From NCBI RefSeq assembly GCF_013315695.1, contig NZ_CP054355.1: a stretch of 64,000 nucleotides of DNA, one strand, 5' to 3'. How positions within the stretch are numbered: the first letter of the stretch is position 1; each line of letters begins with the position of its first letter. Below the pieces are notes generated by a model. That model did not search any database. It worked only from the letters and a program-made list of their open reading frames with translations, and was not told the origin of the DNA. Positions 1-64,000 of this stretch are shown here, one piece after another. The position numbers and the translations under genes are program-made. The DNA is from Escherichia coli (GTDB lineage: Bacteria > Pseudomonadota > Gammaproteobacteria > Enterobacterales > Enterobacteriaceae).

Positions 1-7
1 AGGACCC

Positions 8-433
8 GTGCTGACGCGGGACATAGAACGGGTGCTGGAGCAAAGCGGGGAAGCCCCGGTCTACGGGCCAAACCTGCGCGCCTCCTGCCGTCGTCTGGAG
101 GATGCCGGCTGGCTGCGTACCCTGCGCGCTCCGAACCTGCAGCTGGCAGTGGAGCTGACGGACGCCGGCCGGGCCGTGGCACAGCCTCTGCTGCCCGCAG
201 GCGGCACTTCTGCCACTGATCTGGCGGTGGAGCTGAACGGCATAACGTATCAGGCCTGCCGTGGGGATTTTGTGGTGCGTCTCGACGGCAGCACCTGTCT
301 GCAGTTATGGAATAAAGAAGGCAGGGTGGTACGCCGGGAGGGCGATCCGCTGGAAGTGGCGCAGTGGCTGCAGGCCTGTCACGATGCAGGAATGGAGGTT
401 CGCGTACAGATAAATGAAAGTGCCGCTCCGTAA
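8..433 (+). CDS. hypothetical protein, 5'-partial (reading frame open to window start)
   Basis: ORF has no in-frame stop upstream of position 8; no recognisable motif. Confidence 0.3.
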   Translation: MLTRDIERVLEQSGEAPVYGPNLRASCRRLEDAGWLRTLRAPNLQLAVELTDAGRAVAQPLLPAGGTSATDLAVELNGITYQACRGDFVVRLDGSTCLQLWNKEGRVVRREGDPLEVAQWLQACHDAGMEVRVQINESAAP

Positions 434-452
434 GAACACGCCTGTGCACGGT

Positions 453-800
453 TTACACATCATCCCATGGTGGCAGCCGGTTAACTTTCCTGCGCCACCA
501 GTGGAAAGAGGCCATGAGCAGTCCGGACAAAAACCCCCCCGTGATACTTATAATAATGGCCTCACCTGCCACCATTCCTGACGGCCCCCAGTAGATAAAC
601 CACATTGCACATCCCCAGGAAATGCCCCATAAGCCCCCCGTCAGCACCGTGACCTGCCAGAACGGCATAAAGGGTAATGGCGGAAGCCGGATACCCAGCC
701 GCCAGAGAATACGCAGAAGAGGAGGGGCATAATTGCTCCGCCACATCTTTTTGCTGTCCATCAGGGCAATGGCCCGGGCTTTTTTCTGCTCAAAAGTCAC
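453..800 (-). CDS. small hydrophobic membrane protein, unknown function
   Basis: 115-aa ORF with Gly/Trp-rich hydrophobic segments typical of a 2-3 TM protein. Confidence 0.35.
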   Translation of the reverse strand: MTFEQKKARAIALMDSKKMWRSNYAPPLLRILWRLGIRLPPLPFMPFWQVTVLTGGLWGISWGCAMWFIYWGPSGMVAGEAIIISITGGFLSGLLMASFHWWRRKVNRLPPWDDV

Positions 801-928
801 AGGAGCACCTCCGTTCCATGATGTAAACGTGACACAGCTTATTGTTATTGATTATTATTATCATGCTGTGGTTATGTTGTCATGCATCAGTACACTGACA
901 AAAGTGCAAAAGAAAGGAAAACTGGCAG

Positions 929-1264
929 ATGAACAGAAAATATTATTTTAATAATATGTGGTGGGGATGGGTGACGGGGGGATATATGCTGTATATGTCA
1001 TGGGATTATGATTTTAAATACAGATTACTGTTCTGGTGTATTTCTCTCTGCGGAATGGTTTTGTATCCGGTTGCAAAATGGTATATTGAAGATACAGCTC
1101 TGAAATTTACCCGGCCTGATTTCTGGAACAGCGGTTTTTTTACTGATACACCTGGAAAAATGGGATTGCTTGCTGTTTATACGGGTACTGTTTTCATATT
1201 ATCTCTTCCGTTAAGTATGATATATATTCTTTCTGTTATTATAAAAAGGCTGTCTGTAAGATAG
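929..1264 (+). CDS. colicin Ia/Ib-type immunity protein (orphan; no colicin gene present)
   Basis: 111-aa hydrophobic protein (MNRKYYFNNMWWGW...IIKRLSVR) matching my recollection of the colicin Ia immunity protein; hairpin plus T-run immediately 3'. Confidence 0.5.
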   Translation: MNRKYYFNNMWWGWVTGGYMLYMSWDYDFKYRLLFWCISLCGMVLYPVAKWYIEDTALKFTRPDFWNSGFFTDTPGKMGLLAVYTGTVFILSLPLSMIYILSVIIKRLSVR

Positions 1265-2702
1265 ACAGCCTGTCTTATATTTTATTTAAATACCCCAGAA
1301 CTTATGCCACAAGAATTATCTAAAAGTTGCCGTTCTACTCCGTTAGTTTGTAGTTCTATCATAGTCTTATTAACTCGATCACGAGGTCTGTATGACGGGG
1401 AAGCTTGCGCTGTAAGATTATATGATAATGCACATATTGTAATGATAGTTGTTTTTATCTTTGTGTTTAATGTGAAAATTTTATAAAGCATATAATGTTC
1501 CCTATTTTTATTTTGTTTATAATTTATTGGTTGTATGTTAAATCTATCATAAGTCTAATGATTAAAATGGTTAGTGGTGTCAGGATTAGTGAAAATAAAG
1601 GATGTAATATGCTATTCTTTCTCTGTAAGTACTTGAGAATACTAAACCATAGTACAAGAATGATTATGTACATGTAGTGAGAATTGGAAAACATAGTTTC
1701 TTCCCGTGTTAATGAGAGTATGTGTTTTTATGTGGGGATATGTACACCCCATATAGATGTATTATGTTATATTTATAATATACCTCGGCAAAATAAAAGG
1801 ATTGTTATAGAAATAGGGAAGGCTATAAAAAAGCTTATATTAAGGTCTGTTTTCTTCTTAGAAAAATAATTCTTTGCTCTAATTATTATAGATGTAATCC
1901 CCCAAACAATAAAAAGAATGGAGCTGCTTGTAATTATTTGATATATCAAAATTGTTTTCCTCTATTTTTGTGTAGATAGATGTTAATGGCACTGGGTGCA
2001 TTTATTCGTAATTTCTTTTTCCATGCTGGGCCAGCAGGAGCATTTGAACAGAAACTTGATTAATCATGAAAACACATCACTTATCGAAGAAAAAAATATA
2101 AACTAACAGAATAACTATAGATGCAGGGAAAGCTAAGAATAAGCTTATAGCTGGGGCTGTTTTTTTGTTGAATTTCCAGTTTGTGACTCTGATTATTACA
2201 GCTATAGTCATCCAGACTATAATTAAAATAGAACTGCCATTGATAAAATCATATTTCAAAATAAATTCTCCTGTATTTGTCACTCAATCGGTGGTTTATG
2301 TGACTATATTCGCAAAAACTGGTCGCAGAAAAGTCCTGTTTTCAGCTTGGAAACCCGGTAATCAGAATAATGGATAGGGGAACAAAAATCTCTGTATAGA
2401 ACGCTCCATTGAGGGAGAGAAAACGTGTCATTTTGACCCGTTCGGTATTCAGAACACACAAAACCGATCGCGCATCGCTTTCGTGCATAGTTATGCAACG
2501 CGCTAAAAACGATTCTGACGCATTTTTCTGGTTCAGCCTGTGTTTCCTTGTCTTTTTGCGTTTTTTGCGTCAGAAAGCGACTGAGGGCGTTTTAAGGGGT
2601 ACGTACAACGGGAGTTATGGTAAATGGATCGGTTTTTCGGGAAGGATCGACAGGATTTGCCGTTGGGTGTAGTGTAAGCGACTGAAAAACAAACGCCCCT
2701 GA

Positions 2703-3401
2703 AATCATGTCCAGATCCGGCAGAACCAGCCTCATGCGCAGTTCTGGCTGGTTTTTGACGTTGATCGCGAGGGGGCAGCGATTGACTGGAGCGACCGGAA
2801 CGCTCCCGCGCCGAACATCACCGTAAAAAATCCTGTGAACGGTCATGCTCACCTGCTCTACGCGCTCAATATCGCCGTGAGAACCGCGCCGGACAGCTCG
2901 GTTAAGGCGCTGAAATACGCCGCTGCGATTGAACGTTCGCTGTGTGAGAAACTTTGTGCTGATGTGAACTACAGCGGACTGATTTGTAAAAATCCGTTCC
3001 ACCTGGAATGGCAGGTGATGGAGTGGCGAGAGGAAGCCTATACCCTCGATGAACTGGCTGATTATCTCGATTTGAGCGCCTCAGCGCGCCGTAGCATCGA
3101 TAAACATTACGGGATGGGGCGAAACTGCCACCTGTTCGAAATGACGCGCAAATGGGCTTACAGGGCGATTCGTCAGGGCTGGCCCGAATTCTCACAGTGG
3201 CTTGATGCCGTGATTCAGCGTGTCGAAATGTACAACGCATCGCTTCCCGTTCCGCTTTCACCGCCTGAATGTCGGGCTATTGGCAAGAGCATTGCGAAAT
3301 ACACGCACAGGAACTTCACGCCGGAAACTTTCGCACAGTATGTGGCTGATACGCACACATTAACGTACGTTTTCGTTCCATTGGCCCTCACCCCCCGATA
3401 A
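2703..3401 (+). pseudogene. ColE2-type plasmid Rep (primase-type initiator) remnant, lacking N-terminus and C-terminal DNA-binding region
   Basis: In-frame translation from the stop at 2700 gives ...FWLVFDVDREGAAIDWSDRNAPAPNITVKNP..NGHAHLLYAL..ICKNPFHLEWQ.., as remembered for ColE2 Rep; no ATG/GTG/TTG start before the GTG at 2835; protein ends early. Confidence 0.55.
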
Positions 3402-3637
3402 CGACCCAGGTAGCGCGCCGTATTCCCCCCGCCGGCCGTTTTCTTCGACATGTACATCAGGCGCGGAACTCATCGGGGCGCGGGAATGAAATCCCATTCA
3501 GACTCCGGATAGATTCAAGCAAGCCCACTTATCGTCAAAATCGGTGTTGCAAAAACGGGAGTGACCATAGATCCGTTTTCCAAGCGGACCCATAATATCG
3601 GCTGGTAAACATCACTCGCTAGTGCATTCTTTTTGTT

Positions 3638-3657
3638 GGTAATGATAATCATTTACA
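3638..3657. promoter_or_regulatory. Fur box upstream of cjrA
   Basis: ggtaatgataatcatttac closely matches the Fur consensus GATAATGATAATCATTATC. Confidence 0.6.
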
Positions 3658-3732
3658 TTCATTCTTTGATGTTTTATCATAATTAATGTTTTGTCAATAA
3701 ATATATGGAAACATATTGTTTCAGATGGGAAT

Positions 3733-4608
3733 ATGAGAAAGTTCATCCTTATTTCTATGATAACGTTAGCTAGTGTTAGTCTGGGAGCCTGCAGACAGAA
3801 TGTCACCATAAAGCAGGATGCGCCAGGGCAGAAAGCTTTCCTGACTGACGGGCAGATTTACGATTTGCACAGTGGCAAAATTATTTCTAGCAGCGAGCTT
3901 TTGGCGGATCTTGCTACCGCTCAACATCTTATTATTGGTGAAAAACACGATAATGCCGAGCATCATCAGATTGAGCTTTGGCTTATTCAAAATTTGCTCA
4001 TCCAGCGACCACAGGGGAGTGTGTTGCTTGAGATGTTGACGTCAGAGCAACAGCCCCGAGTTAACCAAGTTAAATGTTGGCTGAAAGATAATCCTGTGGT
4101 TCGAGATAGCCGTGTTCAGGAACTACTTAACTGGCAAAAAGGGTGGTCCTGGGAGATGTATGGCGACATCGTCATGCAGCTATTACGTGGGCCTTACCCG
4201 CTGCTCAATGCCAACATTGGCCGGGAGCAGATATTGGCACTGTACAAAAAAAACGAATTTCCTAAAGGAAAAAAATCCACTGCACCTGTGGTACAAGAAG
4301 CTCTGCGTGAAACCATCATATCTATGCATGAAGGCAACCTTGAAAGCCAGCAACTGACGTCAATGCTCTCTATTCAGCAGCAGCGGGATCGCTACATGGC
4401 CCGCCAGCTTCTGAGTGCCCCGGTACCGTCGTTGTTGATTGCAGGTGGTTATCACGCGTCAAAAAGCATGGGCGTACCGTTACACATGGAAGATCTTGCC
4501 ACCGGCACCCATCCAGTGGTGTTGATGCTTGCAGAAAAAGGAATGAACATCACAGTAGATCATGCTGACTACGTGTGGTTTGTAGCGCCAGATACAACAA
4601 AAAGGTAA
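3733..4608 (+). CDS. cjrA: ChaN-like haem/iron-binding lipoprotein (CjrA-like)
   Basis: Signal peptide with lipobox-like SLGAC; size and position 5' of a TonB homologue and a TonB-dependent receptor as in the cjrABC-senB cluster. Confidence 0.55.
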   Translation: MRKFILISMITLASVSLGACRQNVTIKQDAPGQKAFLTDGQIYDLHSGKIISSSELLADLATAQHLIIGEKHDNAEHHQIELWLIQNLLIQRPQGSVLLEMLTSEQQPRVNQVKCWLKDNPVVRDSRVQELLNWQKGWSWEMYGDIVMQLLRGPYPLLNANIGREQILALYKKNEFPKGKKSTAPVVQEALRETIISMHEGNLESQQLTSMLSIQQQRDRYMARQLLSAPVPSLLIAGGYHASKSMGVPLHMEDLATGTHPVVLMLAEKGMNITVDHADYVWFVAPDTTKR

Positions 4609-4615
4609 ACCATGG

Positions 4616-5392
4616 ATGATGAATATTCTCCACTTCTCACAGTCGGTAAAATGGAGCAGCTGGTTTATCTGTTCTCTACTGCTTCATGGACTGATTTTCC
4701 TTGCGTTTATCTGGCGTTTTTCCGAAGTTCAGCCCGCTATGTCTCCTGCACCGGCGATCATGCTGCAATGGGCAGAAATTATAGAGGCTCCTTCTTCTCC
4801 ACTTTCGCTTCCGGTGGGAATCGCTCAACAGGAGTCCGCAGTGACAGAAGAAAAGCAACAAACTGAGGACAGACAACAACGTCCTGTCACTGAAGACAGT
4901 GATGCAACCATTGAAATAACTAGGAAGAAAAAGTCATCCGATGGAGAAAAGAAAAAGACACGTCCACCTCGTAAGATAAAGGCTCAAACCAGCGACAGCA
5001 ACCCCACAGCCGTTTCCAGTAATGCTGCACCTCAGGCTCTGGTCGAATCGTCCCGTATTGCTGCGCCTTTTAACAGTGACTCAACAAAGCGAGATAATTC
5101 TGAGGCATCTTGGGAAAGCAGAGTAAAAGGCCACCTAAACCGTTATAAACGTTACCCTGGCGATGCCAGAAAACGTGCACGAACCGGCACAGCCGTCGTG
5201 ACTTTTACCGTAAACACGGAAGGCACTATTGTCAGTAGTTTCTTGGAAATCTCTTCAGGAACCTTTTCTCTTGACCGCGAAGCTATTGCTGTTTTAGAAC
5301 GCGCTCAACCACTTCCCAAACCACCGCCTGAAATATTGGAGGGAGGATTATTTAAAGTAAAAATGCCGATTACCTTTAAGTTGAAGGAGTAA
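4616..5392 (+). CDS. cjrB: TonB-family energy transducer (CjrB-like)
   Basis: N-terminal membrane anchor, charged linker, C-terminal TonB-like domain (..GTAVVTFTVNTEGTIV...PLPKPP); 258 aa. Confidence 0.65.
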   Translation: MMNILHFSQSVKWSSWFICSLLLHGLIFLAFIWRFSEVQPAMSPAPAIMLQWAEIIEAPSSPLSLPVGIAQQESAVTEEKQQTEDRQQRPVTEDSDATIEITRKKKSSDGEKKKTRPPRKIKAQTSDSNPTAVSSNAAPQALVESSRIAAPFNSDSTKRDNSEASWESRVKGHLNRYKRYPGDARKRARTGTAVVTFTVNTEGTIVSSFLEISSGTFSLDREAIAVLERAQPLPKPPPEILEGGLFKVKMPITFKLKE

Positions 5393-5560
5393 AGGGATAA
5401 TTGGCCGTTCAAGTTCATTTAACTGAAATTTAATTTTCATTTTTATGCTGAACATTTTATCAAACTTTTCCACTGTCAAAAAAATCAAAAAGACAGTAGA
5501 ACATAATTAATAAACAAATAGTTATACTTATCTTTATTAATATTATACCCAAGGAAATTT

Positions 5561-7822
5561 ATGAACGTTATAAAACTGGCTATCGGCTCAGGCATATTAT
5601 TGCTCAGCTGCGGTGCTTACTCACAATCCATCAGTGAAAAAACTAATTCCGACAAAAAAGGAGCGGCAGAATTCAGTCCGCTCAGCGTTTCTGTCGGGAA
5701 GACGACCAGTGAGCAGGAAGCTCTCGAGAAAACAGGCGCGACCAGTTCCCGGACAACGGACAAAAACCTGCAATCACTTGACGCAACAGTGCGTAGTATG
5801 CCTGGTACTTATACTCAAATAGATCCTGGTCAGGGAGCAATCAGTGTGAATATTCGAGGCATGAGCGGATTTGGTCGTGTAAACACTATGGTCGATGGTA
5901 TTACCCAGAGTTTTTACGGAACCTCTACCTCCGGAACAACGACGCATGGTTCAACTAACAATATGGCTGGCGTACTTATAGATCCTAACTTACTGGTAGC
6001 AGTTGATGTTACACGCGGTGACAGCAGTGGCTCTGAAGGGATCAACGCCCTTGCCGGTAGTGCAAATATGCGTACTATTGGCGTTGACGATGTAATATTT
6101 AACGGTAATACATATGGCCTTCGTTCACGTTTCTCTGTCGGTAGTAATGGGCTGGGACGCAGCGGAATGATCGCCCTTGGTGGAAAAAGCGACGCTTTTA
6201 CGGATACGGGAAGCATTGGCGTTATGGCTGCTGTGAGCGGCAGTTCTGTGTACTCTAATTTCTCAAATGGTTCTGGAATTAACAGCAAAGAGTTTGGTTA
6301 TGATAAATATATGAAGCAGAACCCCAAATCCCAACTGTATAAAATGGATATCAGACCAGACGAATTTAACAGCTTCGAACTTTCCGCTCGAACCTATGAA
6401 AATAAATTTACACGTCGTGATATAACCAGTGACGACTATTACATTAAATATCATTACACCCCTTTTTCTGAATTAATTGACTTTAACGTAACGGCCAGTA
6501 CCAGTCGCGGTAATCAAAAGTATCGTGATGGCTCGCTGTATACTTTCTACAAAACCTCAGCGCAAAATCGTTCTGACGCGCTGGATATCAACAATACCAG
6601 CCGGTTCACTGTCGCGGACAATGACCTGGAGTTTATGCTGGGCAGCAAACTGATGCGTACCCGCTATGACCGGACCATTCACTCAGCGGCGGGCGACCCG
6701 AAAGCGAATCAGGAATCGATCGAGAACAATCCGTTCGCACCCTCCGGCCAGCAGGATATTTCAGCGCTGTATACCGGGCTGAAGGTTACGCGCGGCATCT
6801 GGGAGGCAGATTTCAATCTCAACTACACACGTAACAGGATCACAGGGTACAAGCCCGCCTGCGATTCACGCGTTATCTGCGTGCCACAGGGTAGCTACGA
6901 TATTGACGATAAAGAGGGTGGCTTCAACCCTTCAGTTCAGCTTTCTGCTCAGGTAACACCATGGCTTCAGCCGTTCATTGGCTACAGCAAATCCATGCGC
7001 GCCCCGAACATCCAGGAGATGTTCTTCTCTAATTCAGGAGGCGCATCCATGAACCCATTCCTGAAGCCTGAACGTGCAGAAACCTGGCAGGCGGGTTTTA
7101 ACATTGATACCAGAGATTTACTGGTCGAACAGGATGCCCTGCGCTTTAAGGCTCTGGCGTACCGCAGCAGGATCCAGAACTACATCTACAGCGAGTCTTA
7201 TCTGGTTTGTTCTGGAGGTCGTAAATGCAGTCTGCCTGAGGTGATTGGCAATGGCTGGGAGGGCATTAGCGATGAATACAGCGACAATATGTACATCTAC
7301 GTTAACTCGGCAAGCGACGTTATCGCAAAGGGCTTCGAACTGGAGATGGATTATGATGCAGGTTTTGCTTTTGGCCGACTCTCTTTCAGCCAGCAGCAAA
7401 CAGACCAGCCAACCTCCATCGCCAGCACCCACTTTGGCGCAGGGGATATAACCGAACTGCCCAGAAAATACATGACGCTGGATACTGGTGTTCGCTTCTT
7501 CGATAACGCGTTGACCCTGGGCACTATCATAAAATACACAGGCAAGGCTCGTCGCCTGTCGCCTGATTTTGAGCAGGACGAACATACCGGCGCAATAATC
7601 AAACAGGATTTGCCGCAGATCCCAACGATTATCGATCTCTATGGTACTTACGAGTACAACCGCAACCTGACACTGAAACTTTCGGTACAAAACCTGATGA
7701 ACAGAGATTATTCGGAGGCGCTGAATAAGCTCAACATGATGCCAGGTCTTGGTGACGAGACCCACCCAGCCAATTCCGCGCGTGGCAGAACATGGATATT
7801 TGGCGGGGACATTCGTTTCTGA
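5561..7822 (+). CDS. cjrC: TonB-dependent outer-membrane receptor (CjrC-like)
   Basis: 753 aa, signal peptide, C-terminal ...GGDIRF ending in aromatic residue typical of TonB-dependent receptors. Confidence 0.7.
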   Translation: MNVIKLAIGSGILLLSCGAYSQSISEKTNSDKKGAAEFSPLSVSVGKTTSEQEALEKTGATSSRTTDKNLQSLDATVRSMPGTYTQIDPGQGAISVNIRGMSGFGRVNTMVDGITQSFYGTSTSGTTTHGSTNNMAGVLIDPNLLVAVDVTRGDSSGSEGINALAGSANMRTIGVDDVIFNGNTYGLRSRFSVGSNGLGRSGMIALGGKSDAFTDTGSIGVMAAVSGSSVYSNFSNGSGINSKEFGYDKYMKQNPKSQLYKMDIRPDEFNSFELSARTYENKFTRRDITSDDYYIKYHYTPFSELIDFNVTASTSRGNQKYRDGSLYTFYKTSAQNRSDALDINNTSRFTVADNDLEFMLGSKLMRTRYDRTIHSAAGDPKANQESIENNPFAPSGQQDISALYTGLKVTRGIWEADFNLNYTRNRITGYKPACDSRVICVPQGSYDIDDKEGGFNPSVQLSAQVTPWLQPFIGYSKSMRAPNIQEMFFSNSGGASMNPFLKPERAETWQAGFNIDTRDLLVEQDALRFKALAYRSRIQNYIYSESYLVCSGGRKCSLPEVIGNGWEGISDEYSDNMYIYVNSASDVIAKGFELEMDYDAGFAFGRLSFSQQQTDQPTSIASTHFGAGDITELPRKYMTLDTGVRFFDNALTLGTIIKYTGKARRLSPDFEQDEHTGAIIKQDLPQIPTIIDLYGTYEYNRNLTLKLSVQNLMNRDYSEALNKLNMMPGLGDETHPANSARGRTWIFGGDIRF

Positions 7823-7890
7823 TGACAATTTCCGCTAGGTTCAGACAATACGTTTTCTCTCTTATGTCAATTTTATTGCAGGAACGAAAA

Positions 7891-9066
7891 ATGAATATTT
7901 TCACTTTATCCAAAGCACCGCTATACCTGTTAATTTCACTATTTTTACCCACGATGGCCATGGCTATCGATCCACCTGAACGCGAACTTTCGCGATTTGC
8001 CCTGAAAACGAATTACCTTCAGTCCCCTGATGAAGGCGTCTATGAACTGGCGTTTGATAATGCCAGTAAAAAGGTGTTTGCAGCAGTCACCGATCGTGTA
8101 AATCGTGAAGCCAATAAAGGCTATCTGTATTCGTTTAATTCAGATTCGCTGAAAGTCGAAAATAAATACACGATGCCATACCGGGCATTTTCGCTGGCGA
8201 TAAATCAGGATAAACATCAGCTCTATATCGGACACACCCAGTCAGCGTCCCTGCGTATCAGTATGTTTGACACCCCAACCGGCAAACTGGTAAGAACCAG
8301 CGACAGGTTAAGTTTTAAAGCGGCAAACGCTGCAGATTCGCGTTTTGAGCATTTTCGCCATATGGTTTACAGCCAGGATTCCGATACCCTGTTTGTGAGT
8401 TATAGCAATATGCTGAAAACGGCCGAGGGCATGAAGCCTCTGCATAAGCTGTTAATGCTCGACGGGACGACGCTTGCCTTAAAAGGCGAGGTTAAGGATG
8501 CTTACAAAGGTACAGCGTATGGTCTGACGATGGATGAAAAAACACAGAAAATCTACGTTGGCGGAAGAGATTACATCAACGAAATTGATGCGAAAAATCA
8601 GACGCTGCTGCGTACCATCCCGTTGAAAGATCCGAGACCACAAATCACAAGTGTGCAGAATCTGGCGGTGGACTCCGCTTCTGACCGTGCCTTTGTGGTG
8701 GTATTCGACCATGACGATCGTTCCGGTACAAAAGATGGACTCTATATTTTTGACTTACGCGACGGTAAACAGCTTGGCTATGTGCACACAGGAGCCGGAG
8801 CTAACGCGGTGAAATACAATCCGAAATATAACGAACTGTATGTCACCAACTTCACTAGCGGCACCATCAGCGTAGTGGATGCCACCAAATACAGCATCAC
8901 CCGTGAATTTAACATGCCGGTCTACCCAAACCAGATGGTGTTGTCGGACGATATGGATACCCTTTACATTGGCATCAAAGAAGGCTTTAACCGCGATTGG
9001 GATCCTGATGTGTTTGTGGAAGGAGCTAAAGAACGTATTCTGAGCATTGATTTGAAAAAGTCGTGA
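7891..9066 (+). CDS. senB: SenB/TieB-like secreted protein with YVTN-type beta-propeller repeats
   Basis: About 391 aa from MNIFTLSK with signal peptide; repeated KIYVGG / ELYVTNFTSG / LYIGI motifs; position after cjrC as in cjrABC-senB. Confidence 0.5.
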   Translation: MNIFTLSKAPLYLLISLFLPTMAMAIDPPERELSRFALKTNYLQSPDEGVYELAFDNASKKVFAAVTDRVNREANKGYLYSFNSDSLKVENKYTMPYRAFSLAINQDKHQLYIGHTQSASLRISMFDTPTGKLVRTSDRLSFKAANAADSRFEHFRHMVYSQDSDTLFVSYSNMLKTAEGMKPLHKLLMLDGTTLALKGEVKDAYKGTAYGLTMDEKTQKIYVGGRDYINEIDAKNQTLLRTIPLKDPRPQITSVQNLAVDSASDRAFVVVFDHDDRSGTKDGLYIFDLRDGKQLGYVHTGAGANAVKYNPKYNELYVTNFTSGTISVVDATKYSITREFNMPVYPNQMVLSDDMDTLYIGIKEGFNRDWDPDVFVEGAKERILSIDLKKS

Positions 9067-9339
9067 TCGGGGGGAAAAAACATGGGATAAAAACTCCGTT
9101 ATTCCACTAAACTGGCCGGACTAGGAAAAGCAAACATCTCTGTCCTGCCGGTACGCCTGTTACGCCGCTCCATGAGGCTGAGGAATCTCCAGAAAACGAG
9201 ACAGGCACAGCATTGTACGATCAACTGATTTGTGCCAATAATTAAATGAAATCACAGCTATGCCTGTTCATGGGGTTCTAGGCCGGAACCCCAGATTTTT
9301 CCGATTGTTTGTTTTCTAACTGATTATTCAGTAGTTTTA

Positions 9340-9377
9340 GAGGGCTGACGCTCAGTGGAACGAAAACTCACGTTAAG
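9340..9377. repeat. Tn3-family 38-bp terminal inverted repeat-like sequence (isolated end)
   Basis: gagggctgacgctcagtggaacgaaaactcacgttaag closely resembles the Tn3 IR GGGGTCTGACGCTCAGTGGAACGAAAACTCACGTTAAG. Confidence 0.65.
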
Positions 9378-9406
9378 AGGTTTTGACTATGATAAAAGTC
9401 AAAGTA

Positions 9407-9443
9407 GGGGTGAGTTTGGATATGGAAATTATTGTACTATAAG
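9407..9443. repeat. Tn3-family-type IR-like 37-mer (copy A)
   Basis: GGGGTGAGTTTGGATATGGAAATTATTGTACTATAAG; GGGG...TAAG architecture; near-identical copy at 23728-23765 in the same orientation. Confidence 0.5.
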
Positions 9444-9588
9444 GAGAGCATGAAAAACCCTGGGGCAGTCACTGAATGAGGGACCAGCAGCGGTAAAATA
9501 ACCAGCATAATTTCTGCATGGTCGATTTTTATACCGTGACAGGCTGTTTTTTATACTTGCACCGATTCCCGGGCACACTTAGCCTGTG

Positions 9589-9865
9589 TCAGGCCGGCAT
9601 ATACCTCAGCAGACTGATATCCCGCGCGTTTTTCTTCAGCCCTGATACATTCAGCCCCGCAATGGCCCGGCGGTATACCATCCGGCCGCCGCACAGCACG
9701 CATTCGAACGGGTCACGACTCAGGAACTGTTTCACCATTTGTGCATAGCACACTTTCGCCACTGCTTCCGGTTTATCCATCCCCAGAGCACGGTACACCT
9801 GCGGCAGCTTCTCTCCACACACCCGGTTGGCAAGGAACCCGAAGTACCTCACCATCTTAAAAAAC
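9589..9865 (-). pseudogene. IS91-family-like transposase C-terminal fragment, N-terminally truncated by IS629
   Basis: ..VRYFGFLANR..CVLCGG.. resembles the C-terminal region of IS91/ISCR-type transposases; ORF abuts the IS629 end. Confidence 0.35.
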
Positions 9866-9919
9866 TGAACCGCCCCGGGAATCCTGGAGACTAAACTTCC
9901 TGAGAAAGAGGTAAACAGG

Positions 9920-10246
9920 ATGACTAAAAATACTCGTTTTTCCCCCGAAGTCCGTCAACGGGCAGTCCGTATGGTTCTGGAAAGTCAGGGCGAATATGAC
10001 TCACAATGGGCGACAATTTGTTCCATTGCCCCAAAGATTGGCTGTACACCGGAGACTCTGCGTGTCTGGGTACGCCAGCATGAGCGGAATACCGGAGGCG
10101 GTGATGGCGGGCTCACCACCGCTGAACGTCAGCGTCTGAAAGAGCTGGAACGTGAAAATCGTGAACTGCGCCGCAGTAACGATATCCTTCGCCAGGCTTC
10201 CGCTTATTTTGCGAAGGCGGAGTTCGACCGCCTCTGGAAAAAGTGA
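9920..10246 (+). CDS. IS629 transposase OrfA
   Basis: [19 protein letters not shown]... HTH/leucine-zipper OrfA of the IS3 family. Confidence 0.8.
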
Positions 10247-11133
10247 TGCCACTGCTGGATAAGCTGCGTAAGCTGTACGGGGTCGGACCGGTATGCAGTG
10301 AACTACATATTGCCCCGTCAACGTATTACCACTGTCAGCAACAGCGACATCATCCTGATAAACGCAGTGCCCGTGCGCAGCGCGATGACTGGCTGAAGAA
10401 AGAGATACTGCGCGTATACGATGGGAATCATCAGGTATACGGTGTGCGTAAAGTCTGGCGTCAGTTGTTACGGGAAGGAATCAGGGTAGCCAGATGTACA
10501 GTGGCGCGCCTCATGGCGGTTATGGGACTTGCCGGTGTTCTCCGGGGTAAAAAGGTCCGCACTACCGTCAGCCGGAAAGCCGTTGCCGCAGGCGACCGCG
10601 TAAACCGTCAGTTTGTGGCAGAACGTCCTGACCAGTTGTGGGTGGCTGATTTTACTTACGTCAGCACATGGCAGGGGGTCGTCTATGTGGCGTTCATCAT
10701 TGATGTGTTTGCCGGATACATCGTGGGGTGGCGGGTCTCATCGTCTATGGAAACGACATTCGTGTTGGATGCTCTGGAGCAGGCGTTATGGGCCCGTCGA
10801 CCGTCCGGCACGGTCCATCACAGTGATAAAGGTTCTCAGTATGTATCGCTGGCCTACACACAGCGGCTTAAGGAAGCCGGATTACTGGCATCAACAGGAA
10901 GTACAGGCGACTCGTATGACAACGCGATGGCGGAGAACATCAATGGTCTTTACAAAGCGGAGGTAATACACCGTAAGAGCTGGAAAAACCGTGCAGAAGT
11001 GGAACTGGCCACACTCACGTGGGTGGACTGGTATAACAATCGACGATTGCTGGAAAGGCTGGGCCATACTCCTCCGGCAGAAGCAGAAAAAGCTTATTAT
11101 GCTTCCATCGGAAACGATGATCTGGCAGCCTGA
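10243..11133 (+). CDS. IS629 transposase OrfB (DDE catalytic domain)
   Basis: IS3-family OrfB overlapping orfA in the -1 frame. Confidence 0.8.
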
Positions 11134-11175
11134 GTTCACAGATAAAACACTCTCCAGGAAACCCGGGGCGGTTCA

Positions 11176-11738
11176 CTTGGACTTAAATAGCTATAAACGT
11201 TTGTTGAATGGATGTATTTAGCGATAAAATCAGTATAAAAACCGTTATCAAAGAAGATGGACGTATACCCACCCAGACCATAGCTTTTAGTATCGCCATA
11301 ATAGCTGCCGCTCAGCTCTGCATTGGTACTTGTATGGGTAAATATTAAGCCAGTGTATAGCATTGCTGATTCAATTCTTATGCCTTTGTCTGCACCGAGT
11401 TGCAGGTGGTTGTATGTATTCTGATAACCGTCAGTGCCACTCCCCTGACCGAGCATATAGCGTCCCCAGACCCCGGCTTCTCCACTGTCGCGAATGTCCC
11501 CCATACGTTTATTGAGGTTATTCATTTCTGTAGAGAAAAGGCGGTAGCTGCTATTAGCAAAACTGGCCGCCGTACTGACTGCTTTTTTATCAGGCTCTGA
11601 GTTAAAGCCAATAATTGCCAGATTTGTACCGTTACCGTTATCACTAGTACCAAGTATCGGTGTTACGTTACTGAGCCCCGTTTTCTGGCTTATTGCCGAG
11701 AACATACTGAAATCGGTACCATCCGGTGCTTCAATTAG
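11176..11738 (-). pseudogene. autotransporter beta-barrel domain fragment trapped between IS629 and IS5
   Basis: Gly/Tyr/Ser-rich beta-strand-like sequence ending in aromatic residue; both ends cut by IS elements. Confidence 0.35.
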
Positions 11739-12934
<1,196 letters not shown>

Positions 12935-13569
12935 CTAAAGGCGTCTTTGGCTTCGGTCAGCGAACACTGCTGTTTTTCTTTGCAGGACGGTGAATCTTTG
13001 TAGTCCGTCATCTGCGCCAGCAGCTGATAGCTGTCGTCAAGCTGCATCTGGCTGCGCTCTTTTTCCATCGCCTGCACCGCTTTCTGGCTAAACGCCGCAG
13101 AGTCATCGGTGATCACCGGATTAAACGTTGGGTCCATCGTGCCCATTTTTTCCTGATGATGTACCGGAATGTCGCACCCAAGGAAAGCGCCGGTGATAAA
13201 GAATTGTGCCGTCGCAACGGTGCGTTGCAGACTGTTGGCATAGGTATATACCGTGTCCGGCGTCGGGCATTCGCCTGACGTGACCATCCCCAGCTCCGCC
13301 AGCCATTCTCGCATGTAGTGGCCCATATAAATTTCCAGCACACCGCCTTTCGTGGTGAGCTGCCCGCCGGGCACATCCCACTCCGGCCACTGATTCGGCG
13401 TGGACTGCTCCAGCACGCTGCCATTATTGGCCAACGGCGCGCGCAAGTTGTGTCGGCTCATCATCAACACTTGTTGCAGTTGATAACCTTCCGGCGTTGT
13501 CTGCGCTTGCGCGGCGGACGACAATAAAACAGCCCCTGCCACAGCGGCGGCGAGTATCAATTTTTTCAT
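12935..13569 (-). pseudogene. agp: glucose-1-phosphatase (histidine acid phosphatase) 5' fragment, truncated by IS5
   Basis: Signal peptide plus RHNLRAP (RHGxRxP) histidine acid phosphatase motif and Agp-like N-terminal sequence; reading frame runs into the IS5 end. Confidence 0.6.
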
Positions 13570-13690
13570 CCCTACAACCTCTTGTTGTTATCAATCCTCA
13601 TAGAGTGTGACAGAAATATGACATTTTTCCGGGAACGGTTTCGCAAAACGGGAGATTCCAGAAGATAACCGGCAGGTCAGCGTGTTCCGG

Positions 13691-14176
13691 TTACTCCGAG
13701 ATAAAAACCTCATACTTAATATTGCGGGCGCAATAAAAAGTGCCGTCCGTCAGATACAGTTCACGAAATCGCGTGTTATCAGAGATGTTGTCCAGCAGGG
13801 AACGTTCCGTATCGACAAATTCTTTTTGCACGCGGTAATGAACGGCGTTCTCCGTTTCAAAAGAGACATATTCCGTGGTGGCGTAGGGCTTATTTTTTGA
13901 TTTCACGTACACGATATATTGCACGGTACTGGCCGTCAGCCCCGTTTTCGCCGCGATCTCTTTGAGACTCAACGTCTCAGAGGCATAAAGCGCCTGAACC
14001 TGCGCTATGCGTCGGTGATTATACGCCGTCACCCGAAGGCTCAGTTTCAGCCGATAGGCCATATTCCGCACGGCGGTAATATTAGTGTGAAGCAGTTGCG
14101 CTATCTGCTCTGTCGTGAGGATGCCCGCGTTTTCCCGCAGAATCGCAAGGCTTTCGTCGTTCCAGATAAATGCCAT
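13691..14176 (-). CDS. putative DNA-binding protein with two helix-turn-helix-like segments
   Basis: 161 aa, no signal peptide; 25 bp downstream of the thioredoxin gene on the same strand. Confidence 0.4.
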   Translation of the reverse strand: MAFIWNDESLAILRENAGILTTEQIAQLLHTNITAVRNMAYRLKLSLRVTAYNHRRIAQVQALYASETLSLKEIAAKTGLTASTVQYIVYVKSKNKPYATTEYVSFETENAVHYRVQKEFVDTERSLLDNISDNTRFRELYLTDGTFYCARNIKYEVFISE

Positions 14177-14200
14177 TGGGTATCTCTCCGTACGCGTCGT

Positions 14201-14686
14201 TCATCGCGCCGCCAGGCGCGCAAACGTGGTCTCTAACTCAGACGGCTTACGCATACCCTGGTGTAGCTCCAGAACGCGTCCTTCGGAGTCAATCAGTACG
14301 GAGGTCGGCGTGCCGATCACCTGATAACGTTCCTGGGTAATGTTGAGCTGATCGCGCACCACCGGATAGGTTATCTGATGTTTTGCCAGCAGATCGTTGA
14401 TCCTGACCGTTTCAGGGTCGGTATTGACCGCCACAACCACCACTTTATCGCCCCATTTTTTGCTCAGCGCTTCCAGCGTGTCCATTTCCGCTAGGCACCC
14501 CCCGCATCCCGCAGACCAAAAATTCAGGTACACCGCCTTTCCTTGCCAGCGTTCAAGGCCTGACTCCTGGCCTTGCAGATCAAACGCCGCCAGCGCCGGG
14601 GCCGGTGCCCCGACCGCCAGCTTTTCTTCTTTACACCCGCTTATCAGGATCGCCGCCGCGAGTAACAGCACATTATGCCAGCGCAT
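14201..14686 (-). CDS. TlpA-like thiol:disulfide oxidoreductase lipoprotein
   Basis: Lipobox ILISGC; thioredoxin fold with CGGC active site (WSAGCGGC). Confidence 0.65.
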   Translation of the reverse strand: MRWHNVLLLAAAILISGCKEEKLAVGAPAPALAAFDLQGQESGLERWQGKAVYLNFWSAGCGGCLAEMDTLEALSKKWGDKVVVVAVNTDPETVRINDLLAKHQITYPVVRDQLNITQERYQVIGTPTSVLIDSEGRVLELHQGMRKPSELETTFARLAAR

Positions 14687-15368
14687 GTTGATTGGCCTCC
14701 TCACCCAGATATTTACCGTGTTGCAGCCGCAGAATACGGTCGGCAAACTGCCCAAGCGCAGGGTTGTGCGTCACCATCACAATCGTGCGCCCCTGACGAT
14801 GCAGATCGGTGAGCAGATCCAGCACCCGCTGCTCATTCTCTTCATCCAGGTTGCCCGTCGGTTCATCCGCGAAAATAACCGGCGGTTCGTTGACCAGCGC
14901 CCGGGCGATACACACACGCTGCTGCTCACCACCGGAAAGCTGGCTCGGCAGGTGCGTCACACGATGCCCAAGCCCTACCTGTTCCAGCACCTTCCTCGCC
15001 GCCGCTTCATCCACCACGCTGTGGTAATGCTGGGCGAGCATGATGTTTTCCAGCGCAGTTAAGAACGGGATCAAATGGAACTGCTGAAATACCAGGCCGA
15101 TTTTCTCGGCGCGAAAGCGACGGCGCCCCTCTTCATCCAGCGCGGCGGCATCGGTGCCATCAAGAAACACCTGCCCTTCCGTCGCCGTATCAAGGCACGT
15201 CAGAATATTCATCAGCGTGGTTTTACCAGAACCAGAAGCGCCCATAATGGCGACAAATTCACCCTGCGCAATGCGCAGATTAATGTCATCCAGGGCGGTA
15301 ACGTCACCGAACCGTTTGTATAAGTGGCGGGTTTCGATCGCCACCTGAGGGATATGCGTAACGGACAT
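14673..15368 (-). CDS. ABC transporter ATP-binding protein (MacB/LolD-type)
   Basis: Walker [10 protein letters not shown], signature LSGGEQQR, Walker [12 protein letters not shown]. Confidence 0.85.
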
Positions 15369-15372
15369 GGCG

Positions 15373-16533
15373 CTACTCTCCTTTCAGCACTTTAGCAGGC
15401 TCGACGCTTACCGCGCGTCGCACCGGAACAATCGCCGCCAGAATGGCGACCAGTAAAGACAACACCAGAGTAATGGGCAACACCGGCAGACGCAGTGAAA
15501 TGGCGGCATTAAACACCGTTAATCCCAACAGTTGCGCCAGCAAATATCCCAGCACCCAGCCGCACGCCACCGCCGCCAGCGCGATGATGCTGGTTTCCAG
15601 CAGAATTTGCCGCACGATATCGCCGTTGCTGGAACCAAGCGCTTTTTGCAGCGCAAACTCGCGCGCCCGCTCGCCGACAATCGCCATCAGCGTGGTATTC
15701 ACGCACAGCGAAGAGAGCGCCAGAATCACGATCGAGACCAGTCCCATCAGACCTTTAATTTTATCCAGCACCTGCCCTTCGGAAGCAGAGACCTTACGCA
15801 CCGGACGAATCTCCAGGTCAGGATACTGCGCCTGCAACCGGCTGGCATAGTTCTCCACCTGGCCGACATCGTTACTGACGCTCAGCAAGCCGTGGCTGAT
15901 TTTGCCCGGCTGATGCAGCCAGGCCTGCGCCACGTCGAGGCTGACGATCAGCATGTTGTCCGTCGCATCGCCAGACTCCACAATGCCTTTAATCTGCAAA
16001 TTCTTACGCTGATTGTGATCCACCAGCGTGATGCTGTCGCCCGGCTGCACGTTGAGGCGTTCCGCCAGTTTGACGCCGATCATCGCATTACGGTCGTCAA
16101 AACTAACGCCAATCCAGCTACCGGTGACCTGCCAGTACGGCACCAGTTTTTGCAGCGACTCGAACCACACGCCAACCATCACCACTTTTTCCAGCTCGGT
16201 ACGCGCCATGCCGTACAACCACGGACTGGCGCCATGCACCAGCCCCTGCGGCGCCTGATCGAGAATGCTCTGCAACTCCTGCTGCGGCATACTGGAACCG
16301 TGCCCCGGCCCGATGTAAAAATTCGCGCCGAAGGTGCGCAGTTCTTCGCTCATTTTGGTGTTAATGTCGAACCAGACGGCAGAAAGCGCCGTCACGATGG
16401 TCGCCCCCACCATCAGCGCGGCAAACACCACGCTGACCCGCTGAAAACGCAGACGCAGCGCCCGCCACACCAGCAGCCAGAGCATGGTACGTTTAGCGGC
16501 CATACAGCACCTCCACAGGATACAGCCGGGCAA
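15373..16533 (-). CDS. ABC transporter permease (FtsX/MacB-like)
   Basis: N-terminal TM, large periplasmic domain, C-terminal FtsX-type 3-TM bundle. Confidence 0.7.
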   Translation of the reverse strand: MPGCILWRCCMAAKRTMLWLLVWRALRLRFQRVSVVFAALMVGATIVTALSAVWFDINTKMSEELRTFGANFYIGPGHGSSMPQQELQSILDQAPQGLVHGASPWLYGMARTELEKVVMVGVWFESLQKLVPYWQVTGSWIGVSFDDRNAMIGVKLAERLNVQPGDSITLVDHNQRKNLQIKGIVESGDATDNMLIVSLDVAQAWLHQPGKISHGLLSVSNDVGQVENYASRLQAQYPDLEIRPVRKVSASEGQVLDKIKGLMGLVSIVILALSSLCVNTTLMAIVGERAREFALQKALGSSNGDIVRQILLETSIIALAAVACGWVLGYLLAQLLGLTVFNAAISLRLPVLPITLVLSLLVAILAAIVPVRRAVSVEPAKVLKGE

Positions 16534-17776
16534 TCCGCCGGGCCGGGAACCAGGTGCCGATCAACGCAATCAGTACCGCAATCACCAGTACGCACGGCAC
16601 CACAATCCAGGCAAAATTAAGCGGCGCGTCGAAGAGCATGACGCCAATCGCTTTCGCCAGCCCCCACCCGGCAATACATCCCAGCGCACCGCCAGCCAGC
16701 CCGCTGGACGCCGCTTCCAGGTAGAACAGCAGCATAATTTGCCACTGTCGCGCACCCAGCGCTTTCATCAAACCGATCTCTTTGGCGCGTTCCATAATGG
16801 TGCTGGTCATCAGCGAGGCGATCCCCATTGCGGAAGCCACCAGCGCCGCGACGGTAACGACCGCCATCAGCAACTGAATTTTATCGATCACCACCCCTTC
16901 GGACGCCGCGACCTGCCATACCGGGCGCACTTCCGCACCGGAAATCGCCTCTTCCAGCTGATGCGCGATCGACGACACATAGGCCGTGCAATACCAGAGG
17001 TCGTACTCTTCGGCATTGAGCGCGTCCAGGTTTTCCCGCGCGCGGCGGGACAGTTCGTTTTCCGGCACCGTCAGCGCCGAGACGCGAATCGCCTGCACTT
17101 TTCCGGGGAGCCCCAGCAGGTGCTGTACCGTGCTTAGCGGCATCACCAGTTGGTTATCTTCATCGCCGCCGCTGGAGAGGATACCGCTGACGGTGACCTG
17201 CACTGCTTCGCCTTCGGTACGTAATGTCAGCTTATCACCGGGTTTCCAGCCCATTTGCCGCGCCAGCGCGTGCCCGACTAAGGTCTGCGGCTCTGCGCCT
17301 GCGGGTTCCTGCGGCCAGTCGCCGGTCACCTGCCAGTATGGGCTGACCGTTTTCTGCCCCGTCTCATATCCCTCTTCATCAGGAATATCCACTGGCTGAC
17401 TGAAGAAAGTGCCCAGAATCCGCACTGGTTCTCCCTCCACGCTGGCTTCGCCGCCGAGCATCGGCGCAAACCCGACAATGTTGTTTCGCCAGAAGATATC
17501 TTTGATGTTCGGCAGCTCGGCTTCATCAAGAAAATCCTGACCGGAAAGCGGATTACTGCTCTCACTAAACAGCGCGGGCAGCGCAGCCTGTCCGGCGGGT
17601 TCAATCAAAATGTTCGCACCATAAGACTTCAGCTCTCTGGACATTTTGTCGCCGATATCAATGGACACCGCCAGCAGCGCCGAGATCAGGCTGGAGGCCA
17701 GAAAAACGGTGATTATCGCCAGCACTTTGCGGCGTAAATTGCGCCCCCAGGATTGTCGTAACATCCGCCACAGCAT
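16493..17776 (-). CDS. ABC transporter permease (FtsX/MacB-like), second copy
   Basis: Same architecture as the adjacent permease; overlaps it by about 40 bp. Confidence 0.7.
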   Translation of the reverse strand: MLWRMLRQSWGRNLRRKVLAIITVFLASSLISALLAVSIDIGDKMSRELKSYGANILIEPAGQAALPALFSESSNPLSGQDFLDEAELPNIKDIFWRNNIVGFAPMLGGEASVEGEPVRILGTFFSQPVDIPDEEGYETGQKTVSPYWQVTGDWPQEPAGAEPQTLVGHALARQMGWKPGDKLTLRTEGEAVQVTVSGILSSGGDEDNQLVMPLSTVQHLLGLPGKVQAIRVSALTVPENELSRRARENLDALNAEEYDLWYCTAYVSSIAHQLEEAISGAEVRPVWQVAASEGVVIDKIQLLMAVVTVAALVASAMGIASLMTSTIMERAKEIGLMKALGARQWQIMLLFYLEAASSGLAGGALGCIAGWGLAKAIGVMLFDAPLNFAWIVVPCVLVIAVLIALIGTWFPARRIARLYPVEVLYGR

Positions 17777-17778
17777 GA

Positions 17779-19158
17779 TTATTCCTCCCTCATGTCGGCA
17801 GGAACAAACTGCTCCGGCGTTTCACGGAAGCGTTCATAGTTAGCCTCTGACGAGAAGAACCAGGTCTTGCCGCCATAGCTGTATTTGTAATCGGCTGAGG
17901 TATTGGTCAACGTTGAACCATCGACCGGATCGGTCACTTTAATAGTCATGACCGTCGAGAAGTAGTTCACCCCTGTCGCCAGTTCTTTACCGGGGATCAC
18001 CAGCTCTTTTTCATCATTGTGCCAGTTTTCAATCGGCACCGGGTTACAGCCACCGGCCTTGCCGATAGACGGAATAAAAATATGCACTCCGCAGGCGACG
18101 CAGATAACCTGATTGCCCTCCATGACATAACCCTGATCGCCGCACAGCAGGCAGGCGTCGAACACCACGCCAAAACGCAGCTTGTCGGGATAGCGGTTAA
18201 TCACGAAGAAGCGCACCGCTTTGCCATCGTCCGCCACCCAGACGAAACGATGCAGTTTACCGTCACGAAGCTGTTCAACCGGCAGGCGCACCATGCCATC
18301 GCTCCCCAGCGTTACGGGCACGGCTTCAGAGAGTTGCGGCGGCTGCGAGGCCACTTTATCCCACCACAGTTGGCCTGCGATAACGACCACCGCGCAGCCG
18401 ATTGTGACCAACCACAGCCGCAAAGCGTTGCGACGCTGCGCCAGCGCCAGACGGTGAGCAATCGGTTCTTCGGTTTCCCGCGTCTGTCGAAAAGCCCGCA
18501 ACAGCGCCGGAAGCCAGCACAGCGCCAGGGCCAGCAGCAGCGCGGCTCCCGCCCAGTTATACAGCGCCGTGTTATTTGTGACTTTCGCCACGAAGCTCAG
18601 CAGTGATTTTCCCAGCGGAACAACCTGTAATTTCATCAGCAACAACAGCAGGTTGCCGCTCAGCGGCAGCCAGATCATCACCAGCAGAATCAGCGTTAAC
18701 GGCCAGTACAGGCCGCGAATACGCCGCAGCAGCATCGCGCAGAGTACGCCCGCCAGACAGAGGATCGCAAAAGCGAGAACGACGGCCGTCAGGTTTAACA
18801 GCAGGTCAGTATTCAGCACATGCGTACTGGTCAGCCCGCCCAGATTAGGGTCCAGCGCCCAATGGCGGGCAGCGCCGAAAATCAGAATCCCCTGCCACAG
18901 ATAGCGGATACGCGTTGAAGCCCACCAGAAACTGAGGACAAACAGCAGCGATACCATGACCTCCGCCCCAACCAGCAGCAGTTGTACCGGTTGGCTGCCG
19001 TGAATAAACAGTCCCGCCAGCACGCCGGCAATCAGCCCGGTCAGCAGCGTCCAGGTCAGCGGACGTAAAGAGGGAGGATCGTTTCGACTCCAGAGAACAC
19101 CGGAAAGAAGCGCAATGCAGAAAAAGACCTGTAGCGTCGTGACGAAAAAGTAACTCAT
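17779..19158 (-). CDS. polytopic membrane protein with C-terminal Cys-cluster and YHS-like domain (Cj1660-like)
   Basis: Multiple hydrophobic helices; C-terminal CLLCGD...CVACG...GGC and ..YGGKTWFFSS..ANYERF. Confidence 0.5.
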   Translation of the reverse strand: MSYFFVTTLQVFFCIALLSGVLWSRNDPPSLRPLTWTLLTGLIAGVLAGLFIHGSQPVQLLLVGAEVMVSLLFVLSFWWASTRIRYLWQGILIFGAARHWALDPNLGGLTSTHVLNTDLLLNLTAVVLAFAILCLAGVLCAMLLRRIRGLYWPLTLILLVMIWLPLSGNLLLLLMKLQVVPLGKSLLSFVAKVTNNTALYNWAGAALLLALALCWLPALLRAFRQTRETEEPIAHRLALAQRRNALRLWLVTIGCAVVVIAGQLWWDKVASQPPQLSEAVPVTLGSDGMVRLPVEQLRDGKLHRFVWVADDGKAVRFFVINRYPDKLRFGVVFDACLLCGDQGYVMEGNQVICVACGVHIFIPSIGKAGGCNPVPIENWHNDEKELVIPGKELATGVNYFSTVMTIKVTDPVDGSTLTNTSADYKYSYGGKTWFFSSEANYERFRETPEQFVPADMREE

Positions 19159-19261
19159 AACTTCGACTCTGTACGGCGGGTTGAATTAAGCGACGGGCAT
19201 ATGATCGGTCTGACCAACGCGCCAGAAGGGGGAATCCTCCTGGCGCGTTGGTTAGTCGGTT

Positions 19262-19792
19262 TTAGTTCAGACCGACATATTTAAACTCGTAGCTCACATC
19301 AAACGGTTTCCACCAGCGGCCTACGCCTGTTTCGCTGTCAGTATGGCGATGCATCCCGGCTTTTGACGGCGGTTCAATGTGGTAGGTCACTTTATAGTTG
19401 CCCACGCCCATCATTTTGATGTTCGCGCCATAGTGCGGGCCATCGCTGGCAACCATCGGCATGAAGGTGCCTTCCTGTTTTTCGCCCGTGTCGTTGTTGA
19501 CCAGGGTGTAGCTGATGGTCAGGTACGGGATCCATTCCCCTGCGCCAAAGCCGTTTTTATTGCCTTCTACAGCGTGGATATCCGCTTCAAGGTGAACATC
19601 GGCTTTTGCTGCCGGTAAGCCCATGCCGCGCGGTTCCATATCAATCGGTTGCAGGTAAACGGCCGCCAGCTCCATTTCATTCATGGTGACAGGCTCGCCT
19701 GCCGGGTACTCTTTAAAAGCAAACGCGGCTGGCGCAATGAAAATGCTGGCCATCACTGCGCTGGCAATCAGGGTTTTCTTCATGGTCATCAA
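19262..19792 (-). CDS. fetP: P19-family periplasmic iron-transport protein (FetP-like)
   Basis: 176 aa with signal peptide; immediately 3' of an FTR1 permease as in P19/FetP systems. Confidence 0.6.
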   Translation of the reverse strand: MMTMKKTLIASAVMASIFIAPAAFAFKEYPAGEPVTMNEMELAAVYLQPIDMEPRGMGLPAAKADVHLEADIHAVEGNKNGFGAGEWIPYLTISYTLVNNDTGEKQEGTFMPMVASDGPHYGANIKMMGVGNYKVTYHIEPPSKAGMHRHTDSETGVGRWWKPFDVSYEFKYVGLN

Positions 19793-19829
19793 ACGTATCC
19801 TCTCGTCTAAAACAACGGCTATACAACGA

Positions 19830-21776
19830 TTATGGGTTATTTTTTATCGTCTCCCCGGGAACCGCGCTTTTGCGCCGCATCACCCACAGCGCCACCAGCG
19901 CCGCGAGCAGCAATACGACCTGCGGTAACAACGTTTCCACGTAGGGATAAATCCCCAGCCAGCTGATTTCAGGGAAGCCGTTAATCAACGTAGGCTGGAA
20001 CAGTTTGCCTTCCACCAGTTCCAGAACGCCTTTGCCCGCAAAGACGAAGGCCATCAGATACATGAAACTGCCGGTAAACATAAAGAAGGGTTTCAGCGGC
20101 AGGCGCACCACTGAGTAACGCATCACCAGCCAGGCGAGCAGCAGCACCACGCAGCCAATCACAAAACCGGCGCCAATCGCCATATGGCCGGATACCGTGT
20201 TTGCATCGCCAATCAGAGCGTAATAGAACAGCACCGTTTCCGCCCCTTCGCGGTACACCGCCAGGAAGCTGGTCAGCCATAGTCCGACCAGGGAGCCTCG
20301 CGACAGGGAATGAGACAGTTTGCCTTCCAGCCAGGCTTTCCAGTGGCGCGCTTCCACTTTGGACAGCAGCCAGTAACTCATAAAGAACAGCATCACGACG
20401 GCAATCAGCATCGTTATGCCTTCCAGCAGTTCACGGCTGGCGCCGGAGTTAGTAAACAGCATCTGGAAGATAGCGGCGGTGATGACGCTGGCGATCAGCG
20501 CCACAATTACCGACTGACGAATAAGCGGCAGCTTATCCTGATGGTTGTTTTTCACCATGTAGGCCACGATTGCCGCAACAATCAGCAGCGCTTCCAGCCC
20601 CTCGCGCACGATGATCATCAGACTATAGAGCAGCAGACTCCACTGGGTTTCTTCGCCTTCGCCCAGCATCGTCACGGCTTTTTGCAGATCCTGCGCCAGC
20701 GCGCTGGCCTCTGCATTCAGGCGCTCAACCGGCTGACCGGCCTTCATCAGACTGACCAGGCGGGTAAAATACGCCTCCAGCGTGGTTTTAAATGCCGAAT
20801 CGCGAGAGCCGATTTTGTTTTCCATGCCGCTGGCTTCGAAGCGGTCGAAGTAGGTATCCTGGATATCCAGAATCGCATTCTTCGCATCGCCGCCCTGATA
20901 GCGCGCTATCGCGTCCTGAATGCTCTGGTTAATTCCCGTCGTCACCTCAGCCCAGTCGGTGCGGTTATTTCCCTCGTCCGCCGCCGGAATGTTGTCTGCG
21001 CTTTGCGCTGCGGCAACCTGCTGATCGTCACGGGTGGTTGGCAAGCCGGGTAAGATATCCTCGATATCCTGTAGCAGCGTAGTGACCTGATAGGAGACAT
21101 CGTTGAGATGGTCAGGTTGCGCGGTCAGCGCAATCAGGGATGAGAATTGTTGGTTAATGGAGGCGGCATCTTTTGCAGAACGGTTTTGTCTGAGGGACAT
21201 CTCCATCTCAGAGTTTTTAAAGCCCTGATAGTGCGCCTGTTGAACGTGCTGACTGGCAACGCTGTAATTCCCGGCCTGATATTCAGTGACCGCCTGCGCC
21301 AGCAGATCGTCGATCGTCCTGAAACTCTCCTGCCAGTGAACGGCAATGTCGTCCCTGGACAGCGCGTTGTGCTGCTCTTCGGCCACCAGACGATGTCCGC
21401 CATCCAGCACCGGTTCCACTTCGCGCAGTGCGGCTTTCAGCCAGTCAATGCGCGCCTGGACGTCAGCGAGCGGTTTTTTCTCGCCAATCATTCGACGGAT
21501 CTCGCCGAATGCGCTCTCCATCTCGTAACTTTTGCGCGCGGAAATGTTGATGCGGATCGGCCCTTCCAGGTTCTCGAACACCTCAAAATAGGCCATTTGT
21601 ACCGTGCGGCGCGCCTCGTCGGCATGCTGTTGCTGATAAAGTTCCGCTGTTTTATCAAGACGTTGCTCGATATCTTCAATCAAAGGCGCATAATTCGTCG
21701 ACGCCCAGACACTCATGCTTATAAACAAGCCAAAGAGAGTAACCAACAAAGAGTTACGGAAGTTACGCACGTGCAC
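19830..21776 (-). CDS. fetM: FTR1-family iron permease with large N-terminal periplasmic domain (FetM-like)
   Basis: 648 aa; two RExxE motifs (REGLE, REGAE) in the C-terminal membrane domain. Confidence 0.7.
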   Translation of the reverse strand: MHVRNFRNSLLVTLFGLFISMSVWASTNYAPLIEDIEQRLDKTAELYQQQHADEARRTVQMAYFEVFENLEGPIRINISARKSYEMESAFGEIRRMIGEKKPLADVQARIDWLKAALREVEPVLDGGHRLVAEEQHNALSRDDIAVHWQESFRTIDDLLAQAVTEYQAGNYSVASQHVQQAHYQGFKNSEMEMSLRQNRSAKDAASINQQFSSLIALTAQPDHLNDVSYQVTTLLQDIEDILPGLPTTRDDQQVAAAQSADNIPAADEGNNRTDWAEVTTGINQSIQDAIARYQGGDAKNAILDIQDTYFDRFEASGMENKIGSRDSAFKTTLEAYFTRLVSLMKAGQPVERLNAEASALAQDLQKAVTMLGEGEETQWSLLLYSLMIIVREGLEALLIVAAIVAYMVKNNHQDKLPLIRQSVIVALIASVITAAIFQMLFTNSGASRELLEGITMLIAVVMLFFMSYWLLSKVEARHWKAWLEGKLSHSLSRGSLVGLWLTSFLAVYREGAETVLFYYALIGDANTVSGHMAIGAGFVIGCVVLLLAWLVMRYSVVRLPLKPFFMFTGSFMYLMAFVFAGKGVLELVEGKLFQPTLINGFPEISWLGIYPYVETLLPQVVLLLAALVALWVMRRKSAVPGETIKNNP

Positions 21777-21790
21777 ACCGCCAAAGAATG

Positions 21791-21812
21791 CAAATGATAA
21801 TTATTATCATAT
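21791..21812. promoter_or_regulatory. Fur box upstream of the fetM-like operon
   Basis: aatgataattattatcat, near-palindromic match to the Fur consensus, about 15 bp upstream of the fetM start. Confidence 0.6.
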
Positions 21813-22062
21813 CTTTTTGTCGCGTTGTACATGACCTGGATCATAAAAATGTCAGCAGACGACAAGTTATGTAAATTTATTTCATCAAATCGTGATGAAC
21901 ACACACATTATGCGTTGATAAAAGGGACGTTATCTCCCTGTTTTTCTCATGGAATTAACGGCAAGGCAGGCGCGGTAACAGAGGAATAAATCCCCCTGCC
22001 GACAGTGATATTATTCATTATCGGCAGGCAGAAATAAAACGCGTTATTGCGTACAGCAATAT

Positions 22063-22824
22063 TCAAAGATTAAGGTTATTTCGATCGCTGGCAAGACGCT
22101 GTAAGAATTGACCATATCCCTGCGGCCCCATCCAGTAGTTAATACTTTTCTCAACGCCGGTTGATGTCAACGTCGCACCGGAAATACCGTCAACGGTATA
22201 TTCATCGGCATGTTCAGGTTTATCCTGTACTATTTTCAATGCAGGATGTCCGCTGTTATCTAATAATCGTTTCCCTGGCCACTGTTTGCGCCAGTTGGCG
22301 TCTTCCACCCTAGCCCCCAGAAACGGCGTTTCCCGTTGCTGATAATAATACAGATTTCTCACCGTACGACCGTCCAGCCCCAGAGCAAGAAACGCATGCA
22401 TCATGGATTTCGCGCCCTTACCGGTAACTGGAATGATAACCTGCTGAATTTCATTATTTTTATCTTTCACAAAGAACACATCCGCCACCGTACAGCGCTG
22501 ACGAACCTGCGCTGGGTCGCGTTCAGGGGCAAGTTTTTCACACTTCTGCCGCGCGGTGTCCGCGCTGCTGCCAGCCACCAGTTCGCCGGAATCTAAATTA
22601 ACATGGCGTTGAATAATATAACGATGATAGAGCGTTTCGACTGATTTTTTATCCTGGGTCTCTGATTTCATCAGGCCCGCAGCGTGTAAAATTGCCGCCT
22701 GTTTTTCCTCCTCTGTCGGCTCCGTCATTTCTCCCTGGAACAGCATAAACCATGCCGCCGCCGCAACAAAAATAAGGACACAAAGCACCATCATTGATGC
22801 AACAATAATTTTACCCTTGCGCAT
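22063..22824 (-). CDS. orphan NqrC/RnfG-type FMN-binding domain protein, membrane-anchored
   Basis: N-terminal TM; C-terminal ..VIIPVTGKG..SMMHAFLALGLDG..YYQQRETP..DGISGATLTSTGV.. as in NqrC flavinylation region; no other nqr genes nearby. Confidence 0.6.
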   Translation of the reverse strand: MRKGKIIVASMMVLCVLIFVAAAAWFMLFQGEMTEPTEEEKQAAILHAAGLMKSETQDKKSVETLYHRYIIQRHVNLDSGELVAGSSADTARQKCEKLAPERDPAQVRQRCTVADVFFVKDKNNEIQQVIIPVTGKGAKSMMHAFLALGLDGRTVRNLYYYQQRETPFLGARVEDANWRKQWPGKRLLDNSGHPALKIVQDKPEHADEYTVDGISGATLTSTGVEKSINYWMGPQGYGQFLQRLASDRNNLNL

Positions 22825-23035
22825 TGAATTGTTATCCCTGTCAAAATGGAAATCGAAAAAATCGCCTGAACGTATCACAGACTTTCATTCAATTAAAACA
22901 GATATGCCATTATCAATTCAGGTTTGCAACGTCAGGCAGCGGTAAAAAATAATAACTGGCGTCGGTAAAAAAGCAGCAAAAATAACAGAAAACACGCTCT
23001 CCGCTCGTTTTACACATCCTTACAATGGGTTAAAA

Positions 23036-23058
23036 AATGCCGGGTTTCCCCGGCACGC
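23036..23058 (-). terminator. Rho-independent terminator after scsD
   Basis: Minus-strand hairpin gccggggaaacccggc followed by a T-run. Confidence 0.55.
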
Positions 23059-23060
23059 TA

Positions 23061-23567
23061 TCAAAACATGGCTGCCCGCCACAGACGTAACTTCATGCCC
23101 CAGTAGCTGGTCCAGCCGCTGGTCGTAGTTACCACCTGCCCCTTCGACACCACCACCAGCGTTGGCGTGACGCTGATTTCCCAGTTTCGTGATATCTCAC
23201 CGCCGCTATCATTCACGACGGGGAACGTCACCCTTTTACGCGATAACCAGCGGGAAACCTCCCCGTCATTACCGGAACGCAGCGCGATGGTCATGACGCT
23301 CTCCCCTTCCGACTGCAAACGGGCGACATCCGGCGTGGTGAAACGGCAGATACCGCACCAGCTCGCCCAGAAGTAGAGCAGCACCGGGCGTTCTTCACTG
23401 ATCGACGCCAGCGTTACGGTTTCCCCGTCCAGCGTATGCAGCGGCGTGCTGTCAAACATGGCCGGCATCTGCGGAGAACGCCAGACATCCAGCAGGATTA
23501 TCACGCCAGCCAGCAGAACCAGTAAGATCGCGCCTTCACGCAGCCAGCGGCGCAGTTTACTGAGCAT
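23061..23567 (-). CDS. scsD: ScsD-like membrane-anchored thioredoxin-like protein
   Basis: 168 aa, N-terminal TM, WASWCGICR CxxC motif. Confidence 0.65.
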   Translation of the reverse strand: MLSKLRRWLREGAILLVLLAGVIILLDVWRSPQMPAMFDSTPLHTLDGETVTLASISEERPVLLYFWASWCGICRFTTPDVARLQSEGESVMTIALRSGNDGEVSRWLSRKRVTFPVVNDSGGEISRNWEISVTPTLVVVSKGQVVTTTSGWTSYWGMKLRLWRAAMF

Positions 23568-23727
23568 GGGCCACCGCCAGTTTTTCTTTCACCACCGCCT
23601 CAAGGGTCTCCCACGATACCGCGCCGGGGATCATCTCGTCGCCAATGATGGTTGCCGGCGTCCCCTGAACGCCAACCAGCCGGGCGAGTTGCAGATTGGT
23701 GCTCAACGTCTCCATGCTTTTCTCATC
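23557..23727 (-). pseudogene. scsC: ScsC (DsbA-like) C-terminal fragment, truncated at IR copy B
   Basis: ..GVQGTPATIIGDEMIPGAVSWETLEAVVKEKL.. typical DsbA-like C-terminus; overlaps the scsD start. Confidence 0.5.
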
Positions 23728-23765
23728 GGGGTCAGTTTGGATATAGAGAATTATTGTACTATAAG
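23728..23765. repeat. Tn3-family-type 38-bp IR-like sequence (copy B)
   Basis: GGGGTCAGTTTGGATATAGAGAATTATTGTACTATAAG; same orientation as copy A. Confidence 0.5.
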
Positions 23766-24318
23766 GACTTCCCCGGCATGTCAACGCCGGTGTTTACGGT
23801 TTCTGTCTGCACTATAGTAAAAAAATAAAGGGGAGAGACTGCGGTACTATAAACGATCATGATGAATCGTCATCGATTCGGACCCTGATGAAAGACGCTC
23901 GTGAGGCTCTAGTTCGTTAGTCGGGTACACTTGCCCTGTACAATAAGCAGATATACCTCACGGGGTCTAACCCTTTATCATCAACGAGTTGCAGATCAGA
24001 TGGTCATACAGCTTTGTACTTTAGCTGGCTGAGTACAACCTGAAATCATCACCGTAATGCAATGATGCCCAGCACAGTCTTGCATTTTTGGCAGCGATGG
24101 CAACAACAGCGCGCCAGTATCCTCTGCGTTCGACCAGTGAGCAGACCCAACGACTGAATAAATCAGTCCTTTTCTCCGCCCCGATCAGTACCGAGCGGGC
24201 ACCCTGAACCAGAAGTGTTCTCAGATACGAATCGCCAGCTTTCGTTATCCTGCCAAGCTTCGACTTTCCGCCGCTGCTGTACTGCGATGGTGTCAGTCCC
24301 AGCCAGGCTGCCAGCTGG
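23766..24318 (-). mobile_element. IS110/IS1111-family element 3' fragment (transposase C-terminus at about 24021-24318), truncated by IS26
   Basis: ..LAAWLGLTPSQYSSGGKSKLGRITKAGDSYLRTLLVQGARSV.. is an IS110-family C-terminal signature. Confidence 0.5.
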
Positions 24319-24687
24319 GGCACTGTTGCAAAGTTAGCGATGAGGCAGCCTTTTGTCTTATTCAAAGGCCTTACATTTCAAAAACTCTGCTTACCAGGCG
24401 CATTTCGCCCAGGGGATCACCATAATAAAATGCTGAGGCCTGGCCTTTGCGTAGTGCACGCATCACCTCAATACCTTTGATGGTGGCGTAAGCCGTCTTC
24501 ATGGATTTAAATCCCAGCGTGGCGCCGATTATCCGTTTCAGTTTGCCATGATCGCATTCAATCACGTTGTTCCGGTACTTAATCTGTCGGTGTTCAACGT
24601 CAGACGGGCACCGGCCTTCGCGTTTGAGCAGAGCAAGCGCGCGACCATAGGCGGGCGCTTTATCCGTGTTGATGAATCGCGGGATCT
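24319..24687 (-). mobile_element. IS26 partial copy (right IR plus 3' end of tnpA26), interrupted by the Tn3-family transposon
   Basis: IR ggcactgttgcaaa at 24319; ORF ends ...KGQASAFYYGDPLGEMRLVSRVFEM as in IS26 Tnp; identity stops at 24687. Confidence 0.8.
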
Positions 24688-24720
24688 GGGCTCCGTTTGG
24701 GAAACGGAAAATATTGTACG

Positions 24721-27708
24721 TTAAGGCTGTTTTTTGTACTGACTGACATCAACTGCTCGCAAAGGACGATACTTCCCTTCAGCCAGCTTCTTATTGTTTT
24801 TCCAGATATAGTCCCCTGTCAGATTAATGTGCTCCCAGCCCAGCGGAGACAAATGTGACAACAATTGCTCATTAATATGTAGCCCTTTCTTTTTCAGCAG
24901 GTTAATGGCGTTTTCTATATATACGGTATTCCACAAAGTGATTGCGGCAGTGAGCAGCGTAAGCCCACTGGCGCGGTAACTCTGGTTTTCAATACCACGA
25001 TCCCTTATTTCTCCCAGACGATGCATGAAGACAGCTCTGGCAAGGGCATTCCGGGCTTCCCCTTTGTTCAGACCTGCCTGAACCCTACGACGAAGCGCCG
25101 GATCGCGGAACCAGTCCAGCATGAACAGTGTTCGCTCAATACGACCAATTTCTCTTAACGCCTTAGCAAGGCCATTCTGTTTCGGATAACTGGTCAATTT
25201 TTTCAGCATCAGAGAAGCGGTCACTGTTCCCTGTTTTATTGAGGTCGCCAGTCTCAGAATTTCATTCCAGTGTATTTTTATCTCTTTGATATTCAGGGGG
25301 GTTGTGGAGATAATTGACTGTAGAGCAGGATAGTTATCAGCTTTACCTTGAATAAACAAACGTTTGTCATGCAGATCCCGGATCCTTGGGGCAAAAGCGA
25401 ATCCCAGCAGATGCATTAGTGCAAAAACATGCTCCGTGAAACCTGCTGTATCGGTGTAATGTTCCGTTATATCAAGGTCACTTTCGTGATACAGAAGACC
25501 ATCAAGTACGTGGGTGGAATCACGAACACGACTGATTACTTTGGTATAAAACGGACTATATTGATCTGAGATATGCGTATAAAACTGCACCCCAGGTTCC
25601 TGACCGTACTTCAAATTAACCTGACCGGCATAGCGCCCATGACTGCCAACCCTAAAATTCTGGCCGTCAGAGGATGAGGTGGAACCGTCTCCCCATAATG
25701 CCGCCAGCGGTCGTGACTTCTGGGCATTAACCAGTTCTGCCAGTGCAGCAGAGTACGTTTCATCACGGATGTACCATGCTTGTATGTTTTCCAGCGAAGC
25801 TCGTGTGGTTCCCGGACAGGACTCTGCCATTTTTTCCAACCCTAGATTGATGCCGTCCGCCAGGATAGTGGTTAGTAGTAAACGATTATCCTGAGGACGG
25901 ATTAGCGGATTCTTAAGATGAGTAAAATGTCGCGAGAAGGCAGTCCATCGCTCGACTTCATCAAGTATCTCTGTAATTTTGGGGTGCGGTAGCATGTTGT
26001 AAATCAGGTCGGCCAGGGGAGAGACTGTTGAAGGAACGCTGTTATCCAGTGGGGTGATCTTTACACCTTTATCTGAAATATCCACATCAGGAAGCTCCCC
26101 TGCGACAGCCATTGCGTTAACTTCCTCCAGACGGGAGGCCAGTAGAGTCAGTCTGGCATTAAGATAAGCCCCGCATTCTGTGCCAACAGGTAAATTTAAT
26201 AGGTTATTATTTAATAACTTTTCGAAATCATCGTTAGGCATAAGATAATCATCAAAGTTTTTGTAGCGCCGGGAGCCCCTGACCCAGATATCACCCGCCC
26301 GCAGCGCCCCCTTTAGCTCATTCATTGCGCAAATTTCATAGTATTGTCGGTCAATGCCTGAGGGGGTGACCACCATCTTTCTCCAGCTCTCAGGAATGAA
26401 ATCCAGTGGTGCCGATGCAGGAACCTTTCGTAGCTGTTTACGGTACATATCACGAATAGTTTCAAGGGCATCATTAAGCGGCAACGCTGCCGAAGTGGCT
26501 CTCAGTTGCAGGGCCGATAGAAAACGAAAAGAATATTTGCGCAATGTACTGAATTTTTCGGTAATAAGATGAAGCGGCTCAAAATTATCCTTACGTGCAA
26601 GAAGCTTTGTTTCCTCCAGACTGGCGACAAAATCGTCCCACGGTAACACTCGTTCAATAGCAGACAGAGGATCTTCGCCTGCATTGCGTGCATCCAGGAT
26701 AGCCTGGCCAACAGAAACATACTGACGTAACTTTTGCTGTATCAACTTGCCCGTTTTCTGAAGACGCTCAGCCTGCTGATGTTTTGCCCGACTGAACATG
26801 CTGCCTAGAATACGTTCATGCAGTTCTATAATTTCATCAATGATTGTGGCTCTGGCCTCAGTCAGTACACAGACCATCGTTGCGTATCGACGAGCAGGGG
26901 AAAAATCAGCCAGATCGCGACTGCTCATTTTGCGGCCCTCACGCGCGAGTTTCAGCAATCGGTTCTGGTGAACGGTTCTCTCCACTCCTTCCGGCAGCGC
27001 CAGAGCTTCAATAGCGTTAAGGCGGTCAATGTGTTGCAGGACATTCTTTCCATTGATTTTCCCTGGAGGTTGAAGCAGCCACGTCAAACGGGATATTTGT
27101 TTTTCATTTGTCACCAACAGGGCATCAAGCGCAGATTTATGCGTGATATCAAGGTGCGCATTCAGCGTTGTATACACCGTTTTATCACCCAGTGTCATTG
27201 CTTCTGCACAGGTACGTTCCAGAACATCAATGCCTGGAATAATAATTCGCTGTTGATGCAGGTACTTTAGTAACTCCTCTGCGATAAGTATGCCTCTGTC
27301 CGTTCTGGTAGACAGAGGGAGCAGATGCCGGATACATTCTTTCTGAAGTGCACCGTTAAAGGCTTTCAGTTCAAGATATCGATAAAGTTCCCTCATATGC
27401 TCACGTCTGGTGGTATCACGACCGGAAACGTATTCCTGCCAAAGTTCTGCTGATAACTTAAGTCGAGCGCCAATGGTTTTTAGCAATTTTGCGGGTGGGG
27501 ATGATTTTTTATCCGGGGCAAACCCAATACTTTTCAGATAACAGAGAAGAACGGCAAAACCAAACCGGCTGGCAGGTTTACGGTGAGCATTGATAATTGC
27601 CAGATCCTGCTCACTGAAATACGTCATTCGAGTCAGTGTTAACTCATCGTCTGGCAATGCCAGTAATGATTCTCTTTCCGATAGAGAAAGAATCTGCCTC
27701 CTTGCCAT
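24721..27708 (-). CDS. tnpA: Tn3-family transposase TnpA
   Basis: 995 aa; stop codon lies inside the terminal IR as in Tn3-family elements. Confidence 0.8.
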   Translation of the reverse strand: MARRQILSLSERESLLALPDDELTLTRMTYFSEQDLAIINAHRKPASRFGFAVLLCYLKSIGFAPDKKSSPPAKLLKTIGARLKLSAELWQEYVSGRDTTRREHMRELYRYLELKAFNGALQKECIRHLLPLSTRTDRGILIAEELLKYLHQQRIIIPGIDVLERTCAEAMTLGDKTVYTTLNAHLDITHKSALDALLVTNEKQISRLTWLLQPPGKINGKNVLQHIDRLNAIEALALPEGVERTVHQNRLLKLAREGRKMSSRDLADFSPARRYATMVCVLTEARATIIDEIIELHERILGSMFSRAKHQQAERLQKTGKLIQQKLRQYVSVGQAILDARNAGEDPLSAIERVLPWDDFVASLEETKLLARKDNFEPLHLITEKFSTLRKYSFRFLSALQLRATSAALPLNDALETIRDMYRKQLRKVPASAPLDFIPESWRKMVVTPSGIDRQYYEICAMNELKGALRAGDIWVRGSRRYKNFDDYLMPNDDFEKLLNNNLLNLPVGTECGAYLNARLTLLASRLEEVNAMAVAGELPDVDISDKGVKITPLDNSVPSTVSPLADLIYNMLPHPKITEILDEVERWTAFSRHFTHLKNPLIRPQDNRLLLTTILADGINLGLEKMAESCPGTTRASLENIQAWYIRDETYSAALAELVNAQKSRPLAALWGDGSTSSSDGQNFRVGSHGRYAGQVNLKYGQEPGVQFYTHISDQYSPFYTKVISRVRDSTHVLDGLLYHESDLDITEHYTDTAGFTEHVFALMHLLGFAFAPRIRDLHDKRLFIQGKADNYPALQSIISTTPLNIKEIKIHWNEILRLATSIKQGTVTASLMLKKLTSYPKQNGLAKALREIGRIERTLFMLDWFRDPALRRRVQAGLNKGEARNALARAVFMHRLGEIRDRGIENQSYRASGLTLLTAAITLWNTVYIENAINLLKKKGLHINEQLLSHLSPLGWEHINLTGDYIWKNNKKLAEGKYRPLRAVDVSQYKKQP

Positions 27709-27874
27709 ATAGTTATCCTTGTTAATTATTTAGTACGTTATTTTTGATGAAAAGGTTATTGCATAAGGGTACACCCTGATGCGAGATATAAAATGTGACC
27801 TCATACAAATAATGACATAACCTATATGCGATAGAATATATGCAACAACCTAAATGCGACAATGCGGTGAAAAA
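27709..27874. promoter_or_regulatory. res site / divergent promoter region between tnpA and tnpR
   Basis: AT-rich intergenic region with repeated atgcga-containing subsites. Confidence 0.5.
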
Positions 27875-28516
27875 ATGTTCATCAGAGCTTATTTAAGGGC
27901 GTCAACAGAAGATCAGTTTGCAGATCGAGCAAAAGAGATGCTGGAACAGTTCGTCCAAGAACGGGGGCATAAAATTGCCAGTTATTATCGGGAGAACATA
28001 AGCGGTACAAAACTTGACCGTCCGGAACTGAAACGCTTACTGATGGACAGTCACCGTAATGATATTTTGCTGGTCGAGCAGATAGACCGCCTGACCCGAC
28101 TGAGTAACAGCGACTGGATAACGCTGAAAAAGCAGATAGAACAACACGAACTGCGGATTGTCAGTCTGGATGTTCCAACATCATGGCAAGCCCTGTCAGA
28201 TAAAGATCCTTCACAATCAGATCCGATTACCCGCGCAGTGATAACTGCAATAAATAATATGCTTATAGACCTGATGGCCGCGATGTCGCATAAGGACTGG
28301 CTGAGTCGTCGCCAACGCCAAAAACAGGGAATTGAACGAGCTCATACGTTGGGTAAATACCGGGGAAAACAGGCCGATCAGGAACGTCATCAGAAAGTGT
28401 TGTACTACAGACAAGTAAAAAAACTCAGCATTAGAGAAACAGCAGATGCAACGGGCTACAGCACTTCGCAGGTTTGTCGCATTCAGGCTCTCTATAAAGA
28501 GGTTAAACCTGATTAA
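27875..28516 (+). CDS. tnpR: serine recombinase (resolvase TnpR-like)
   Basis: MFIRAYLRASTEDQ N-terminal serine-recombinase motif. Confidence 0.7.
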   Translation: MFIRAYLRASTEDQFADRAKEMLEQFVQERGHKIASYYRENISGTKLDRPELKRLLMDSHRNDILLVEQIDRLTRLSNSDWITLKKQIEQHELRIVSLDVPTSWQALSDKDPSQSDPITRAVITAINNMLIDLMAAMSHKDWLSRRQRQKQGIERAHTLGKYRGKQADQERHQKVLYYRQVKKLSIRETADATGYSTSQVCRIQALYKEVKPD

Positions 28517-28959
28517 AAAACAGCCTTAACGTACAATATTTTCCGTTTCCCAAACGGAGCCCTGCTAGCCTTTTCGTAATCATGCCATTGGAGATCATCT
28601 GGATTGATGTTAGGCATGACGTCTTGGCTGTAAAGCAAAAAATCAAGTGAGTCATCCATGATCTTCTCAAAACGCTTACTGCGGTTGTTTCTGTCACTAA
28701 TAGAGCCCGCCTGATACCACCTTTCCGACAACTGCCGATATCGAAGGAAGTGCTCATCCTCTTTCAGTTGATGAAACTGGTTCCTGATTTGTGCATCAAG
28801 CCGAATTGCCAGACCAGTAAAATCAGGTAACACAACCTTATGAGGGGCATTTTTGGGAGAAATCAGAGAAATGAATTCAGAAACCTGCATATCCTTGCTC
28901 TGAGGCCCGTAACGTTTATCAGAGCGGCGGGTGCCAATAAAAAAGCTTTCAATCGTCAT
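28513..28959 (-). CDS. hypothetical protein; 3' end replaced by Tn3-family IR sequence
   Basis: 148-aa ORF whose last ~16 codons are encoded within the transposon IR. Confidence 0.3.
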   Translation of the reverse strand: MTIESFFIGTRRSDKRYGPQSKDMQVSEFISLISPKNAPHKVVLPDFTGLAIRLDAQIRNQFHQLKEDEHFLRYRQLSERWYQAGSISDRNNRSKRFEKIMDDSLDFLLYSQDVMPNINPDDLQWHDYEKASRAPFGKRKILYVKAVF

Positions 28960-29006
28960 GATTTACCATATTAATCAGTATGTTACTCATTTATGTGTGT
29001 ATGAGG

Positions 29007-29171
29007 TTACATGTAGTACAGATGTAAAACCGGCGTAAGCCGGTGCGTTCGTCCGAAATAACCAATCCGTTCGTCCAGTTCAATGGCTGCTATCAGGTTC
29101 TGCTCCGCAATGTATTCACGAATGCGCTTCCTGTCCTGGCTGGCCAGCATGGTCCAGAATATCTCCATCAT
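29007..29171 (-). pseudogene. ParE/RelE-family toxin, truncated after about 37 residues (55-aa ORF)
   Basis: MMEIFWTMLASQDRKRIREYIAEQNLIAAIELDERI matches the ParE/RelE N-terminal helix pattern, then diverges and stops; 4-bp overlap with the upstream antitoxin. Confidence 0.45.
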
Positions 29172-29437
29172 TTACCGGCAACCTTCCTGCTCATTTCATC
29201 TCGCCATGCTGCAGCAGAGGATTCGACCATGTCATGGGGAAGTACATCGCCGTGCTCGAGTTGCTGACGTCCTGCCTCAACCTGGTCACGGAACCAGGTA
29301 TTATGCTGCCGTTCAACGGTCTGACGCATAAAATCCCGGATTAACTGAGAGCCATTACGGTCCATGCTTTTTGCAGCGGCCATAAAAGCATCCTTCAGTT
29401 CAGCGTCGATTCTTAAACTCATATTAACCTGTGCCAT
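29168..29437 (-). CDS. ribbon-helix-helix antitoxin (RelB/DinJ/ParD-like)
   Basis: N-terminal MSLRIDAELKDAF... RHH signature; translationally coupled to the toxin remnant. Confidence 0.55.
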   Translation of the reverse strand: MAQVNMSLRIDAELKDAFMAAAKSMDRNGSQLIRDFMRQTVERQHNTWFRDQVEAGRQQLEHGDVLPHDMVESSAAAWRDEMSRKVAGK

Positions 29438-29459
29438 TTATCACCTCGTCATTACTACG

Positions 29460-29476
29460 TATATACACAGTATATA
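29460..29476. promoter_or_regulatory. palindromic operator candidate upstream of the antitoxin
   Basis: Perfect palindrome tatatacACAgtatata 23 bp upstream of the antitoxin start. Confidence 0.4.
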
Positions 29477-29639
29477 ACGATTCAGACATCGTCACCAGGA
29501 TATGCCGCGTCAGCGGCATGGAAGGCGGCACGCTGTGGTTACATGTGATACCGGAGTAAAACCGCCGAAGCCCGGCGTCAGCCGATACTGATTGATAGAT
29601 TTCACCTTACCCATCCCCAGCCCTGCCAGACCATACCCG

Positions 29640-29880
29640 CTTTCAGCCATGAGAGAGCTTCTGTGCGCGGTCGGAGTGGTCCCGACGAGGGTTTACCCGA
29701 AGTCGGGGCGTATCTCCGCGTTAGCGGGCCGTGAGGGCCGCTTACGAGCGTGTACTGAGAACTTCCAGCGAGAAGACTGACAGCGATGATGATGTAGTTA
29801 CAACATTCATAATTAAAAGCGACTCTGTTCCGGCCCTTCGGGCCGGGGCGGGGCCGCTTTTCAGTTATGAGGGAGGGGCT
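29640..29880. other. structured non-coding element X, candidate single-strand initiation (G-site-type) priming signal downstream of oriR
   Basis: Several hairpins (ccggcccttcgggccgg); shares gtcccgac...ggccgtSagggccgcttacgagcKtgta with element Y at 60560-60730. Confidence 0.35.
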
Positions 29881-29999
29881 TTGTTGTTTCGGTTCTGCGC
29901 TGGACCGGGGTTTTCCTGGTGGTTGTATTTGAGTGTTGTAACTAAAATGGCTCCGGTCGGGGCCCGCCGCTTGCGGTGGGAGGTGCATATCTGTCTGTC

Positions 30000-30350
30000 C
30001 ACAGGACAGGCAATGAACAGGTTTTCTTTTTAAATGAATGTAATTAAGTAGTTTAAAGGAGATATAAACAGGTGTTTAAAAGATACATTGCACCCTGTAA
30101 CGCTGGCGGCTGGCGCTTTATGAGGTGAACGGTTGTAACCTTATCGGGAAGTCCCTTGCAGTTTAATGTGGATAAGCACAATTACCCGTCTGTGAGGCGT
30201 ATTTTGTATTAAAAACAGGGGGAACCGGATGCACCTGAAGGTGGATGGTGAGGTTATTTTTTGTATGTGGTGCTGATTTTTTGTGCACTGGCGGGCTTCA
30301 GGCGTGCGGAAGCCTCCGGCGCGTGCCGGATTATTCTGAGGAGGTCACTT
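30000..30350. other. IncFII origin region (oriR) downstream of repA1
   Basis: Position directly 3' of repA1; DnaA box tgtggataa at 30167-30175. Confidence 0.5.
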
Positions 30351-31208
30351 TCAGGGGGAAGCTGTAGCCAGCCGGCTGTAATTGCGGTTACGTGACAGAA
30401 TCATGCGCTCCTTCACACGACGCTCCACTTCGCGTTTTACCGTCTCACCATTAGCAGTAAAGCGCCCTTCCGAGATTTCACGCGTCAGCTGCCGTTTCAC
30501 CAGGGTGACGATATCCTGACGTTCCCTGTTCGCATCACGACGCGCACGGGCACGTTTTATTCCACGGGACTTAAGCTCTGTCTGGTAACTGCGGAAACGC
30601 TCACGCACAAAACGCCAGGCTTTCGCTATTAGTTCATCCATACCCAGGGTATCCAGCCCCTGTTTTTTGCGCTGTCTGTTTTCCCATTCAACACGACTGC
30701 GGCGCGCAGCTGCCACTGCATCCTCAGACACATCAAGGGCAGCAAACAGAGCCGGTGTGAACGTGATATCGGTCGGAATGTAGCACCCGATAAGCGGGTC
30801 ATATTCCGTCTGGTAGGTAATCAACCCCAGCTCTGACAGGAACGTCAGGGCACGGGTGGCACGAGTGATGGAGAGTTTTCCTGCACCGGACTCTGTCGCC
30901 AGTCCGCACTCAATGGCCAGCGTGGTGATGGAGCACTGGACGCGGTTGGCCAGCGGGTCATAGTGGAAACACAGCCCCTGCAGGAGCGCATCAATAGCCC
31001 GTCGACGCAGCACCGGTGGCATGCGTCGACGCAGACCACGCGAACGGGCATGCGCCACATGAATGGCGAAATCAAAACGGGAGGTGAAGCCCACCGCCTT
31101 TTCCATCAGTTTTTCGCAGAACTTCAGCGTTCCGGCACCTTTACGGGGTGTAAACACCGGATTCGGGTTCTTTACCTGGCGGTAATACGTTTGGTGAAGA
31201 TCAGTCAC
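30351..31208 (-). CDS. repA1: IncFII replication initiator RepA1
   Basis: 285 aa from a GTG start, [19 protein letters not shown]...RLATASP, as remembered for R100/R1 RepA1. Confidence 0.85.
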
Positions 31209-31295
31209 ACCATCCTGCACTTATGTTGCACAGAAGGAGTGAGCACAGAAAGAAGTCTTGAACTTTTCCGGGCATATAACTATACTCCCCGCATA

Positions 31296-31386
31296 GAGCA
31301 ACAGCTTCTATGCAGTTTCTTGTTAGCCCCGGTAATCTTTCCTACTCGCCAAAGTTGAAGAAGATTATCGGGGTTTTCGCTTTTCT
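31296..31386 (+). ncRNA. copA: CopA-like antisense RNA of the IncFII replicon (approximate)
   Basis: Plus-strand stem-loop ccccggtaatctt...aagattatcgggg followed by ttttcgctttt, between repA2 and repA1. Confidence 0.45.
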
Positions 31387-31519
31387 GGCTCCTGTAAATC
31401 CACATCAGAACCAGTTCCCTGCCACCTTACGGCGTGGCCAGCCACAAAATTCCTTAAACGATCAGCAATCTATCACGCACACCAGAAACAGGCAAGAATG
31501 TGATGTCGCTACATTTTAG

Positions 31520-31768
31520 TTAGCTAAAAGCACTCTTCTGCTTTATCAGTTCGGCAATCATCTCAGCCTGGGTAACGCCCTCAGCTTCACACATCACCTG
31601 CAATTGCGCTTTTAACGCAGCAGGAATGAACACTCTGAGTTCTTTATGTGTAGCTCGTTTTCTTGCCAGGGATGCCTGCTGACGTTCTGCAAGCGTCAGA
31701 GGATTACCTTTTCTGTATGCTCGCTTTGTACCTGATGAGGAAGTCACTGCATTTTCTGTCTGCGACAT
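31520..31768 (-). CDS. repA2: IncFII copy-number repressor RepA2/CopB
   Basis: 82-aa basic protein immediately upstream of the copA/repA1 region. Confidence 0.75.
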
Positions 31769-31934
31769 CTCGCCTCCTCAATACTCAAACAGGGATCGTT
31801 TCGCAGAGGATACTACAGTTTTTTGAAATCAGCGACTTGAGAATTGTGACGAAGATCTGTGTTGGCGCACAAATCAACGGGGATTACTGTCGTTTAATGT
31901 GATTTAAACTGTGAAATAGTATGGTTTTCAGTTA

Positions 31935-32015
31935 TGGAAACGCCGGGAGCGGGGAAAACTTGCTTTTTCCCGTTTCCGGGGTTGGACAACTGAGCAACGC
32001 GAAGGCGTCAGCTAC
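31935..32015. repeat. ~80-bp repeated element, copy 1 (upstream of repA2)
   Basis: ggaaacgccgggag...ccggggttggacaacTgagcaacgcgaAggcgtcagc; second copy at 44645-44745. Confidence 0.55.
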
Positions 32016-32598
32016 GATGTTCCGGGGACTGCTGATCAGCCCCTGTTGTATTCAGCCATTCTCCGGTCATCTGCAGCAGTTTTCTGGCATCGTGGCTTCT
32101 GAGCAACGGAATACCAGCCTGCCTCAGAACCTCTTCCAGAAGAATATCCCGGCGTCTGCGTTCCGGTCGTAAATGGCTGGCATCATCCAGCTCTACTGCT
32201 GCAACAATACTGAACGAACGCCGCTCAACGATAACCACATCAACATGCCACTGAGACACCATCCTGAATAACTGCCACCACTGGCGTGATCGTGGCCGGA
32301 TATTCCCGTTCAGCTGGACGATATCCGCGACCCGTACCTGCGGACACAGATACCACCGCTTCATATCCACAATTCTGAACAGTCCTTTCATAAAACTGAC
32401 TTCCCTTTCTGTCAGCAGCGTCTTCTGACGTTGCCAGTATTCACCGCCGGACAGTATTCGCTCTGCATCACCGGTCCGTATACCTGCCGCATGCAACTGC
32501 ATCAGCAAAGGAGAATGCTGATTTACACTTCTGAGGATAATCCGGATAAGTAACGCTGCAATAATCAGAACAATGAGAATAAAAATAATCAGCTTCAT
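32008..32598 (-). CDS. membrane-anchored protein (DUF2726/NERD-like), unknown function
   Basis: 196 aa, N-terminal TM helix; domain assignment from memory only. Confidence 0.4.
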   Translation of the reverse strand: MKLIIFILIVLIIAALLIRIILRSVNQHSPLLMQLHAAGIRTGDAERILSGGEYWQRQKTLLTEREVSFMKGLFRIVDMKRWYLCPQVRVADIVQLNGNIRPRSRQWWQLFRMVSQWHVDVVIVERRSFSIVAAVELDDASHLRPERRRRDILLEEVLRQAGIPLLRSHDARKLLQMTGEWLNTTGADQQSPEHRS

Positions 32599-32635
32599 TG
32601 TTTATCTGCTCCTGGTAATTAATTATTCTGAATTA

Positions 32636-32845
32636 TTACCTTACATATTTCCATATCTCTTTTGGTATCCTGTCATATAACTTTCCGGTGATTAATTCCG
32701 CTAACCGGTGGTCTGCTGCTGAATTAAATGATTCACGTTCACTGGTTGATAAACTGTCTCTGTTTTTATGAATAATTTTTTCCAGCGTATTGACTGATGA
32801 ACATCGCCGTAACTGATACAGCCATTCCTGTTTTGTTTTTGCCAT
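32636..32845 (-). CDS. hha: Hha/YmoA-family modulator
   Basis: ..YQLRRCSSVNTLEKIIHKNRDSLS...FNSAADHRLAELITGKLYDRIPKEIWKYVR aligns with Hha. Confidence 0.7.
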   Translation of the reverse strand: MAKTKQEWLYQLRRCSSVNTLEKIIHKNRDSLSTSERESFNSAADHRLAELITGKLYDRIPKEIWKYVR

Positions 32846-32890
32846 TTTTATTCCCGCTGAGAACAGATGAATGATAAGATTGCCAGCGCT

Positions 32891-33352
32891 TTATTTACGG
32901 TGTCTCCATATCCAGGGGGGAACCGGATCAGCATCTGACCAGAGCCCACGTTTTTGTTGTCTGGCTTCGTTCTGAAAGACAGGCAGCACGGGATCTGTGT
33001 TGTACTGCTCATATACCCAGGCAGCCCCGGCCCGGACCATAAACTGATTAACATTCATTCCGTCTGGTGCATAAACCTGCCCGAGAATACGGCCATAACG
33101 ATCTCGCTGAAAATATGTGACGGTAACCGTTTTTCCTGCAACCAGTGATTTCATCATGTCCGTTGACCACCGGCCATAATCCTGTTTCTTTTCCGGTGCA
33201 TCAATATTTACCAGCCTGATCCGCACCGCCTTCCGTGAGTCCATGACCTCGATGGTATCACCGTCCAGTACACGAACAACCCGTCCATGAATATCTGCAG
33301 ACAATACCGGCCATGAAAAGATAAATAATACCAGTGGAATATATTTCATCAT
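32891..33352 (-). CDS. secreted thermonuclease-family (SNase-like) nuclease
   Basis: Signal peptide then ..LVNIDAPE.. and ..YGRxL.. staphylococcal-nuclease-like motifs. Confidence 0.6.
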   Translation of the reverse strand: MMKYIPLVLFIFSWPVLSADIHGRVVRVLDGDTIEVMDSRKAVRIRLVNIDAPEKKQDYGRWSTDMMKSLVAGKTVTVTYFQRDRYGRILGQVYAPDGMNVNQFMVRAGAAWVYEQYNTDPVLPVFQNEARQQKRGLWSDADPVPPWIWRHRK

Positions 33353-33596
33353 GTTATTCTCCATATCAGATAAATGGCACCTGTATTTCAGGCATCCTGA
33401 ACATTGCAGCACACAATGAATAACACCTTGTTTTGTGAAATAAATCACAAAATATAAAATCTCGACTTAATACGGAAAAAACTCTGTGCTACTCAGAACT
33501 GTACGGTCATACTGCCCGACCGGATATTAAAAAAAGCAAATCTCATGCATTATTCAGCCTTCTGAATCCCTGGAGTAATGAAGGCTGCTTTTTTCG

Positions 33597-33818
33597 TTAC
33601 ACCCTTCCCCGGCTGCGCCGGTGGCAGTGTTCAGCCCTTTTTCGGGCAAACTGCTGCCAGTCTGTCCGGGGCGCAACACCGGCAGCCCGTCGCCATGCTT
33701 CTGCCGCTTCCATCCAGCGTCCACTGACCTCCAGAATAACGGCCCGGCTTCCGGCACGCTGCCAGCGCCAGACCTGACCGTTCCGTGAACTGTTTCTGAA
33801 TCCATTCATCTTTATCAC
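33597..33818 (-). CDS. small Arg/Trp-rich hypothetical protein
   Basis: 73-aa ORF; weak support. Confidence 0.2.
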   Translation of the reverse strand: MIKMNGFRNSSRNGQVWRWQRAGSRAVILEVSGRWMEAAEAWRRAAGVAPRTDWQQFARKRAEHCHRRSRGRV

Positions 33819-33911
33819 TCCTCTTTAACCCGTCAGTATTATGGTGTTAAATAATCTACTGAATTGGCTTCCTTTCGGGTACGGAAGTTATTTCCTTTTA
33901 AGCCTTATTTC

Positions 33912-33942
33912 CCTGCCTCCTCTCTGATGGAGGCTTTTTTTT
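33912..33942 (+). terminator. Rho-independent terminator (plus strand) abutting the finO 3' end
   Basis: gcctcctctctgatggaggc hairpin followed by T8. Confidence 0.55.
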
Positions 33943-34501
33943 ATTTCTCATCAAGCACGGCCTGAAGTTCTGCCTTTATCCGGTTCTGGCGGCGGATTTT
34001 ATCCAGACGCGCTGCCGCATACGCTTCCTCCTCCTGAGAAATATGCTCCGTCACATACCCTTCCGTGTCATACCGGCAGGCACCGGCTTTCATGGCACAC
34101 AGATAGCTTTCTGAACGGGTGATGGCCTTCAGCGCCCTGCGCAGTTTTTTATGCGAGAGCGGGATATTCCGCTGCGCCACGTCTTCCAGTAACACGTCCC
34201 GGATACCGCAGGCCAGAAGTCGGGGTGTGTCACCGTCAAATAATCCCGGCCACCAGGGTTTCAGGGTGTTCACGGCCTCATCCAGCGAGGGCAGGTTCAG
34301 ATAAATGGACAGCGCCTGTCTGGCCTGCGCTTTTTTTGCTGTCAGCTCTGCTTCCCGGGCAGCCTTCTCCGCCAGTTTCTGCTTTTTCACCTTCCATTTT
34401 GGTGGCGTGGTGACATTGATGATGGTTTTCCGGCTCCGGGTCGGTGTTTCCCCTTCCGTTTTCCGTTTCAGTGTCAGTACCGGTCGTTTCTGCTCTGTCA
34501 T
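33941..34501 (-). CDS. finO: fertility inhibition protein FinO (intact)
   Basis: 186 aa, [25 protein letters not shown]... Confidence 0.85.
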
Positions 34502-34603
34502 GATTGCCCTGACCTTTGTGAAAATATGTCCTCCAGGTCGTTGAAACTACTCACTATGATATTAAGCTGACCTCAACGACCTCTGACATATTAATACCGA
34601 CAA

Positions 34604-35464
34604 TTAAAGATGTTTTTTAAACCATTGCGTCTGTACTGCCGCCACACGTTCAAAAAACGCGCCTTCATAAATATCATAATGGCATGCGTCAGCTTCCTCG
34701 TATAATTCCTTAGTACCAGAAGCAACAGCATCATATAAGGCTTTTCCCTGTTCTGGTGGATTAACACTATCCTGGCCGGCAATAACAATCAAAACTGGGC
34801 ACTGTACTTTGGCTGCGCTCTCTGCCGGTTTATATTGCAACGTCTCCATAACCGTAAGGAAAGGTATTTTTATATCCATTTCAGGATACTGACCTTTTAC
34901 CTTCTCGAAGAATACCTTTGATTCATTATCACTCAGTACCCGGGTAACCCCCACAAACATCTCTTTCCCGGTGTTTTTCTTCTTCTCTGCCATTTTATTC
35001 AGCGTGGACAGAAAAGACGCTCTCTCCGATTCATTCATCTCTCCGGTAACCAGAACATCACCGTCAGCAAAAGCCAGCTGGCTGACAATACATTTTACGC
35101 GTTGGTCCTGCGCAGCTGCACTGAAGACATGCCCCCCTCCCAGCGATGTTCCCCATAACCCAATACGCTGATTATCAATACATTCCTGCTTTTCTGCCCA
35201 ATTGATAACTGAAATAATATCTTCGGTCTGCATTGCAGGAACCAGACGCCCTCGTTCTCCATCACTCTCACCGAATCCTCGATAATCAAAAGTAATCGTT
35301 GCGAATCCTGCTTCTGTAAAGGCATTCGCAAAGCAAGGGAGCAGAACATTCCTGATACCGCAAAACCCATGGCATAAGATAATCAAAGGATGTTTTATAT
35401 TTCCTTCAGGAACACGAAATGTCAGGGCAATACCTTCAGAGAGTTTGTGATCCGTAATTTTCAT
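34604..35464 (-). CDS. alpha/beta-hydrolase fold protein
   Basis: GxSxG nucleophile elbow (GTSLGG), HG oxyanion motif; between traX and finO. Confidence 0.6.
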   Translation of the reverse strand: MKITDHKLSEGIALTFRVPEGNIKHPLIILCHGFCGIRNVLLPCFANAFTEAGFATITFDYRGFGESDGERGRLVPAMQTEDIISVINWAEKQECIDNQRIGLWGTSLGGGHVFSAAAQDQRVKCIVSQLAFADGDVLVTGEMNESERASFLSTLNKMAEKKKNTGKEMFVGVTRVLSDNESKVFFEKVKGQYPEMDIKIPFLTVMETLQYKPAESAAKVQCPVLIVIAGQDSVNPPEQGKALYDAVASGTKELYEEADACHYDIYEGAFFERVAAVQTQWFKKHL

Positions 35465-35522
35465 AAATATCCTGTGTTATGTTGTTTATTAATAATCAGA
35501 ATCAGCGTCAGTATCATACCAG

Positions 35523-36269
35523 TCACAACGCCAGAACGCCCAGCACAGCCAGATGACAGGCGTAGAATACCGGGAAAAAATCCCCGGGCCAGAAACGGGG
35601 TAATGATTTTCCTGCACACGACACCAGACCAACGGTCAGCACCGTCATTACAAGACCGGCCACCGCCGCTGCATCACTGGAGGCAAGGTTAAGTGCCGGA
35701 ATAACGGCCAGCAGGCATGCAAGCAGCGCCAGACGTTCCGCTCTGTCTTCCGCCCGGTACAGTCGGTAACTGACCGCCAGCATCAGCAGCCCGGCAATGC
35801 CGTAACTGGTGCCGGACAAAGGCCCCCACAGGGCCATCAGAAGAATGGCCGCTGCTGTACGCCACCCACTGCGCGTTTCACACCACGTCAGCACCTGTGC
35901 CGCCACTGCAAAGGCAAACAGGATATTCCCCTCATACCAGGGAAAGCCGGCCAGATAATATGCGAACTGGGCAATAATTCCCCATCCCCACAGCCGGTTA
36001 ATGGCCGGTTGCCGGATATGCGCATGACGGGACAGATTCAGCCCCCACACCAGGGCAAACAGCGGAAAGGCTCCTCGCCCGGCCAGAAACATCCATTCCT
36101 GCTTCAGCTGGAATATCAGATTGATGTGGTCCAGTACCATCAGCACCAGCGCCACCGTTTTGATGATATCCCGCTGTCCGGGTGACCAGACCAGAAACGA
36201 CTGCAACCAGGTATCGGTCCGTGCAGCCAGTGAATCGTTACGTGTCGTGTTCGTGTTATCCGTTGTCAT
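35523..36269 (-). CDS. traX: F-pilin acetylase TraX
   Basis: 248 aa from MTTDNTNTTRNDSLAARTDTWLQ...; the longer listed ORF is an upstream extension overlapping traI. Confidence 0.8.
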   Translation of the reverse strand: MTTDNTNTTRNDSLAARTDTWLQSFLVWSPGQRDIIKTVALVLMVLDHINLIFQLKQEWMFLAGRGAFPLFALVWGLNLSRHAHIRQPAINRLWGWGIIAQFAYYLAGFPWYEGNILFAFAVAAQVLTWCETRSGWRTAAAILLMALWGPLSGTSYGIAGLLMLAVSYRLYRAEDRAERLALLACLLAVIPALNLASSDAAAVAGLVMTVLTVGLVSCAGKSLPRFWPGDFFPVFYACHLAVLGVLAL

Positions 36270-36288
36270 CAGTGTTTGTCTTCCTGTA

Positions 36289-39200
36289 TCAGTCTCCGCC
36301 CAGGGTTTTCTCTTTCTGCAGGTCACGAACCATATCCCGCTCCATCTGCTGCAGACGCTCCTGCAGCAGATTTTCCCGGGCAACCTCCCGGACCGCTTCC
36401 CGCTCCCGTTGTGATTCACGCAGCACACTCTCCGGCAGTGCGGTTTCCCGTTCAGATATGGCAGACCGGTCACGCTCCTGTCCGGCAATATCCCTGACAG
36501 CCAGCTCTGTTTTGCCATCCGGCAGGTCAGGTTTGTTCTCTGCCATTTTCCTGACAATTTCATCTGCGCGGCGTTCCGTTTCACGGCGGATGGCCTCTTC
36601 AGCCTGCCGCTGTGCCAGTACCTCTGCCGTGACCGGTTCGCCATTTCCGGCCCCCGGCTGGACGCTGTTATCCGGGATATCCCCCCACACGCGGCCACCG
36701 GTGATGGCACCGGGATTCCACGGACGACCTTCACCGGCAATTCTCACCACCACACCGCTGTCAGGATTATCACGGGCAATCCGGACGCCATCCTGCATAT
36801 TATCAGCCAGCAGGCTCTCTCCGTTACGGCTGCCCTGCAGGGCCACGAACTGCGCATCCCCGCTGCCTTTCACCCGTCCTTCACCACTGAATCCCCGCAG
36901 CCCGTTTCCGTCATCCGTGGTCAGTGGGTTCAGCCAGATACCAGCTGACTTGCCGTTACGGTCAAACGCCGGCAGTGCCACATACGGCTGCGGATATTTA
37001 CGTCCCGGTGCAATAAACCGTGCAGGGCTGTCTCCCCCGGCCAGCCCTGCCTGACGGAGAACGGCACGGCCTGCCGCCACGTCCCGCAGTTCCCGTGCCG
37101 TACTGAACAGCCGCTGCGCATTCATGACCTCCCGGTCCGGTTTCGGCTCCAGCACATCGTGGGCAGTTCCTTTCTGTACGGCATTGTTAATGGCATCCGT
37201 CCAGCCCTGACGGTTATCGGTGTACACCTGCACATGCTGCTTCATACGCGACAGGGCCACGTAGGCTGACTCAAAGCCGGCCATCAGTTTCCGGTTACCT
37301 TCCGTGCCTTCAAGCGCGATGGCAAAGGTTTCACTCGCCCCCTGCGCACCGTGGGCGGTGATGGCATAAGCCAGGTCAATATGTTGCTCTGCCCGCTCCT
37401 GGCCGGGGCGAATCACCCGGGTCTGCTGTCCGTCTGACAGCGTGACACTGTCACCGGAAACCGCTGTCACCGTCCAGACGCTGTTGGCCACATAACCGCG
37501 CTCCCGGTCACTCTTCGTGAAGCGCATCCGGTCGCCGGTCCCCACCCGGATTTTGTCCGGGGTGTACAGTGTGACACCTTCAGCCACCGCCTCCCGGGGC
37601 GAAATCAGCCGCGTGTTACCTTCCGCATCCTCCAGGGTTATCAGCCCGTCATCCTTGCTGATACCGGCAATCCGGTGATACACACTATCCACCAGGGCAA
37701 GGGCATCCGGGTTATTCTCCCAGGTGGAGAGACGACGCAGCTCCCCGTCACGTATATTCGCTGTGTTCAGGACAGGCACCATGACCTGCTCTTTCCCCAG
37801 CTCACCGGCCTTTTCCCGTGCATCATGAATCATGCTGTTCAGTACGCGCCGGTCCTCATTCAGGTGCGTGACAATCAGCGTCTGCTCCCGTGCTTCCGGT
37901 GTCCTGCCGGTATAGTCGCGGACAATGGCTTCATACAGTGTCATGGGGACATCCGGAAAAGTCTCACCTTTCAGCATCGCCTTCTGCTGCGCTTCTGCCA
38001 GTTTCGCTTCCTGGCTGTGACTGAACTCCGTCACGGAGTGCTCCGGTGCCCATGCGCCCTCCTGACGGGGAACCTGAGACGGTTTCACACTCTCAAGCCC
38101 GGACAGTGCCCTTTCCACATCCCGGTTAATCAGGCTGTATACCGCCTCCCGCAGTTCCGGCGTCTGACGCACAATCTCCTTCATGATGACCACATCGGCA
38201 GCACTGCGCGTCTGCTGGAGACGGAAAGGCTGACCGGGCGCGATGGCCTGCAGCTGGTCCGTGTCACCACTGGCCACGGCACGACCGCCACCGGCCGCAA
38301 TCAGGGCGTATGCCCGTGCCATGTCGGTATTGCCCACCATTGAGCTCTCATCGAGCAGGAACAGCGTGTTGCTGAAATCCGGCGTTTCTCCGCTGCGCTG
38401 CTGCAGCTGCGTGTCATGCAGAAAGGACGCCAGCGTCTGTGCATCCACGCCGGCGCTGCGCATCTCACCGACCGCACGGTGCGTGGGCCCCAGCCCCACA
38501 ACTCGGGGACGCTCACTCGCCGGCAGCATGTTCACGGCTGACATCACCGCCCGGAACTGTGTGGTCTTACCCACACCGGCATAACCCTGTACCACCGTGA
38601 AACGGTCGGACGTTTCCAGTATCATACGGGTGGCGGCACGCTGTCCCGACGTTAACGTCTCCATGAGTTCGCCGGGTACTCTCTCCATCAGCGGCGTGAC
38701 CGCCTCCTTACCTTCGAGAATATGGCGAAGAATACTTTTTTCTGCCTCATACGACGCACGGGAAACCAGCAGGCCTGTGCCATAGCCTTTTGCCACATCC
38801 ACATACAGTAAGTCACCGCGTTTTATCTGCGCATTGATTTCCCCTCCCAGTTCAGTAAAACCGGTTCCTTCTGCAGCAAACGACTTCGCCTCTGTCAGCA
38901 GGTCCACCATGCTGAAGGCCAGGTTTTTACTTTCCAGCACAGGAAGGGCCAGATGAATGGCCTGCTGTGCCGGCGTGTGCAGCCCGGTTTTCTGCAGACT
39001 GATAGCGGTTTCCAGCGATGTCTCACCGGCCCGCGCCTTTATCTGCTCAGAAACCACCGTAAAGGAGGGATGGCGGGCAAGTTTTTCCGCAGTACGGGTT
39101 TCATCCAGTGAGGAATACAGCCGGACATCACGACCGCTGCGGGCCAGACCGTTCAGGGTGGCGTTGTCCATTGCCATCTGTGTGACGGAGGCAAACACCG

Positions 39201-41559
39201 TCGCACTGTCACTGACGGAATGCCCGGGCGTTTCCACCCAGCCGTTCTCCAGCTTCAGTGCCGTGAACGGTGAATCAGCCACAGGCAGGGTGGCCGGTTC
39301 AGCCCGCCCCGGCACAACAACCGTCATCGCATCTTCACTGACGGATGCCACCTGCAGGCGGTCACCGCCGGAGACGCGGAGTCCGGGAATTTTCCCTGTC
39401 ACCCTCAGTCGCTCGCCGTCTGCCACCGGCATTTTTTCCGGCCGGAACAGCGACCAGCTGCTGTCCAGGGAGGAAATACGCACCACCTGCGTTTCGCCCT
39501 GCGCATCCCGCAGGGTCAGGCTGTGACTCTGCGCCGTCACCCGGTCGATAACATAGCGGTCATGACTGCGTGTCTCCGGGTTCCACTGCTCCATCACCAT
39601 CCCCGGTCGGTACATATCCCGCAGATAACGGCTCCGGCTGTCCAGCCAGACCGGTGACAGGGCGGTCATGGTCACCTCCGGGTGTCCGAGCACGCCCTGT
39701 GTTTTCAGCTCACTGCGAATGGCCTGTGTCAGTATGGCCTGTTCCCGTACCCCGCTGACCTGTGCCACGCTCTCTTCTCCGGCTTTCACGCTGGCCGCAA
39801 AATCTCCGGCCAGCCGGTCATAGCGGACATTCCGGTCCGGTTCACTGATGATGGTTGCCGGTCGCTGTTCTCCGCCCTGCCAGCGATACGTGTTCACCCC
39901 GGTATCCTTCATGGCCATCAGCGCACTGCCTGTACCGGTTCGCTGCCCGCTGTCGGTTATCAGGACCTGTACGTTATGACGTGCGGCACCGTCCAGCAGG
40001 GTTAACGTCTCTTTCAGGGAGAGTTTTTCGCCCTGGTCGACGATAACAGTACTGCCCGGCGTGAAGACCATGCCCTCCTGCAGCTGACGACGTCCGGTTA
40101 TCAGCTCACCGGACAGCCGTTCATCCTGCTTCAGGTTCATCTGCGAGCGACGGTCAGCAGCGATAATCTGCACCTCCCGCCCCTGCTCCCGGGCCATCAT
40201 GACCAGTTCAGCCACCCGCTCACGCTGCCCGGCTGCACCGCCCTGCCCGGACACAATGGCCAGCGACGGACGGTCCTGTGCCAGAACACTGACCGCATCG
40301 CTGTAACCAGCCGTCCGGGGGACACTTTTCTCCGGATGTACGGTCACCCGGTTCTGTTTCATGATGTCACGACTGAGTGCCCGGACGGACAGCTCATCGA
40401 GCACATGAATTCCTGATGTGAACAGCCCCTTCTCACGGTCGAGGGGGATAAGCTGCTCACGGCTGATGGCCTCATCGATACCGGCGCGTGCCCGTTCAAT
40501 CACACCATTTTCCGGCGGCAGTATGCCGACCGTCCTGGCCAGCACGTCCGTATACGTGAACTGCACTTTTCGTTCACTTAATCCGGCAATCGCCTGTGTC
40601 ACCGCCTGCTGCACATCCGGCCCGTCCTGTGAAGCAGGCCCGGGCGCCTGCGTGCGGATCTCCGCACGCTGATCCGCCGCGTCACGATATGCCCGGATGT
40701 CGAACCCGGTTTCCTTCAGCGTCTGCATCCATTCAGCCATTCTGATTTCCGGATCGACGTGCTGTTTGGATTTACGCGTATCCAGTGCCGCCACATCCCG
40801 GGATTTCAGCGAGGCGTCTTCCCCGACGGCCTCCCGGATAGCCTGTGAGCGTCCGGAAAAGGCCTCCACCGGTACGCCCGGCATCTCCCACATACCGTGC
40901 TTACCCACCACTTCGGTTTCATAGCCCAGCGCCTCAACCTGCTCTTTCAGTTTTTCCCGGTAGAGCCTGCCAAAGGCAATCTGATTAGCGTACACATTCT
41001 CAATGAACCCCGTTTTCCCCACTTTGTCACTGCTCAGTGTCTTCCACTCACCGTTATGCTGCGTGACATTAGCCACCACCGCATGCGTGTGTAACTGTGG
41101 TTCCTGATCGCGACTGGTGTCGTGGTTAAACAGTGCCATCACCAGATTACCGGTCAGCACCGTTTCTGACTGTCCGTCCGTCATCACCCGTGTGGAGGCC
41201 AGCGCCTCCACCTGACGAACAGCAAAGTCCACGGCCTGGTTATGTGCATCAATCAGGCGCTTATCGCCACCTAACATGGCCATCATGGAGACACTTTTGG
41301 GGGCGGAGAAGGTCAGGTCGTAGCCGGGACGATGCTTATTACTGCCATCCTGCATGCGGCTTAGATCCGCTCCGTCCGGCAGCCTTCCCTCCAGAAGACG
41401 GGTAAAAACATCCTTATCGACACTGCCCTGCAGTCCCAGCTGTTCAGCCCCCCTGCCGGCCCAGCGTTCTCCCATGCTGCCCAGTACATAGTAATTATCC
41501 TTGTCGGTATAATAGTTACCGGCACTTCCGGCCGATCTGACCTGCGCGATACTCATCAT
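36289..41559 (-). CDS. traI: relaxase/helicase TraI
   Basis: 1756 aa, N-terminal relaxase and helicase Walker motifs. Confidence 0.9.
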   Translation of the reverse strand: MMSIAQVRSAGSAGNYYTDKDNYYVLGSMGERWAGRGAEQLGLQGSVDKDVFTRLLEGRLPDGADLSRMQDGSNKHRPGYDLTFSAPKSVSMMAMLGGDKRLIDAHNQAVDFAVRQVEALASTRVMTDGQSETVLTGNLVMALFNHDTSRDQEPQLHTHAVVANVTQHNGEWKTLSSDKVGKTGFIENVYANQIAFGRLYREKLKEQVEALGYETEVVGKHGMWEMPGVPVEAFSGRSQAIREAVGEDASLKSRDVAALDTRKSKQHVDPEIRMAEWMQTLKETGFDIRAYRDAADQRAEIRTQAPGPASQDGPDVQQAVTQAIAGLSERKVQFTYTDVLARTVGILPPENGVIERARAGIDEAISREQLIPLDREKGLFTSGIHVLDELSVRALSRDIMKQNRVTVHPEKSVPRTAGYSDAVSVLAQDRPSLAIVSGQGGAAGQRERVAELVMMAREQGREVQIIAADRRSQMNLKQDERLSGELITGRRQLQEGMVFTPGSTVIVDQGEKLSLKETLTLLDGAARHNVQVLITDSGQRTGTGSALMAMKDTGVNTYRWQGGEQRPATIISEPDRNVRYDRLAGDFAASVKAGEESVAQVSGVREQAILTQAIRSELKTQGVLGHPEVTMTALSPVWLDSRSRYLRDMYRPGMVMEQWNPETRSHDRYVIDRVTAQSHSLTLRDAQGETQVVRISSLDSSWSLFRPEKMPVADGERLRVTGKIPGLRVSGGDRLQVASVSEDAMTVVVPGRAEPATLPVADSPFTALKLENGWVETPGHSVSDSATVFASVTQMAMDNATLNGLARSGRDVRLYSSLDETRTAEKLARHPSFTVVSEQIKARAGETSLETAISLQKTGLHTPAQQAIHLALPVLESKNLAFSMVDLLTEAKSFAAEGTGFTELGGEINAQIKRGDLLYVDVAKGYGTGLLVSRASYEAEKSILRHILEGKEAVTPLMERVPGELMETLTSGQRAATRMILETSDRFTVVQGYAGVGKTTQFRAVMSAVNMLPASERPRVVGLGPTHRAVGEMRSAGVDAQTLASFLHDTQLQQRSGETPDFSNTLFLLDESSMVGNTDMARAYALIAAGGGRAVASGDTDQLQAIAPGQPFRLQQTRSAADVVIMKEIVRQTPELREAVYSLINRDVERALSGLESVKPSQVPRQEGAWAPEHSVTEFSHSQEAKLAEAQQKAMLKGETFPDVPMTLYEAIVRDYTGRTPEAREQTLIVTHLNEDRRVLNSMIHDAREKAGELGKEQVMVPVLNTANIRDGELRRLSTWENNPDALALVDSVYHRIAGISKDDGLITLEDAEGNTRLISPREAVAEGVTLYTPDKIRVGTGDRMRFTKSDRERGYVANSVWTVTAVSGDSVTLSDGQQTRVIRPGQERAEQHIDLAYAITAHGAQGASETFAIALEGTEGNRKLMAGFESAYVALSRMKQHVQVYTDNRQGWTDAINNAVQKGTAHDVLEPKPDREVMNAQRLFSTARELRDVAAGRAVLRQAGLAGGDSPARFIAPGRKYPQPYVALPAFDRNGKSAGIWLNPLTTDDGNGLRGFSGEGRVKGSGDAQFVALQGSRNGESLLADNMQDGVRIARDNPDSGVVVRIAGEGRPWNPGAITGGRVWGDIPDNSVQPGAGNGEPVTAEVLAQRQAEEAIRRETERRADEIVRKMAENKPDLPDGKTELAVRDIAGQERDRSAISERETALPESVLRESQREREAVREVARENLLQERLQQMERDMVRDLQKEKTLGGD

Positions 41560-43784
41560 CAGAAATCATCTCCCGGCTCAACATCCTCCCCACGCTCCCG
41601 GTGCACATTAATGTTCACCTCTTCACGACGCTGCATCTGCTGCTGGATGTCCGGATGATTTTCCTGTTGCCATGCCTCATAAGCGGCCATATCCACCACT
41701 TCACCGGATTCACTGATCCCGGGTGGCAGTTGCTGTTCCATCTCTTCTTCCGGTTTCATTTTCAGCTCCTGCTCGATCCCCCCTGCCGGAACACTCACAC
41801 CTGCATCTGACTTCTTATCATTGATGACAGAAGACACTGGCTGTTGTGGCTGTTGTGGCTGTTGTGGCTGTTGTGGCTGTTGTGGCTGTTGTGGCTGTTG
41901 TGGCTGTTGTGGCTGTTGTGGCTGTTGTGGCTGTTCAGCCTGAGTCACATCTTCTCCGGAGGCAACCTCCGGTTCAAAGAGGCTGGCCATCTGACGACCT
42001 TCTGCTTCCCTTGCGGCAAGTACGGCACTCAGACGGTTCTCCATTTCCGGGTTGATGTCACGCGGAATAAACTCCGGAGCGACCTTCGGTCGTGCCTGAT
42101 ATTTCAGAGAGAGTTTGACTGCCGGATACGGTCCGGGCAGAGTGACATAGCAGGTCAGATCCGGCAGAGACTGAATGTCGGAATAACTGACCAGCGTCTG
42201 ACGCTCCATATCCTTACCGGTCGATACCCCGTCACGTACCGGGTCAGCACCGTAGGAATACTGCTCGCTGGCTTTCAGGTGCTCTTTCTCACCAATCTCA
42301 CCGGCAGCGAACTCTGCAATCTTATGGCTCGGGGAACGGAAAAAAGCACGGGTGTTCATGACGTCAAACAGCGTGGCCGCCGCTTTCTCACCGTAGATAT
42401 CTTCCAGCTGGGCATAGGACTGGATACCAAACACATAACAGCCACCGAACTTACGGGCTTCCGGCAGGATCTCCACCAGGTCCGGCAGTTTGTGTAACGT
42501 GGGTAACTCGTCACAGAAAAACCACACACGACGGTTACGGTTTTCTCCCATTGCCAGCAGACCACGAATGGCAATGGACAGCCACATGGAGATCACCGGC
42601 TTCAGGGAGGCATGGGTGTCGGCGTTCGACGAAATAAACAGCCAGCCGTTTTTCTGATCTTCCCGGACACCACGCATCCAGTCACGGATGGTAAAAGACT
42701 CACCGTTATGCTCAATCCCCTGCAGGTAACGGATGGCTTTCACGTAGTTGGTCAGCACAGCACGGATGGAAATCGCCGTTTTCTCAATTTTCTCTTCCAC
42801 CAGGTTGGCTGCCGGTGAATTACGCAGGAAGGTACGCAGTTTTTCAATTTTGATGGAAAGCAGTGTGTCCACCAGTTTGCTGTAGCTGCGGTTGGGGTCA
42901 TTACGCATCAGGTACGCCGCTTCCGCAAAAATGGTACGTCCTGAACCCTGCCAGAACGGGTCCTCTTTTGTACCCATAGGGATCAGAGTATTTGCGGTAT
43001 TATCAAAATCCGGCTGTGTCAGGCACTCCTTCCACAAATCCCATGCGGCACAGCGGGCATCCAGCGGATTCAGGATTTTATCGATGGAGGGATCATAGTA
43101 ACTTTTAACAAATTCCCCTGAACGGTCATAAATCACCACCATATCACCGCGCTGACGGGCATAGTTGGCCAGACGACGGATAACCTCCGACTTACCGGCC
43201 CCGACCGTGCCGTGCAGACAGAAGTTCTGGATTTCGGAATCCCGGATAATCGGCAGGTCGCCAATCCGGATATCGGAGTCCTTGCCGTCTTTTTTCAGCA
43301 TCCGGGCCACTTCTTTCGGGTTATCCGTCAGCTGACGCCCGCCGGTCACCTCATTTTCACTCTGCTGTTTCCCCTGATGCCCCAGAATCCAGGAGACAAC
43401 AAAGAAGGTGATCAGGCAAATAACCAGGGCCACGACAGACGCCAGAACGAATGCAGACCATAGCTGCTCTCCGCACCAGATCATATATTTATCATGCAGT
43501 ACCTGGGCAGCGTTCATCCGGAAGGTTTTGCCGTAATACTGGATCTCATAGACCGGCTGGGATTTTATTAAATCCCGCATGCCTTCCAGTGACGTACACC
43601 ACCAGTAAATACAGCCGTTGATAAACGTCTGCCAGCTTATTTTTACCCATAAGACCAGACCAATGAGGATCCAGAAAAAAATAAACAGGCAGTAAAGCAT
43701 GATATTGGCGATCTGGCTGAACATGCGGATACGCATGGACGCAATCTGACCGCCCTGGGTCATATCCTTTGCGTTAAAACTCAT
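41559..43784 (-). CDS. traD: type IV coupling protein TraD
   Basis: 741 aa, N-terminal TMs, Walker [10 protein letters not shown]-terminal (QQP)10 repeat. Confidence 0.9.
41841..41930. repeat. perfect 9-bp tandem repeat x10 (ctgttgtgg) encoding the (QQP)n tract of TraD
   Basis: Counted directly in sequence. Confidence 0.9.
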
Positions 43785-43834
43785 GATGAAACTCCGGGAA
43801 AATCTGGAACAGGGCAGAAAAGGATGATGTGGGG

Positions 43835-44572
43835 TTAATTCACAGAAACAGACCAGGTGTACCCTGTATGCCGGTGGTGATGCCCGCCTGCAGTCCTGCC
43901 GGAAGAGACCTTCTCTGTAACAATGTCAGTCAGGCGCAATACTTCAGACCAGTCACTCCCATGCGGAAACTGGATCTGAATAAAAAGGCGTACCCGTTCA
44001 CGGTGATCCAGAACTGTGTCCGGTTCATAAAAACGGCCACTGTCAGGAGAAACACAGGACGTTTTATTGATGAGATCATACTTATCGGCAGGAGACTGCG
44101 ATGAAATCGCCCAGGTGATATTCTCCGCCTGGTGGCCATCAATACGACTGCTCCCCGGCGTCCATGCAATTTCCTGCGCACTCGCCACGATGATCTCCCT
44201 GGAAACTTCAGCCAGCTTTCTGGGTGTACAGAATACCGGTGCCAGCACACACAGGGACAACAAATTACAGCTGACCGCCTCCGGTTTAAGCAAATTGCTC
44301 CCGGATTTTTCAGGAAAAGATATTTTTGTCAGTATTTCAGTTAATTCCTTATGCCTGAGAGAATTAATAAAGTACATGATAAGCATCATGAGAAACAATA
44401 TAACAATAAGCCCTCCGATAACCACTAAAAGGTCAGTATCAATATTATTGCTGTACAGATAGTCTTTAGTGGTCACTGTATTATCCTGTATCACCGGGGG
44501 GTATTCAGTTACAGGCTTCTCAGTAAATTGATTATTCTCACCAACATATTCAGCGATATTGTCTGATGTCAT
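43835..44572 (-). CDS. hypothetical single-pass membrane protein inserted between traT and traD
   Basis: ATG at 44572 preceded by GGAGAAAG; one TM helix ([22 protein letters not shown]); no recognisable domain. Confidence 0.5.
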
Positions 44573-44644
44573 AATGACTTTCTCCGGAAGATCCCGGCTT
44601 CGCCGGCAACACTTCACGGTCGCACAAAGAATTTGCACAACCGC

Positions 44645-44745
44645 TCAGTGTTTTCATATTTATTTCGGAAACGCCGGGAGGTGACAAAATTTATTTTGTT
44701 ACATCCCGGGGTTGGACAACGAGCAACGCGAGGCGTCAGCAAGGA
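44645..44745. repeat. ~80-bp repeated element, copy 2 (between traT and the extra gene)
   Basis: Conserved flanks shared with 31935-32015, different internal hairpin. Confidence 0.55.
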
Positions 44746-44774
44746 GGCCGGTCAGATCAGCCTCCTGACGAGGT

Positions 44775-45506
44775 TCAGAGAATATTTGCGATTGATTTGG
44801 CCAGTTGGTCTTCGAGAACAGGCTTCGCCTCTTCAAATTTCAGGTTAACCTTGTTCGCATTTGAAACCACACGGGTCTGGTATTTATGCTGGTTACCTGT
44901 TTCAGTACTGGTCTGAATTTTCGCACCTGATGTGCCCTGACGCAGGGCGGCAACATTATCCGTTGTCACCGTTGCCTTAGTACGCTCTGCAATCTGTACA
45001 TCCGTGATCATGGTATAGTTCACATCTTCCACCATCGCATCTGCAGCCATACCCACCAGACCAGCAGCAAGGCCTACACCGAGTGTGGCACCGGCAGAAT
45101 TTGAGTTATAGCCGGTAATACCGGCACCTAACGCTGCACCAACAGCTGCGCCTTCATAACCACGGTTCAGCCATCCCTGAGACTCCCGCAGATCCATCTT
45201 ATCAGCCTTCAGCACATTCGCCTGAATCCAGTAGTAGGCTTTATCCGGAGAAGTCACCACCTGATATCCTTTTGCTTTCACAGCATCAGCAATTTTGCCC
45301 TGCAGCCCACTCATGTCTTTATCAGACGTGTTTTTGATCTGCAGAAATACCGTGCGTTCGCTGGCGGGTTCAAGCCAGATGGTCTCACTCATCTGAGTCT
45401 TCACCTCAAGGTTACGCTTCTTGATTGCTGTGCTCATCGCACCACACCCTGAAAGGGCCAGAGTGGAACTGACCAGTGCAACCATCATCAATTTTTTTGT
45501 TTTCAT
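44775..45506 (-). CDS. traT: surface exclusion lipoprotein TraT
   Basis: 243 aa, lipobox LSGC, matches F TraT. Confidence 0.9.
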
Positions 45507-45519
45507 CCAAAATATCCTT

Positions 45520-46029
45520 TTAACTAACAGACTCTTTTTTGAATAGTCCTATTACTGAGGCTATAGCTGAGAGATTATAACGATTTATATCTATGGTATA
45601 CACCAAGAAAAATAATATGAATGTAATCATTAGTGCAAAAACATATAAGATAGAATGCATAAACGAAACCATAGAAAAAACAATCAAAAACAACAAAATA
45701 TATGTCTTACTCTTAGAATACATAAAATTTATTATTTTTGAATCCTTTCTGAAACTATCAGGAATCGCAAGGTATAACATCATTCCATTTGTAATAGCCA
45801 CAAAAAGCAGGAACCCCATCATTCCACTAGCACATATATCAAAGCCAACATCCCTGACATCACTTTTAACCGATACTAAACGCAGAAAAGTTGGCCATAA
45901 TAAAACCCATAAAAACACATAAGTTCCCGGCTTTATGACTTGTAATAATGATGGGATATTAACACCCTCTACAGAGAGTACCTCCTTTAGTTTCTGCATC
46001 TCCATTTTTATATCATAGTGAGTGATCAT
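45520..46029 (-). CDS. traS: entry exclusion protein TraS
   Basis: AT-rich hydrophobic 169-aa ORF between traG and traT. Confidence 0.65.
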
Positions 46030-48851
46030 AATGGCCCCTTCAATCGTTCTTTCTTATCATCCACCATCTGTTTTAACGCATCTTCAGACGGTGTTGGCAT
46101 TAATTTCTGTCGTTTATTTTCTTCATTATATCTGTTGTTTTGCTGAATTTCTTCCTGTTTGTGATTATTTTTTAACTCTGAATATTGTCTGTCTACAATA
46201 TTTTCTTCGCCATGAATACTATTCTGAGTATCTCCGATATTCCCTTTATATTCTGTGACCATATTATCAACCTGATGTTTTACATCATTACGGATATTAC
46301 TGTCCTGCGTTCTTTGATCAATAATGACCTGATGCCCCTGATGGTCAGCAATAATATCCTGGCTGCCACCACCCGAAGGTACGCTCTCCATTCCTTTACC
46401 AATATCCCCACGGGATTCACGCCAGGCATTATCAACACCAGGCTGTACCTGTTCCTGCACAAAAGACCACGCCATAGCCCGACGGCGTTCTGCAATCTCC
46501 GGCGAACTGGTATTTGTCAGAATAGCTTCTGCATCCTGCGGTGCGCGTTTCATCACATACTGTGCAAACTGTTGCGACAAGTCTTCACTCATCTGCCCGC
46601 TCATGCTTTCAGTACGGGAGGCCATTTCCGCATATTCATGGCTGCGGGTCATATTCGTCGTGTACTGGTCGTAACTCTGTTTTGCTGAGTTCAGGGCTGC
46701 AGACAACTGGTCCACGCGGGAATCGGCATTATTGTCAGTATGGCTGCCGGATTCACTGACTTTGCGACTGGTAAAGTAATCGCTGGCCTCTTTAAAGTCC
46801 TTACTGGCTTTAGCATCGATATCATGGCGAGCATCATGGGTAGCCCTGCTGCCACTACTTGCTGAATGTGAGTCATCATCCGTTGCATCCAGGCTCCCCT
46901 TAAATCCACCTCTGATGCCTACCCCACCACCAACACCAAGAATTTTAGGTTTAACCCCCCATTCAGCATGAGCATCAGCATACATTCCACCAGATAGCCT
47001 GGTACTTGTTGATGCCAGTTCCTGAGTCGCCTGCTCATTACTGATATTATGCGCCTTCGCATAGCTTTCCACTGCACTGCGCATACGGCTGGCCATCATG
47101 GAGTCCTGTGCGCTCATCGTGCTGTCAGCACCACCTGTGACAGAATCACTGCTCCCCCGGTTAGAACCAAACTGGCTGAGCGAGTTCCAGGCACTGGCAA
47201 TACTGCTGCTGAACCCATGCAGGGCGCTTTCTGCTCTGTTCGACGCCTCCCGGGCCATTTCCTGTTGTGCCGCTGCAATCTGACGCGTTGCATTGATACC
47301 AACCGGTAACCGGGACATCGCCCCGCTCGCATCCATCACCATATTACCGTCACGGGTCTGTGTGGCAGTTGCGCCACTGCCGGTCTGGTACATCATCTGA
47401 CCAAACGACGTGGTGCTGTTGGTGCTCCAGCTGAAGCCGTTCACGTTTTCCGTCTGCATGTTGCCGTAGGAGTAATTACCGTCAACCACACTACCTGCCG
47501 CACTGGCAGTCGGGCTGATAGCAGAGGAAGCGAAATGGCTGTACACGCTGGAAAAACCTGCGCCAAGGCCTTTTACCATCATCCATGACAACGGGGGTAT
47601 CATGACAGATATATATCCGGCAGTGGACGCCAGGTCGGAGTATTTCAGCTGTATCTGAGAGAGTTCAGAGAGCACGACCGGTGCACCATTCTGCTTTGCA
47701 TAGAATGTCATGGCACTGTTCAGAATGGCATACAGCAACGGCCAGGTCTGGAACCACATCAGAGCAAACACATAGCCTCTCAGAACAGACAGCGTCAGTC
47801 TGTTGAAGACAGCCGCCAGTACCAGGAGCGGGAAGATACCAATGGTAATGCCCACCAGAATGGTCTGCACCATCGGCAGGTTTCGCATCAGCACATGACC
47901 AATGGAGACATGTGCCAGACGCTGTTTCTCCATTGACGAAGTCGTGGCCAGACTGACCAGGCTGGCGGTATCACCGTTACGGGCTGCATTACTGGTGATA
48001 CCCTCTTTCAGGGCATTCATGGTGACGTTCTGGCGCATAATATGACTGGCAGACTGGCTGGAGCCGTAGAAATAACTGTAACTGTCACTCACCAGTTGCC
48101 TGAATAACAGGTCCGGGTCCGGTCTGCCGCCAAATATCTGCTGCACATAATAATGCCAGGTCTTGCCTCCCGTCTTTGTATCGAGATTCAGCCTGTCTTT
48201 CAGCGTGACCGACGCATCTTTACAGGTTATGAAATTATTATTGCTGTCATAAACGCCCCGTAGCGGGCTGGGCCGGGAAAAAATCAGCGTGTAGGGGTCA
48301 CCGGAGGCCATCAGGTCTTCCAGCGTGTATTTGTGGTTCAGGTAAATATCCCCCAGCACGCAGTTCTGGACGTAGTCCTGAAACAGATTGATGATTTCCG
48401 GATTCCGGGACAGAAAATCGGTGCTTTTCACAATCAGGTTCGCCCCGAACAGCATGCCTGTCTTGCTGTAGGTGGCGCTGTCAGGCTGGGTGAATATCAT
48501 CTCGTAACTGGCCACCATTGCATGCCCGATACGGGTCGTCAGTGAAAGTGGCATCGCCAGTCCGACCGGCACATTATCCACCCGGTGAACTTTGACCAGG
48601 TCACTGTTATCAATAATCTGCACCGATGTACGGACATTAACCAGCAGGCTGATAAGCACAAACACGGCCACCCAGCCCAGCAAATCCATCACGTTGTGCC
48701 GCTGTACCCACATCACGGCCACCGCGAGAACAGACAATGTGAGCGCAATTTTTTCGATGGAATCCCACGTCCGGGTCCCCATAAAGGCGGCAATGGCGTT
48801 CAGGTTATTGCTTAACCACTCACCACCGGCAATCACATAGACTTCATTCAC
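46026..48851 (-). CDS. traG: mating-pair stabilisation protein TraG
   Basis: 941 aa, polytopic N-terminus, position. Confidence 0.85.
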   Translation of the reverse strand: MNEVYVIAGGEWLSNNLNAIAAFMGTRTWDSIEKIALTLSVLAVAVMWVQRHNVMDLLGWVAVFVLISLLVNVRTSVQIIDNSDLVKVHRVDNVPVGLAMPLSLTTRIGHAMVASYEMIFTQPDSATYSKTGMLFGANLIVKSTDFLSRNPEIINLFQDYVQNCVLGDIYLNHKYTLEDLMASGDPYTLIFSRPSPLRGVYDSNNNFITCKDASVTLKDRLNLDTKTGGKTWHYYVQQIFGGRPDPDLLFRQLVSDSYSYFYGSSQSASHIMRQNVTMNALKEGITSNAARNGDTASLVSLATTSSMEKQRLAHVSIGHVLMRNLPMVQTILVGITIGIFPLLVLAAVFNRLTLSVLRGYVFALMWFQTWPLLYAILNSAMTFYAKQNGAPVVLSELSQIQLKYSDLASTAGYISVMIPPLSWMMVKGLGAGFSSVYSHFASSAISPTASAAGSVVDGNYSYGNMQTENVNGFSWSTNSTTSFGQMMYQTGSGATATQTRDGNMVMDASGAMSRLPVGINATRQIAAAQQEMAREASNRAESALHGFSSSIASAWNSLSQFGSNRGSSDSVTGGADSTMSAQDSMMASRMRSAVESYAKAHNISNEQATQELASTSTRLSGGMYADAHAEWGVKPKILGVGGGVGIRGGFKGSLDATDDDSHSASSGSRATHDARHDIDAKASKDFKEASDYFTSRKVSESGSHTDNNADSRVDQLSAALNSAKQSYDQYTTNMTRSHEYAEMASRTESMSGQMSEDLSQQFAQYVMKRAPQDAEAILTNTSSPEIAERRRAMAWSFVQEQVQPGVDNAWRESRGDIGKGMESVPSGGGSQDIIADHQGHQVIIDQRTQDSNIRNDVKHQVDNMVTEYKGNIGDTQNSIHGEENIVDRQYSELKNNHKQEEIQQNNRYNEENKRQKLMPTPSEDALKQMVDDKKERLKGPL

Positions 48852-50230
48852 AGCGTGCTCCCTCCGAAGTGATAGTTGTTCTGGTAACGGCTGAGCATGC
48901 GGGCGGAAAGCTGCTGGCGCATGTAGCTCATCTGACGGTCAACAACCAGCAATGCATCCTGCTGGACCTTTACCTGCCCCTGGAAAACCGCAATCTGTTG
49001 CTGTGCCTGATTCAGATTCTCCAGCACACTGTCCAGCACGGTCTGTGGATAGTTCCCGGTGGCAATCATGGCCCGGGCCTGCTGAAGCAGTTCCTGAATG
49101 TACTGGAGCATGATGTCGTAGCCGATATAGTCCGTCAGCTGGTAAACCACGCTGCTGGACACACCGAGCATCTGCGGGTCAATAAGATATTTAAAGACGG
49201 GGACGGTGGTGCTGGAAATGAAGCCTTTTTCCCTGTCATCCAGTGGAGTATCACTCACCGCTTTATTCTGAATACTGGTGAGCAGTTTTGTAATCTGTGA
49301 TTTCAGGGCTTTATCCCGGGCGATGGTCACATTTGCATCCGCCACCACCTTCAGACACTTGTCCGAATCGTTGCAGTGATAAACTTTTGCCGTTCCCCCC
49401 TCCATAATCGCCCGGAGGATATCGCGGTCAGTGGTACGCGCCGGCAGGGGGGTAATCTCGCTGTCTTCCCCAAAAATCAGCGTACCGGTGAGCGTCATAA
49501 TAAATTCTTTCAGTTCTTTGTTACCATCAAGCATCCTGTTTTTGGACAGCGAGTCCCAGATGATATTGATGTTCTTCAGCACCCGTTCCTTATCTTTGTC
49601 ACTGGCCTTGTCACGAACAGACGATGACTGTCCTCCGACCGTGCAGCCCTGACGGGACGCGGCCCAGTCAGCAAAAATATTGCTCTCACCGGCAATGTCC
49701 TGACAGACCTTCTGCTGTGACACCTGAGTCTGAGGAAATAATCCTCCGACAATCCCCTGCGCCACCTGACAGGAGCTGAGGTTCATACTGTTAATGTCGC
49801 TTGCCATTTTCTGCAGGAAGTCTTTTGCGGTTTTGATTTCCGGCACCGTTGCCTGCAGGGCAAGGTCAAAAAAGTAACCGGCAGCGTTGCTCATAATCTG
49901 CTTAACAAAACGCTGCAACTGATCGCCATTAATAAAACTGAACGAGCCGAGATAGGCGTCGATGCCGCCACATCCGGCATTGATATCCGGCAGCGTCATG
50001 GAAATCAGCTGGATATTTTTGACCTGGGTGCGGGCATACAGGGAGCCACCATAGGCATACCCGGCGGCCTGCCCCTGCCAGACGCCCGGTTGTGTGGTAT
50101 TGGAAGCAAATCCCAGCTTATTAAAGAACTGATTCATGTCGCTGTTCACATCCGCTGACGCTGCGGGTGTGACCGTCAGTAAAGCGGCACAAAGAACCAG
50201 AAGAGGTTTAATGCGAAGCATTATTGCCAC
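48848..50230 (-). CDS. traH: pilus assembly protein TraH
   Basis: 460 aa with signal peptide, position. Confidence 0.85.
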   Translation of the reverse strand: MAIMLRIKPLLVLCAALLTVTPAASADVNSDMNQFFNKLGFASNTTQPGVWQGQAAGYAYGGSLYARTQVKNIQLISMTLPDINAGCGGIDAYLGSFSFINGDQLQRFVKQIMSNAAGYFFDLALQATVPEIKTAKDFLQKMASDINSMNLSSCQVAQGIVGGLFPQTQVSQQKVCQDIAGESNIFADWAASRQGCTVGGQSSSVRDKASDKDKERVLKNINIIWDSLSKNRMLDGNKELKEFIMTLTGTLIFGEDSEITPLPARTTDRDILRAIMEGGTAKVYHCNDSDKCLKVVADANVTIARDKALKSQITKLLTSIQNKAVSDTPLDDREKGFISSTTVPVFKYLIDPQMLGVSSSVVYQLTDYIGYDIMLQYIQELLQQARAMIATGNYPQTVLDSVLENLNQAQQQIAVFQGQVKVQQDALLVVDRQMSYMRQQLSARMLSRYQNNYHFGGSTL

Positions 50231-50633
50231 CCTCCCTTAATTTGTTCTCCCGGCGCATACGGCGTTTCAGCCGGAATATTCTGATCCCCCCGTTTATTAA
50301 TTCATTTAAAGGGTTCCTGACGTATACGATAAGAAATCCACCTGCAAACGCCCATAACGTATACGGAATGACATACATCAGGATGTTCCACATATAACGA
50401 AAATTATTTAATTCCGGGTCAGCTTTCCACGAATCAATACAGGCATCAAAAATACTATGCATAATCACCCATAAAAAAGTTCCGGCAGCAACGAACACAA
50501 AAAACAGATCAAAATATATATCAGAAACCCTGCGTTCATAATCATAATCCCGTTTAGTTTTTCTGTTTTTTAGTTCCGCATCATTTCTTTTTTCTTTCAT
50601 TATAAGTTTCCTCTGATATTTCCGATGATTCAT
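50208..50633 (-). CDS. trbF: TrbF (start uncertain)
   Basis: Small membrane protein between trbJ and traH. Confidence 0.55.
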   Translation of the reverse strand: MNHRKYQRKLIMKEKRNDAELKNRKTKRDYDYERRVSDIYFDLFFVFVAAGTFLWVIMHSIFDACIDSWKADPELNNFRYMWNILMYVIPYTLWAFAGGFLIVYVRNPLNELINGGIRIFRLKRRMRRENKLREGGNNASH

Positions 50634-50961
50634 TCAGGCCGTTCATGCGGCTGTAATATATTTCAGACACCGAAATCCATCCCACAATTGCCCCCACAAA
50701 AAACACAACAGAAACAGAAAAGGTAAGACACAGCGAAACGACAATTTCCACAGGGCTGGCGGGATAAAAAAGCCCCTGACGGATAAAGGGGATATTCAGG
50801 CTGACGATTATTCCCGTCGCGATGCCGGATATTCCGGCAATGAGTAACACCACCTGCTTATTTCGTACCTTTTTCCTCTCCGTACATCTGCAGAACGGTA
50901 TCCATCCGCGCCATAAAACTGGCGGCATCCGTTGCCCCCTGCAAAAGCGGTAATGCCTCAA
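50581..50961 (-). CDS. trbJ: TrbJ (start uncertain)
   Basis: Small membrane protein between trbB and trbF. Confidence 0.5.
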   Translation of the reverse strand: MRHYRFCRGQRMPPVLWRGWIPFCRCTERKKVRNKQVVLLIAGISGIATGIIVSLNIPFIRQGLFYPASPVEIVVSLCLTFSVSVVFFVGAIVGWISVSEIYYSRMNGLNESSEISEETYNERKKK

Positions 50962-51403
50962 GTGTGTTGACGTTGACCAGGAAGGTGGTCGGTGTGGCCA
51001 CCGGGATATTCGGGAAGAAGGTCTGCATCACGTCCGGTGGCACCGGTAATGCTTCCGGAAAGGCGGTATCCCCCTGACCATCCAGGGTGTAGGGAAAAAC
51101 GGAAAAGCCGTACTGCTGTGCCAGCTGTTTCAGTACCGGGTCAAACTGGTGACAGTAAGGGCAATGCCCCTGCATAAACAGCACCACCTTCCAGTCGGCC
51201 AGGTTAACCTGCCTGCCGTTGCTGAGGCGGAACCAGCGGGGAGCCGGCTTTTCTGTTCTGGCTGATGTGTCTGCTGCCGGTTGTGCAGGCTGCACGGCCA
51301 TACCCTGCGGATTCCAGAGTCGTTCAATTTCATCCCGGGTGGAGGCCTGCACACCTGTGGCCATCATCAACAAAATGACCGGCAGTAATTTAGTGAGAGA
51401 CAT
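50858..51403 (-). CDS. trbB: periplasmic thiol:disulfide isomerase TrbB
   Basis: 181 aa, signal peptide, CPYC active site. Confidence 0.8.
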   Translation of the reverse strand: MSLTKLLPVILLMMATGVQASTRDEIERLWNPQGMAVQPAQPAADTSARTEKPAPRWFRLSNGRQVNLADWKVVLFMQGHCPYCHQFDPVLKQLAQQYGFSVFPYTLDGQGDTAFPEALPVPPDVMQTFFPNIPVATPTTFLVNVNTLEALPLLQGATDAASFMARMDTVLQMYGEEKGTK

Positions 51404-51674
51404 GTCCGCCCTCCTGCTGCCCTTCCATCATGGCCTGTTGCCTGGCTTCCAGTGCCTCACGCTCTTCCAGGCTGACACGTGCAATCCATGCATCCAGCAC
51501 CTGGTATGCGCCGAACAGCACAAGGATGGCCGCAATCAACTCCGCCAGAAAAAAAGCCATCCAGGGTTTGCTGTAAACAAGACGGGCGACGATATGAAAC
51601 CAGACACCCAGGGAAAATACCCACATTCCCGTAATATCAAGCCGTGGTAAAGAGAATCTGCGTTTACTTATCAT
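51390..51674 (-). CDS. traQ: pilin chaperone TraQ
   Basis: 94 aa membrane protein, position. Confidence 0.75.
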   Translation of the reverse strand: MISKRRFSLPRLDITGMWVFSLGVWFHIVARLVYSKPWMAFFLAELIAAILVLFGAYQVLDAWIARVSLEEREALEARQQAMMEGQQEGGHVSH

Positions 51675-51754
51675 GTTAAACTCCGGTTATTATTTACATG
51701 AGAGTATTCATGTCTGTAATATTCGCGTTTGTGTGATATTAATCAGAGGTACAA

Positions 51755-52090
51755 ATGAAAAAGTTATCTTTTAAAGAAAAACTGGAAATAGTGAGAAACA
51801 TCATAAGAGAGTCATTATCAGGTAATGCGGCTTTTGCTTTACTGGTGTATTCATTATTGCACTCCCTCCCCATTAAAACCTTTGCTGATTTATTTGTGAC
51901 GATACTGTTATTTATAGCGATTATCGCTGTTGTGATATGGCTATTTCTAATCATCTATGTTTATTTTTGTGAGTTATTCAGAAGTCACTGGATAGCAGTC
52001 TGGTTTATCCTCTGGTCTGTGGTAATCAACCTCACTATTGGATTTGGCATTTATGACAAATTAGCACCAGTCATTTCACTAATGAAATAA
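51755..52090 (+). CDS. artA: anti-tra-strand membrane protein ArtA-like
   Basis: Hydrophobic ORF on the opposite strand between traQ and trbA, as in F. Confidence 0.5.
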   Translation: MKKLSFKEKLEIVRNIIRESLSGNAAFALLVYSLLHSLPIKTFADLFVTILLFIAIIAVVIWLFLIIYVYFCELFRSHWIAVWFILWSVVINLTIGFGIYDKLAPVISLMK

Positions 52091-52412
52091 TAAAAAACCA
52101 CATCACTCCAGACCATATGGCTGACAACATAATACAAACAAACATCCTTCTGAAACTGTCAAACTTCGTGATAACTGGTATGGTACTGACTGCCATTGAA
52201 ACAACCGGTACGGCACACTGATTCATAACCGCACCACAAAGAAACAAGAAATTATCTGGCAGCATACATACACTTATGACATTTACTACAAAGAAGACAA
52301 ACGAGCTCAGCAGATAAACTCCTTTATTATTTGGTCCTGTAAAGAAATAACCAACAACCCCCACGATAAACAGGCTGGCACCTGTAAAAAAACACAAATC
52401 CCCTGTATGCAT
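52071..52412 (-). CDS. trbA: TrbA
   Basis: 113-aa membrane protein between traF and traQ. Confidence 0.65.
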   Translation of the reverse strand: MHTGDLCFFTGASLFIVGVVGYFFTGPNNKGVYLLSSFVFFVVNVISVCMLPDNFLFLCGAVMNQCAVPVVSMAVSTIPVITKFDSFRRMFVCIMLSAIWSGVMWFFIISLVK

Positions 52413-52425
52413 ATATAACCTTTGG

Positions 52426-53199
52426 TTAAAAATTCGGTTTAAAATCTTCAGAAACGTTCAGGAACTGTTTTGCCAGGTCGTCCTGTGAAATAAAGCCGTA
52501 TGATAACGGGCGAACACTGCCCTGTTTCGGGTCAACCAGCATCATGGCCGGGAAATATTTCACACCGAGGCGCTGCGCCTGCCCCTGGTCAGTCCGGGAA
52601 TCCGGCAACAGCGGATTAATCACGCCATCCACGGAAACGGGAATAACACTCAGACCATAGGTATCCCTGAAGCCATTAATGACCTGCGCCAGTTGCCCGT
52701 CGATGGGGTCCTGCCCCCGGTAAAAGAACATGATGCCGTAGTGTTCAGCCAGTTTCGCAATGGCCTGTCGCTGCTGCGCCTGGTCTGCCGCCAGCTGGTT
52801 CCGGACCGTGCCGTTGTAATGGCTGTACTGCAGGTTATAGTCCAGTTCGGGATGCGCCAGCATGGCTTTTTTGGCGCTCATGGTGAAAAGCCCGGCCTGC
52901 TGAGTCCAGTAATTCTGCAGCCGGAAATATTTCACAAAATTATCCACGCCGGGATACAGAATAGCTTCGTACAGCGCCCGCTTTGTTGCCGTCTGCAGCG
53001 CGGTCAGTTTCTGCATAATGTCCGGCTCCTGACGGGGGGCTGCAGGTACTGGTTTATTTTCTTTTTCCTTCGGATTTATTTTCTCGTTATACCACTGCCA
53101 GCCTGCATCTTTTCCTGACGCCGGAAAAATAAAGCAGCAGAGTAACAGTGGCAGTAATGCTTTATTCATCTTCATTCCTTTCATCACTTTTTCTTTCAT
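52426..53199 (-). CDS. traF: pilus assembly protein TraF (thioredoxin-like)
   Basis: Signal peptide; position and size (about 247 aa from MNKALL). Confidence 0.8.
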   Translation of the reverse strand: MKEKVMKGMKMNKALLPLLLCCFIFPASGKDAGWQWYNEKINPKEKENKPVPAAPRQEPDIMQKLTALQTATKRALYEAILYPGVDNFVKYFRLQNYWTQQAGLFTMSAKKAMLAHPELDYNLQYSHYNGTVRNQLAADQAQQRQAIAKLAEHYGIMFFYRGQDPIDGQLAQVINGFRDTYGLSVIPVSVDGVINPLLPDSRTDQGQAQRLGVKYFPAMMLVDPKQGSVRPLSYGFISQDDLAKQFLNVSEDFKPNF

Positions 53200-53422
53200 C
53201 AGGTTTCTGCAGGTCAGTCAGGGCAGAAAAACAAAAATACAGAATAAACAGAAGCACACCGGAGTAAAGGATAACGAAAGCAGCAGCAAGCATCTCACCT
53301 GCAGTGGTTTCTTTTACCGTATCCCACGACCAGATAATTACCGGGGAAATGACAAACGCTGTAATCAAAAGCCGGATAAGAAAATCAATAAAACGGTTCG
53401 ACGTGAATATGACTTTCATCAT
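53162..53422 (-). CDS. trbE: TrbE
   Basis: 86-aa membrane protein between traN and traF. Confidence 0.65.
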   Translation of the reverse strand: MMKVIFTSNRFIDFLIRLLITAFVISPVIIWSWDTVKETTAGEMLAAAFVILYSGVLLFILYFCFSALTDLQKPDERKSDERNEDE

Positions 53423-53445
53423 TTCCCCCGGTTATTTTCCATACC

Positions 53446-55296
53446 TTACTGTCCTGCCTGTTTCAGCTGGTCAGCAATCTGCTCTTTCACTTTCTGCGTC
53501 AGAACGCCACTGTCCGGGATTTTCTGGTTATTCATCAGGTCTTCGTAGAAGTTAGTGAAATCCAGTCTGTCGAACTGAATTTTCTGCAGCTCATCAACCG
53601 TAATCCCCCGACAGTCAGGATGCTTCGCACGGCCAAAACTGATACGCAGCTGACCGTTGCGCCCCTGCTGCTGGACTATCTGCGCCAGCTTCGAATCAAA
53701 CTGACAGTAGCTGCGTTTTTTCTGCAGACAGACACCCAGCACTTTCTTCGAACAGAACTCTCCGACACTGACGGTCAGTTTGTTTGATTTTGCTTTAGCC
53801 AGGGCCTTTTCATCACTGCTGCATTTGGCCAGCCCGATATCCTGTCCCCAGCCGCTGTCCTTACAGCAGTTGCTGTATCCGGCTGCAGCCTTCTTACAAA
53901 ATTTCGCCTGACCGGTGAAAGCACGGACATCCACCCCGTTCAGCGCCGCAACATCCTTACCTGCTGCGGCCAGTGCCGCCAGCTGAGAAACGGCTTCGGC
54001 AAAATCATTACTCTGCCCGCTCTGAGCCTTATCACATTCGCCATCGAGACAGAAGACGTCTCCCCCACAGACCATCACTTTCCCGGATGTTTTTGACTCG
54101 CAGGAGTACGTGGCGTACTCATGCAGACAGGTTCCCTCATCGGAATAAAACGCGCACTGACGTGAGGCCAGCGTACAGGCCGGATTATCGACATATTTCT
54201 GACAGGTGCCGTTATCTGCGGACTGAGTGACATATTTATCCCGGTATGCCCAGCATGCCTGTGTGATGTTCCAGGGTTTACCTTCCATCACTCCGGTTTT
54301 CGTACCACCCGGCTCTGAACACTCAGTGCCTGTCAGCACGCCATCCGCTTTATTAAACGGACAACTCTCCACCCACTCCACCCGGGGAACCCATTCTTTA
54401 TCACGGACCTTCATCCTGAGTTTCAGCGTAAAGGTGGAAGCACCACTGACAAGCGATTCATAGACTTTCCTGTCACCATTCCCGTGCGGGAGGCAATTAC
54501 CGTTAGCAGTACAGCCACTACCGGTCAGAACCTGCCCCTGTGTCACCTGCAAACCTGTCGCCCCGGACAGGGGGTAAGTATCCGACTGCCCGTTTGCCAG
54601 GCCGACATTAAAGGTTGTATTCATGAAGGTATAACGGGAGTTCAGGAAGAAAAAAGCGGCGTATACAGACAATGATGCACTTTCCACTGTACCGGTTACC
54701 GGAGCCGTGACACTGAACACCAGTTTCAGCCCGTTCATACTGAACCGGAACTGTGAGTGCGGTATCGTCACTTCACGATATTCATCCGTGTATTTCCAGT
54801 CCCCGGTGATACTGGCAGTCCGTGTGCAGTACTCCTCCACCATCGTGTCCCGCTCACAGGTATAGTTTGTGAACTCACTGCGGTTTATCTGCTGCGCACT
54901 GCACTGCTGCCCGGTGTTTCCCACAATGCTGTCAGCCCGGTTCACCACATCCCTGCCGGTCTGAATGAACGGTGCATCCGGTGACAGAATGTCTTTCGGC
55001 TTGTTCATGAAGGACTCTGTGATGGTTTTTCCGGTTTCACCGGTCGCCCATTCCGTGGTGCCGTCATTTTTCAGGCCGCCATCCCCGCCGGCAGTCACGC
55101 CACCGTAATATTTTGTCTCGTCCGGATTCGCGTTATAGCTGGGGATACTCTCCTGTGGCTTAAAGCCCTGAATACTGCCTGTACCCTGCCCCTGAATCTG
55201 ACGGGCAAAATCAGAACCGGCCCGGTAATCACTGTTGCTGTCAGCCTGTGCCATGCCGGCAACCAGAGCCAGTATCAGAGGTAAAATACGTTTCAT
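53446..55296 (-). CDS. traN: mating-pair stabilisation outer-membrane protein TraN
   Basis: 616 aa, Cys-rich, signal peptide. Confidence 0.85.
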   Translation of the reverse strand: MKRILPLILALVAGMAQADSNSDYRAGSDFARQIQGQGTGSIQGFKPQESIPSYNANPDETKYYGGVTAGGDGGLKNDGTTEWATGETGKTITESFMNKPKDILSPDAPFIQTGRDVVNRADSIVGNTGQQCSAQQINRSEFTNYTCERDTMVEEYCTRTASITGDWKYTDEYREVTIPHSQFRFSMNGLKLVFSVTAPVTGTVESASLSVYAAFFFLNSRYTFMNTTFNVGLANGQSDTYPLSGATGLQVTQGQVLTGSGCTANGNCLPHGNGDRKVYESLVSGASTFTLKLRMKVRDKEWVPRVEWVESCPFNKADGVLTGTECSEPGGTKTGVMEGKPWNITQACWAYRDKYVTQSADNGTCQKYVDNPACTLASRQCAFYSDEGTCLHEYATYSCESKTSGKVMVCGGDVFCLDGECDKAQSGQSNDFAEAVSQLAALAAAGKDVAALNGVDVRAFTGQAKFCKKAAAGYSNCCKDSGWGQDIGLAKCSSDEKALAKAKSNKLTVSVGEFCSKKVLGVCLQKKRSYCQFDSKLAQIVQQQGRNGQLRISFGRAKHPDCRGITVDELQKIQFDRLDFTNFYEDLMNNQKIPDSGVLTQKVKEQIADQLKQAGQ

Positions 55297-55772
55297 TTCC
55301 CGGAATCTCCTTTCCCTGCCAGTAAATCATGAGCCACCTGCCGGCAGTCACCCGTGGCGGCCACTTTCTCCAGCGCCAGGCCGACCCGCAGGTTTCCCCG
55401 GATGATGTCGTATCCCTGACTGCAGAACACCACCAGTGCCGGTACACTGCGAATGCCGTACTGTGAAAACAGCGTCGGGTCGATCTGAACACCATCAGTC
55501 GCGCCGTCTTTCACCAGGGACAGCACGGCTTCAGCGGTGGTCTTCAGGTCATTGTTCACCATGCCCCGCAGTGTGGCCGGAATACCGTAGTGCCGGGTTT
55601 CGCCCAGCATCCGTTTCAGCCCCTCTTCGGGAATGGAAAACGACACAAAATACAGGGCACCCTGCCGGGGTTTCCCGTCCTGCGAAGCCTGCTGTTTACG
55701 AACCAGCTCATCCAGAAAATGGTTATCTGAACGCTGAAGGGGGTTTTCCAGCACCTGTTTCTCCGCCCAGGC
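55293..55772 (-). pseudogene. trbC: TrbC, 5'-truncated by IS1
   Basis: Reading frame runs open into the IS1 left end at 55773. Confidence 0.65.
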
Positions 55773-55827
55773 GGTGATGCTGCCAACTTACTGATTTAGT
55801 GTATGATGGTGTTTTTGAGGTGCTCCA

Positions 55828-56103
55828 GTGGCTTCTGTTTCTATCAGCTGTCCCTCCTGTTCAGCTACTGACGGGGTGGTGCGTAACGGCAAAAGCACCG
55901 CCGGACATCAGCGCTATCTCTGCTCTCACTGCCGTAAAACATGGCAACTGCAGTTCACTTACACCGCTTCTCAACCCGGTACGCACCAGAAAATCATTGA
56001 TATGGCCATGAATGGCGTTGGATGCCGGGCAACAGCCCGCATTATGGGCGTTGGCCTCAACACGATTTTACGTCACTTAAAAAACTCAGGCCGCAGTCGG
56101 TAA
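55828..56103 (+). CDS. insA: IS1 InsA
   Basis: 91 aa, [23 protein letters not shown]... Confidence 0.9.
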
Positions 56104-56525
56104 CCTCGCGCATACAGCCGGGCAGTGACGTCATCGTCTGCGCGGAAATGGACGAACAGTGGGGCTATGTCGGGGCTAAATCGCGCCAGCGCTGGCTGTT
56201 TTACGCGTATGACAGGCTCCGGAAGACGGTTGTTGCGCACGTATTCGGTGAACGCACTATGGCGACGCTGGGGCGTCTTATGAGCCTGCTGTCACCCTTT
56301 GACGTGGTGATATGGATGACGGATGGCTGGCCGCTGTATGAATCCCGCCTGAAGGGAAAGCTGCACGTAATCAGCAAGCGATATACGCAGCGAATTGAGC
56401 GGCATAACCTGAATCTGAGGCAGCACCTGGCACGGCTGGGACGGAAGTCGCTGTCGTTCTCAAAATCGGTGGAGCTGCATGACAAAGTCATCGGGCATTA
56501 TCTGAACATAAAACACTATCAATAA
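56022..56525 (+). CDS. insB: IS1 InsB (expressed as InsAB' by frameshift)
   Basis: 167-aa ORF in the -1 frame relative to insA. Confidence 0.85.
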
Positions 56526-56540
56526 GTTGGAGTCATTACC

Positions 56541-57248
56541 AAAGTCCGGGTCATTACGACGTTTAATCAATTCATCTGCAACGAGGAAACTGGTATCACT
56601 GGATGCCATGCGCAATGCACTCATTGCAGCTTTCGTAACTGAAGACACACCAATGCCAGAATTACCATGAATGGCACTTACAGAGTCAAATTGACCAACG
56701 ATAACACCAACATCAAGCGTAGTGCCGCCAATATCAACTACCAGCGATTTTTCGAACTGACCAACTTTATCCACGACCAGACGAGAAAACACAGCTGGCA
56801 ATGATTCAGGCATCACATCAACGTGTTCAATGGTGAAAACATCGCCTTTATTAAGACGAATCGGCCTCATTAAATTCTCAATTTTACGCTGAATGTTGAG
56901 TTCATTTTTTTGACACTCTTTCGTATAGAACTCACTGATAGGCAAAGTCACAGTCAATGATACAGGCTGAGGCGCTAATCCACTATTCAGTAAAGCGTGA
57001 TGCACAGCTAACAGGTTAACATCCGTATATTGATACTCAATATGAGTCGTAAGAATAGATTGGTTGCTAACTTCATCATACGTGTATTTTTTACCATCCA
57101 GTTCATAGTTAAATGTCTGGCGAATTCCTAACCCGTCAACCTTCCATCCATGACGAAATGAGTTTTGCGACAACGACTTACAGATTTTCCCATTATCATT
57201 CCATGCCAACTTGATTGTTGTTGAACCATCATCGCAGTATACGTTCAT
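56541..57248 (-). pseudogene. parM: actin-like segregation ATPase ParM/StbA, 3'-truncated by IS1
   Basis: N-terminal ..DDGSTTIKL.. actin-fold phosphate motif; frame reads into the IS1 right end; no parR follows. Confidence 0.65.
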
Positions 57249-57476
57249 CTATAGCCCCTTAAATACTCAATCTGAGTAAATCATTGTTTCTGGTTGCAAG
57301 GTAATACTCAATTTGAGCACCATCATAGTTATGAAATCACAAAACACAAGTATTATTTATTACATCACATGGCACACTTCACATTTCATACTTCATAAAT
57401 ATGAACACATATTGACACCTCAGGTTACCGTGTCAAAATATCATCATACTTCACACATCACATTTATGAGGTTGCA
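57249..57476. promoter_or_regulatory. parC-like centromere/promoter region shared by divergent par genes
   Basis: Direct repeats (atactcaatYtgag x2; acttcaca-type repeats) between the divergent parM and parA starts. Confidence 0.5.
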
Positions 57477-58121
57477 ATGATTACTGTAGTTGGTGGGAAC
57501 AAAGGTGGTTCAGGGAAAACTACCATTGCATCAAACCTGGCTATTGCTCTCGCAAATAAAGGAAGGGAAGTCTGCCTGTTAAACGGAGATCTACAACGAA
57601 CAGCCGCAAAACATCATGCGGAACGAGAAGCTGCAGGACTGTTACCAGCAATAACCCTTGTTGAGAAATTTGATAACCTGACACAAACACTACAGGCTCT
57701 GAATGAAAAGTTCGATGATGTAATAGTGGATGTCGCAGGAAGAAACTCAAAGGAATTCATAACGAGTGGAGTTGTCGCACATCAAATAATTGCGCCACTA
57801 CAGTGTTCTCAACCAGATCTGGATACTCTTACAGAACTAGAACAACAGATAGACGCAATGCGTAACCTTAACCCGGAACTTAAGGTTTATTGTTTACAAA
57901 GTATGGCAACAACCAATCCGGTTTTGAGGGGAAATGAGAGAAAAGAATTCCTTGAATATCTTGAAGAATTCCCAACAATTCAAGTCCTTGATTCAGTTAT
58001 TTGTTTCAGAAAAGTCTATCGCGATTGCATGAGCAACGGCACCGGTGTAGTAGAAACGAACAATACAGCAGCCAAAGCAGAAATTGAACATTTAATGAAT
58101 GAGGTATTTGGCCCATGGTGA
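57477..58121 (+). CDS. parA: ParA-family partition ATPase (small type Ib, pB171 par2-like)
   Basis: Deviant Walker A GGNKGGSGKTT; 214 aa. Confidence 0.75.
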   Translation: MITVVGGNKGGSGKTTIASNLAIALANKGREVCLLNGDLQRTAAKHHAEREAAGLLPAITLVEKFDNLTQTLQALNEKFDDVIVDVAGRNSKEFITSGVVAHQIIAPLQCSQPDLDTLTELEQQIDAMRNLNPELKVYCLQSMATTNPVLRGNERKEFLEYLEEFPTIQVLDSVICFRKVYRDCMSNGTGVVETNNTAAKAEIEHLMNEVFGPW

Positions 58122-58390
58122 AGAAACCCAGCCAGCAAGCATTAAACAGAGCTGCAGTTACGGTAGAACAAGCAGAGGCTCTGGCTCAGCGCCTTGCGGA
58201 TAAACCATACGGCGCGCCGGAAAAACCCGAACCAGAAAAACAATGTCGGACGACAATCTCTCTTGGTGAAAGCATGCTTGTCACAATAGAAGATCTGGCA
58301 TTGAGGAATAAACGCAATGGTAAAGATCCAAAAAATGTAAGTGCCATCGTCAGAGTAGCCCTTGAGCAATACTTAAAAACACTAACGTAA
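58115..58390 (+). CDS. parB: small centromere-binding partner (ParB/ParG-like)
   Basis: 91-aa ORF overlapping the parA stop (ATGGTGA). Confidence 0.55.
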   Translation: MVKKPSQQALNRAAVTVEQAEALAQRLADKPYGAPEKPEPEKQCRTTISLGESMLVTIEDLALRNKRNGKDPKNVSAIVRVALEQYLKTLT

Positions 58391-58527
58391 TAATCAATAA
58401 GTTATTACTTATGAAATCACACTTGTGAATTCATACTGTTTAAGCACCCTTGCATACAAGAGATCACATATTGCAGTGGTCTCTTTTTTTACAGAATAAA
58501 TCACAATTCATAATTATGATTTATGAA
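58391..58527. promoter_or_regulatory. second centromere-like repeat region (parC2-like)
   Basis: ttatgaaatcaca and aatcacaattcataattatgatttatgaattatg repeats; the former also occurs in 57249-57476. Confidence 0.4.
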
Positions 58528-59337
58528 TTATGCGTGTCTGTTTTTCAGCATTGTGACCGCATCGGACTCAGGCATCGAAAACTGCACCCGGTGCCGTGCA
58601 GCCACATCCAGCGCAAACACCTTCGTGTAGACCTCCGTTGAGCTGATGGACTTATGCCCCATCAGGCTCTGCAGGACCTTCAGTGGTATACCGGCATACA
58701 GCATGTGCATCGCATAGGAATGGCGGAACGTATGTGGCGTGACCGGGACAGAGAACGTCACACCGTCAGTAGCAGCGGCGGCAACCGCCTCCCCAATCCA
58801 GGTCCTGACCGTTCTGTCCGTCACTTCCCAGATCCGCGCTTTCTCTGTCCTGCCTGTTCGTTTATTACGCCGTTCCAGAGGAATTTTCAGTGTTGCCACC
58901 ATCGTCTGCAGCTGACTGACGTACCAGGAGTCGGAGAGCGGAACCAGCCGGTGAGTCTGCTGTCCGGCAGGCGTTCTTCCTGCCGTCCTGGCGGCTTTTT
59001 CGGTCCGCTGCTTCAGAGTGGCCAGCTGCACAAACGGATACGGAGGCGCGAGCGAAAAATCCCCCCGCGTCAGCGCCAGTGCTTCATTAATGCGCGCACC
59101 GGTGTTCCACAGTGTGGCCAGCAGCATCTTGCGGCGCAGATCCGGGACGTAATGGAGCAGGGCACTCACTTCCGGAGCCAGCAGATATTTCGGCAGTTCA
59201 TCATGAACCATCGACATCTGGCGAAGTGCCAGAGCTGCCGGATAATCAATGACAACAGGAAGTTGTGGAGACTGTCCGGCAGAATAAACTGCCGGTACCC
59301 TGGCTGCAGACTGGCTGTGTATAACGGAGCCTGACAT
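58528..59337 (-). CDS. resD: tyrosine site-specific recombinase ResD (multimer resolution)
   Basis: 269 aa with C-terminal R..HxxR..Y catalytic pattern; adjacent to ccdB as in F. Confidence 0.75.
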   Translation of the reverse strand: MSGSVIHSQSAARVPAVYSAGQSPQLPVVIDYPAALALRQMSMVHDELPKYLLAPEVSALLHYVPDLRRKMLLATLWNTGARINEALALTRGDFSLAPPYPFVQLATLKQRTEKAARTAGRTPAGQQTHRLVPLSDSWYVSQLQTMVATLKIPLERRNKRTGRTEKARIWEVTDRTVRTWIGEAVAAAATDGVTFSVPVTPHTFRHSYAMHMLYAGIPLKVLQSLMGHKSISSTEVYTKVFALDVAARHRVQFSMPESDAVTMLKNRHA

Positions 59338-59863
<526 letters not shown>

Positions 59864-60559
59864 AGTACACCTCTTTTTGACATACTTCGGGTATGCATAT
59901 AAGTATATATTATTATGATGCAAAAATCAGCGCGCAAATACACATACTGTTATCTTACTTTTAGTAAGCCTTATTTATTTTACCTTGCGTTATGTTAACC
60001 AATAAAAATCAAAATCTGACTTATAAAAACAAACCGTAATTATCGCATTCCCGTTTCCGTCAGATCCGACTTTCATTAATATCACAACTTTCCGGAAGTG
60101 TACCACGCTGAGAAAATCATCATATCACTGTTTTCCGCCCCTGCGCGGCGCATCACAGGTCAGGGAGATGGCACAACATATAGTGTAATTAACAGCTAAA
60201 TTCAGCACTACATGTTGTGCTGACGGGAGATGGCGCTGTGCGGCGGGAGAGGAAGATCCGTGACTACCTTTTTTCGGATCTTATTAGTGTAGAAGAACGA
60301 TTGTTGCGGTGAGGGGATTATTGCTTAGGAAGCAAAATTCAAAACTGACTAAGCCAGAAATAGCAACAACAAGATAAGGAAATTTTCCCCCTCAGCCCCT
60401 GCATGCCGTGAGGGGGAGCAACTACCCAACTACAGTTTTCATTTTATGATACGTCTTCACTAGGTAATACCTGTGAACTGACAGAGTCTTTACGGAATGT
60501 ATGGCGGACCTAAATTTGATCCCTGAAAACTGTCAGCGCTGCGAGGACGAAGAAAGTAT

Positions 60560-60730
60560 TACGGCTAAAGCCGTAATACCTCCCCATCCAGCTTCAAGCT
60601 ATGTAGAAACTTATGTGGGTAGAGCAGTCCCGACAGGGCAGTACCGCATTGACAGGCCGTCAGGGCCGCTTACGAGCTTGTATGACAAGGGGGGCCTAGC
60701 GAATTATTGTACGGTAAGCCTTTTTTGAAC
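60560..60730. other. structured non-coding element Y (diverged homologue of element X)
   Basis: Shares ccccatcc...cttYtgtg...gtcccgac...ggccgtcagggccgcttacgagcttgta with 29640-29770. Confidence 0.35.
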
Positions 60731-61054
60731 AGCCTTACCTATTGCTATAGAGGGGAACTCCTACGTTATACGCCGCTTTCAGGGGATTCGACCTTAATGA
60801 GACAACTCAAATATGATCGACAACTTAAACGCGATAGTTGCTGATAAAATCAATCCATTACGCGTTTCAATTGATTAAATAATGCACTTAATGTACAAAA
60901 ATTCCCGATCTCAAAACTGAACCCTAAAGATACCAGGCATCTCCCCCAGGAAGCGCCCTCATGCGTTTTCCTGTTCCGCCCCTGCCACCTACCTTCTGTT
61001 ACATACTTGTTGTATTATTGTTTTTGTTTTCAATCCCCAAGGAGACGTCGCTAT

Positions 61055-61222
61055 ATGACTGTGCGGGAGACAGAGGAAAACATTGAACAAATCTTCCCTG
61101 AGCTTTCGAACTTAATTGATATTATTAATAAATGGCTTTCCCATGGAAACATTGATCCTGAACTGGCACACTTCATCATTTATCTTCTTGATTACCTAAC
61201 CACCACACACAAAAGCATATAA
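61055..61222 (+). CDS. small acidic protein (55 aa), unknown function
   Basis: ATG preceded by AAGGAG at -10; followed by a terminator. Confidence 0.4.
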   Translation: MTVRETEENIEQIFPELSNLIDIINKWLSHGNIDPELAHFIIYLLDYLTTTHKSI

Positions 61223-61332
61223 AAAATTTCCTTGCACATCCATTTTTTTGCGAATATTATTATTCCTGCTGAATATGATTCAATATCGCACGCTACTCAT
61301 CCATCCCAGGATAATGAGTTCATAGGTTGAAG

Positions 61333-61360
61333 TCTCAACACCCCCACTACGGGGGTGTTT
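61333..61360 (+). terminator. Rho-independent terminator
   Basis: acacccccactacgggggtg hairpin followed by T8. Confidence 0.6.
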
Positions 61361-61488
61361 TTTTTACCAATAAACACAAATCACACCATCGCCATACTCT
61401 GTTTGCCAGACATCGATTGGTAAATATGCGTAACTCGCTATAATACAAAAAGAAAAATCAGAACCAGAAACCAGTTTCCAGATAAAAA

Positions 61489-61513
61489 ACACCCTCCCGA
61501 AGGAGGGGACAGA
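61489..61513 (-). terminator. Rho-independent terminator (minus strand)
   Basis: ccctcccgaaggaggg hairpin preceded by an A-run on the plus strand. Confidence 0.5.
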
Positions 61514-62047
61514 CACATTCATATTTCCCAAAACAGGAATTTTTATTTTTATGACGCATTAATGAAGTTACTTCATCTCCAGTAGATTAACTTCATTTAA
61601 AGTGGCGATCAATCATATTTATTACGACTCTAAACTATTACAACAACCACAATAAGATATCACCTCAAATATAAAAGATAATTCTTACAAAAACGTTCCG
61701 AAAACAAAAAATACAGATAAACACCAATTAATTCAGAGCAATCTATTGCGAAGAATCAGAGTAACAGGGCCCCATGATATAATCATGGGGCCCTGTTGCT
61801 TTTACAGATGTAAAAACGACCAATCATTTAACATCTGTTATCGGCACCGCCCCGGACGGGTTCGGCGCAAATATGGTATGGTACCAGCCCGGCAATTCAC
61901 CTGCCGTGCAATCTGACGAAGCAGTACCGGCGTATGCAGATATATCGTCCAGACATATCTGCCGCATTCAGGCGGTGAGTAAAGCCTTCTCTCTCAAAAG
62001 AGGAGCAACAGTTATCCACAGATTCTGGGGATAACTGCGAAAAGAAT

Positions 62048-62188
62048 ATGTGCCAGGAAAGTCGGCTCCCGGGAAAAAGACCGCTGGCGGCGCACCTGCT
62101 GGATACGAAAGCTGAGCTGAAAGGATCCCGGGAGGACGTCCGTAAACTTCAGTCCCTGGCCCGTCATGACGGGAAGGCGAAAAAGTGA
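62048..62188 (+). CDS. small basic ORF (46 aa) coupled to the downstream ORF
   Basis: Stop TGA overlaps the GTG start of the next ORF (GTGA); weak RBS. Confidence 0.25.
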   Translation: MCQESRLPGKRPLAAHLLDTKAELKGSREDVRKLQSLARHDGKAKK

Positions 62189-62826
62189 ATGCGGACACCT
62201 GGACCCGCCTGCAGGCCTTCCGACATGCTCTGGAGCTGACTTCCTGTGAGGCTTCTCTCACCGCCGGGTATGATCACCTGAAGGATTTCCCGGCCGGTTG
62301 CAGCGAGCTGGCCAGCCAGACGCTGACTGATTATCTGACGGAAGACGGCAGCAACCTGTACTCCTGTATTGTCGGTATGCAGTGGGATAATGGTCCTGGC
62401 AGATACGGCCACGTCATTGCCGACCCTGCCAGGGACTATATCGACCTAACCCTTGATCAGTTTCCAGGCTATCATAACCGGATTGTGGCAGAGCCCGTTG
62501 AGTCCGGCGGACAGCTCGCGGCAGACCTCAACAGGGAGCCTGCCATCAGTACAGCTGATGGAATAGTGGCCAGCCCATCAGATAAGGTTAATTACATTAC
62601 TGAACAGAAAAATCGCCAGCCAATGGTGATCATTACAGAATGTTACAAGCTGATCAGAATGACGGCAAGATTTATACCAATGTGCCAGTCATCTCAACTC
62701 TTCCAGCACCAGGTATTCCCTCGCTTATTTATCATTTCAGACGTTGGCTCCTGCAGTTTGTCCAGGAACACCTTAGATCGTTTAGCTACTGACTGGAAGG
62801 TGACACTGTCCATCCTGTCGCTATAG
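62185..62826 (+). CDS. hypothetical protein (up to 213 aa; C-terminal extent uncertain)
   Basis: N-terminal 160 aa look protein-like with several Cys and a GHVIAD segment; convergent overlapping ORF on the other strand. Confidence 0.3.
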   Translation: MNADTWTRLQAFRHALELTSCEASLTAGYDHLKDFPAGCSELASQTLTDYLTEDGSNLYSCIVGMQWDNGPGRYGHVIADPARDYIDLTLDQFPGYHNRIVAEPVESGGQLAADLNREPAISTADGIVASPSDKVNYITEQKNRQPMVIITECYKLIRMTARFIPMCQSSQLFQHQVFPRLFIISDVGSCSLSRNTLDRLATDWKVTLSILSL

Positions 62827-64000
62827 GGCTTGATATAAACCTGGCAGGCAAGGGATCTGGTTAACTCCTTTCCTTCAATAAAGTGTTTGAAGATCCAGAG
62901 ATACGTATCCACAAGCTCCAGCCCTGTACTCTGTGTCCCCGACTGGAAGACCTGCGGTTCAGCTGGTATTTCCATTACATCCATGACCGGTGTCTGCGCA
63001 GCAGTGCCTGTCATCAGGATCCTGTCACTCTTTCGACCGACAGATTATGGCATACAGTTGGGCTCGTAAGATCCAGAGTCAATAACTGACAGGGTTTATT
63101 CTGTCATCCTCCGGCAGCAAAGGCATATACGATATTCACTTATTTTGTCGGTCCAACGGCTTTTTACAGTAGCTCGTTTTGCCCAACTGATGCTACAGCT
63201 CTTTGGTTTGCTTCATCACGGATATCAGCTCCGACACAGGCACAGCTGACTGGTTGCAACGTCTGCACTTCTCTGGACCTGAAACGTCAATTATCAGGAT
63301 TCTGACGATTAGTCTTAAGACTGTCGGTAAATTAAGTGATGCCAGTTGTCAGGATATTCATGGAGCCAGTCTGCATGCGCCTCTGGCGTTGAGACAAACA
63401 TATGAAGTGTATTTCGGATATGACTGTACGCTCAGGAAGTACGGCAGATTCCGTCAAAAATTACCTGTAAAGACAGACTTCAGAAAAAACAGTGCTCGCC
63501 GCAGACCGGTGACCGGGCGAAGCCCGCGAACCGGCGAGGAAGCGCAATATATCTGTAGTTACAGTGAGCAGGTACGCCCTGAAGCCTTCATAATCGGTAG
63601 TGTATGTTGTTTTTCCGGAATGATTTATCCACATATCCAGAGGCCCGATCCAGTAAACAGATCCATGAATGATCAACAAAGGATCCATTAAAGATCCCCA
63701 TATCGCTGCAAACCTTGTCACTCATGGGCCGGGACCACGTTCACATAAGCTGTGGCATGTTATGGATAAACTGTAACAGGTTCATGATAAGCTGTATTCA
63801 GTAATGCATATACTGAAGTAAGTTAATGACATAAACTATGGTCAGTACGCCAGACTCAGTTGTTAAATACAGACTGCAGGTTTTTCTTCAGTCAGTTGAC
63901 GGGGTTCTGACACACGATTTTCTGTTTATTCTTTTACTGTCCACAGGCAGGAGGCTTTCTGGAAAACGAAAATTCAGACATCAAAAAACTGTTCGGCGAG

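Follow-up and report, generated by a model that had tools for sequence, protein, structure and literature searches.

The window, a 64-kb stretch of Escherichia coli DNA, contains a 10.8-kb block (12935-23727; 10,793 bp) in which all genes lie on the minus strand (Table 1). Read along that strand, the block comprises a remnant of scsC, scsD, an orphan gene for an NqrC-like FMN protein, a Fur box, the seven-gene operon fetM, fetP, flsD, flsA, flsB, flsC and flsT, and then flsE and the 5′ part of agp.

Table 1 Features of the 10.8-kb block and its two borders, in window coordinates
Feature	Position	Strand	Description
IS5 copy (left border)	11739-12934	+	Transposase 11807-12787; IS5 family transposase NF033581, E = 7e-110
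agp remnant (published name flsF)	12935-13569	-	Roughly codons 1-211 of 413, running on into 30 IS5-derived codons
flsE	13691-14176	-	161-aa hypothetical protein; starts 24 bp after flsT
flsT	14201-14686	-	Periplasmic TlpA/ResA-type thioredoxin, CGGC motif; NF002854 ResA, E = 4e-27; TlpA family in plasmid record annotation
flsC	14673-15368	-	ABC transporter ATPase, MacB/LolD/FtsE type; LolD, FtsE and MacB ATPase models, E ~1e-62
flsB	15373-16503	-	FtsX/MacB_PCD permease (PF12704, PF02687)
flsA	16493-17776	-	FtsX/MacB_PCD permease
flsD	17779-19158	-	Polytopic membrane protein; C-terminal FtrD-like Cys-rich domain (PF10080, E = 3.5e-28) and YHS domain (PF04945, E = 1e-16)
fetP	19262-19789	-	P19-type periplasmic iron-binding protein (PF10634); directly downstream of fetM
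fetM	19830-21776	-	FTR1-family permease with long N-terminal periplasmic domain; EfeU/FTR1 models match residues 385-593
Fur box (predicted)	21790-21808	-	16/19 to consensus; 13 bp upstream of fetM GTG
Two sigma-70-like promoter matches	21831-21803, 21823-21794	-	Both overlap the Fur box; combined region 21790-21831
NqrC-like gene	22063-22824/22878	-	Orphan membrane-anchored FMN-binding protein; NF003747, 396 bits (cut-off 336)
Intrinsic-terminator-like hairpin	23037-23056	-	Directly after scsD; 8-bp stem, 6 G-C pairs, TTTTT tail
scsD	23061-23567	-	Intact membrane-anchored thioredoxin-like protein, CGIC motif
scsC remnant	23557-23727	-	Last 56 of 207 codons; no start codon, no Cys
Tn3-family-type terminal repeat (right border)	23728-23766	+	GGGGTC...TAAGG; abuts scsC; once only in window

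The translation of fetM contains two REXXE motifs, REGLE and REGAE. Residues 26-176 of FetP, the mature protein, are identical to PDB 3NRP/3NRQ (E = 9e-105), 3NRP being the crystallised FetP of E. coli F11; the sole difference from 3NRP among 152 aligned positions is the first, residue 25, which is probably a construct residue. FetP also matches Campylobacter jejuni P19 (3LZL, E = 7e-59). Downstream of fetP follow an FtrD-like membrane protein, two FtsX-type permeases, an ABC ATPase and a thioredoxin, the order expected of a FetMP-Fls/Flp cluster. All seven genes are intact, and their order is identical in all 66 Enterobacterales loci that we fetched. The seven expected families in the expected order, their uniform arrangement in those loci and the match of FetP to 3NRP over the mature protein bear out the original prediction of a Fet-Flp/P19-type operon, the gene content and order of which, read on the minus strand, were also as predicted. 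The same prediction placed a helix-turn-helix (HTH) protein at the end of the block; a gene is present there (flsE), but its matches to HTH models of Pfam are all sub-threshold (best E = 0.003). FlsE may bind DNA. Among the 66 loci, flsE occurs in Citrobacter and Intestinirhabdus only.

Fur-box-like sites of the quality seen ahead of fetM number 3 in the 64 kb, against 0.01 expected by chance. When the 200 bp ahead of fetM were scanned in the 66 loci, the top-scoring Fur site showed at most four mismatches in 54 of them, whereas coding controls had at least six. The predicted Fur box ahead of fetM is thus kept across species.

Upstream of fetM, in a separate transcription unit, lies the NqrC-like gene. 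Its 253-aa product aligns over the full length with Vibrio cholerae NqrC (PDB 7XK3 chain C, E = 6e-49), with which it shares a membrane anchor at the N terminus as well as the SGAT site of flavinylation, the flavinylated threonine included. The N-terminal hydrophobic helix and a D-x-x-[ST]-G-A-[TS] motif identify it as a predicted ApbE-flavinylated FMN-binding protein, and the motif (DGISGAT) is kept in about 20 species loci. In pUTI89 the same gene is P009, labelled 'Na+ translocation'. We rejected a role as part of a Na+-NQR pump: no nqrABCDEF operon surrounds the gene, the sole neighbours of which are scsD and fetM both in the window and in those ~20 loci, and a lone gene beside an iron transporter, with no nqrA, B, D, E or F nearby, is not a pump component here but an NqrC homologue only. 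ScsD is 99% identical to its C. koseri counterpart and 70-77% identical to those of other Citrobacter species.

Both ends of the block cut through genes. At the left, the agp remnant matches NF007553 at positions 1-217 of 413, under the curated cut-off, and corresponds to the 'glucose-1-phosphatase' of pUTI89 and pRS218. Histidine acid phosphatases have a catalytic HD motif, which would presumably lie in the missing half. The breakpoint is a native TTAG within agp. IS5 carries the terminal repeats GGAAGGTGCGAA(C/T)AAG at both ends, one of which abuts agp. The tetranucleotides beside it, TTAG (left) and CTAA (right), are not a direct duplication, so IS5 joins two unrelated DNAs. At the right, beyond the Tn3-type repeat, lie the 3′ portion of an IS110-family element, up to 24318 (transposase fragment 24021-24365, model positions 245-341 of 343), and a 370-bp IS26 piece (24319-24688) that matches records L001 and L079. 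The repeat is a relic into which other insertion sequences have cut. A compact Tn3-family element also occurs in the window, at 24688-28562.

Five contigs of 1.2-4.8 Mb (L068, L069, L073, L074 and L075) match the block at 98.8-99.0% over 10,796 bp, exactly from 23727 to 12935, with homology ending at both borders. We assign them to Citrobacter koseri by near-identity to one titled record, NCTC10786 (L002; gene order cbpA-scsA-scsB-scsC-scsD-nqrC-fetM): outside the island they differ from it at 3 of 446 positions, compared with 77-83% identity to the other Citrobacter species. In these chromosomes the locus reads scsABCD-nqrC-like-fetMP-flsDABCT-flsE-agp, with gene spacing identical to that of the block, including the 122-bp flsE-agp gap. 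Unlike the plasmid block, it has complete scsC (207 aa) and agp (413 aa) genes, the scsC frame running on upstream across the 23727 breakpoint, and no flanking mobile elements; cbpA precedes it, and yccJ, wrbA, putA and putP follow at the opposite end. The island has a G+C content of 55.2%, compared with 46.8-48.0% in the adjacent plasmid DNA and 55.5% in the C. koseri flank. These results confirm the earlier proposal of a captured chromosomal segment with borders exact to the base (Citrobacter homology begins at 12935 and stops at 23727, and IS5 ends at 12934), and the search for a donor locus among relatives, which that proposal had called for, names C. koseri. Of the two predicted edges, IS5 on the left stands; the right-hand one had been read as a copy of an inverted repeat (IR copy B), but is the single Tn3-family-type terminal repeat.

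The plasmid allele falls inside C. koseri strain-to-strain diversity: plasmid and chromosomal alleles differ by 105-126 substitutions and chromosomal alleles from each other by 97-105 (1 for the near-identical pair L068/L069), whereas plasmid copies differ by 3-17. Diverged orthologous clusters (72-85% nucleotide identity) occupy the same chromosomal site in seven loci of other Citrobacter species. This distribution fits vertical inheritance within the genus, which points to transfer from chromosome to plasmid. We therefore hold with high confidence that C. koseri was the donor, although the remaining ~1% divergence would also fit a donor closely related to the C. koseri strains sampled.

The block is, with similarly strong support, the FetMP-Fls iron-uptake cluster (also Fet-Flp, or cFtr1-P19 type) of pUTI89-type IncF virulence plasmids, carried as a 10,793-bp piece of C. 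koseri chromosome. It is the same DNA as FetMP of E. coli F11 and the P007-P018 block of pUTI89, pRS218, pEC14_114 and pCE10A; over 10,793 bp, pCE10A is 100% and pUTI89 99.9% identical, and the published gene list of pRS218 matches. Differences are confined to the DNA around the block: the window has the compact Tn3-family element and a longer right-hand relic, which is 591 bp here (Tn3-type repeat plus IS110 fragment) compared with 34 bp left by IS26 in pUTI89. By published description, the same cluster is found on Salmonella Typhimurium pUO-StVR2 and genomic island GI-DT12 (Garcia et al. 2020, PMC7285068). On pUO-StVR2, a pSLT derivative unlike the plasmid in the window, it is reported to be nearly identical to that of E. 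coli F11, to comprise fetM, fetP, flsD, flsA, flsB, flsC, flsT, flsE and flsF (the agp remnant) with a putative Fur box, and to be flanked by IS26 (PMC7285068).

The seven genes have the same order and families in Yersinia pestis FetMP-FlpDABCT and C. jejuni cFtr1-P19/FetMP-FetABCDEF (Cj1658-1665), and the order has been reported in 33 species, Campylobacter, Yersinia and 31 others (Liu et al. 2018, PMC6083913). The Yersinia and Campylobacter systems are chromosomal and Fur-regulated, and their downstream genes are required for function, as shown in C. jejuni (PMC6083913, PMC10783030). C. jejuni has a second thioredoxin gene. Loci of Yersinia species are 55-89% identical to the window cluster at the protein level, but none of those fetched has the upstream NqrC-like gene, flsE, or scs and agp flanks.

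Among PLSDB plasmids, 858 match the block, 853 of them at 99% identity or more, and 812, including pUTI89, pRS218 and pCE10A, carry at least 80% of it; it is also present in 810 of 5,426 complete E. coli genomes. The full-length plasmid matches among the 30 records listed span the block end to end and so share both breakpoints. No PLSDB plasmid carries C. koseri DNA past either border, which speaks against the alternative of a standard backbone region where scsC and agp would be uncut. This uniformity, together with the 3-17 substitutions that separate plasmid alleles over 10.8 kb, suggests that all plasmid copies descend from one capture event and makes several independent captures from Citrobacter very unlikely, although the five plasmids below 99% (four at 80-90%, one at 95-99%) may be separate acquisitions of related clusters, such as those on Klebsiella plasmids (PMC6083913).

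We give even less credence to the reverse direction, in which the cluster would have originated on F-type plasmids and entered C. koseri by plasmid integration. Truncated island copies do re-enter chromosomes, as in two 4.8-Mb contigs (L070 and L077) where they lie beside IS26 or IS110 elements. In C. koseri, however, the block ends without mobile elements, and both scsC and agp are complete; their missing parts cannot have come from a plasmid copy in which they are absent. The reverse route is further contradicted by the orthologues at the same site in other Citrobacter species, by an island G+C equal to that of the C. koseri flanks, and by chromosomal alleles that are ~100 substitutions apart, against 3-17 for plasmid alleles. 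Equally hard to credit is that copper tolerance (ScsC/ScsD) or the phosphatase activity of Agp, rather than iron uptake, is the main reason why the block is carried: ScsC/ScsD and the glucose-1-phosphatase are listed as 'copper tolerance' and 'virulence regulator' (PMC4155114), but scsC is a tail without a CXXC motif, scsA and scsB are absent, only scsD is intact and agp lacks its C-terminal half, whereas the seven fet-fls genes are intact and have published loss-of-function evidence for iron uptake (PMC7285068).

With a chromosome-to-plasmid transfer, a single capture would have broken scsC where the outer end of the Tn3-family-type repeat now lies, and agp at the IS5 end. Judging from the junctions, the piece may have reached an F plasmid by aberrant, F-prime-like excision; as IS5 lacks a direct target duplication and the Tn3-type repeat is a relic, the original event has since been overwritten.

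The FetMP-Fls plasmid cluster has been described before, and everything here except the named donor is published content. Our additions are modest: we name C. koseri as the donor in one capture event, and we describe a conserved orphan NqrC-like flavoprotein beside fetM. When iron is scarce, Fur repression would be relieved at the promoter overlapping the Fur box and fetMP-flsDABCT transcribed, perhaps with flsE. FetP would then bind periplasmic Fe2+/Fe3+ and pass Fe2+ to the FTR1-type permease FetM, with the FtrD-like/YHS protein FlsD, the MacB-type ABC machine FlsABC and the periplasmic thioredoxin FlsT as likely accessory parts. The view that this iron-uptake system is mobile has already been tested by published experiments (PMC7285068, PMC4155114, PMC6083913). 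Under iron limitation, Salmonella with fetMP-flsDA deleted from pUO-StVR2 grew less and contained less iron (PMC7285068); for near-identical genes, iron uptake or low-iron growth had also been reported by Koch et al. 2011, which that paper cites. Koch 2011, Garcia 2020 and Liu 2018 together provide experimental proof of iron uptake by plasmid-borne FetMP-Fls. Gene identities, order, the predicted Fur site, donor and breakpoints are established here; by analogy with those experiments on identical or near-identical genes, the captured cluster would provide iron uptake and a fitness benefit.

Every gene across 12935-23727 lies on the minus strand and, read on that strand, the block has the order and gene families first predicted for it, with a seven-gene Fet-Flp/P19-type iron-uptake operon at its centre. 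From flsD to flsT, neighbouring genes abut or overlap; wider gaps separate fetM from fetP (~40 bp), fetP from flsD (~100 bp) and flsT from flsE (24 bp). The mature FetP residues are identical to those of crystallised FetP (PDB 3NRP), and all parts of the system are intact and in the correct arrangement. Among the accompanying genes, the remnants of scsC and agp (the latter flsF in the published naming) are almost certainly inert, and only scsD could retain its own function. The label of HTH protein attached to flsE could not be established, as its helix-turn-helix matches in Pfam and NCBIfam were all sub-threshold (best E = 0.003).

Features of the plasmid-borne island in the direction of transcription
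Feature	Position	Strand	Remarks
scsC C-terminal stump	23557-23727	minus	56 codons; start codon and cysteine both absent
scsD	23061-23567	minus	intact
terminator-like hairpin	23037-23056	minus	strong; after scsD
NqrC-like FMN-binding protein gene	22063-22824/22878	minus	253/271 aa
spacer, NqrC-like gene to fetM			286 bp
fetM	19830-21776	minus	FTR1 family; REGLE and REGAE motifs
fetP	19262-19789	minus	P19 family
flsD	17779-19158	minus	FtrD-like and YHS domains
flsA	16493-17776	minus	FtsX/MacB-type permease
flsB	15373-16503	minus	FtsX/MacB-type permease
flsC	14673-15368	minus	ABC ATPase
flsT	14201-14686	minus	TlpA-type thioredoxin; CGGC motif
flsE	13691-14176	minus	hypothetical, 161 aa
agp, truncated	12935-13569	minus	first ~211/413 codons

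Scanning one genome per bacterial species for FlsD yielded 66 Enterobacterales loci, all 66 of which carry the seven-gene core in one order; among them, Citrobacter alone combines an upstream scsC-scsD with a downstream flsE and agp. Seven Citrobacter loci from species or isolates other than C. koseri (L003-L008 and L012) are colinear with the full island at 72-85% nucleotide identity. Between flsE and agp they hold two extra genes (~15500-17100), encoding an uncharacterised 251-aa protein and a 247-aa ArsR/SmtB-like regulator, both of which C. koseri and the plasmid lack. A C. koseri contig (NCTC10786, L002) matches the island at 98.7% inward from exactly 23727 and continues upstream of that point with the remaining scsC, then scsB, scsA and cbpA. 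Many small indels fragment scsB, scsC, nqrC and fetM in this record (13 gap columns in 6.9 kb against the window); because the same genes are whole in five further C. koseri loci, the indels probably reflect errors in sequencing and not pseudogene formation.

An exact-protein look-up of FlsE returned five contigs of 1.2-4.8 Mb with intact scsC (207 aa), the full cluster and intact agp (413 aa), followed beyond agp by yccJ, wrbA, putA and putP. They align with the window at 98.8-99.0% over 23727-12935, and the alignment ends at both borders. Outside the island they differ from a named C. koseri record at 3/446 positions, compared with 77-83% identity to other Citrobacter species, which identifies all five as C. 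koseri. The plasmid allele is separated from each C. koseri chromosomal allele by 105-126 substitutions and the chromosomal alleles from one another by 97-105 (1 for the pair L068/L069), so that the plasmid allele behaves as a further C. koseri strain would; among plasmid copies, differences number 3-17. The island (55.2% G+C) also matches the C. koseri flanks (55.5%) in composition, against 47-48% for the plasmid. These results support the original prediction that a chromosomal segment had been captured, and place the donor locus in C. koseri.

Other sources were rejected. Among the matches listed, the E. coli chromosome offers agp alone, at ~81%. The seven non-koseri Citrobacter loci, which come from C. 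amalonaticus, C. youngae, sp. MGH106, sp. Cu233 and a MAG, are relatives and not donors, given their 72-85% identity and two extra genes.

The direction of transfer follows from the donor site itself, where the flanking genes are intact and mobile elements are absent, and from diverged orthologues occupying the equivalent chromosomal position in sister Citrobacter species; together these show movement from chromosome to plasmid. No plasmid in the database PLSDB carries C. koseri DNA past either border (more scsC/scsB or agp-yccJ-wrbA), and the full-length plasmid copies among the matches listed end at identical points, which suggests one capture event. The best reading of these alignments is that the segment left the scsD-agp region of C. 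koseri once, by excision, and entered a plasmid. A plausible route would be that an integrated F plasmid excised aberrantly between mobile-element copies; later IS activity has overwritten the original junctions. Two 4.8-Mb contigs (L070 and L077) contain a truncated plasmid-type island adjoining IS26 or IS110 elements, indicating that the block has also returned from plasmids to chromosomes.

At the left border, an IS5 copy (transposase E = 7e-110) ends at 12934, and its junction falls at a TTAG native to agp. Including flanks (11735-12938), the element has TTAG at its left end and CTAA at its right; these are reverse complements and form no direct target duplication. A fragment of an autotransporter beta-barrel (11136-11753) adjoins it on the left. 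IS5 thus joins unrelated sequences and marks a recombination or deletion joint. The right border opens at 23728 with a Tn3-family-type repeat (GGGGTC...TAAGG) that occurs once in the window. An IS110-family element, of which the 3′ part is left, interrupts this repeat ~25-30 bp in and is itself truncated by IS26 at 24318/24319; the resulting relic (23728-24318) comprises the Tn3-type terminal repeat and the IS110 3′ part, with the transposase C-terminus at 24021-24365. IS110/IS1111-type elements target Tn3-type terminal repeats. pUTI89 retains 34 bp of the relic, and other copies retain 85 bp. Farther right, a 370-bp IS26 remnant (24319-24688) adjoins a compact Tn3-family element (24688-28562) whose 48-bp terminal inverted repeats are perfect and which encodes a transposase of 995 aa on the minus strand (24721-27708); because IS26 does not resume after 28562, this element is no simple insertion. 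Elsewhere in the window, 1 kb at 1001-2000 has 31% G+C, far below the rest.

The island was matched in 858 of 72,556 PLSDB plasmids, 853 of them at >=99% identity and 812 with >=80% of the island; they include pUTI89, pCE10A, pEC14_114-type plasmids and the SE15 plasmid. It is present in 810/5,426 complete E. coli genomes (~15%), and the E. coli records covering it are plasmids among the matches listed. The claim that this iron-uptake system is mobile therefore holds, but had already been published, and the FetMP-Fls island itself is established knowledge. [quoted passage not shown] 2018, PMC6083913); and the genes were named fetMP-flsDABCTEF on a Salmonella plasmid (Garcia et al. 2020, PMC7285068). 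No paper found in the searchable literature names C. koseri as island donor; on a C. koseri origin it yielded only a remark on senB. The named donor and the clean breakpoint account are mildly new.

A Fur box had been expected ahead of the operon, and a consensus match is found at 21790-21808, 13 bp 5′ of the fetM GTG, with 16/19 positions agreeing with the 19-bp consensus; two sigma-70-like promoter matches overlap it. Chance would give 0.01 sites of this quality over the 64-kb window, which has three. In 54/66 related loci, the best Fur-like site in the 200 bp ahead of fetM has <=4 mismatches, whereas equal-sized coding windows used as controls gave >=6 at best; by this comparison, the site is conserved where a regulator is expected. 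Published work places fetMP under Fur control (PMC7285068, citing Koch et al. 2011). The other two 16/19 sites lie at 844-862, with a colicin-immunity gene on one side and a hypothetical gene on the other, and at 3638-3656, just 5′ of a ChaN-family gene that opens a cjrABC-type haem/iron receptor operon (3691-7822, plus strand). An exact-protein look-up of CjrC for a C. koseri source of the neighbouring cjrABC-senB cargo returned no native chromosomal locus, only plasmid-like or IS-flanked settings in ~5-Mb records (L081-L086).

How the transporter would work is suggested by the cited experiments, which used identical genes or homologues. Under low iron Fur would leave the promoter; FetP would catch periplasmic iron and hand Fe2+ to FetM for import, with FlsD, the MacB-type FlsABC machine and the thioredoxin FlsT as required accessories. 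Deletion of fetMP-flsDA from a Salmonella plasmid lowered growth and cell iron, and also epithelial invasion and replication inside macrophages (PMC7285068), and C. jejuni needs the genes downstream of fetMP (Richardson-Sanchez et al. 2023, PMC10783030).

The orphan gene ahead of fetM encodes a protein homologous to V. cholerae NqrC over its full length, flavinylated SGAT site included, and stands alone, without other nqr genes. Surveys of P19 clusters describe FMN-binding proteins, mostly Gram-positive, and thioredoxin, in Proteobacteria, as alternatives (PMC6083913, PMC8238504), whereas the plasmid island has both. It is conceivable, though we consider it rather unlikely, that the NqrC-like flavoprotein is a working partner of FetM, namely a membrane-anchored, ApbE-flavinylated periplasmic electron carrier that would reduce Fe3+, or re-reduce FetP or FlsD, for FetM. 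Consistent with such a role are the intact flavinylation motif and the gene's position directly 5′ of fetM, kept in ~20 species of the Citrobacter/Klebsiella/Raoultella/Phytobacter/Sodalis branch. However, the gene has its own terminator, inspection by eye of its upstream region revealed no convincing Fur box, and the gene is absent at fetM from Yersinia, Pectobacterium and Serratia loci, of which the Yersinia and Pectobacterium clusters work without it.

Plasmid papers assign 'ScsC/ScsD copper tolerance' and 'glucose-1-phosphatase' to the island (PMC4155114). With scsC reduced to a cysteine-free tail and agp lacking its C-terminal half, these assignments look unsafe. FetMP-Fls is established fitness and virulence cargo of pUTI89-type plasmids in pandemic ExPEC lineages. 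Neonatal meningitis is caused both by C. koseri and by E. coli K1 strains that carry such a plasmid (RS218, CE10), which makes their common iron-uptake island epidemiologically suggestive. An unstudied NqrC-like flavoprotein travels along with the transporter on plasmids. E. coli has ApbE and no Nqr; if the flavoprotein does serve FetM, the Citrobacter/Klebsiella/Raoultella branch would use flavin and thioredoxin modules together, and the plasmid would have brought the flavin module into E. coli.

Follow-up and report, generated by a model that had tools for sequence, protein, structure and literature searches.

FlsE, encoded at the 3' end of a fetMP-fls iron-uptake operon in Escherichia coli: a predicted tandem helix-turn-helix protein and candidate accessory regulator

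The fetMP-flsDABCT-flsE-flsF cluster has been described on the Salmonella plasmid pUO-StVR2 (PMC7285068), where flsE was named with no function given and was reported as not conserved among homologous clusters. A Fur site for the cluster was reported in the same study, and a 5,566-bp fetMP-flsDA fragment with its native promoter and without flsE restored the mutant and improved iron-limited growth of plasmid-free S. Typhimurium ATCC 14028 (PMC7285068). The homologous fetMP-fetABCDEF cluster of C. jejuni ends with FetE/FetF, the second thioredoxin FetF being located at the position of flsE (PMC10783030). FlsT is a thioredoxin of the FetE/FetF type, whereas FlsE, a cytoplasmic protein that is not a thioredoxin, is encoded by an unrelated gene in the same terminal slot.

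Fur-controlled secondary regulators are found inside iron-uptake loci, e.g., FecI-type sigma factors and the AraC-type PchR and YbtA. A regulator whose gene lies within a Fur-repressed uptake locus would be made only under iron limitation and could then act as a second tier of control. The genes of such regulators lie ahead of their target operons or are divergent from them, whereas flsE is the last cistron; they belong to the ECF-sigma or AraC families, and FlsE belongs to neither; and FlsE is dispensable for the expression of the cloned system.

In terms of fold, the closest described protein is Caulobacter crescentus GcrA (PDB 5YIU/5YIW; Pfam PF07750), an α-proteobacterial cell-cycle regulator in which R42 makes an essential base contact, while R33, N34, I37, and G38 read methylated GANTC or form the pockets for N6-methyladenine (m6A) (PMC5887438). 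The flsE gene itself has already been catalogued, and small helix-turn-helix (HTH) proteins of mobile-element origin are familiar; the new elements of the present description are the combination of tandem GcrA-like HTH domains with a β domain, and the fixation of the gene at the end of an iron-uptake operon, where it is the last cistron. The interest of flsE lies mainly in its frequency on clinical IncF plasmids and in the recurring association of its paralogues with iron loci.

The flsE gene and its operon

The window, i.e., the whole stretch of 64,000 nucleotides of E. coli DNA that was analysed, contains the following features of the cluster.

12937..13569, minus strand: 5' part of agp/flsF (histidine-type phosphatase), a RefSeq pseudogene cut by ISKpn26
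13691..14176, minus strand: flsE coding sequence, 161 aa plus stop, ATG to TAA (ORF list and RefSeq annotation of identical plasmid DNA)
14177..14200, minus strand: flsT-flsE junction, stop to start, 24 nt (sequence)
14201..14686, minus strand: flsT, TlpA-family periplasmic thioredoxin-like protein (RefSeq annotation), with homologues in many Enterobacterales
14673..19158, minus strand: flsC (ABC ATPase), flsB and flsA (FtsX permeases), flsD (FtrD-like/YHS membrane protein) (ORFs, annotation, Pfam in orthologous loci)
19262-19789, minus strand: fetP (ORFs, annotation)
19830-21716, minus strand: fetM; a longer ORF with a GTG start reaches 21776
21790..21808, minus strand: Fur box 5' of fetM, 16/19 matches to GATAATGATAATCATTATC

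The order of genes on the minus strand is an FMN_bind (nqrC-like) gene, fetM, fetP, the gene of the FtrD-like/YHS membrane protein, two FtsX permease genes, the ABC ATPase gene, the thioredoxin gene, flsE, and the 5' part of agp, and by this order the ORF matches flsE of pUO-StVR2. The initial annotation had placed here, at the 3' end of the iron-uptake operon and 25 bp after the thioredoxin gene, a 161-aa cytoplasmic protein. The reading frame is indeed present on the minus strand, runs from ATG to TAA, and comes last, directly after the thioredoxin gene, but the distance between them is 24 nt. The product lacks any hydrophobic segment (maximum Kyte-Doolittle 19-residue mean 0.74), hence the cytoplasmic localization stands. 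In RefSeq it has the entry WP_000874189.1, labelled "hypothetical protein"; a full-text search for this accession found no papers citing it.

The junction between flsT and flsE contains a Shine-Dalgarno sequence, GGAGAG, 7 nt 5' of the flsE ATG, which together with the shortness of the gap implies co-transcription. The spacing is near-constant (about 24–27 nt) in the Citrobacter loci. A scan of positions 13400-14800, covering flsT, flsE, and the start of agp, yielded no terminator-like sites, and its sole promoter-like site (14484-14455, inside flsT) is at the level of chance as estimated from shuffled sequences (one found, 0.9 expected). The flsE-agp spacer folds no better than shuffles (z-score +0.83) and forms no terminator-like fold, and searches for Rfam families and repeats found none under the flsE ORF. 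The Fur box upstream of fetM likely controls the expression of flsE, judging from sequence; in the fetM promoters of two Citrobacter loci (L003 and L004) the box matches the consensus at 16–18 of 19 positions (p <= 0.002 versus shuffles in a consensus scan, for the box of the window as well). The same promoter of the plasmid contains the GATC-containing palindrome ATGATCCAGGTCAT (21831-21844, minus strand), which has the Fur box on one side and a -35-like hexamer, TTGACA, on the other and is retained in both of these Citrobacter loci.

In comparison with eight orthologues from Citrobacter and Intestinirhabdus, flsE has a dN/dS ratio of 0.04–0.20 (dN 0.11–0.29, dS saturated), and it is thus a real gene under purifying selection. 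Its GC content is 49.4%, compared to 57–59% in the other genes of the operon, which fits a foreign origin and marks a foreign insertion.

The adjacent agp/flsF is a downstream neighbor without a functional tie to flsE. On the other side, upstream of fetM, there are an FMN_bind (NqrC-like) gene and a further gene of the thioredoxin/Redoxin type (22063-22878 and 23061-23567, minus strand), matching the arrangement of DsbD, DsbA-like, Redoxin, and FMN_bind genes in C. amalonaticus (L003). Hence the redox genes of the locus are not limited to those of the named fetMP-fls set.

Domain architecture of FlsE and comparison with GcrA

Pfam profiles match FlsE in two segments, Sigma70_r4_2 at aa 20–44 (31.1 bits, cut-off 25.7) and HTH_24 and HTH_IclR at aa 62–89 (25.0 and 24.2 bits). 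An AlphaFold2 model built with 14 family members as input (pLDDT 84.3) consists of two three-helix bundles (helices 7–16, 22–28, and 33–42, and helices 54–65, 71–78, and 82–92), separated by about six residues, and a four-stranded β domain at aa 99–160; the mutual arrangement of the domains in this model is uncertain (pTM 0.52). The two HTH-like segments suggested in the initial annotation are thus recovered both as profile matches and as modelled bundles, and a tandem HTH fold of the DNA-binding type is predicted, the first domain being of the GcrA/sigma-4 type. The domains correspond to the following positions.

14042..14164, minus strand: HTH domain 1, aa 5–45, a three-helix bundle resembling the GcrA DNA-binding domain; recognition helix at aa 33–45, ITAVRNMAYRLKL
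13901..14023, minus strand: HTH domain 2, aa 52–92 (AlphaFold2 helices, HTH_24/HTH_IclR matches, hhalign, PHROG 323)
13694..13888, minus strand: C-terminal acidic β domain, aa 97–161, with conserved F106, D122, L142, D144, G145, and R151

The second HTH domain is a diverged copy of the three-helix module of the first one (81.7% by hhalign). With pI values of 8.4 and 9.6, the HTH domains are basic; a pI of 5.1 makes the C-terminal domain acidic. When modelled by itself, the latter is predicted confidently (pLDDT 89.4), and comparison with solved structures and predicted viral structures produced no convincing match for it.

The location of flsE in the slot of C. jejuni fetF, along with the co-located redox proteins, might suggest that FlsE is a direct iron or redox sensor or a periplasmic transporter helper, standing in for the second thioredoxin. 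This is very improbable, as FlsE has neither a signal peptide nor a membrane segment, neither a thioredoxin fold nor a CXXC motif, and its only Cys is not conserved, with no conserved His; the fold is that of an HTH protein with a small β domain. In particular, the family alignment of the C-terminal domain contains no conserved Cys or His, so there is none there to sense the iron or redox state. Sequence and model leave practically no room for such a role.

The top structural match of FlsE is the DNA-binding domain of GcrA, the N-terminal three-helix domain being common to both proteins. Profile-sequence comparison of the first HTH domain with residues 1–48 of GcrA by hhalign yields a probability of 89.6% (E = 1.9e-6), and in the alignment the N-terminal Trp (W3/W5) is conserved, as is the essential base-contacting R42. 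The match was found by fold comparison only; neither the profile nor the HTH half retrieved anything significant from the PDB in sequence searches. Likewise, the Pfam GcrA profile (PF07750, gathering threshold 26.9 bits) does not match FlsE at E <= 10, and the best score within the family, that of the N-terminus of the relative P0042, is 17.6 bits, below the threshold; distant multi-repeat relatives score 34–54 bits, above it.

Despite the shared fold, the two proteins differ substantially. FlsE contains two GcrA-type domains in tandem, unlike C. crescentus GcrA, and it lacks both the long linker of GcrA and the domain interacting with region 2 of sigma-70, aa 97–161 forming an unrelated β domain. 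GcrA is an α-proteobacterial protein, whereas FlsE is found in mobile DNA of γ-Proteobacteria. Finally, R33, N34, I37, and G38 of the m6A pocket correspond to I33, T34, R37, and N38 in FlsE.

These differences bear upon the possibility that FlsE acts in the GcrA style, riding RNA polymerase or reading N6-methyladenine in Dam GATC sites and thereby coupling promoter methylation to expression. Besides the structural match itself, such a mechanism would be in line with a P2-like prophage in which homologues of both FlsE modules flank a gene of a Dam-type methyltransferase, and with one conserved GATC within the conserved palindrome of the fetM promoter. Nevertheless, a single GATC in about 350 bp is the chance expectation, and the site is absent from all four promoter regions examined in clade B (described below). 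As the sigma-70-binding domain is missing, the readout residues are replaced, and GATC is not a feature of promoters in the family, we consider a GcrA-like mechanism quite unlikely, and the idea of a Dam/GATC reader was dropped.

Other assignments were considered and rejected. The Sigma70_r4_2 similarity is limited to HTH stretches of about 25 residues, region 2 is absent, and the NCBIfam sigma70-ECF model TIGR02937 scores 15.8 bits against a cut-off of 42.9, so FlsE is not a sigma-70 or ECF factor. More generally, a search of NCBIfam gave nothing near any cut-off. The matches to MarR-, IclR-, and AsnC-type regulators, including HTH_AsnC at 23.1 bits, comprise only an HTH core of 18–28 residues, and the model has no wing. 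PADLOC yields only a generic 24-residue HTH match (mad1), insufficient for assignment to a defence system. The bipartite HTH domains of the Tc3 transposase (1U78) and of Myb R2R3 may serve as an analogy for the binding mode only, as identity to FlsE is 9–15%, no sequence relationship is detectable, and the context of flsE is neither transposase-like nor eukaryotic. FlsE is therefore outside the GcrA family, the sigma factors, and the winged-helix families, while sharing the DNA-binding fold of GcrA; its place is among the PHROG 323 proteins with HTH repeats.

The FlsE family and its prophage relatives

We define the FlsE family as proteins of 160–180 aa consisting of tandem GcrA-like HTH domains and the C-terminal β domain. 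In the alignments its invariant positions are W5, R37-N38, R42, T78-G79-L80, D144-G145, and R151, all of which are present in the protein encoded in the window. The full three-module architecture is represented by approximately ten cluster representatives at E <= 1e-30 among 1.84 billion proteins, and these originate only from Citrobacter, Intestinirhabdus, Salmonella enterica, or plasmids; all are named "hypothetical". The remaining matches (about 280) contain from two to eight copies of the FlsE HTH unit, several of them scoring above the Pfam GcrA threshold, and some also carry a fused module of the LAGLIDADG or HNH type.

The family is divided into two clades. Relatives of FlsE in clade A, P0041 and P0043, are 45–55% identical to it. 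The gene of P0041 (Salmonella) is located between a FepA-family receptor gene, which is preceded by a 16/19 Fur box, and genes of a TonB-dependent receptor and a YncE-like propeller, and the gene of P0043 precedes, by about 600 bp, a gene with 70% identity to SenB/TieB of the window, which in turn is followed by perC. The Fur boxes before the free-standing P0041 and P0043 genes are not significant (10/19 in the former; 14/19, p about 0.06, in the latter). The contexts of clade A are of the iron-uptake type in all three cases (3/3); this is suggestive, although the pattern was noticed post hoc and in few loci.

Clade B (L015-L018, L007, L029, and L030; 41–44% identity), found in Salmonella and C. 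braakii, has a different organization. Its members are always divergently paired with a gene of a CaiF/GrlA-family regulator (Pfam score 110 bits), the intergenic regions being 350–390 bp long with 27–30% GC, and the neighboring genes are usually those of chemoreceptors and fimbriae, with no iron genes. C. braakii has two such pairs, one of them adjacent to genes of an NRPS and of two ABC exporters of the MsbA type. None of the 5,426 complete genomes of E. coli contains a match to the loci of P0041, P0042, and P0043.

Both modules of FlsE have relatives in phages. The HTH half (aa 5–89) matches PHROG 323, labelled "transcriptional regulator, D5-like" in the database, with E = 2.2e-11 (4.5e-17 for the relative P0035), and the β domain matches PHROG 20193, labelled "unknown function", with E = 8.9e-9. 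The nearest outgroup of FlsE, P0048 (E = 1e-20 in a profile search), comes from a P2-like prophage, where its gene is flanked by cox and gpA. In another P2-like prophage, from Salmonella (L019, 7468-9816), three consecutive early-region genes encode a protein consisting of the β domain only (P0160), a methyltransferase of the Dam type, and a 185-aa protein with tandem HTH domains that is homologous to aa 3–88 of FlsE (hhalign 94%); they are a split counterpart of FlsE arranged around the methylase gene.

The prophage tandem-HTH proteins (PHROG 323, P0048, L019) are small and uncharacterised, and their HTH repeat is homologous to that of FlsE. They have two to four or more repeats and no fused β domain, whereas FlsE has the fusion, and their genes are situated between cox and gpA, whereas flsE is a part of a metabolic operon. 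Since the closest relatives of both modules are found in P2-like early regions, FlsE seems to combine, fused in one protein, two modules from the early regions of prophages.

The same relatives are the starting point of the main rival to a regulatory role, i.e., that flsE is a hitchhiker: an early prophage gene stranded as the terminal gene of the operon and either kept for some function other than iron uptake or merely carried along. Such a gene could be engaged in interplay with phages or plasmids or in general counter-silencing of foreign DNA, or simply reflect recent plasmid spread. The existence of clade-B relatives in islands without iron genes, the low GC content of flsE, and its dispensability in the cloned system are in favor of this explanation; the iron-uptake-type neighborhoods of the two other members of clade A speak against it. 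We regard it as possible, albeit clearly less than probable.

Distribution of flsE and its proposed role

The DNA of the flsE region is present at 99–100% identity in 833 of the 5,426 complete E. coli genomes, where it is mostly plasmid-borne. A tblastn search of PLSDB identified flsE on 842 plasmids, 703 of them conjugative. These plasmids are of the IncF type and come mostly from Escherichia, chiefly clinical E. coli, with some from Klebsiella, Shigella, and Salmonella.

Orthologues were sought in one genome per species, which resulted in 11 loci with synteny mapped by tblastn. In eight species-level genomes of Citrobacter and Intestinirhabdus, including C. amalonaticus, C. youngae, several unnamed Citrobacter species, and Intestinirhabdus alba, flsE is located directly 3' of flsT at a distance of about 25 nt. 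The downstream flank is less uniform. In most Citrobacter it consists of TauE, ArsR-like, agp, yccJ, and wrbA genes, in Citrobacter sp. MNAZ 1397 (L004-L006) of an HTH_17/PIN toxin-antitoxin pair and gntP, and in I. alba (L027) of neither. Among the loci found, there were none with flsE beside agp and without the fet operon. As flsE follows flsT even where agp is not nearby, it belongs to the fet operon and not to agp; the alternative noted in the initial annotation, that the gene is part of the agp neighborhood in all donor genomes, is contradicted by L004-L006 and L027.

The plasmid copy differs from most Citrobacter chromosomes by a clean deficit of approximately 1.6 kb between flsE and agp (13570-13690 in the window versus 10490-12184 in L003), where a pair of genes encoding a TauE-family permease and a 235-aa ArsR-like HTH_5 protein is missing. 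The DNA identity between the plasmid and Citrobacter is 71–75% across flsE and 84–85% across agp, which points to an unsampled Citrobacter-like lineage as the donor.

Several fet operons do not contain flsE. In K. oxytoca, the thioredoxin gene is followed by a convergent aldolase gene, and in Y. pestis by a gene of a 103-aa cytochrome c. The gene is also absent from a Salmonella copy of the operon, in which the FlsD, permease, and ATPase proteins are 98–99% identical to those of the window. Hence the second thioredoxin that the initial annotation expected at this position in homologous operons is a feature of C. jejuni only, and not of Y. pestis, K. oxytoca, or the Salmonella copy. In that copy (S. 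enterica L032/L033, 1-6486), FlsD and the permeases are 99%, the ATPase 98%, and the thioredoxin only 91% identical; homology ends exactly at the stop codon of the thioredoxin gene, and IS and HTH_XRE genes follow. This suggests, on sequence grounds, that a boundary left by recombination or by an IS lies within flsT or immediately 3' of it. Overall, flsE is outside the conserved core of the FetMP-Fls and FetMP-FetABCDEF clusters.

Two further sequences were set aside. A locus of Enterobacter sp. EA-1 (L031, CP025776.1), at first taken for a deeply divergent fet operon with flsE, belongs to the P0029-type lineage, its assembly being full of frameshifts, and it is not counted as support for an ancient linkage; the frameshifts span the whole fet operon, lower the apparent identities, and could mislead estimates of synteny and divergence. 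A single 261-aa call from an ENA metagenome contig (P0001), joining thioredoxin and FlsE (Pfam Redoxin plus Sigma70_r4_2), is probably a frameshift or a read-through on a short contig and not a real fusion.

The distribution data support both sides of the hitchhiker question. Most fet operons, including the near-identical Salmonella copy, lack flsE, and FlsE evolves faster than any other protein of the cluster (63–81% identity compared to 73–84% for FlsT and 95–98% for the ATPase). At the same time, the position of flsE and its spacing after flsT are retained in at least eight species with saturated dS and low dN/dS, and there are no mobile-element genes flanking flsE in Citrobacter. The absences, the functioning of the cloned system without flsE, and the islands in which relatives occur without iron genes all weaken the suggestion that FlsE is a regulator specific for this locus. 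In addition, since fetMP-flsDA works without flsE, FlsE cannot be an obligatory activator.

Having weighed these data, we propose, with roughly even confidence, that FlsE is an accessory DNA-binding regulator of prophage ancestry, encoded by the terminal cistron of fetMP-fls and induced by iron starvation. That FlsE binds DNA in a sequence-specific manner is inferred from its fold and is probable; that it acts on the fet locus is a tentative suggestion, and a rather doubtful one. In this scenario, an early-region gene of a P2-like prophage would have given rise to a soluble cytoplasmic DNA-binding protein, and the gene would have been fixed as the terminal cistron of fetMP-fls in a Citrobacter-like lineage and then carried onto IncF plasmids together with the operon. 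FlsE would be translated from the Fur-repressed operon mRNA, and its level would consequently rise under iron starvation. The two basic HTH domains may place their recognition helices in neighboring major grooves of a bipartite site, while the C-terminal β domain may mediate self-association or contacts with a partner. FlsE would then modulate transcription as a non-essential accessory regulator. Candidate targets are the AT-rich promoters of fetM and of the FMN_bind (nqrC-like) gene or other horizontally acquired iron-uptake loci.

The cluster that bears flsE has been shown to improve iron-limited growth and replication in macrophages. If FlsE is indeed an iron-starvation-induced DNA-binding regulator, it would represent a plasmid-borne factor able to rewire the transcription of the host or the plasmid in infection, and would, for the first time, open HTH repeats of the GcrA fold to functional study outside α-Proteobacteria. 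If it is only a hitchhiker, it is an ordinary conserved hypothetical protein with an improved domain description.

A broader and much more speculative reading, to which we assign little weight, is that the FlsE family constitutes an unrecognised class of prophage-derived GcrA-fold transcription factors that have been repeatedly attached to horizontally acquired iron-uptake modules of Enterobacteriaceae. These modules would include fetMP-fls, pairs of a TonB-dependent receptor and a YncE/SenB-type propeller, and possibly NRPS clusters, and the class would include the sister clade paired with CaiF/GrlA-type regulators. If so, FlsE on the widespread IncF plasmids of E. coli ST131-type lineages would be an iron-starvation-induced regulator that could cross-talk with the neighboring cjrABC-senB or with chromosomal genes.

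The cjrABC-senB genes form a second iron-related locus of the window (3700-9066, plus strand), with cjrC at 5561-7822 and senB/tieB at 7891-9066, and encode a ChaN-like lipoprotein, a TonB-like protein, a TonB-dependent receptor, and a YncE-like propeller. The distance from this locus to flsE is 4.6 kb, with IS debris between them. The region 9500-12940 is a mosaic of IS remnants that comprises an IS91 fragment, an IS3-family element (9920-11133), a fragment of an autotransporter β-barrel (11136-11753, minus strand), and ISKpn26/IS5 (11807-12787), the element responsible for the truncation of agp at about 12937.

Follow-up and report, generated by a model that had tools for sequence, protein, structure and literature searches.

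The gene set fetMP-flsDABCT was described on the Salmonella plasmid pUO-StVR2; E. coli F11, Y. pestis, and C. jejuni carry homologues, and the pUO-StVR2 gene products were reported to match those of E. coli F11 exactly or almost exactly (PMC7285068). A role in iron acquisition was reported for these plasmid genes, which are near-identical to those analyzed here (PMC7285068), and for the C. jejuni homologues (PMC10783030). For the C. jejuni cluster, identities of 27-57% were reported (PMC7285068), and single deletions removing fetA, fetB, fetC, or fetD in C. jejuni each caused a low-iron growth defect like that of a fetP deletion (PMC10783030). The FtrABCD systems of Bordetella and Brucella also combine a P19 protein (FtrA) with an FTR1 permease (FtrC), and their membrane iron-sulfur protein is thought to handle the electron.

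Here, we analyzed a window of 64,000 nucleotides of E. coli DNA (NZ_CP054355.1), in which a sequence-only reading had proposed a Flp-like part of a Fet-Flp system. This proposal was borne out by fetM and fetP upstream, by identical plasmid copies annotated as the same cluster in 839 E. coli genomes, and by the published gene set (PMC7285068). The five genes are flsD-flsA-flsB-flsC-flsT, which correspond to fetA-E in E. coli F11 and in C. jejuni and to flp in Y. pestis, and they form the downstream half of an operon that starts with fetM and fetP behind a predicted Fur box (Table 1). The module is therefore already known as the fetMP-flsDABCT, fetMP-fetABCDEF, or Flp system, and the locus is ordinary as a discovery. 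The sequence-only reading had left the substrate and redox role open, in agreement with the latest paper found (PMC10783030).

Locus layout and conservation

All five ORFs were found on the minus strand between 14201 and 19158, where the sequence-only reading had placed them. Directly 5' of them on the same strand lie fetM, for an FTR1-family permease with two REXXE motifs (REGLE and REGAE), and then fetP, for a P19 protein. Going from flsD to flsT, successive genes are separated by 2 nt, overlap by 11 nt, are separated by 4 nt, and overlap by 14 nt, so that the five resemble a single translationally coupled unit. The ORF list also offered longer alternative starts for flsT (14755) and flsB (16533) and an unused start at 14533; the RefSeq starts (14686 for flsT and 16503 for flsB) agree better with the lipoprotein signal and with how tightly the genes are packed. 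For fetM, a GTG start at 21776 gives a signal-peptide-like N-terminus that is lost with the RefSeq start at 21716.

Table 1. Features of the fet-fls locus, in positions of the window.
Feature	Position	Strand	Description
NqrC-like gene	22063-22878	-	Stand-alone NqrC-like FMN-binding membrane-anchored protein; NCBIfam NqrC and Pfam FMN_bind
Fur box (predicted)	21790-21808	.	5' of fetM; overlaps promoter-like -10 hexamers
fetM	19830-21776	-	FTR1-family iron permease with long periplasmic N-terminal domain; PF03239 E 1e-49
fetP	19262-19792	-	Periplasmic P19-type iron (copper) binding protein; PF10634 E 6e-70, 149/150 profile positions
Stem-loop	19213-19252	-	Stable; directly 3' of the fetP stop codon, inside the fetP-flsD gap
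flsD (fetA homologue)	17779-19158	-	459 aa, 8-TM protein; predicted periplasmic Rieske-fold Cys5 domain and Cys-free YHS domain
FlsD Rieske-fold domain (predicted)	17959-18270	-	
FlsD Cys motif	18040-18153	-	
FlsD YHS domain	17797-17937	-	
flsA	16493-17776	-	427 aa; FtsX/MacB-type permease; FtsX E 7e-22, MacB_PCD E 3e-9 (Pfam)
flsB	15373-16503	-	376 aa; second FtsX/MacB-type permease; FtsX E 4e-18, MacB_PCD E 2e-10 (Pfam)
flsC	14673-15368	-	231 aa; ABC ATPase of LolD/FtsE/MacB-NBD type; ABC_tran E 3e-36 (Pfam)
flsT	14201-14686	-	161 aa; TlpA/ResA-like thiol:disulfide oxidoreductase lipoprotein, CGGC; Redoxin E 2e-18 (Pfam)
flsE	13691-14176		Non-conserved downstream ORF
flsF	12826-13569		Truncated histidine phosphatase

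The predicted Fur box, GCAAATGATAATTATTATC, differs from the 19-bp Fur consensus at 3 positions and overlaps a promoter-like site before fetM; three Fur-box-like sites of such quality occur in the window, against 0.01 expected by chance. The 103-nt gap between fetP and flsD contains a hairpin with a 17-bp stem (MFE of the 106-nt spacer -39.6 kcal/mol, z = -5.9). Nearly all related loci have a hairpin at this gap, with unrelated sequences, and in Yersinia it is followed by a T-run.

The operon is carried by an IncF plasmid, having been captured from a Citrobacter-like chromosome; among 5426 complete E. coli genomes, 839 (~15%) contain IncF-type (conjugative) plasmids to which the window DNA was 100% identical. 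It shares gene set, order, and, in its predicted form, Fur control with the pUO-StVR2 and E. coli F11 (fetMP-fetABCDEF) clusters, and flsE and flsF are present here too; there is no difference of substance, and all three are the same element. In 80 loci retrieved from 301 matching species genomes, the order FetM-FetP-FlsD-FlsA-FlsB-FlsC-FlsT was conserved without exception. Five metagenomic loci, with FlsD homologues only about 22-31% identical, kept an intact six-gene core (FTR1, P19, FtrD-like, FtsX, FtsX, and ABC). The thioredoxin gene and the YHS domain are absent from some distant clusters, so neither can be essential to the core mechanism.

The C. jejuni cluster (fetMP-fetABCDEF, CJJ81176_1649-1656) resembles this locus in its first seven genes and in the DUF2318 Cys motif, whereas it has two downstream thioredoxins (CPSC and CGVC) in place of one (CGGC), and the NqrC-like gene upstream of fetM is an addition of the present lineage. 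The difference from FtrABCD is larger: instead of the cupredoxin FtrB and the polyferredoxin FtrD, the locus encodes an FtrD-like protein of predicted Rieske fold, a putative type VII ABC system, and a thioredoxin. Consistently, neither Pfam searches nor annotation revealed a cupredoxin or a Fer4-type protein in the cluster, which separates it from FtrABCD.

The ABC system FlsABC

Pfam matches to ABC_tran, FtsX, and MacB_PCD confirmed an ABC system composed of an ATPase and two FtsX/MacB-type permeases. The sequence-only reading had called it tripartite-looking, which is apt for the three ABC subunits but not for a MacAB-like assembly, as the flanks examined have no annotated gene for a MacA-type adaptor. 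Both permeases combine a C-terminal FtsX membrane domain with four TM helices and, between TM1 and TM2, a large MacB-like periplasmic core domain; by hydropathy, the periplasmic loops of the two permeases comprise 201 and 265 residues. In the FlsA topology, four TM helices accompany a 265-aa acidic periplasmic domain (39 D/E versus 18 K/R). The Walker A, signature, and Walker B motifs of FlsC are intact.

The nearest solved structures for the ABC part were MacB, LolC/E, LolF, and YtrF; for FlsB they were MacB, LolE, and LolF, all as weak matches. The best NCBIfam matches of FlsC were LolD, FtsE, YbbA, and the MacB NBD. All these matches, like those of the permeases to LolC/E, MacB, and FtsX, fell far below the curated cut-offs: the permeases scored 71 and 58 bits with TIGR02212 (LolC/LolE; cut-off 362), TIGR02211 (LolD) gave 209 bits (cut-off 308), and the MacB model gave 207, 55, and 32 bits (cut-off 966). 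MacAB-TolC was ruled out, as the ATPase is a separate gene, the MacB score is below the cut-off, and the flanks hold no annotated adaptor. The outcome that would have spoken against the sequence-only reading, namely LolCDE proper or another well-characterized transporter, did not emerge from the domain searches. Thus, although LolD, FtsE, MacB, and LolC/E are the top-scoring named families, the idea that such a transporter (LolCDE proper, MacAB-TolC, or FtsEX) merely adjoins fetMP is refuted by the sub-cut-off scores and by the invariant linkage to FTR1, P19, and FtrD-like genes in all 80 loci, with the missing adaptor gene pointing the same way; we regard it as virtually impossible.

MacB, LolCDE, and FtsEX work by mechanotransmission rather than transport across the membrane, and the solved MacB and LolCDE structures have no transmembrane substrate channel. 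Judging from its domains, FlsABC belongs to this LolCDE/MacB "type VII" ABC class, an assignment added here, and by precedent it would perform work in the periplasm rather than import across the membrane. FlsAB has in common with the class the FtsX four-helix membrane fold and the MacB-like periplasmic core domain, and FlsABC resembles LolCDE in pairing a heterodimer of two permeases with a separate ATPase. In contrast to the class members, FlsABC lies below every curated family cut-off, lacks a LolA/MacA/EnvC-type partner, having FlsD as its constant neighbour, and carries in FlsA an additional conserved periplasmic stretch that contains an invariant Cys. This residue, Cys263 (window 16988-16990), which is also newly noted here, lies in the motif EYDxW[YF]C[TS]A[YF], kept in 79 of the 80 loci and in the most distant loci; in the two most distant loci it is the sole Cys of FlsA.

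This class assignment bears on the published working model, which treats FlsABC (FetBCD) as a conventional ABC transporter. By carrying a substrate or reductant across the inner membrane, the transporter would supply reducing power, and FlsD (FetA) and the thioredoxin(s) would pass this on to FetP/FetM. The model comes from the authors of the only gene-by-gene study (PMC10783030) and accounts for the requirement for all of fetA-D at low iron; the constant linkage of the ABC genes to FlsD also agrees with it. However, the solved relatives of such permeases have no channel for a substrate, the type VII class was never considered in the Fet papers examined, and TlpA-type proteins normally take electrons from DsbD/CcdA rather than from ABC exporters. 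We consider a conventional transporter improbable.

The cysteine-rich membrane protein FlsD

The C-terminal CxxC...CxxC of the membrane protein, recognized in the sequence-only reading, is formed by C336, C339, C353, and C356, with C371 as a fifth member (C336-x2-C339-x13-C353-x2-C356-x14-C371). It lies within residues 297-400, which match PF10080 (FtrD-like, formerly DUF2318; Pfam, E 2.5e-28). The DUF2318 motif CxxC-x13-CxxC-x14/15-C is that described for the third Fet gene (PMC6083913). None of the five Cys residues varied among 68 diverse homologues or in any of the 80 related loci, and the positive-inside rule places the domain in the periplasm.

Structure models of this domain were confident (pLDDT 95) and had a Rieske-type fold. 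When the model was searched with Foldseek against the PDB, Rieske oxygenases were the top matches, although none was significant (best E 0.31). In an hhalign comparison with the Rieske-type [2Fe-2S] ferredoxin T4moC (PDB 1vm9; E 0.13), C336 aligned with Cys45, C353 with Cys64, and C356 with His67, and C339 came one residue past His47. On the basis of these models, which are new in this analysis, the domain is confidently predicted to adopt a Rieske-type fold, in which four invariant Cys residues would lie at or next to the cluster-ligand positions and a fifth is added. FlsD differs from Rieske ferredoxins in its ligand pattern (CxxC...CxxC versus CxH...CxxH), in the extra invariant Cys of a GGCNP loop, and in the absence of sequence-level similarity; the Pfam Rieske profile gave no match to FlsD even at E 10. 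We propose that these Cys residues hold a redox-active metal center, which might be either a [2Fe-2S] cluster with Cys ligands only or a mononuclear Fe(Cys)4 center. No conserved twin-arginine (Tat) motif was found before the last TM helix, suggesting that the domain probably crosses the membrane unfolded, and, to our knowledge, no route exists by which Fe-S clusters are assembled in the periplasm; together, these points favor a mononuclear site, a zinc site, or disulfides.

Zinc or disulfides would suit a different account, in which the FlsD Cys residues are structural, FlsD-FlsABC acts purely mechanically (for example, by stripping iron from chelators or gating FetP/FetM), and FlsT serves only for correct folding. 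Weak zinc-ribbon Pfam matches over the Cys region in 12 of 38 members, the argument of the missing Tat motif against a pre-assembled Fe-S cluster, the mechanical precedent of the type VII class, and the acidity of the FlsA periplasmic domain all agree with such a role. Nevertheless, the fold matches are to Rieske domains that transfer electrons, the Cys residues fall on or beside the ligand positions, and redox proteins (thioredoxin, cytochrome c, and flavoprotein) have been recruited repeatedly to the cluster, which makes a wholly non-redox function doubtful.

The YHS/TRASH-like segment of the sequence-only reading also stood as a domain, since residues 408-454 match PF04945 over 46 of 47 profile positions (Pfam, E 6e-17), but its description as metal-binding was overstated because the ligand Cys residues are absent. 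Whereas the canonical YHS domain of a Cu-ATPase has three Cys ligands (DPVCGM...YFCSLKCKDKF), FlsD has D, S, and N in their place (DPVDGS...FFSSEANYERF). Residues 405-459 contain no Cys, and a 68-sequence family alignment showed none conserved at the YHS ligand columns; that the YHS domain lacks its usual Cys throughout the family is a further addition of this work.

FlsT, accessory redox genes, and electron flow

The predicted thiol-disulfide oxidoreductase lipoprotein was confirmed in FlsT, which has a Redoxin domain (with an additional AhpC-TSA Pfam match), a lipobox (ILISGC, Cys18), and the active-site motif C61-G-G-C64. Its best solved relative was ResA (4nmu, E 8e-18); the ResA subfamily score, 95 bits, is below the cut-off of 170, so its TlpA/ResA/CcmG membership holds at the family level only. 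As its sequence indicates, FlsT is an anchored periplasmic thioredoxin-fold protein of this type, with the fold, membrane or lipid anchor, CxxC motif, and cis-Pro loop common to TlpA, ResA, and CcmG. The CGGC form is limited to the enterobacterial branch, whereas distant relatives have CKSC, CNAC, or CKAC.

We propose that iron is carried by FetP and FetM and that the Fls proteins would form a periplasmic support machine rather than a second importer. FlsD would anchor the Rieske-fold domain in the periplasm, where its Cys site, as a redox-active metal center, may pass single electrons toward FetP-bound or chelated Fe(III) and so free iron for FetP/FetM, parallel to yeast reductive-oxidative iron uptake. 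FlsT could keep the thiols of FlsD (and FlsA) reduced in the oxidizing periplasm and may feed in electrons from DsbD. FlsA, FlsB, and two FlsC would constitute a LolCDE-like type VII ABC engine that uses cytoplasmic ATP to move its periplasmic domains and acts on FlsD or FetP, with Cys263 of FlsA as a candidate contact point. Taken as a whole, the identity of the fls genes together with this reductive mechanism seems to us quite possible, if somewhat short of probable. Bolder still is the suggestion that FlsD and FlsABC represent a new kind of periplasmic redox machine, in which an all-Cys Rieske-fold metal center, made or maintained outside the cytoplasm, is coupled through the invariant FlsA Cys to the ATP-driven engine that moves or gates it relative to FetP. 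We consider this a long shot; if true, it would give bacterial iron uptake an energized reductive step for which no described ABC system or Rieske protein offers a counterpart.

Electrons might instead flow the other way. FetP-Cu(II) would then oxidize Fe(II), like Fet3p or FtrA, for Fe(III) uptake by FetM, and the FlsD center, a functional analogue of FtrD in FtrABCD, would accept the electron and pass it to FlsT as an oxidant, a cytochrome c, or a flavoprotein. Oxidase-dependent transport has precedent in the FTR1 family, and Cu(II)-FtrA was reported to oxidize Fe(II) (PMC11966278); the C. jejuni FetE/F data (PMC10783030), the Pfam name "FtrD-like", and the 30 loci in which the cluster is linked to a small cytochrome c gene also point toward this direction. 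On the other hand, E. coli F11 FetP was proposed to be a reductase that aids Fe(III) use (summarized in PMC7285068), TlpA/ResA relatives are usually reductants, and FMN-binding partners in Gram-positive clusters were interpreted as ferric reductase components (PMC8238504, PMC6083913). Moreover, no onward electron path is visible through the FlsD membrane domain: its family alignment shows no conserved His, Cys, or Met in the membrane part, so there is no obvious route for electrons across the membrane. On balance, an electron sink appears unlikely. C. jejuni FetE reduced insulin slowly, and its authors proposed an oxidase role from fetEF mutant data (PMC10783030), the opposite electron flow to the reductive direction.

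Under the reductive mechanism, an NqrC-like flavoprotein, a small cytochrome c, or a second thioredoxin may serve by lineage as interchangeable extra electron carriers. The NqrC-like product scored 396 bits with NCBIfam NqrC (cut-off 336) and kept the flavinylation motif D-G-I-S-G-A-T. In 18 related genomes, of which 12 have no scs genes, its gene is found on the same strand as fetM and 150-300 bp upstream of it, and we regard it as a probable lineage-specific accessory of the fet cluster; the same FMN/thioredoxin parallel was drawn previously (PMC8238504). We also found that the cluster is accompanied, by lineage, by either the NqrC-like gene or the small cytochrome c gene, never both: the former alone is upstream in 18 loci, the latter alone is downstream in 30, and both occur in 0 of 66. 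This exclusivity tracks clades and so reflects few independent events. DsbD-type genes lie nearby in Citrobacter and in locus L007.

Gene content and conservation of the fls module

Five minus-strand open reading frames with tight junctions, flsD, flsA, flsB, flsC and flsT, correspond to fetA-E of E. coli F11 and C. jejuni and to flp of Y. pestis, and are adjoined upstream of flsD, on the same strand, by fetP and fetM. RefSeq labels the products of the cluster as an FTR1 family iron permease, an iron transporter, an Fe-S-containing protein, two ABC permeases, an ATP-binding protein and a TlpA family disulfide reductase. The sequence-only reading had proposed the Flp-like part of a Fet-Flp system, in which an ABC system of one ATPase and two FtsX permeases is combined with a CGGC thioredoxin lipoprotein. 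Domain searches agreed with this proposal: FtsX and MacB_PCD domains are present in each of the two permeases, the separate ABC ATPase FlsC has intact ATPase motifs, and the Redoxin/TlpA-like FlsT has a lipobox and the CGGC motif. Because this gene set, with P19 and FTR1 genes upstream, matches the cluster published as fetMP-flsDABCT, the interpretation was right and the finding already known, and the identification at the gene level is nothing new.

Features of the fet-fls region and its surroundings
Feature	Position	Strand	Remarks
Mobile and transfer regions	9900-12800, 24721-28516, ~29000-52000		IS3- and IS5-family elements, truncated autotransporter gene, Tn3-family transposase and resolvase, then traI, traD, traG, traH
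Donor-like remnants	23061-23727 and 12826-14176	-	ScsD-like thioredoxin, partial DsbA-family gene, flsE (161-aa HTH-like ORF), flsF
flsF	12826-13569	-	truncated histidine acid phosphatase
flsT	14201-14686	-	Redoxin/TlpA-like; 161 aa
flsC	14673-15368	-	ABC ATPase; 231 aa
flsB	15373-16503	-	FtsX + MacB_PCD; 376 aa
flsA	16493-17776	-	FtsX + MacB_PCD; 427 aa
flsD	17779-19158	-	FtrD-like (PF10080, formerly DUF2318) + YHS; 459 aa
fetP	19262-19792	-	P19 protein; E 6e-70
fetM	19830-21776	-	FTR1-family permease; REGLE and REGAE motifs
Predicted Fur box	21790-21808		overlaps promoter-like hexamers just before the fetM start
NqrC-like FMN-binding gene	22063-22878	-	stand-alone; above the NCBIfam NqrC cut-off; flavinylation motif kept
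ScsD-like thioredoxin gene	23061-23567	-	168 aa; donor-remnant candidate

On the Salmonella plasmid pUO-StVR2, the cluster was named fetMP-flsDABCT, with the non-conserved flsE and flsF in addition, and its products match those of E. coli F11 either exactly or very closely and share 56-88% identity with those of Y. pestis and 27-57% with those of C. jejuni (PMC7285068). Deletion of fetMP-flsDA resulted in lower iron content and poorer growth under iron limitation, and the cluster gave Salmonella better iron-limited growth and better replication in macrophages (PMC7285068). In C. jejuni, the entire cluster is under Fur and iron regulation, deletion of fetA, fetB, fetC or fetD causes the kind of low-iron defect seen for fetP, the two thioredoxins can replace each other, and the order of the first six genes is conserved in 33 species of six phyla (PMC6083913, PMC10783030). 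For the same authors, what FetA does and which substrate FetBCD handles are open questions, as were the substrate and redox role of this part in the sequence-only reading (PMC6083913, PMC10783030).

A scan with one genome per species yielded 301 genomes that encode an FlsD relative. The order FetM-FetP-FlsD-FlsA-FlsB-FlsC-FlsT was found in all of the 80 best loci from these genomes (Enterobacterales and Pasteurellaceae), with shorter gene patterns only where the retrieved DNA or the match ends early. The six-gene core was also kept in all five metagenomic loci with FlsD homologues of about 22-31% identity, three of which kept the thioredoxin gene as well. The other two, L090 and L091, lack the thioredoxin gene and the YHS domain but encode the FtrD-like protein and the three ABC subunits (two FtsX permeases and the ATPase) besides FTR1 and P19. 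Thus, FTR1 and P19, together with the FtrD-like protein and the ABC system, make up the constant unit, to which the thioredoxin and the YHS domain are accessory. In L091, a gene for a multicopper-oxidase/cytochrome c fusion lies a few kb downstream.

The FlsD cysteine centre and the FlsABC system

Hydropathy indicates about eight helices in FlsD, and the strongly basic loop before the last one places the C-terminal 190 residues in the periplasm. Residues invariant among 68 diverse homologues include C336, C339, C353, C356, C371, D334, R304, R316, G343-Y344 and N372-P373, and the family alignment revealed no conserved His, Cys or Met in the membrane part. A membrane protein with a Cys cluster and a metal-binding YHS segment had been predicted; the Cys cluster and the YHS domain, which gives a good Pfam match, were confirmed, but D, S and N replace the Cys of the canonical copper-ATPase YHS domain throughout the FlsD family, so that a metal-binding role of this domain is not supported. 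Searched alone against solved structures, the YHS segment matched only eukaryotic AK9/CFAP repeats, which was uninformative.

FlsD had no match among solved structures by sequence, even at E 1. AlphaFold2 models of whole FlsD and of residues 268-459 were of very high confidence (pLDDT 95), and their top Foldseek matches were Rieske oxygenases at a non-significant level (best E 0.31). In a profile alignment by hhalign with the Rieske ferredoxin T4moC, likewise not significant, C336 fell on Cys45, C353 on Cys64 and C356 on His67; in the same non-significant register, C339 lay one residue after His47 and GGCNP was aligned with HGINP. No Rieske family was matched by Pfam at E 10 in 38 FlsD family members. 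Because neither Pfam nor hhalign provided a sequence-level link, we limit the claim to similarity of fold: on the models, we read the domain as a Rieske fold in which two His ligands would be replaced by Cys and the fifth Cys would lie in a covering loop. The Fet literature searched makes no mention of Rieske proteins. The site may be a [2Fe-2S] cluster, may bind one iron or zinc ion, or may consist of disulfides, and a non-redox, structural role of the cysteines is a serious rival to a redox centre. Tat export of a pre-folded Fe-S domain was considered and found unsupported; no conserved twin-arginine motif precedes TM8 (any RR occurs nearby in 42 of the 68 sequences, at varying positions), which argues against export of a pre-assembled cluster.

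By hydropathy, FlsA and FlsB each have a single helix at the N-terminus, followed by a periplasmic domain (200-265 residues) and three more helices, which is the MacB/LolC pattern, and their nearest solved relatives are MacB, LolC/E, LolF and YtrF. The domain searches set the system apart from LolCDE proper, since scores against the NCBIfam LolC/E, LolD, MacB, FtsE/X and YbbA/P families were far below the cut-offs; it therefore forms a subfamily of its own. The annotation of the flanks examined contains no adaptor gene. Solved members of the type VII ABC (MacB/LolCDE/FtsEX) class pass ATP-driven movement to periplasmic domains and, to our knowledge, carry no substrate across the membrane. By analogy, we infer that FlsABC would be a type VII ABC engine and not an importer. 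The Fet papers treat the ABC part as a transmembrane transporter and do not discuss the FtsX/MacB class.

The periplasmic domain of FlsA contains a conserved segment, PENxLSRKA...EYDxWYCTAYVSSIA, with one invariant Cys, Cys263 (window 16988-16990). This segment is present in 79 of 80 loci, and Cys263 is kept down to loci whose FlsD homologue is about 25% identical. FlsA of the most distant loci has no other Cys, and the FlsD encoded alongside it contains the five motif Cys and no more, a pattern that suggests that FlsA reacts with the FlsD centre or touches it directly. In all, the pair has six invariant periplasmic Cys.

Redox partners and a proposed mechanism

FlsT is closest to ResA and TlpA, and its CxxC motif is CGGC in Enterobacterales and CKSC, CNAC or CKAC elsewhere. 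No other nqr genes lie near the NqrC-like gene of the window. In 18 related genomes, such a gene, with the flavinylation motif retained, lies upstream of fetM at a distance of 150-300 bp; they belong to Citrobacter, Klebsiella, Raoultella, Superficieibacter, Phytobacter, Sodalis and an Enterobacter species, and 12 of them have no scs-like genes. Another 30 loci have a cytochrome c gene of about 100 residues, with a signal-peptide-like N-terminus and CxxCH, 3' of flsT. The two were never found together (0 of 66 loci; Fisher p = 2e-6), in a distribution that follows clades and represents few independent events. It was already known from the literature that the eighth gene can encode a cytochrome or thioredoxin and that Gram-positive clusters include FMN-binding proteins. 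In our structural reading, the flavoprotein and the cytochrome c would be interchangeable partners of the Fls module. One-electron and thiol redox proteins have been recruited repeatedly, which supports a role of this module in periplasmic electron transfer.

What is shown for the Fls module is its identity and linkage, its topology and fold, and the conservation of its residues; the mechanism that we propose is, as a whole, tentative and somewhat less probable than its negation. On the periplasmic side, FlsD would present a redox-active metal centre ligated by Cys, and FlsT would keep the FlsD thiols reduced and may feed FlsD electrons from DsbD. The centre would help to reduce or release Fe(III) for FetP and FetM, comparable to reductive-oxidative uptake in yeast, with FlsABC as a possible mechanical engine acting on FlsD or FetP. 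In a serious rival, electrons would flow in reverse: Fe(II) would be oxidised at the FetP copper, and FlsD would take up the electrons released. The structural reading (FlsD Rieske-fold Cys centre, type VII engine, FlsA Cys and flavoprotein/cytochrome c partners) makes specific, testable predictions, and these are what the analysis adds to the known identity of Fls, part of a widespread plasmid-borne iron-uptake cluster.

Plasmid carriage, origin and regulation

The 7.6 kb from the flsT gene to fetM are at least 99% identical in 839 of 5426 complete E. coli genomes, and 868 of the 877 places matched are on plasmids. The rest of the window holds IS elements, a Tn3 transposase and F-type tra genes, and is therefore a piece of an IncF-like conjugative plasmid. 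The fet-fls cluster is carried on conjugative virulence/resistance plasmids in about one-seventh of complete E. coli genomes; this spread, together with the growth and macrophage benefit in Salmonella, makes the function of the Fls half medically relevant.

The closest chromosomal relatives are in Citrobacter (FlsD 89-91% identical), where the cluster is flanked on one side by genes for a 120-aa protein and DsbD-like, DsbA-like and TlpA-like proteins, and on the other by a full-length histidine-phosphatase gene. We take the four-gene set to be like the Salmonella scsABCD locus in domain order and sizes. The apparent remnants flanking the plasmid cluster are in the same order as on Citrobacter chromosomes, and capture of a chromosomal segment cut by insertion sequences would explain the partial DsbA-family gene, the 168-aa thioredoxin-like gene and the truncated histidine phosphatase. 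This thioredoxin was considered as a second Fet thioredoxin, as C. jejuni FetF, and dismissed as part of the core; in Citrobacter, it closes the DsbD-/DsbA-/TlpA-like set, and this is the only genus in which its type co-occurs with fet.

With up to six mismatches allowed, no Fur box was found before the NqrC-like gene or flsD. RefSeq starts fetM at ATG 21716 (628 aa); GTG 21776 adds 20 residues with a signal-peptide-like N-terminus, and Citrobacter gene calls for FetM are 646-649 aa. A signal peptide is expected because the first ~360 residues of FetM are periplasmic. Directly 3' of the fetP stop lies a very stable stem-loop of 17 bp (window 19213-19252, minus strand; spacer MFE -39.6 kcal/mol, z = -5.9). 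Hairpins of unrelated sequence occupy this position in nearly all related loci, with a T-run like that of an intrinsic terminator in Yersinia. The stem-loop may set fls expression lower than that of fetMP. Two further Fur-box-like sites occur in the window at 844-862 and 3638-3656. One of the two lies just before the gene set at 3691-9066, which includes a TonB-dependent receptor (5561-7822) and senB/TieB (7792-9066) and probably gives the plasmid a second locus related to iron.

Follow-up and report, generated by a model that had tools for sequence, protein, structure and literature searches.

Background

A terminal repeat of 38 bp is typical of transposons of the Tn3 family. A cryptic member of this family, Tn5403, resides on Klebsiella plasmids, carries no passenger genes, generates 5-bp duplications, is often cut by or adjoins IS26 and provides a site of homologous crossover from one plasmid to another (PMC5142620). 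Mismatched 5-bp flanks have been described for Tn4401 in pKPC-727 and in a plasmid of K. pneumoniae S9, where a second round of replicative transposition was invoked to account for them (PMC4471558). Another relative is TnEc1, known from the PGAP product name 'Tn3-like element TnEc1 family transposase' (e.g. on E. coli O55:H7 plasmids).

The stretch of Escherichia coli DNA that we analysed, a window of 64 kb, holds an intact Tn3-family transposon of 3,875 bp (3.9 kb) at 24688-28562. It is an already catalogued, unnamed element encoding the proteins WP_024221657.1 and WP_024221658.1, and it is cryptic and passenger-free, containing a transposase, a resolvase and terminal repeats only. It can be likened to Tn5403 in its lack of passengers, its 5-bp duplications, its association with IS26 and its proposed part in crossovers between plasmids (PMC5142620); the one plasmid with a reported Tn5403-family remnant, which is not a full reference copy, had no meaningful nucleotide similarity to it. 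TnEc1 likewise consists of tnpA and a recombinase gene, is of similar size and shares the plasmid habitat, but TnEc1-labelled copies match at about 80-82% nucleotide identity over about 35% of a 7-kb query, and PGAP does not give the name TnEc1 to near-identical copies of the window element. At that level of identity we rejected TnEc1 as the same element and regard it as a relative. The label of Klebsiella elements at 87.7% identity goes no further than 'Tn3 family'. Whereas the Tn4401 cases show two copies in inverted orientation, as the outcome of an inversion, the window has a single copy with flanks that are collinear with relatives. Judged by sequence identity, this copy sits exactly at the seam of two F-plasmid lineages, which is new in this analysis.

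Results

The transposon carries a 995-aa Tn3-family DDE transposase gene, tnpA (24721-27708, minus strand), with an intact reading frame, whose product matches DDE_Tnp_Tn3 in Pfam at 1e-147, together with DUF4158, and transpos_Tn3 in NCBIfam at 1146 bits (cutoff 500), bearing out the original prediction of a Tn3-family transposon. Divergently oriented to it lies tnpR (27875-28516, plus strand), encoding a 213-aa serine recombinase (resolvase) with a Resolvase N-terminal domain (Pfam, 3e-21) and a C-terminal helix-turn-helix; the protein scores below every NCBIfam equivalog cutoff. Translated from the annotated start TnpR is identical to WP_024221658.1, while the longest open reading frame starts at 27854 and would give 220 aa; TnpA differs from WP_024221657.1 by two amino acids. 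The AT-rich spacer between both genes (27709-27874) is presumed, from its position only, to contain the res site for cointegrate resolution and the promoter region. The 38-bp repeat GGGCTCCGTTTGGGAAACGGAAAATATTGTACGTTAAG occurs exactly twice in the window, at 24688-24725 (plus) and 28525-28562 (minus), with zero copies expected by chance. The 38-bp inverted repeat of the original prediction is thus an exact pair, although it forms only the core of perfect complementarity over 48 bp, from 24688-24735 (plus, tnpA side) to 28515-28562 (minus, tnpR side). Its inner motif, ACGTTAAG, presumably resembles the Tn3 repeat. The element had been predicted to extend to 28567; it ends at 28562, the remaining 5 bases being flanking DNA. 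A Tn3-type DDE transposase of about 1000 aa, inverted repeats of about 38 bp and, at other copies, 5-bp duplications all mark it as a Tn3-family transposon.

In RefSeq E. coli the element is known from the 2013C-3033 chromosome (in the lsrK/lsrR interval), plasmid NZ_CP027324.1 and plasmids p1 and p2 of strain 21319. These copies match that of the window in length (3,875 bp) and are identical to it in repeats, gene order and tnpR, with differences at 3-4 positions overall. Three SNPs are private to the window copy, and two of them alter TnpA, at residues 625 and 839; as all three lie in tnpA, their pattern is uninformative as a sign of a hybrid element. Strains with the element carry 2-3 copies on different replicons.

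To the left, the transposon borders an IS26 stub (24319-24687, minus strand), which comprises the last 369 of 820 bp, with one 14-bp terminal repeat (GGCACTGTTGCAAA, whose single match in the window is at 24319) and the 3' end of tnp26, a gene annotated on the minus strand in relatives, in the orientation of the stub. All 369 bases are identical to the IS26 of NZ_CP027554.1 and of pCE10A. A complete IS26 runs on as ...GATCT|GCCAC, and since the G at 24688 is common to IS26 and the transposon repeat, the left junction is ambiguous by 1 bp; with this proviso, IS26 identity ends at the repeat tip as had been claimed. Compared to a complete IS26, with its 820 bp, two 14-bp repeats and intact tnp26, the stub is a fragment and not a functional copy: the N-terminus of the transposase and the second end are both missing, so it is unable to move on its own. 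The other half of IS26 was correctly said to be absent from the far side, as no other IS26 sequence exists in the 64-kb window. The outer end of IS26 cuts a remnant of an IS110-family transposase gene (24021-24318, minus strand; Pfam Transposase_20, E=2e-16). The same junction is present in pCE10A and pEBM1, where a partial transposase is annotated beside a complete IS26, and it is older than the transposon junction to its right.

On the right, the transposon borders what is left of a hypothetical plasmid gene of 924 nt encoding WP_001415483.1: its 5' 397 nt, or 132 codons, are present (28563-28959, minus strand), and its 3' part is missing. NZ_CP027554.1, NZ_CP044149.1 and NZ_CP021733.1 carry this gene intact, and its truncated product matched no Pfam or NCBIfam family. 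The truncated gene announced at 28513-28959 proved to be this fragment followed by 16 codons inside the transposon repeat, up to a stop at 28513 (minus strand).

The bases abutting the transposon are GATCT (24683-24687) on the left and TGCTA (28563-28567) on the right, both junctions being flush with the repeat tips, and a reading of the 12 bases spanning each junction revealed no common 5-mer. At the same tips, three independent copies elsewhere, which differ from the window copy at 3-4 of 3,875 bases, carry the perfect 5-bp duplications TAATA, TATAC and AATAC. These duplications identify the tips as the real cleavage points, fixing the boundaries and making the window copy exceptional. The mismatch of the two flanks and the lack of a duplication, both part of the original prediction, therefore stand, and we rejected the idea that shifted boundaries could yield a duplication. 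Unlike those three, the copy on NZ_CP027324.1, from another strain, also is without a duplication.

The DNA on both sides of the transposon differs in its affinities. The 24.2 kb to its left (451-24688) is 99.8% identical to pCE10A-type plasmids. In pCE10A and its relatives, exactly the site of the stub is occupied by a complete IS26, after which comes the repA that belongs to these plasmids. To its right, a 5.4-kb patch with the IncFII replicon (28563-34000) is of NZ_CP027554.1 type; its left edge is the transposon and its right edge lies at approximately 33.9-34.0 kb. It contains the truncated gene, a truncated yacB, yacA, the IncFII repA/tap/copB genes, a DUF2726 gene, hha and a nuclease gene. 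From 28563 to about 34000 there are two mismatches to NZ_CP027554.1, compared to 22 in the next 500 bp, and identity to pCE10A is only 94-96.5%. DNA of pCE10A type returns at about 34 kb, with 99.55-99.95% identity over 33925-36590 and 56540-64000.

To look for parental molecules, we built both reciprocal junctions synthetically, one joining the repeat, GATCT and the remainder of IS26, the other joining the 3' part of the gene, TGCTA and the repeat. Neither was covered by any record among 5,426 complete E. coli genomes, and the window's own junctions were absent from PLSDB, RefSeq E. coli, metagenome contigs and GTDB genome contigs. A chimeric query of the left flank, a complete IS26 and a blaTEM flank, used to search PLSDB for a deletion ancestor, retrieved just the analogous plasmids pC32_1 and p_dm655_NDM5, with different DNA beyond IS26. 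The pCE10A-type left module was not found within 18 kb of the intact gene in NZ_CP021733.1. Plasmid p1 of strain 21319 appeared to have a common right flank; the homologous segment actually lies on the other side of its transposon.

Discussion

As both junctions lie exactly at the repeat tips, we are confident that each was made by the transposase and that a secondary rearrangement came on top of this. For the route to the mismatched flanks, we infer an exchange between plasmids with the transposon as one of the crossover points, a reading to which we give an even chance and which we place a little ahead of a simple adjacent deletion within a single molecule. One transposition would have hit the target GATCT inside the IS26 of a pCE10A-type F plasmid and a different one the target TGCTA inside the hypothetical gene of an NZ_CP027554.1-type F plasmid, after which exchange between the plasmids would have brought these two half-sites around a single transposon copy. 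The left crossover would be the transposon itself, either by recombination of two copies (homologous or by resolvase at res) or by a cointegrate of replicative transposition that was later trimmed by homologous recombination, and the right crossover would lie at about 34 kb, where the two plasmids share F backbone near finO. As a net result, 5.4 kb from the replicon region of the other plasmid, but not its resistance region, would have taken the place of the resident IncFII replicon region along with the 5' 451 bp of IS26, and the surviving copy would have no 5-bp duplication.

Exchange between two plasmids that each carry a copy would explain the mismatched flanks and the mosaic together, and since a single process would account for the hybrid flanks as well as for the replaced patch, fewer events are needed. 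Copies on different replicons within one strain, as noted above, are a substrate for such exchange, and recombination between plasmids at copies of a cryptic Tn3-family transposon has been documented for Tn5403 (PMC5142620). Several points argue against this route. Neither a parental insertion nor either window junction turned up in the collections named above. The resolvase is apparently intact, so a cointegrate is expected to resolve fast and not to last until a backbone crossover. The mosaic could also be older than the transposon, IS26 being a frequent crossover point that has the right place and orientation in both parental types. As claimed, IS26 is interrupted at the repeat tip, in line with the claim that the transposon entered it; as to the order, which that claim took for granted, a first insertion in the gene with the IS26 junction made second is equally possible.

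The original prediction of an insertion followed by an adjacent deletion or replicative rearrangement was right in that a secondary event is required; a deletion on a single molecule is not established, the transposon lying at a lineage border. In such a deletion, a transposon residing in IS26 (or in the gene) would have undergone intramolecular replicative transposition into the other site, whereupon the intervening DNA would leave as a circle with the second copy and the remaining copy would have one old and one new flank. The 5' part of IS26, probably a resistance region of the blaTEM/sul2/strAB type, an HTH gene and the 3' 527 nt of the truncated gene would have been lost. We consider this route somewhat doubtful. 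It requires junctions flush with the repeat tips, as seen, and intramolecular events of Tn4401 that leave no adjacent duplication have been documented (PMC4471558). The presence of IS26 around such regions is also well in line with it: in plasmids of NZ_CP027554.1 type, blaTEM-1, sul2 and strAB separate the gene from an identically oriented IS26 that lies 6.6 kb beyond it, NZ_CP021733.1 has several IS26 copies beyond the gene, and in pC32_1 and p_dm655_NDM5, which are pCE10A-type relatives, IS26 borders a resistance region at the exact position. The collinearity of both flanks with relatives fits a deletion over an inversion; the inversion model was rejected on this ground and because no inverted second copy, nor any other sequence of the element, is present in the 64-kb window. 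However, a deletion needs a prior hybrid of both plasmid types; none was found, and PLSDB has no record in which an NZ_CP027554.1-type replicon is linked to the left module, IS26 and the blaTEM flank. It is further disfavoured by the transposition immunity of Tn3-family elements, established for molecules that already carry the element (PMC4471558), and it takes one event more than exchange between plasmids, the two routes being only that one step apart.

An assembly artefact, in which flanks of different copies were joined in a host with several 3.9-kb repeats and two related F plasmids, with a switch back in the common backbone, is highly improbable. Other strains with the element do have 2-3 copies on different replicons, the combination of junctions is unique across all collections searched, and the transposon and the conserved backbone at about 34 kb are places where assemblers could be confused, but the assembler would have had to switch wrongly twice, independently, within just 5.4 kb (not counting the transposon), and the molecule forms a coherent F plasmid that has a single IncFII replicon. 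Mismatched flanks are also seen in a finished RefSeq plasmid, and so count as biologically normal for the element. Equally little can be said for a transposase-independent deletion (illegitimate or IS26-mediated) beside a normally inserted transposon: adjacent deletions by IS26 are common in these plasmids (PMC4471558, PMC5142620), but they start at an IS26 end, whereas IS26 is here broken internally at base 369/370, for which reason an IS26-mediated deletion was rejected, and that a random endpoint should fall precisely on the outermost base of the repeat, with the duplicated 5 bp gone and the element untouched, would be a one-in-many coincidence.

Conclusions

The phenomenon described here is an ordinary, well-understood plasmid rearrangement, with no new element or mechanism. 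For annotation, it teaches that mismatched 5-bp flanks around a Tn3-family copy point to a recombination seam, and that the DNA on either side should be checked for different ancestry. For the history of the plasmid, it bears on where and how an F virulence plasmid gained a different IncFII replicon segment, with an IS26 copy inactivated in the process and a resistance region possibly lost or excluded. We tentatively propose, at somewhat less than even confidence, that the passenger-free transposon acted as a portable crossover or fusion point for a replicon swap, by which a pCE10A-type virulence plasmid (characterized by senB, cjr and iron uptake) took the IncFII replicon of a multiresistance F lineage, while the resident IS26 was destroyed and the resistance region of the donor was left behind. 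If true, it would be a cryptic transposon, and not IS26, that drove this switching of replicon, and hence of incompatibility type.

Structure of the transposon and its junctions

Direct reading of window 23200-29400 confirmed that, as the original prediction had observed, a Tn3-family transposon adjoins an interrupted IS26, with the unequal flanking pentamers GATCT and TGCTA and a truncated gene on its far side. The transposon is a passenger-free element of 3,875 bp (24688-28562) whose terminal repeat GGGCTCCGTTTGGGAAACGGAAAATATTGTACGTTAAG starts at 24688 and recurs as an inverted copy at 28525-28562, the only other match when up to three mismatches are allowed. Zero such repeats are expected in shuffled sequence, and the inverted repeat is perfect over 48 bp. 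The element encodes a 995-amino-acid transposase, TnpA, on the minus strand (Pfam DDE_Tnp_Tn3, 1e-147; NCBIfam transpos_Tn3, 1146 bits with a cutoff of 500) and, divergently from it, a serine recombinase with Resolvase and helix-turn-helix domains.

To the left, 24319-24687 matches the IS26 of pCE10A and NZ_CP027554.1 at 369 of 369 bases, and the 64-kb window contains a single copy of the IS26 terminal repeat, GGCACTGTTGCAAA, at 24319. This stub is the IS26 end with the 3' part of tnp26, a gene lying on the minus strand in relatives with the same IS26 orientation, and thus retains one end only and no functional transposase. Uninterrupted IS26 reads ...GATCT followed by GCCACTTC across the break; since the G at 24688 is common to IS26 and the transposon, the junction is uncertain by one base. 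The outer IS26 end severs an IS110-family transposase gene remnant (24021-24318), a junction identical in pCE10A and pEBM1; in p6-Pyelo_1, IS26 directly adjoins 23761 and 23762-24318 is missing.

To the right, the minus-strand ORF at 28513-28959 consists of the first 132 of the 307 codons of a hypothetical gene (WP_001415483.1), followed by 16 codons from the transposon repeat. The gene is whole in at least 55 PLSDB plasmids spanning window 28563-29500, about a dozen of which are 100% identical, and the uninterrupted target in these plasmids reads ...CCCTTAC followed by TGCTAGCC. The yacA antitoxin gene nearby is whole (29168-29437, minus strand) and the adjacent yacB toxin gene retains approximately its first 37 codons, diverging at about 29057; this truncation is also present in NZ_CP027554.1-type plasmids, leaving yacA as an orphan antitoxin.

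Other copies and related elements

RefSeq E. coli holds four further copies of the 3,875-bp element, each different at 3-4 positions. Three have matched flanks, namely those on the 2013C-3033 chromosome (between lsrK and lsrR; TATAC on both sides), on plasmid p1 of strain 21319 (TAATA) and, inside a DUF2726 gene, on plasmid p2 of the same strain (AATAC). These copies fix the repeat tips and identify a 5-bp duplication as the norm for this element, so the suggestion that a duplication might emerge from corrected boundaries does not hold. The fourth copy, on the 2013C-3033 plasmid NZ_CP027324.1, is flanked by CACTA on the left and TAATG on the right, which indicates that duplication loss is recurrent for the element; it is located between a truncated tnpA of a different Tn3-family element and a truncated IS91-family transposase gene. 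Compared with these four copies, the window copy has three private SNPs, all in tnpA (25194, 25835 and 26770), two of which alter TnpA residues (625, E versus A; 839, T versus A).

The element is already present in RefSeq under the generic names 'Tn3 family transposase' and 'recombinase family protein'. Among the relatives named by PGAP, TnEc1 is the nearest, with approximately 81% nucleotide identity. Copies in E. albertii are 94.8% and those in Klebsiella and Enterobacter about 88% identical to the window element; the ISPa38 and TnAs3 transposases share about 56% identity with TnpA. Its lifestyle resembles that of Tn5403, a cryptic transposon with 5-bp duplications that is entangled with IS26 and at which plasmids have crossed over with one another (PMC5142620). 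One sequence comparison found no relationship between the two.

Lineage composition of the plasmid

The window belongs to an F-type plasmid, which we compared with the complete sequences of pCE10A (NC_017647.1; A-type) and NZ_CP027554.1 (B-type). Along the window the lineage order is A, B, A. Window 451-24688 is 99.81% identical to A-type, with B-type matching over IS26 only (24318-24688), whereas from 28563 to about 34000 identity to A-type is 94.4-96.5%, and multiresistance plasmids of the NZ_CP027554.1 type differ from this 5.4-kb IncFII repA region by 2 mismatches. Between 34000 and 34500 there are 3 mismatches to A-type and 22 to B-type; window 33925-36590 is 99.55% identical to A-type, with B-type at 96.4% (35518-36810), and 56540-64000 is 99.95% identical to A-type and has no B-type match. 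The pCE10A-type parts (99.5-99.95%) comprise the senB/cjr/iron-uptake module and the FIB/ccd/parM side.

In the A-type plasmids pCE10A, pEBM1 and p6-Pyelo_1, a complete IS26 stands at exactly the same site, followed by their own repA, which identifies the window plasmid as an A-type plasmid carrying a 5.4-kb B-type patch. The patch has taken the place of the IncFII replicon region and of 451 bp from the 5' part of IS26. It is bounded on the left by the transposon and on the right by a homologous crossover, which falls close to finO and the gene for the ANR regulator (about 33.9-34.0 kb).

pCE10A contains several IS3-family copies that match window 9865-11175 (1.3 kb) at about 97%; it also has an additional IS3-family insertion, placed between its finO and ANR regulator genes (window 33774-33925), that is missing from the window. 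The tra region (36590-56540) is missing from pCE10A by deletion, and its identity is only 93-98% whether it is compared with the two reference types or with the pUTI89-like relatives examined.

Origin of the mismatched flanks

When a Tn3-family copy lacks adjacent duplications, this is an established sign of a secondary event, either replicative transposition or recombination (PMC4471558). In the window copy each junction coincides exactly with a repeat tip and so was made by the transposase, which acted on two different target sites. We give an even chance to an exchange between plasmids. An A-type plasmid would have carried the element within its IS26 and a B-type plasmid would have carried it within the hypothetical gene; the plasmids would have become joined either through recombination of the two copies or as a cointegrate formed by transposition, and a second crossover in backbone homology would then have left the B-type patch. 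This course explains the mosaic as well as the hybrid flanks and needs about three events.

A tentative alternative, to which we lend somewhat less credence, is that an earlier A/B hybrid carried IS26, a resistance region and the gene, and that insertion at one site was followed by replicative transposition into the other with loss of the interval. In B-type plasmids a correctly oriented IS26 does lie 6.6 kb past the gene, with blaTEM-1, sul2 and strAB in between, and A-type relatives with IS26 adjoining a resistance region are known; however, this course requires one event more than the exchange between plasmids and runs contrary to Tn3-family immunity (PMC4471558). Synthetic reciprocal junctions of 200 nt (repeat, GATCT and the rest of IS26; 3' part of the gene, TGCTA and repeat) had no match covering either junction among 5,426 complete E. 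coli genomes, and the window's own junctions were absent from PLSDB, RefSeq E. coli, contigs of metagenomes and GTDB genomes. An assembly artefact is very improbable, as are other explanations, and a random or IS26-mediated deletion does not fit because IS26 itself is broken internally.

The interpretation given in the original prediction is borne out in part: a secondary rearrangement took place, but it need not have been an adjacent deletion. Both the element and the phenomenon are known; what is new is the position of the transposon, at the seam where the replicon region of one F-plasmid lineage was replaced by that of another.
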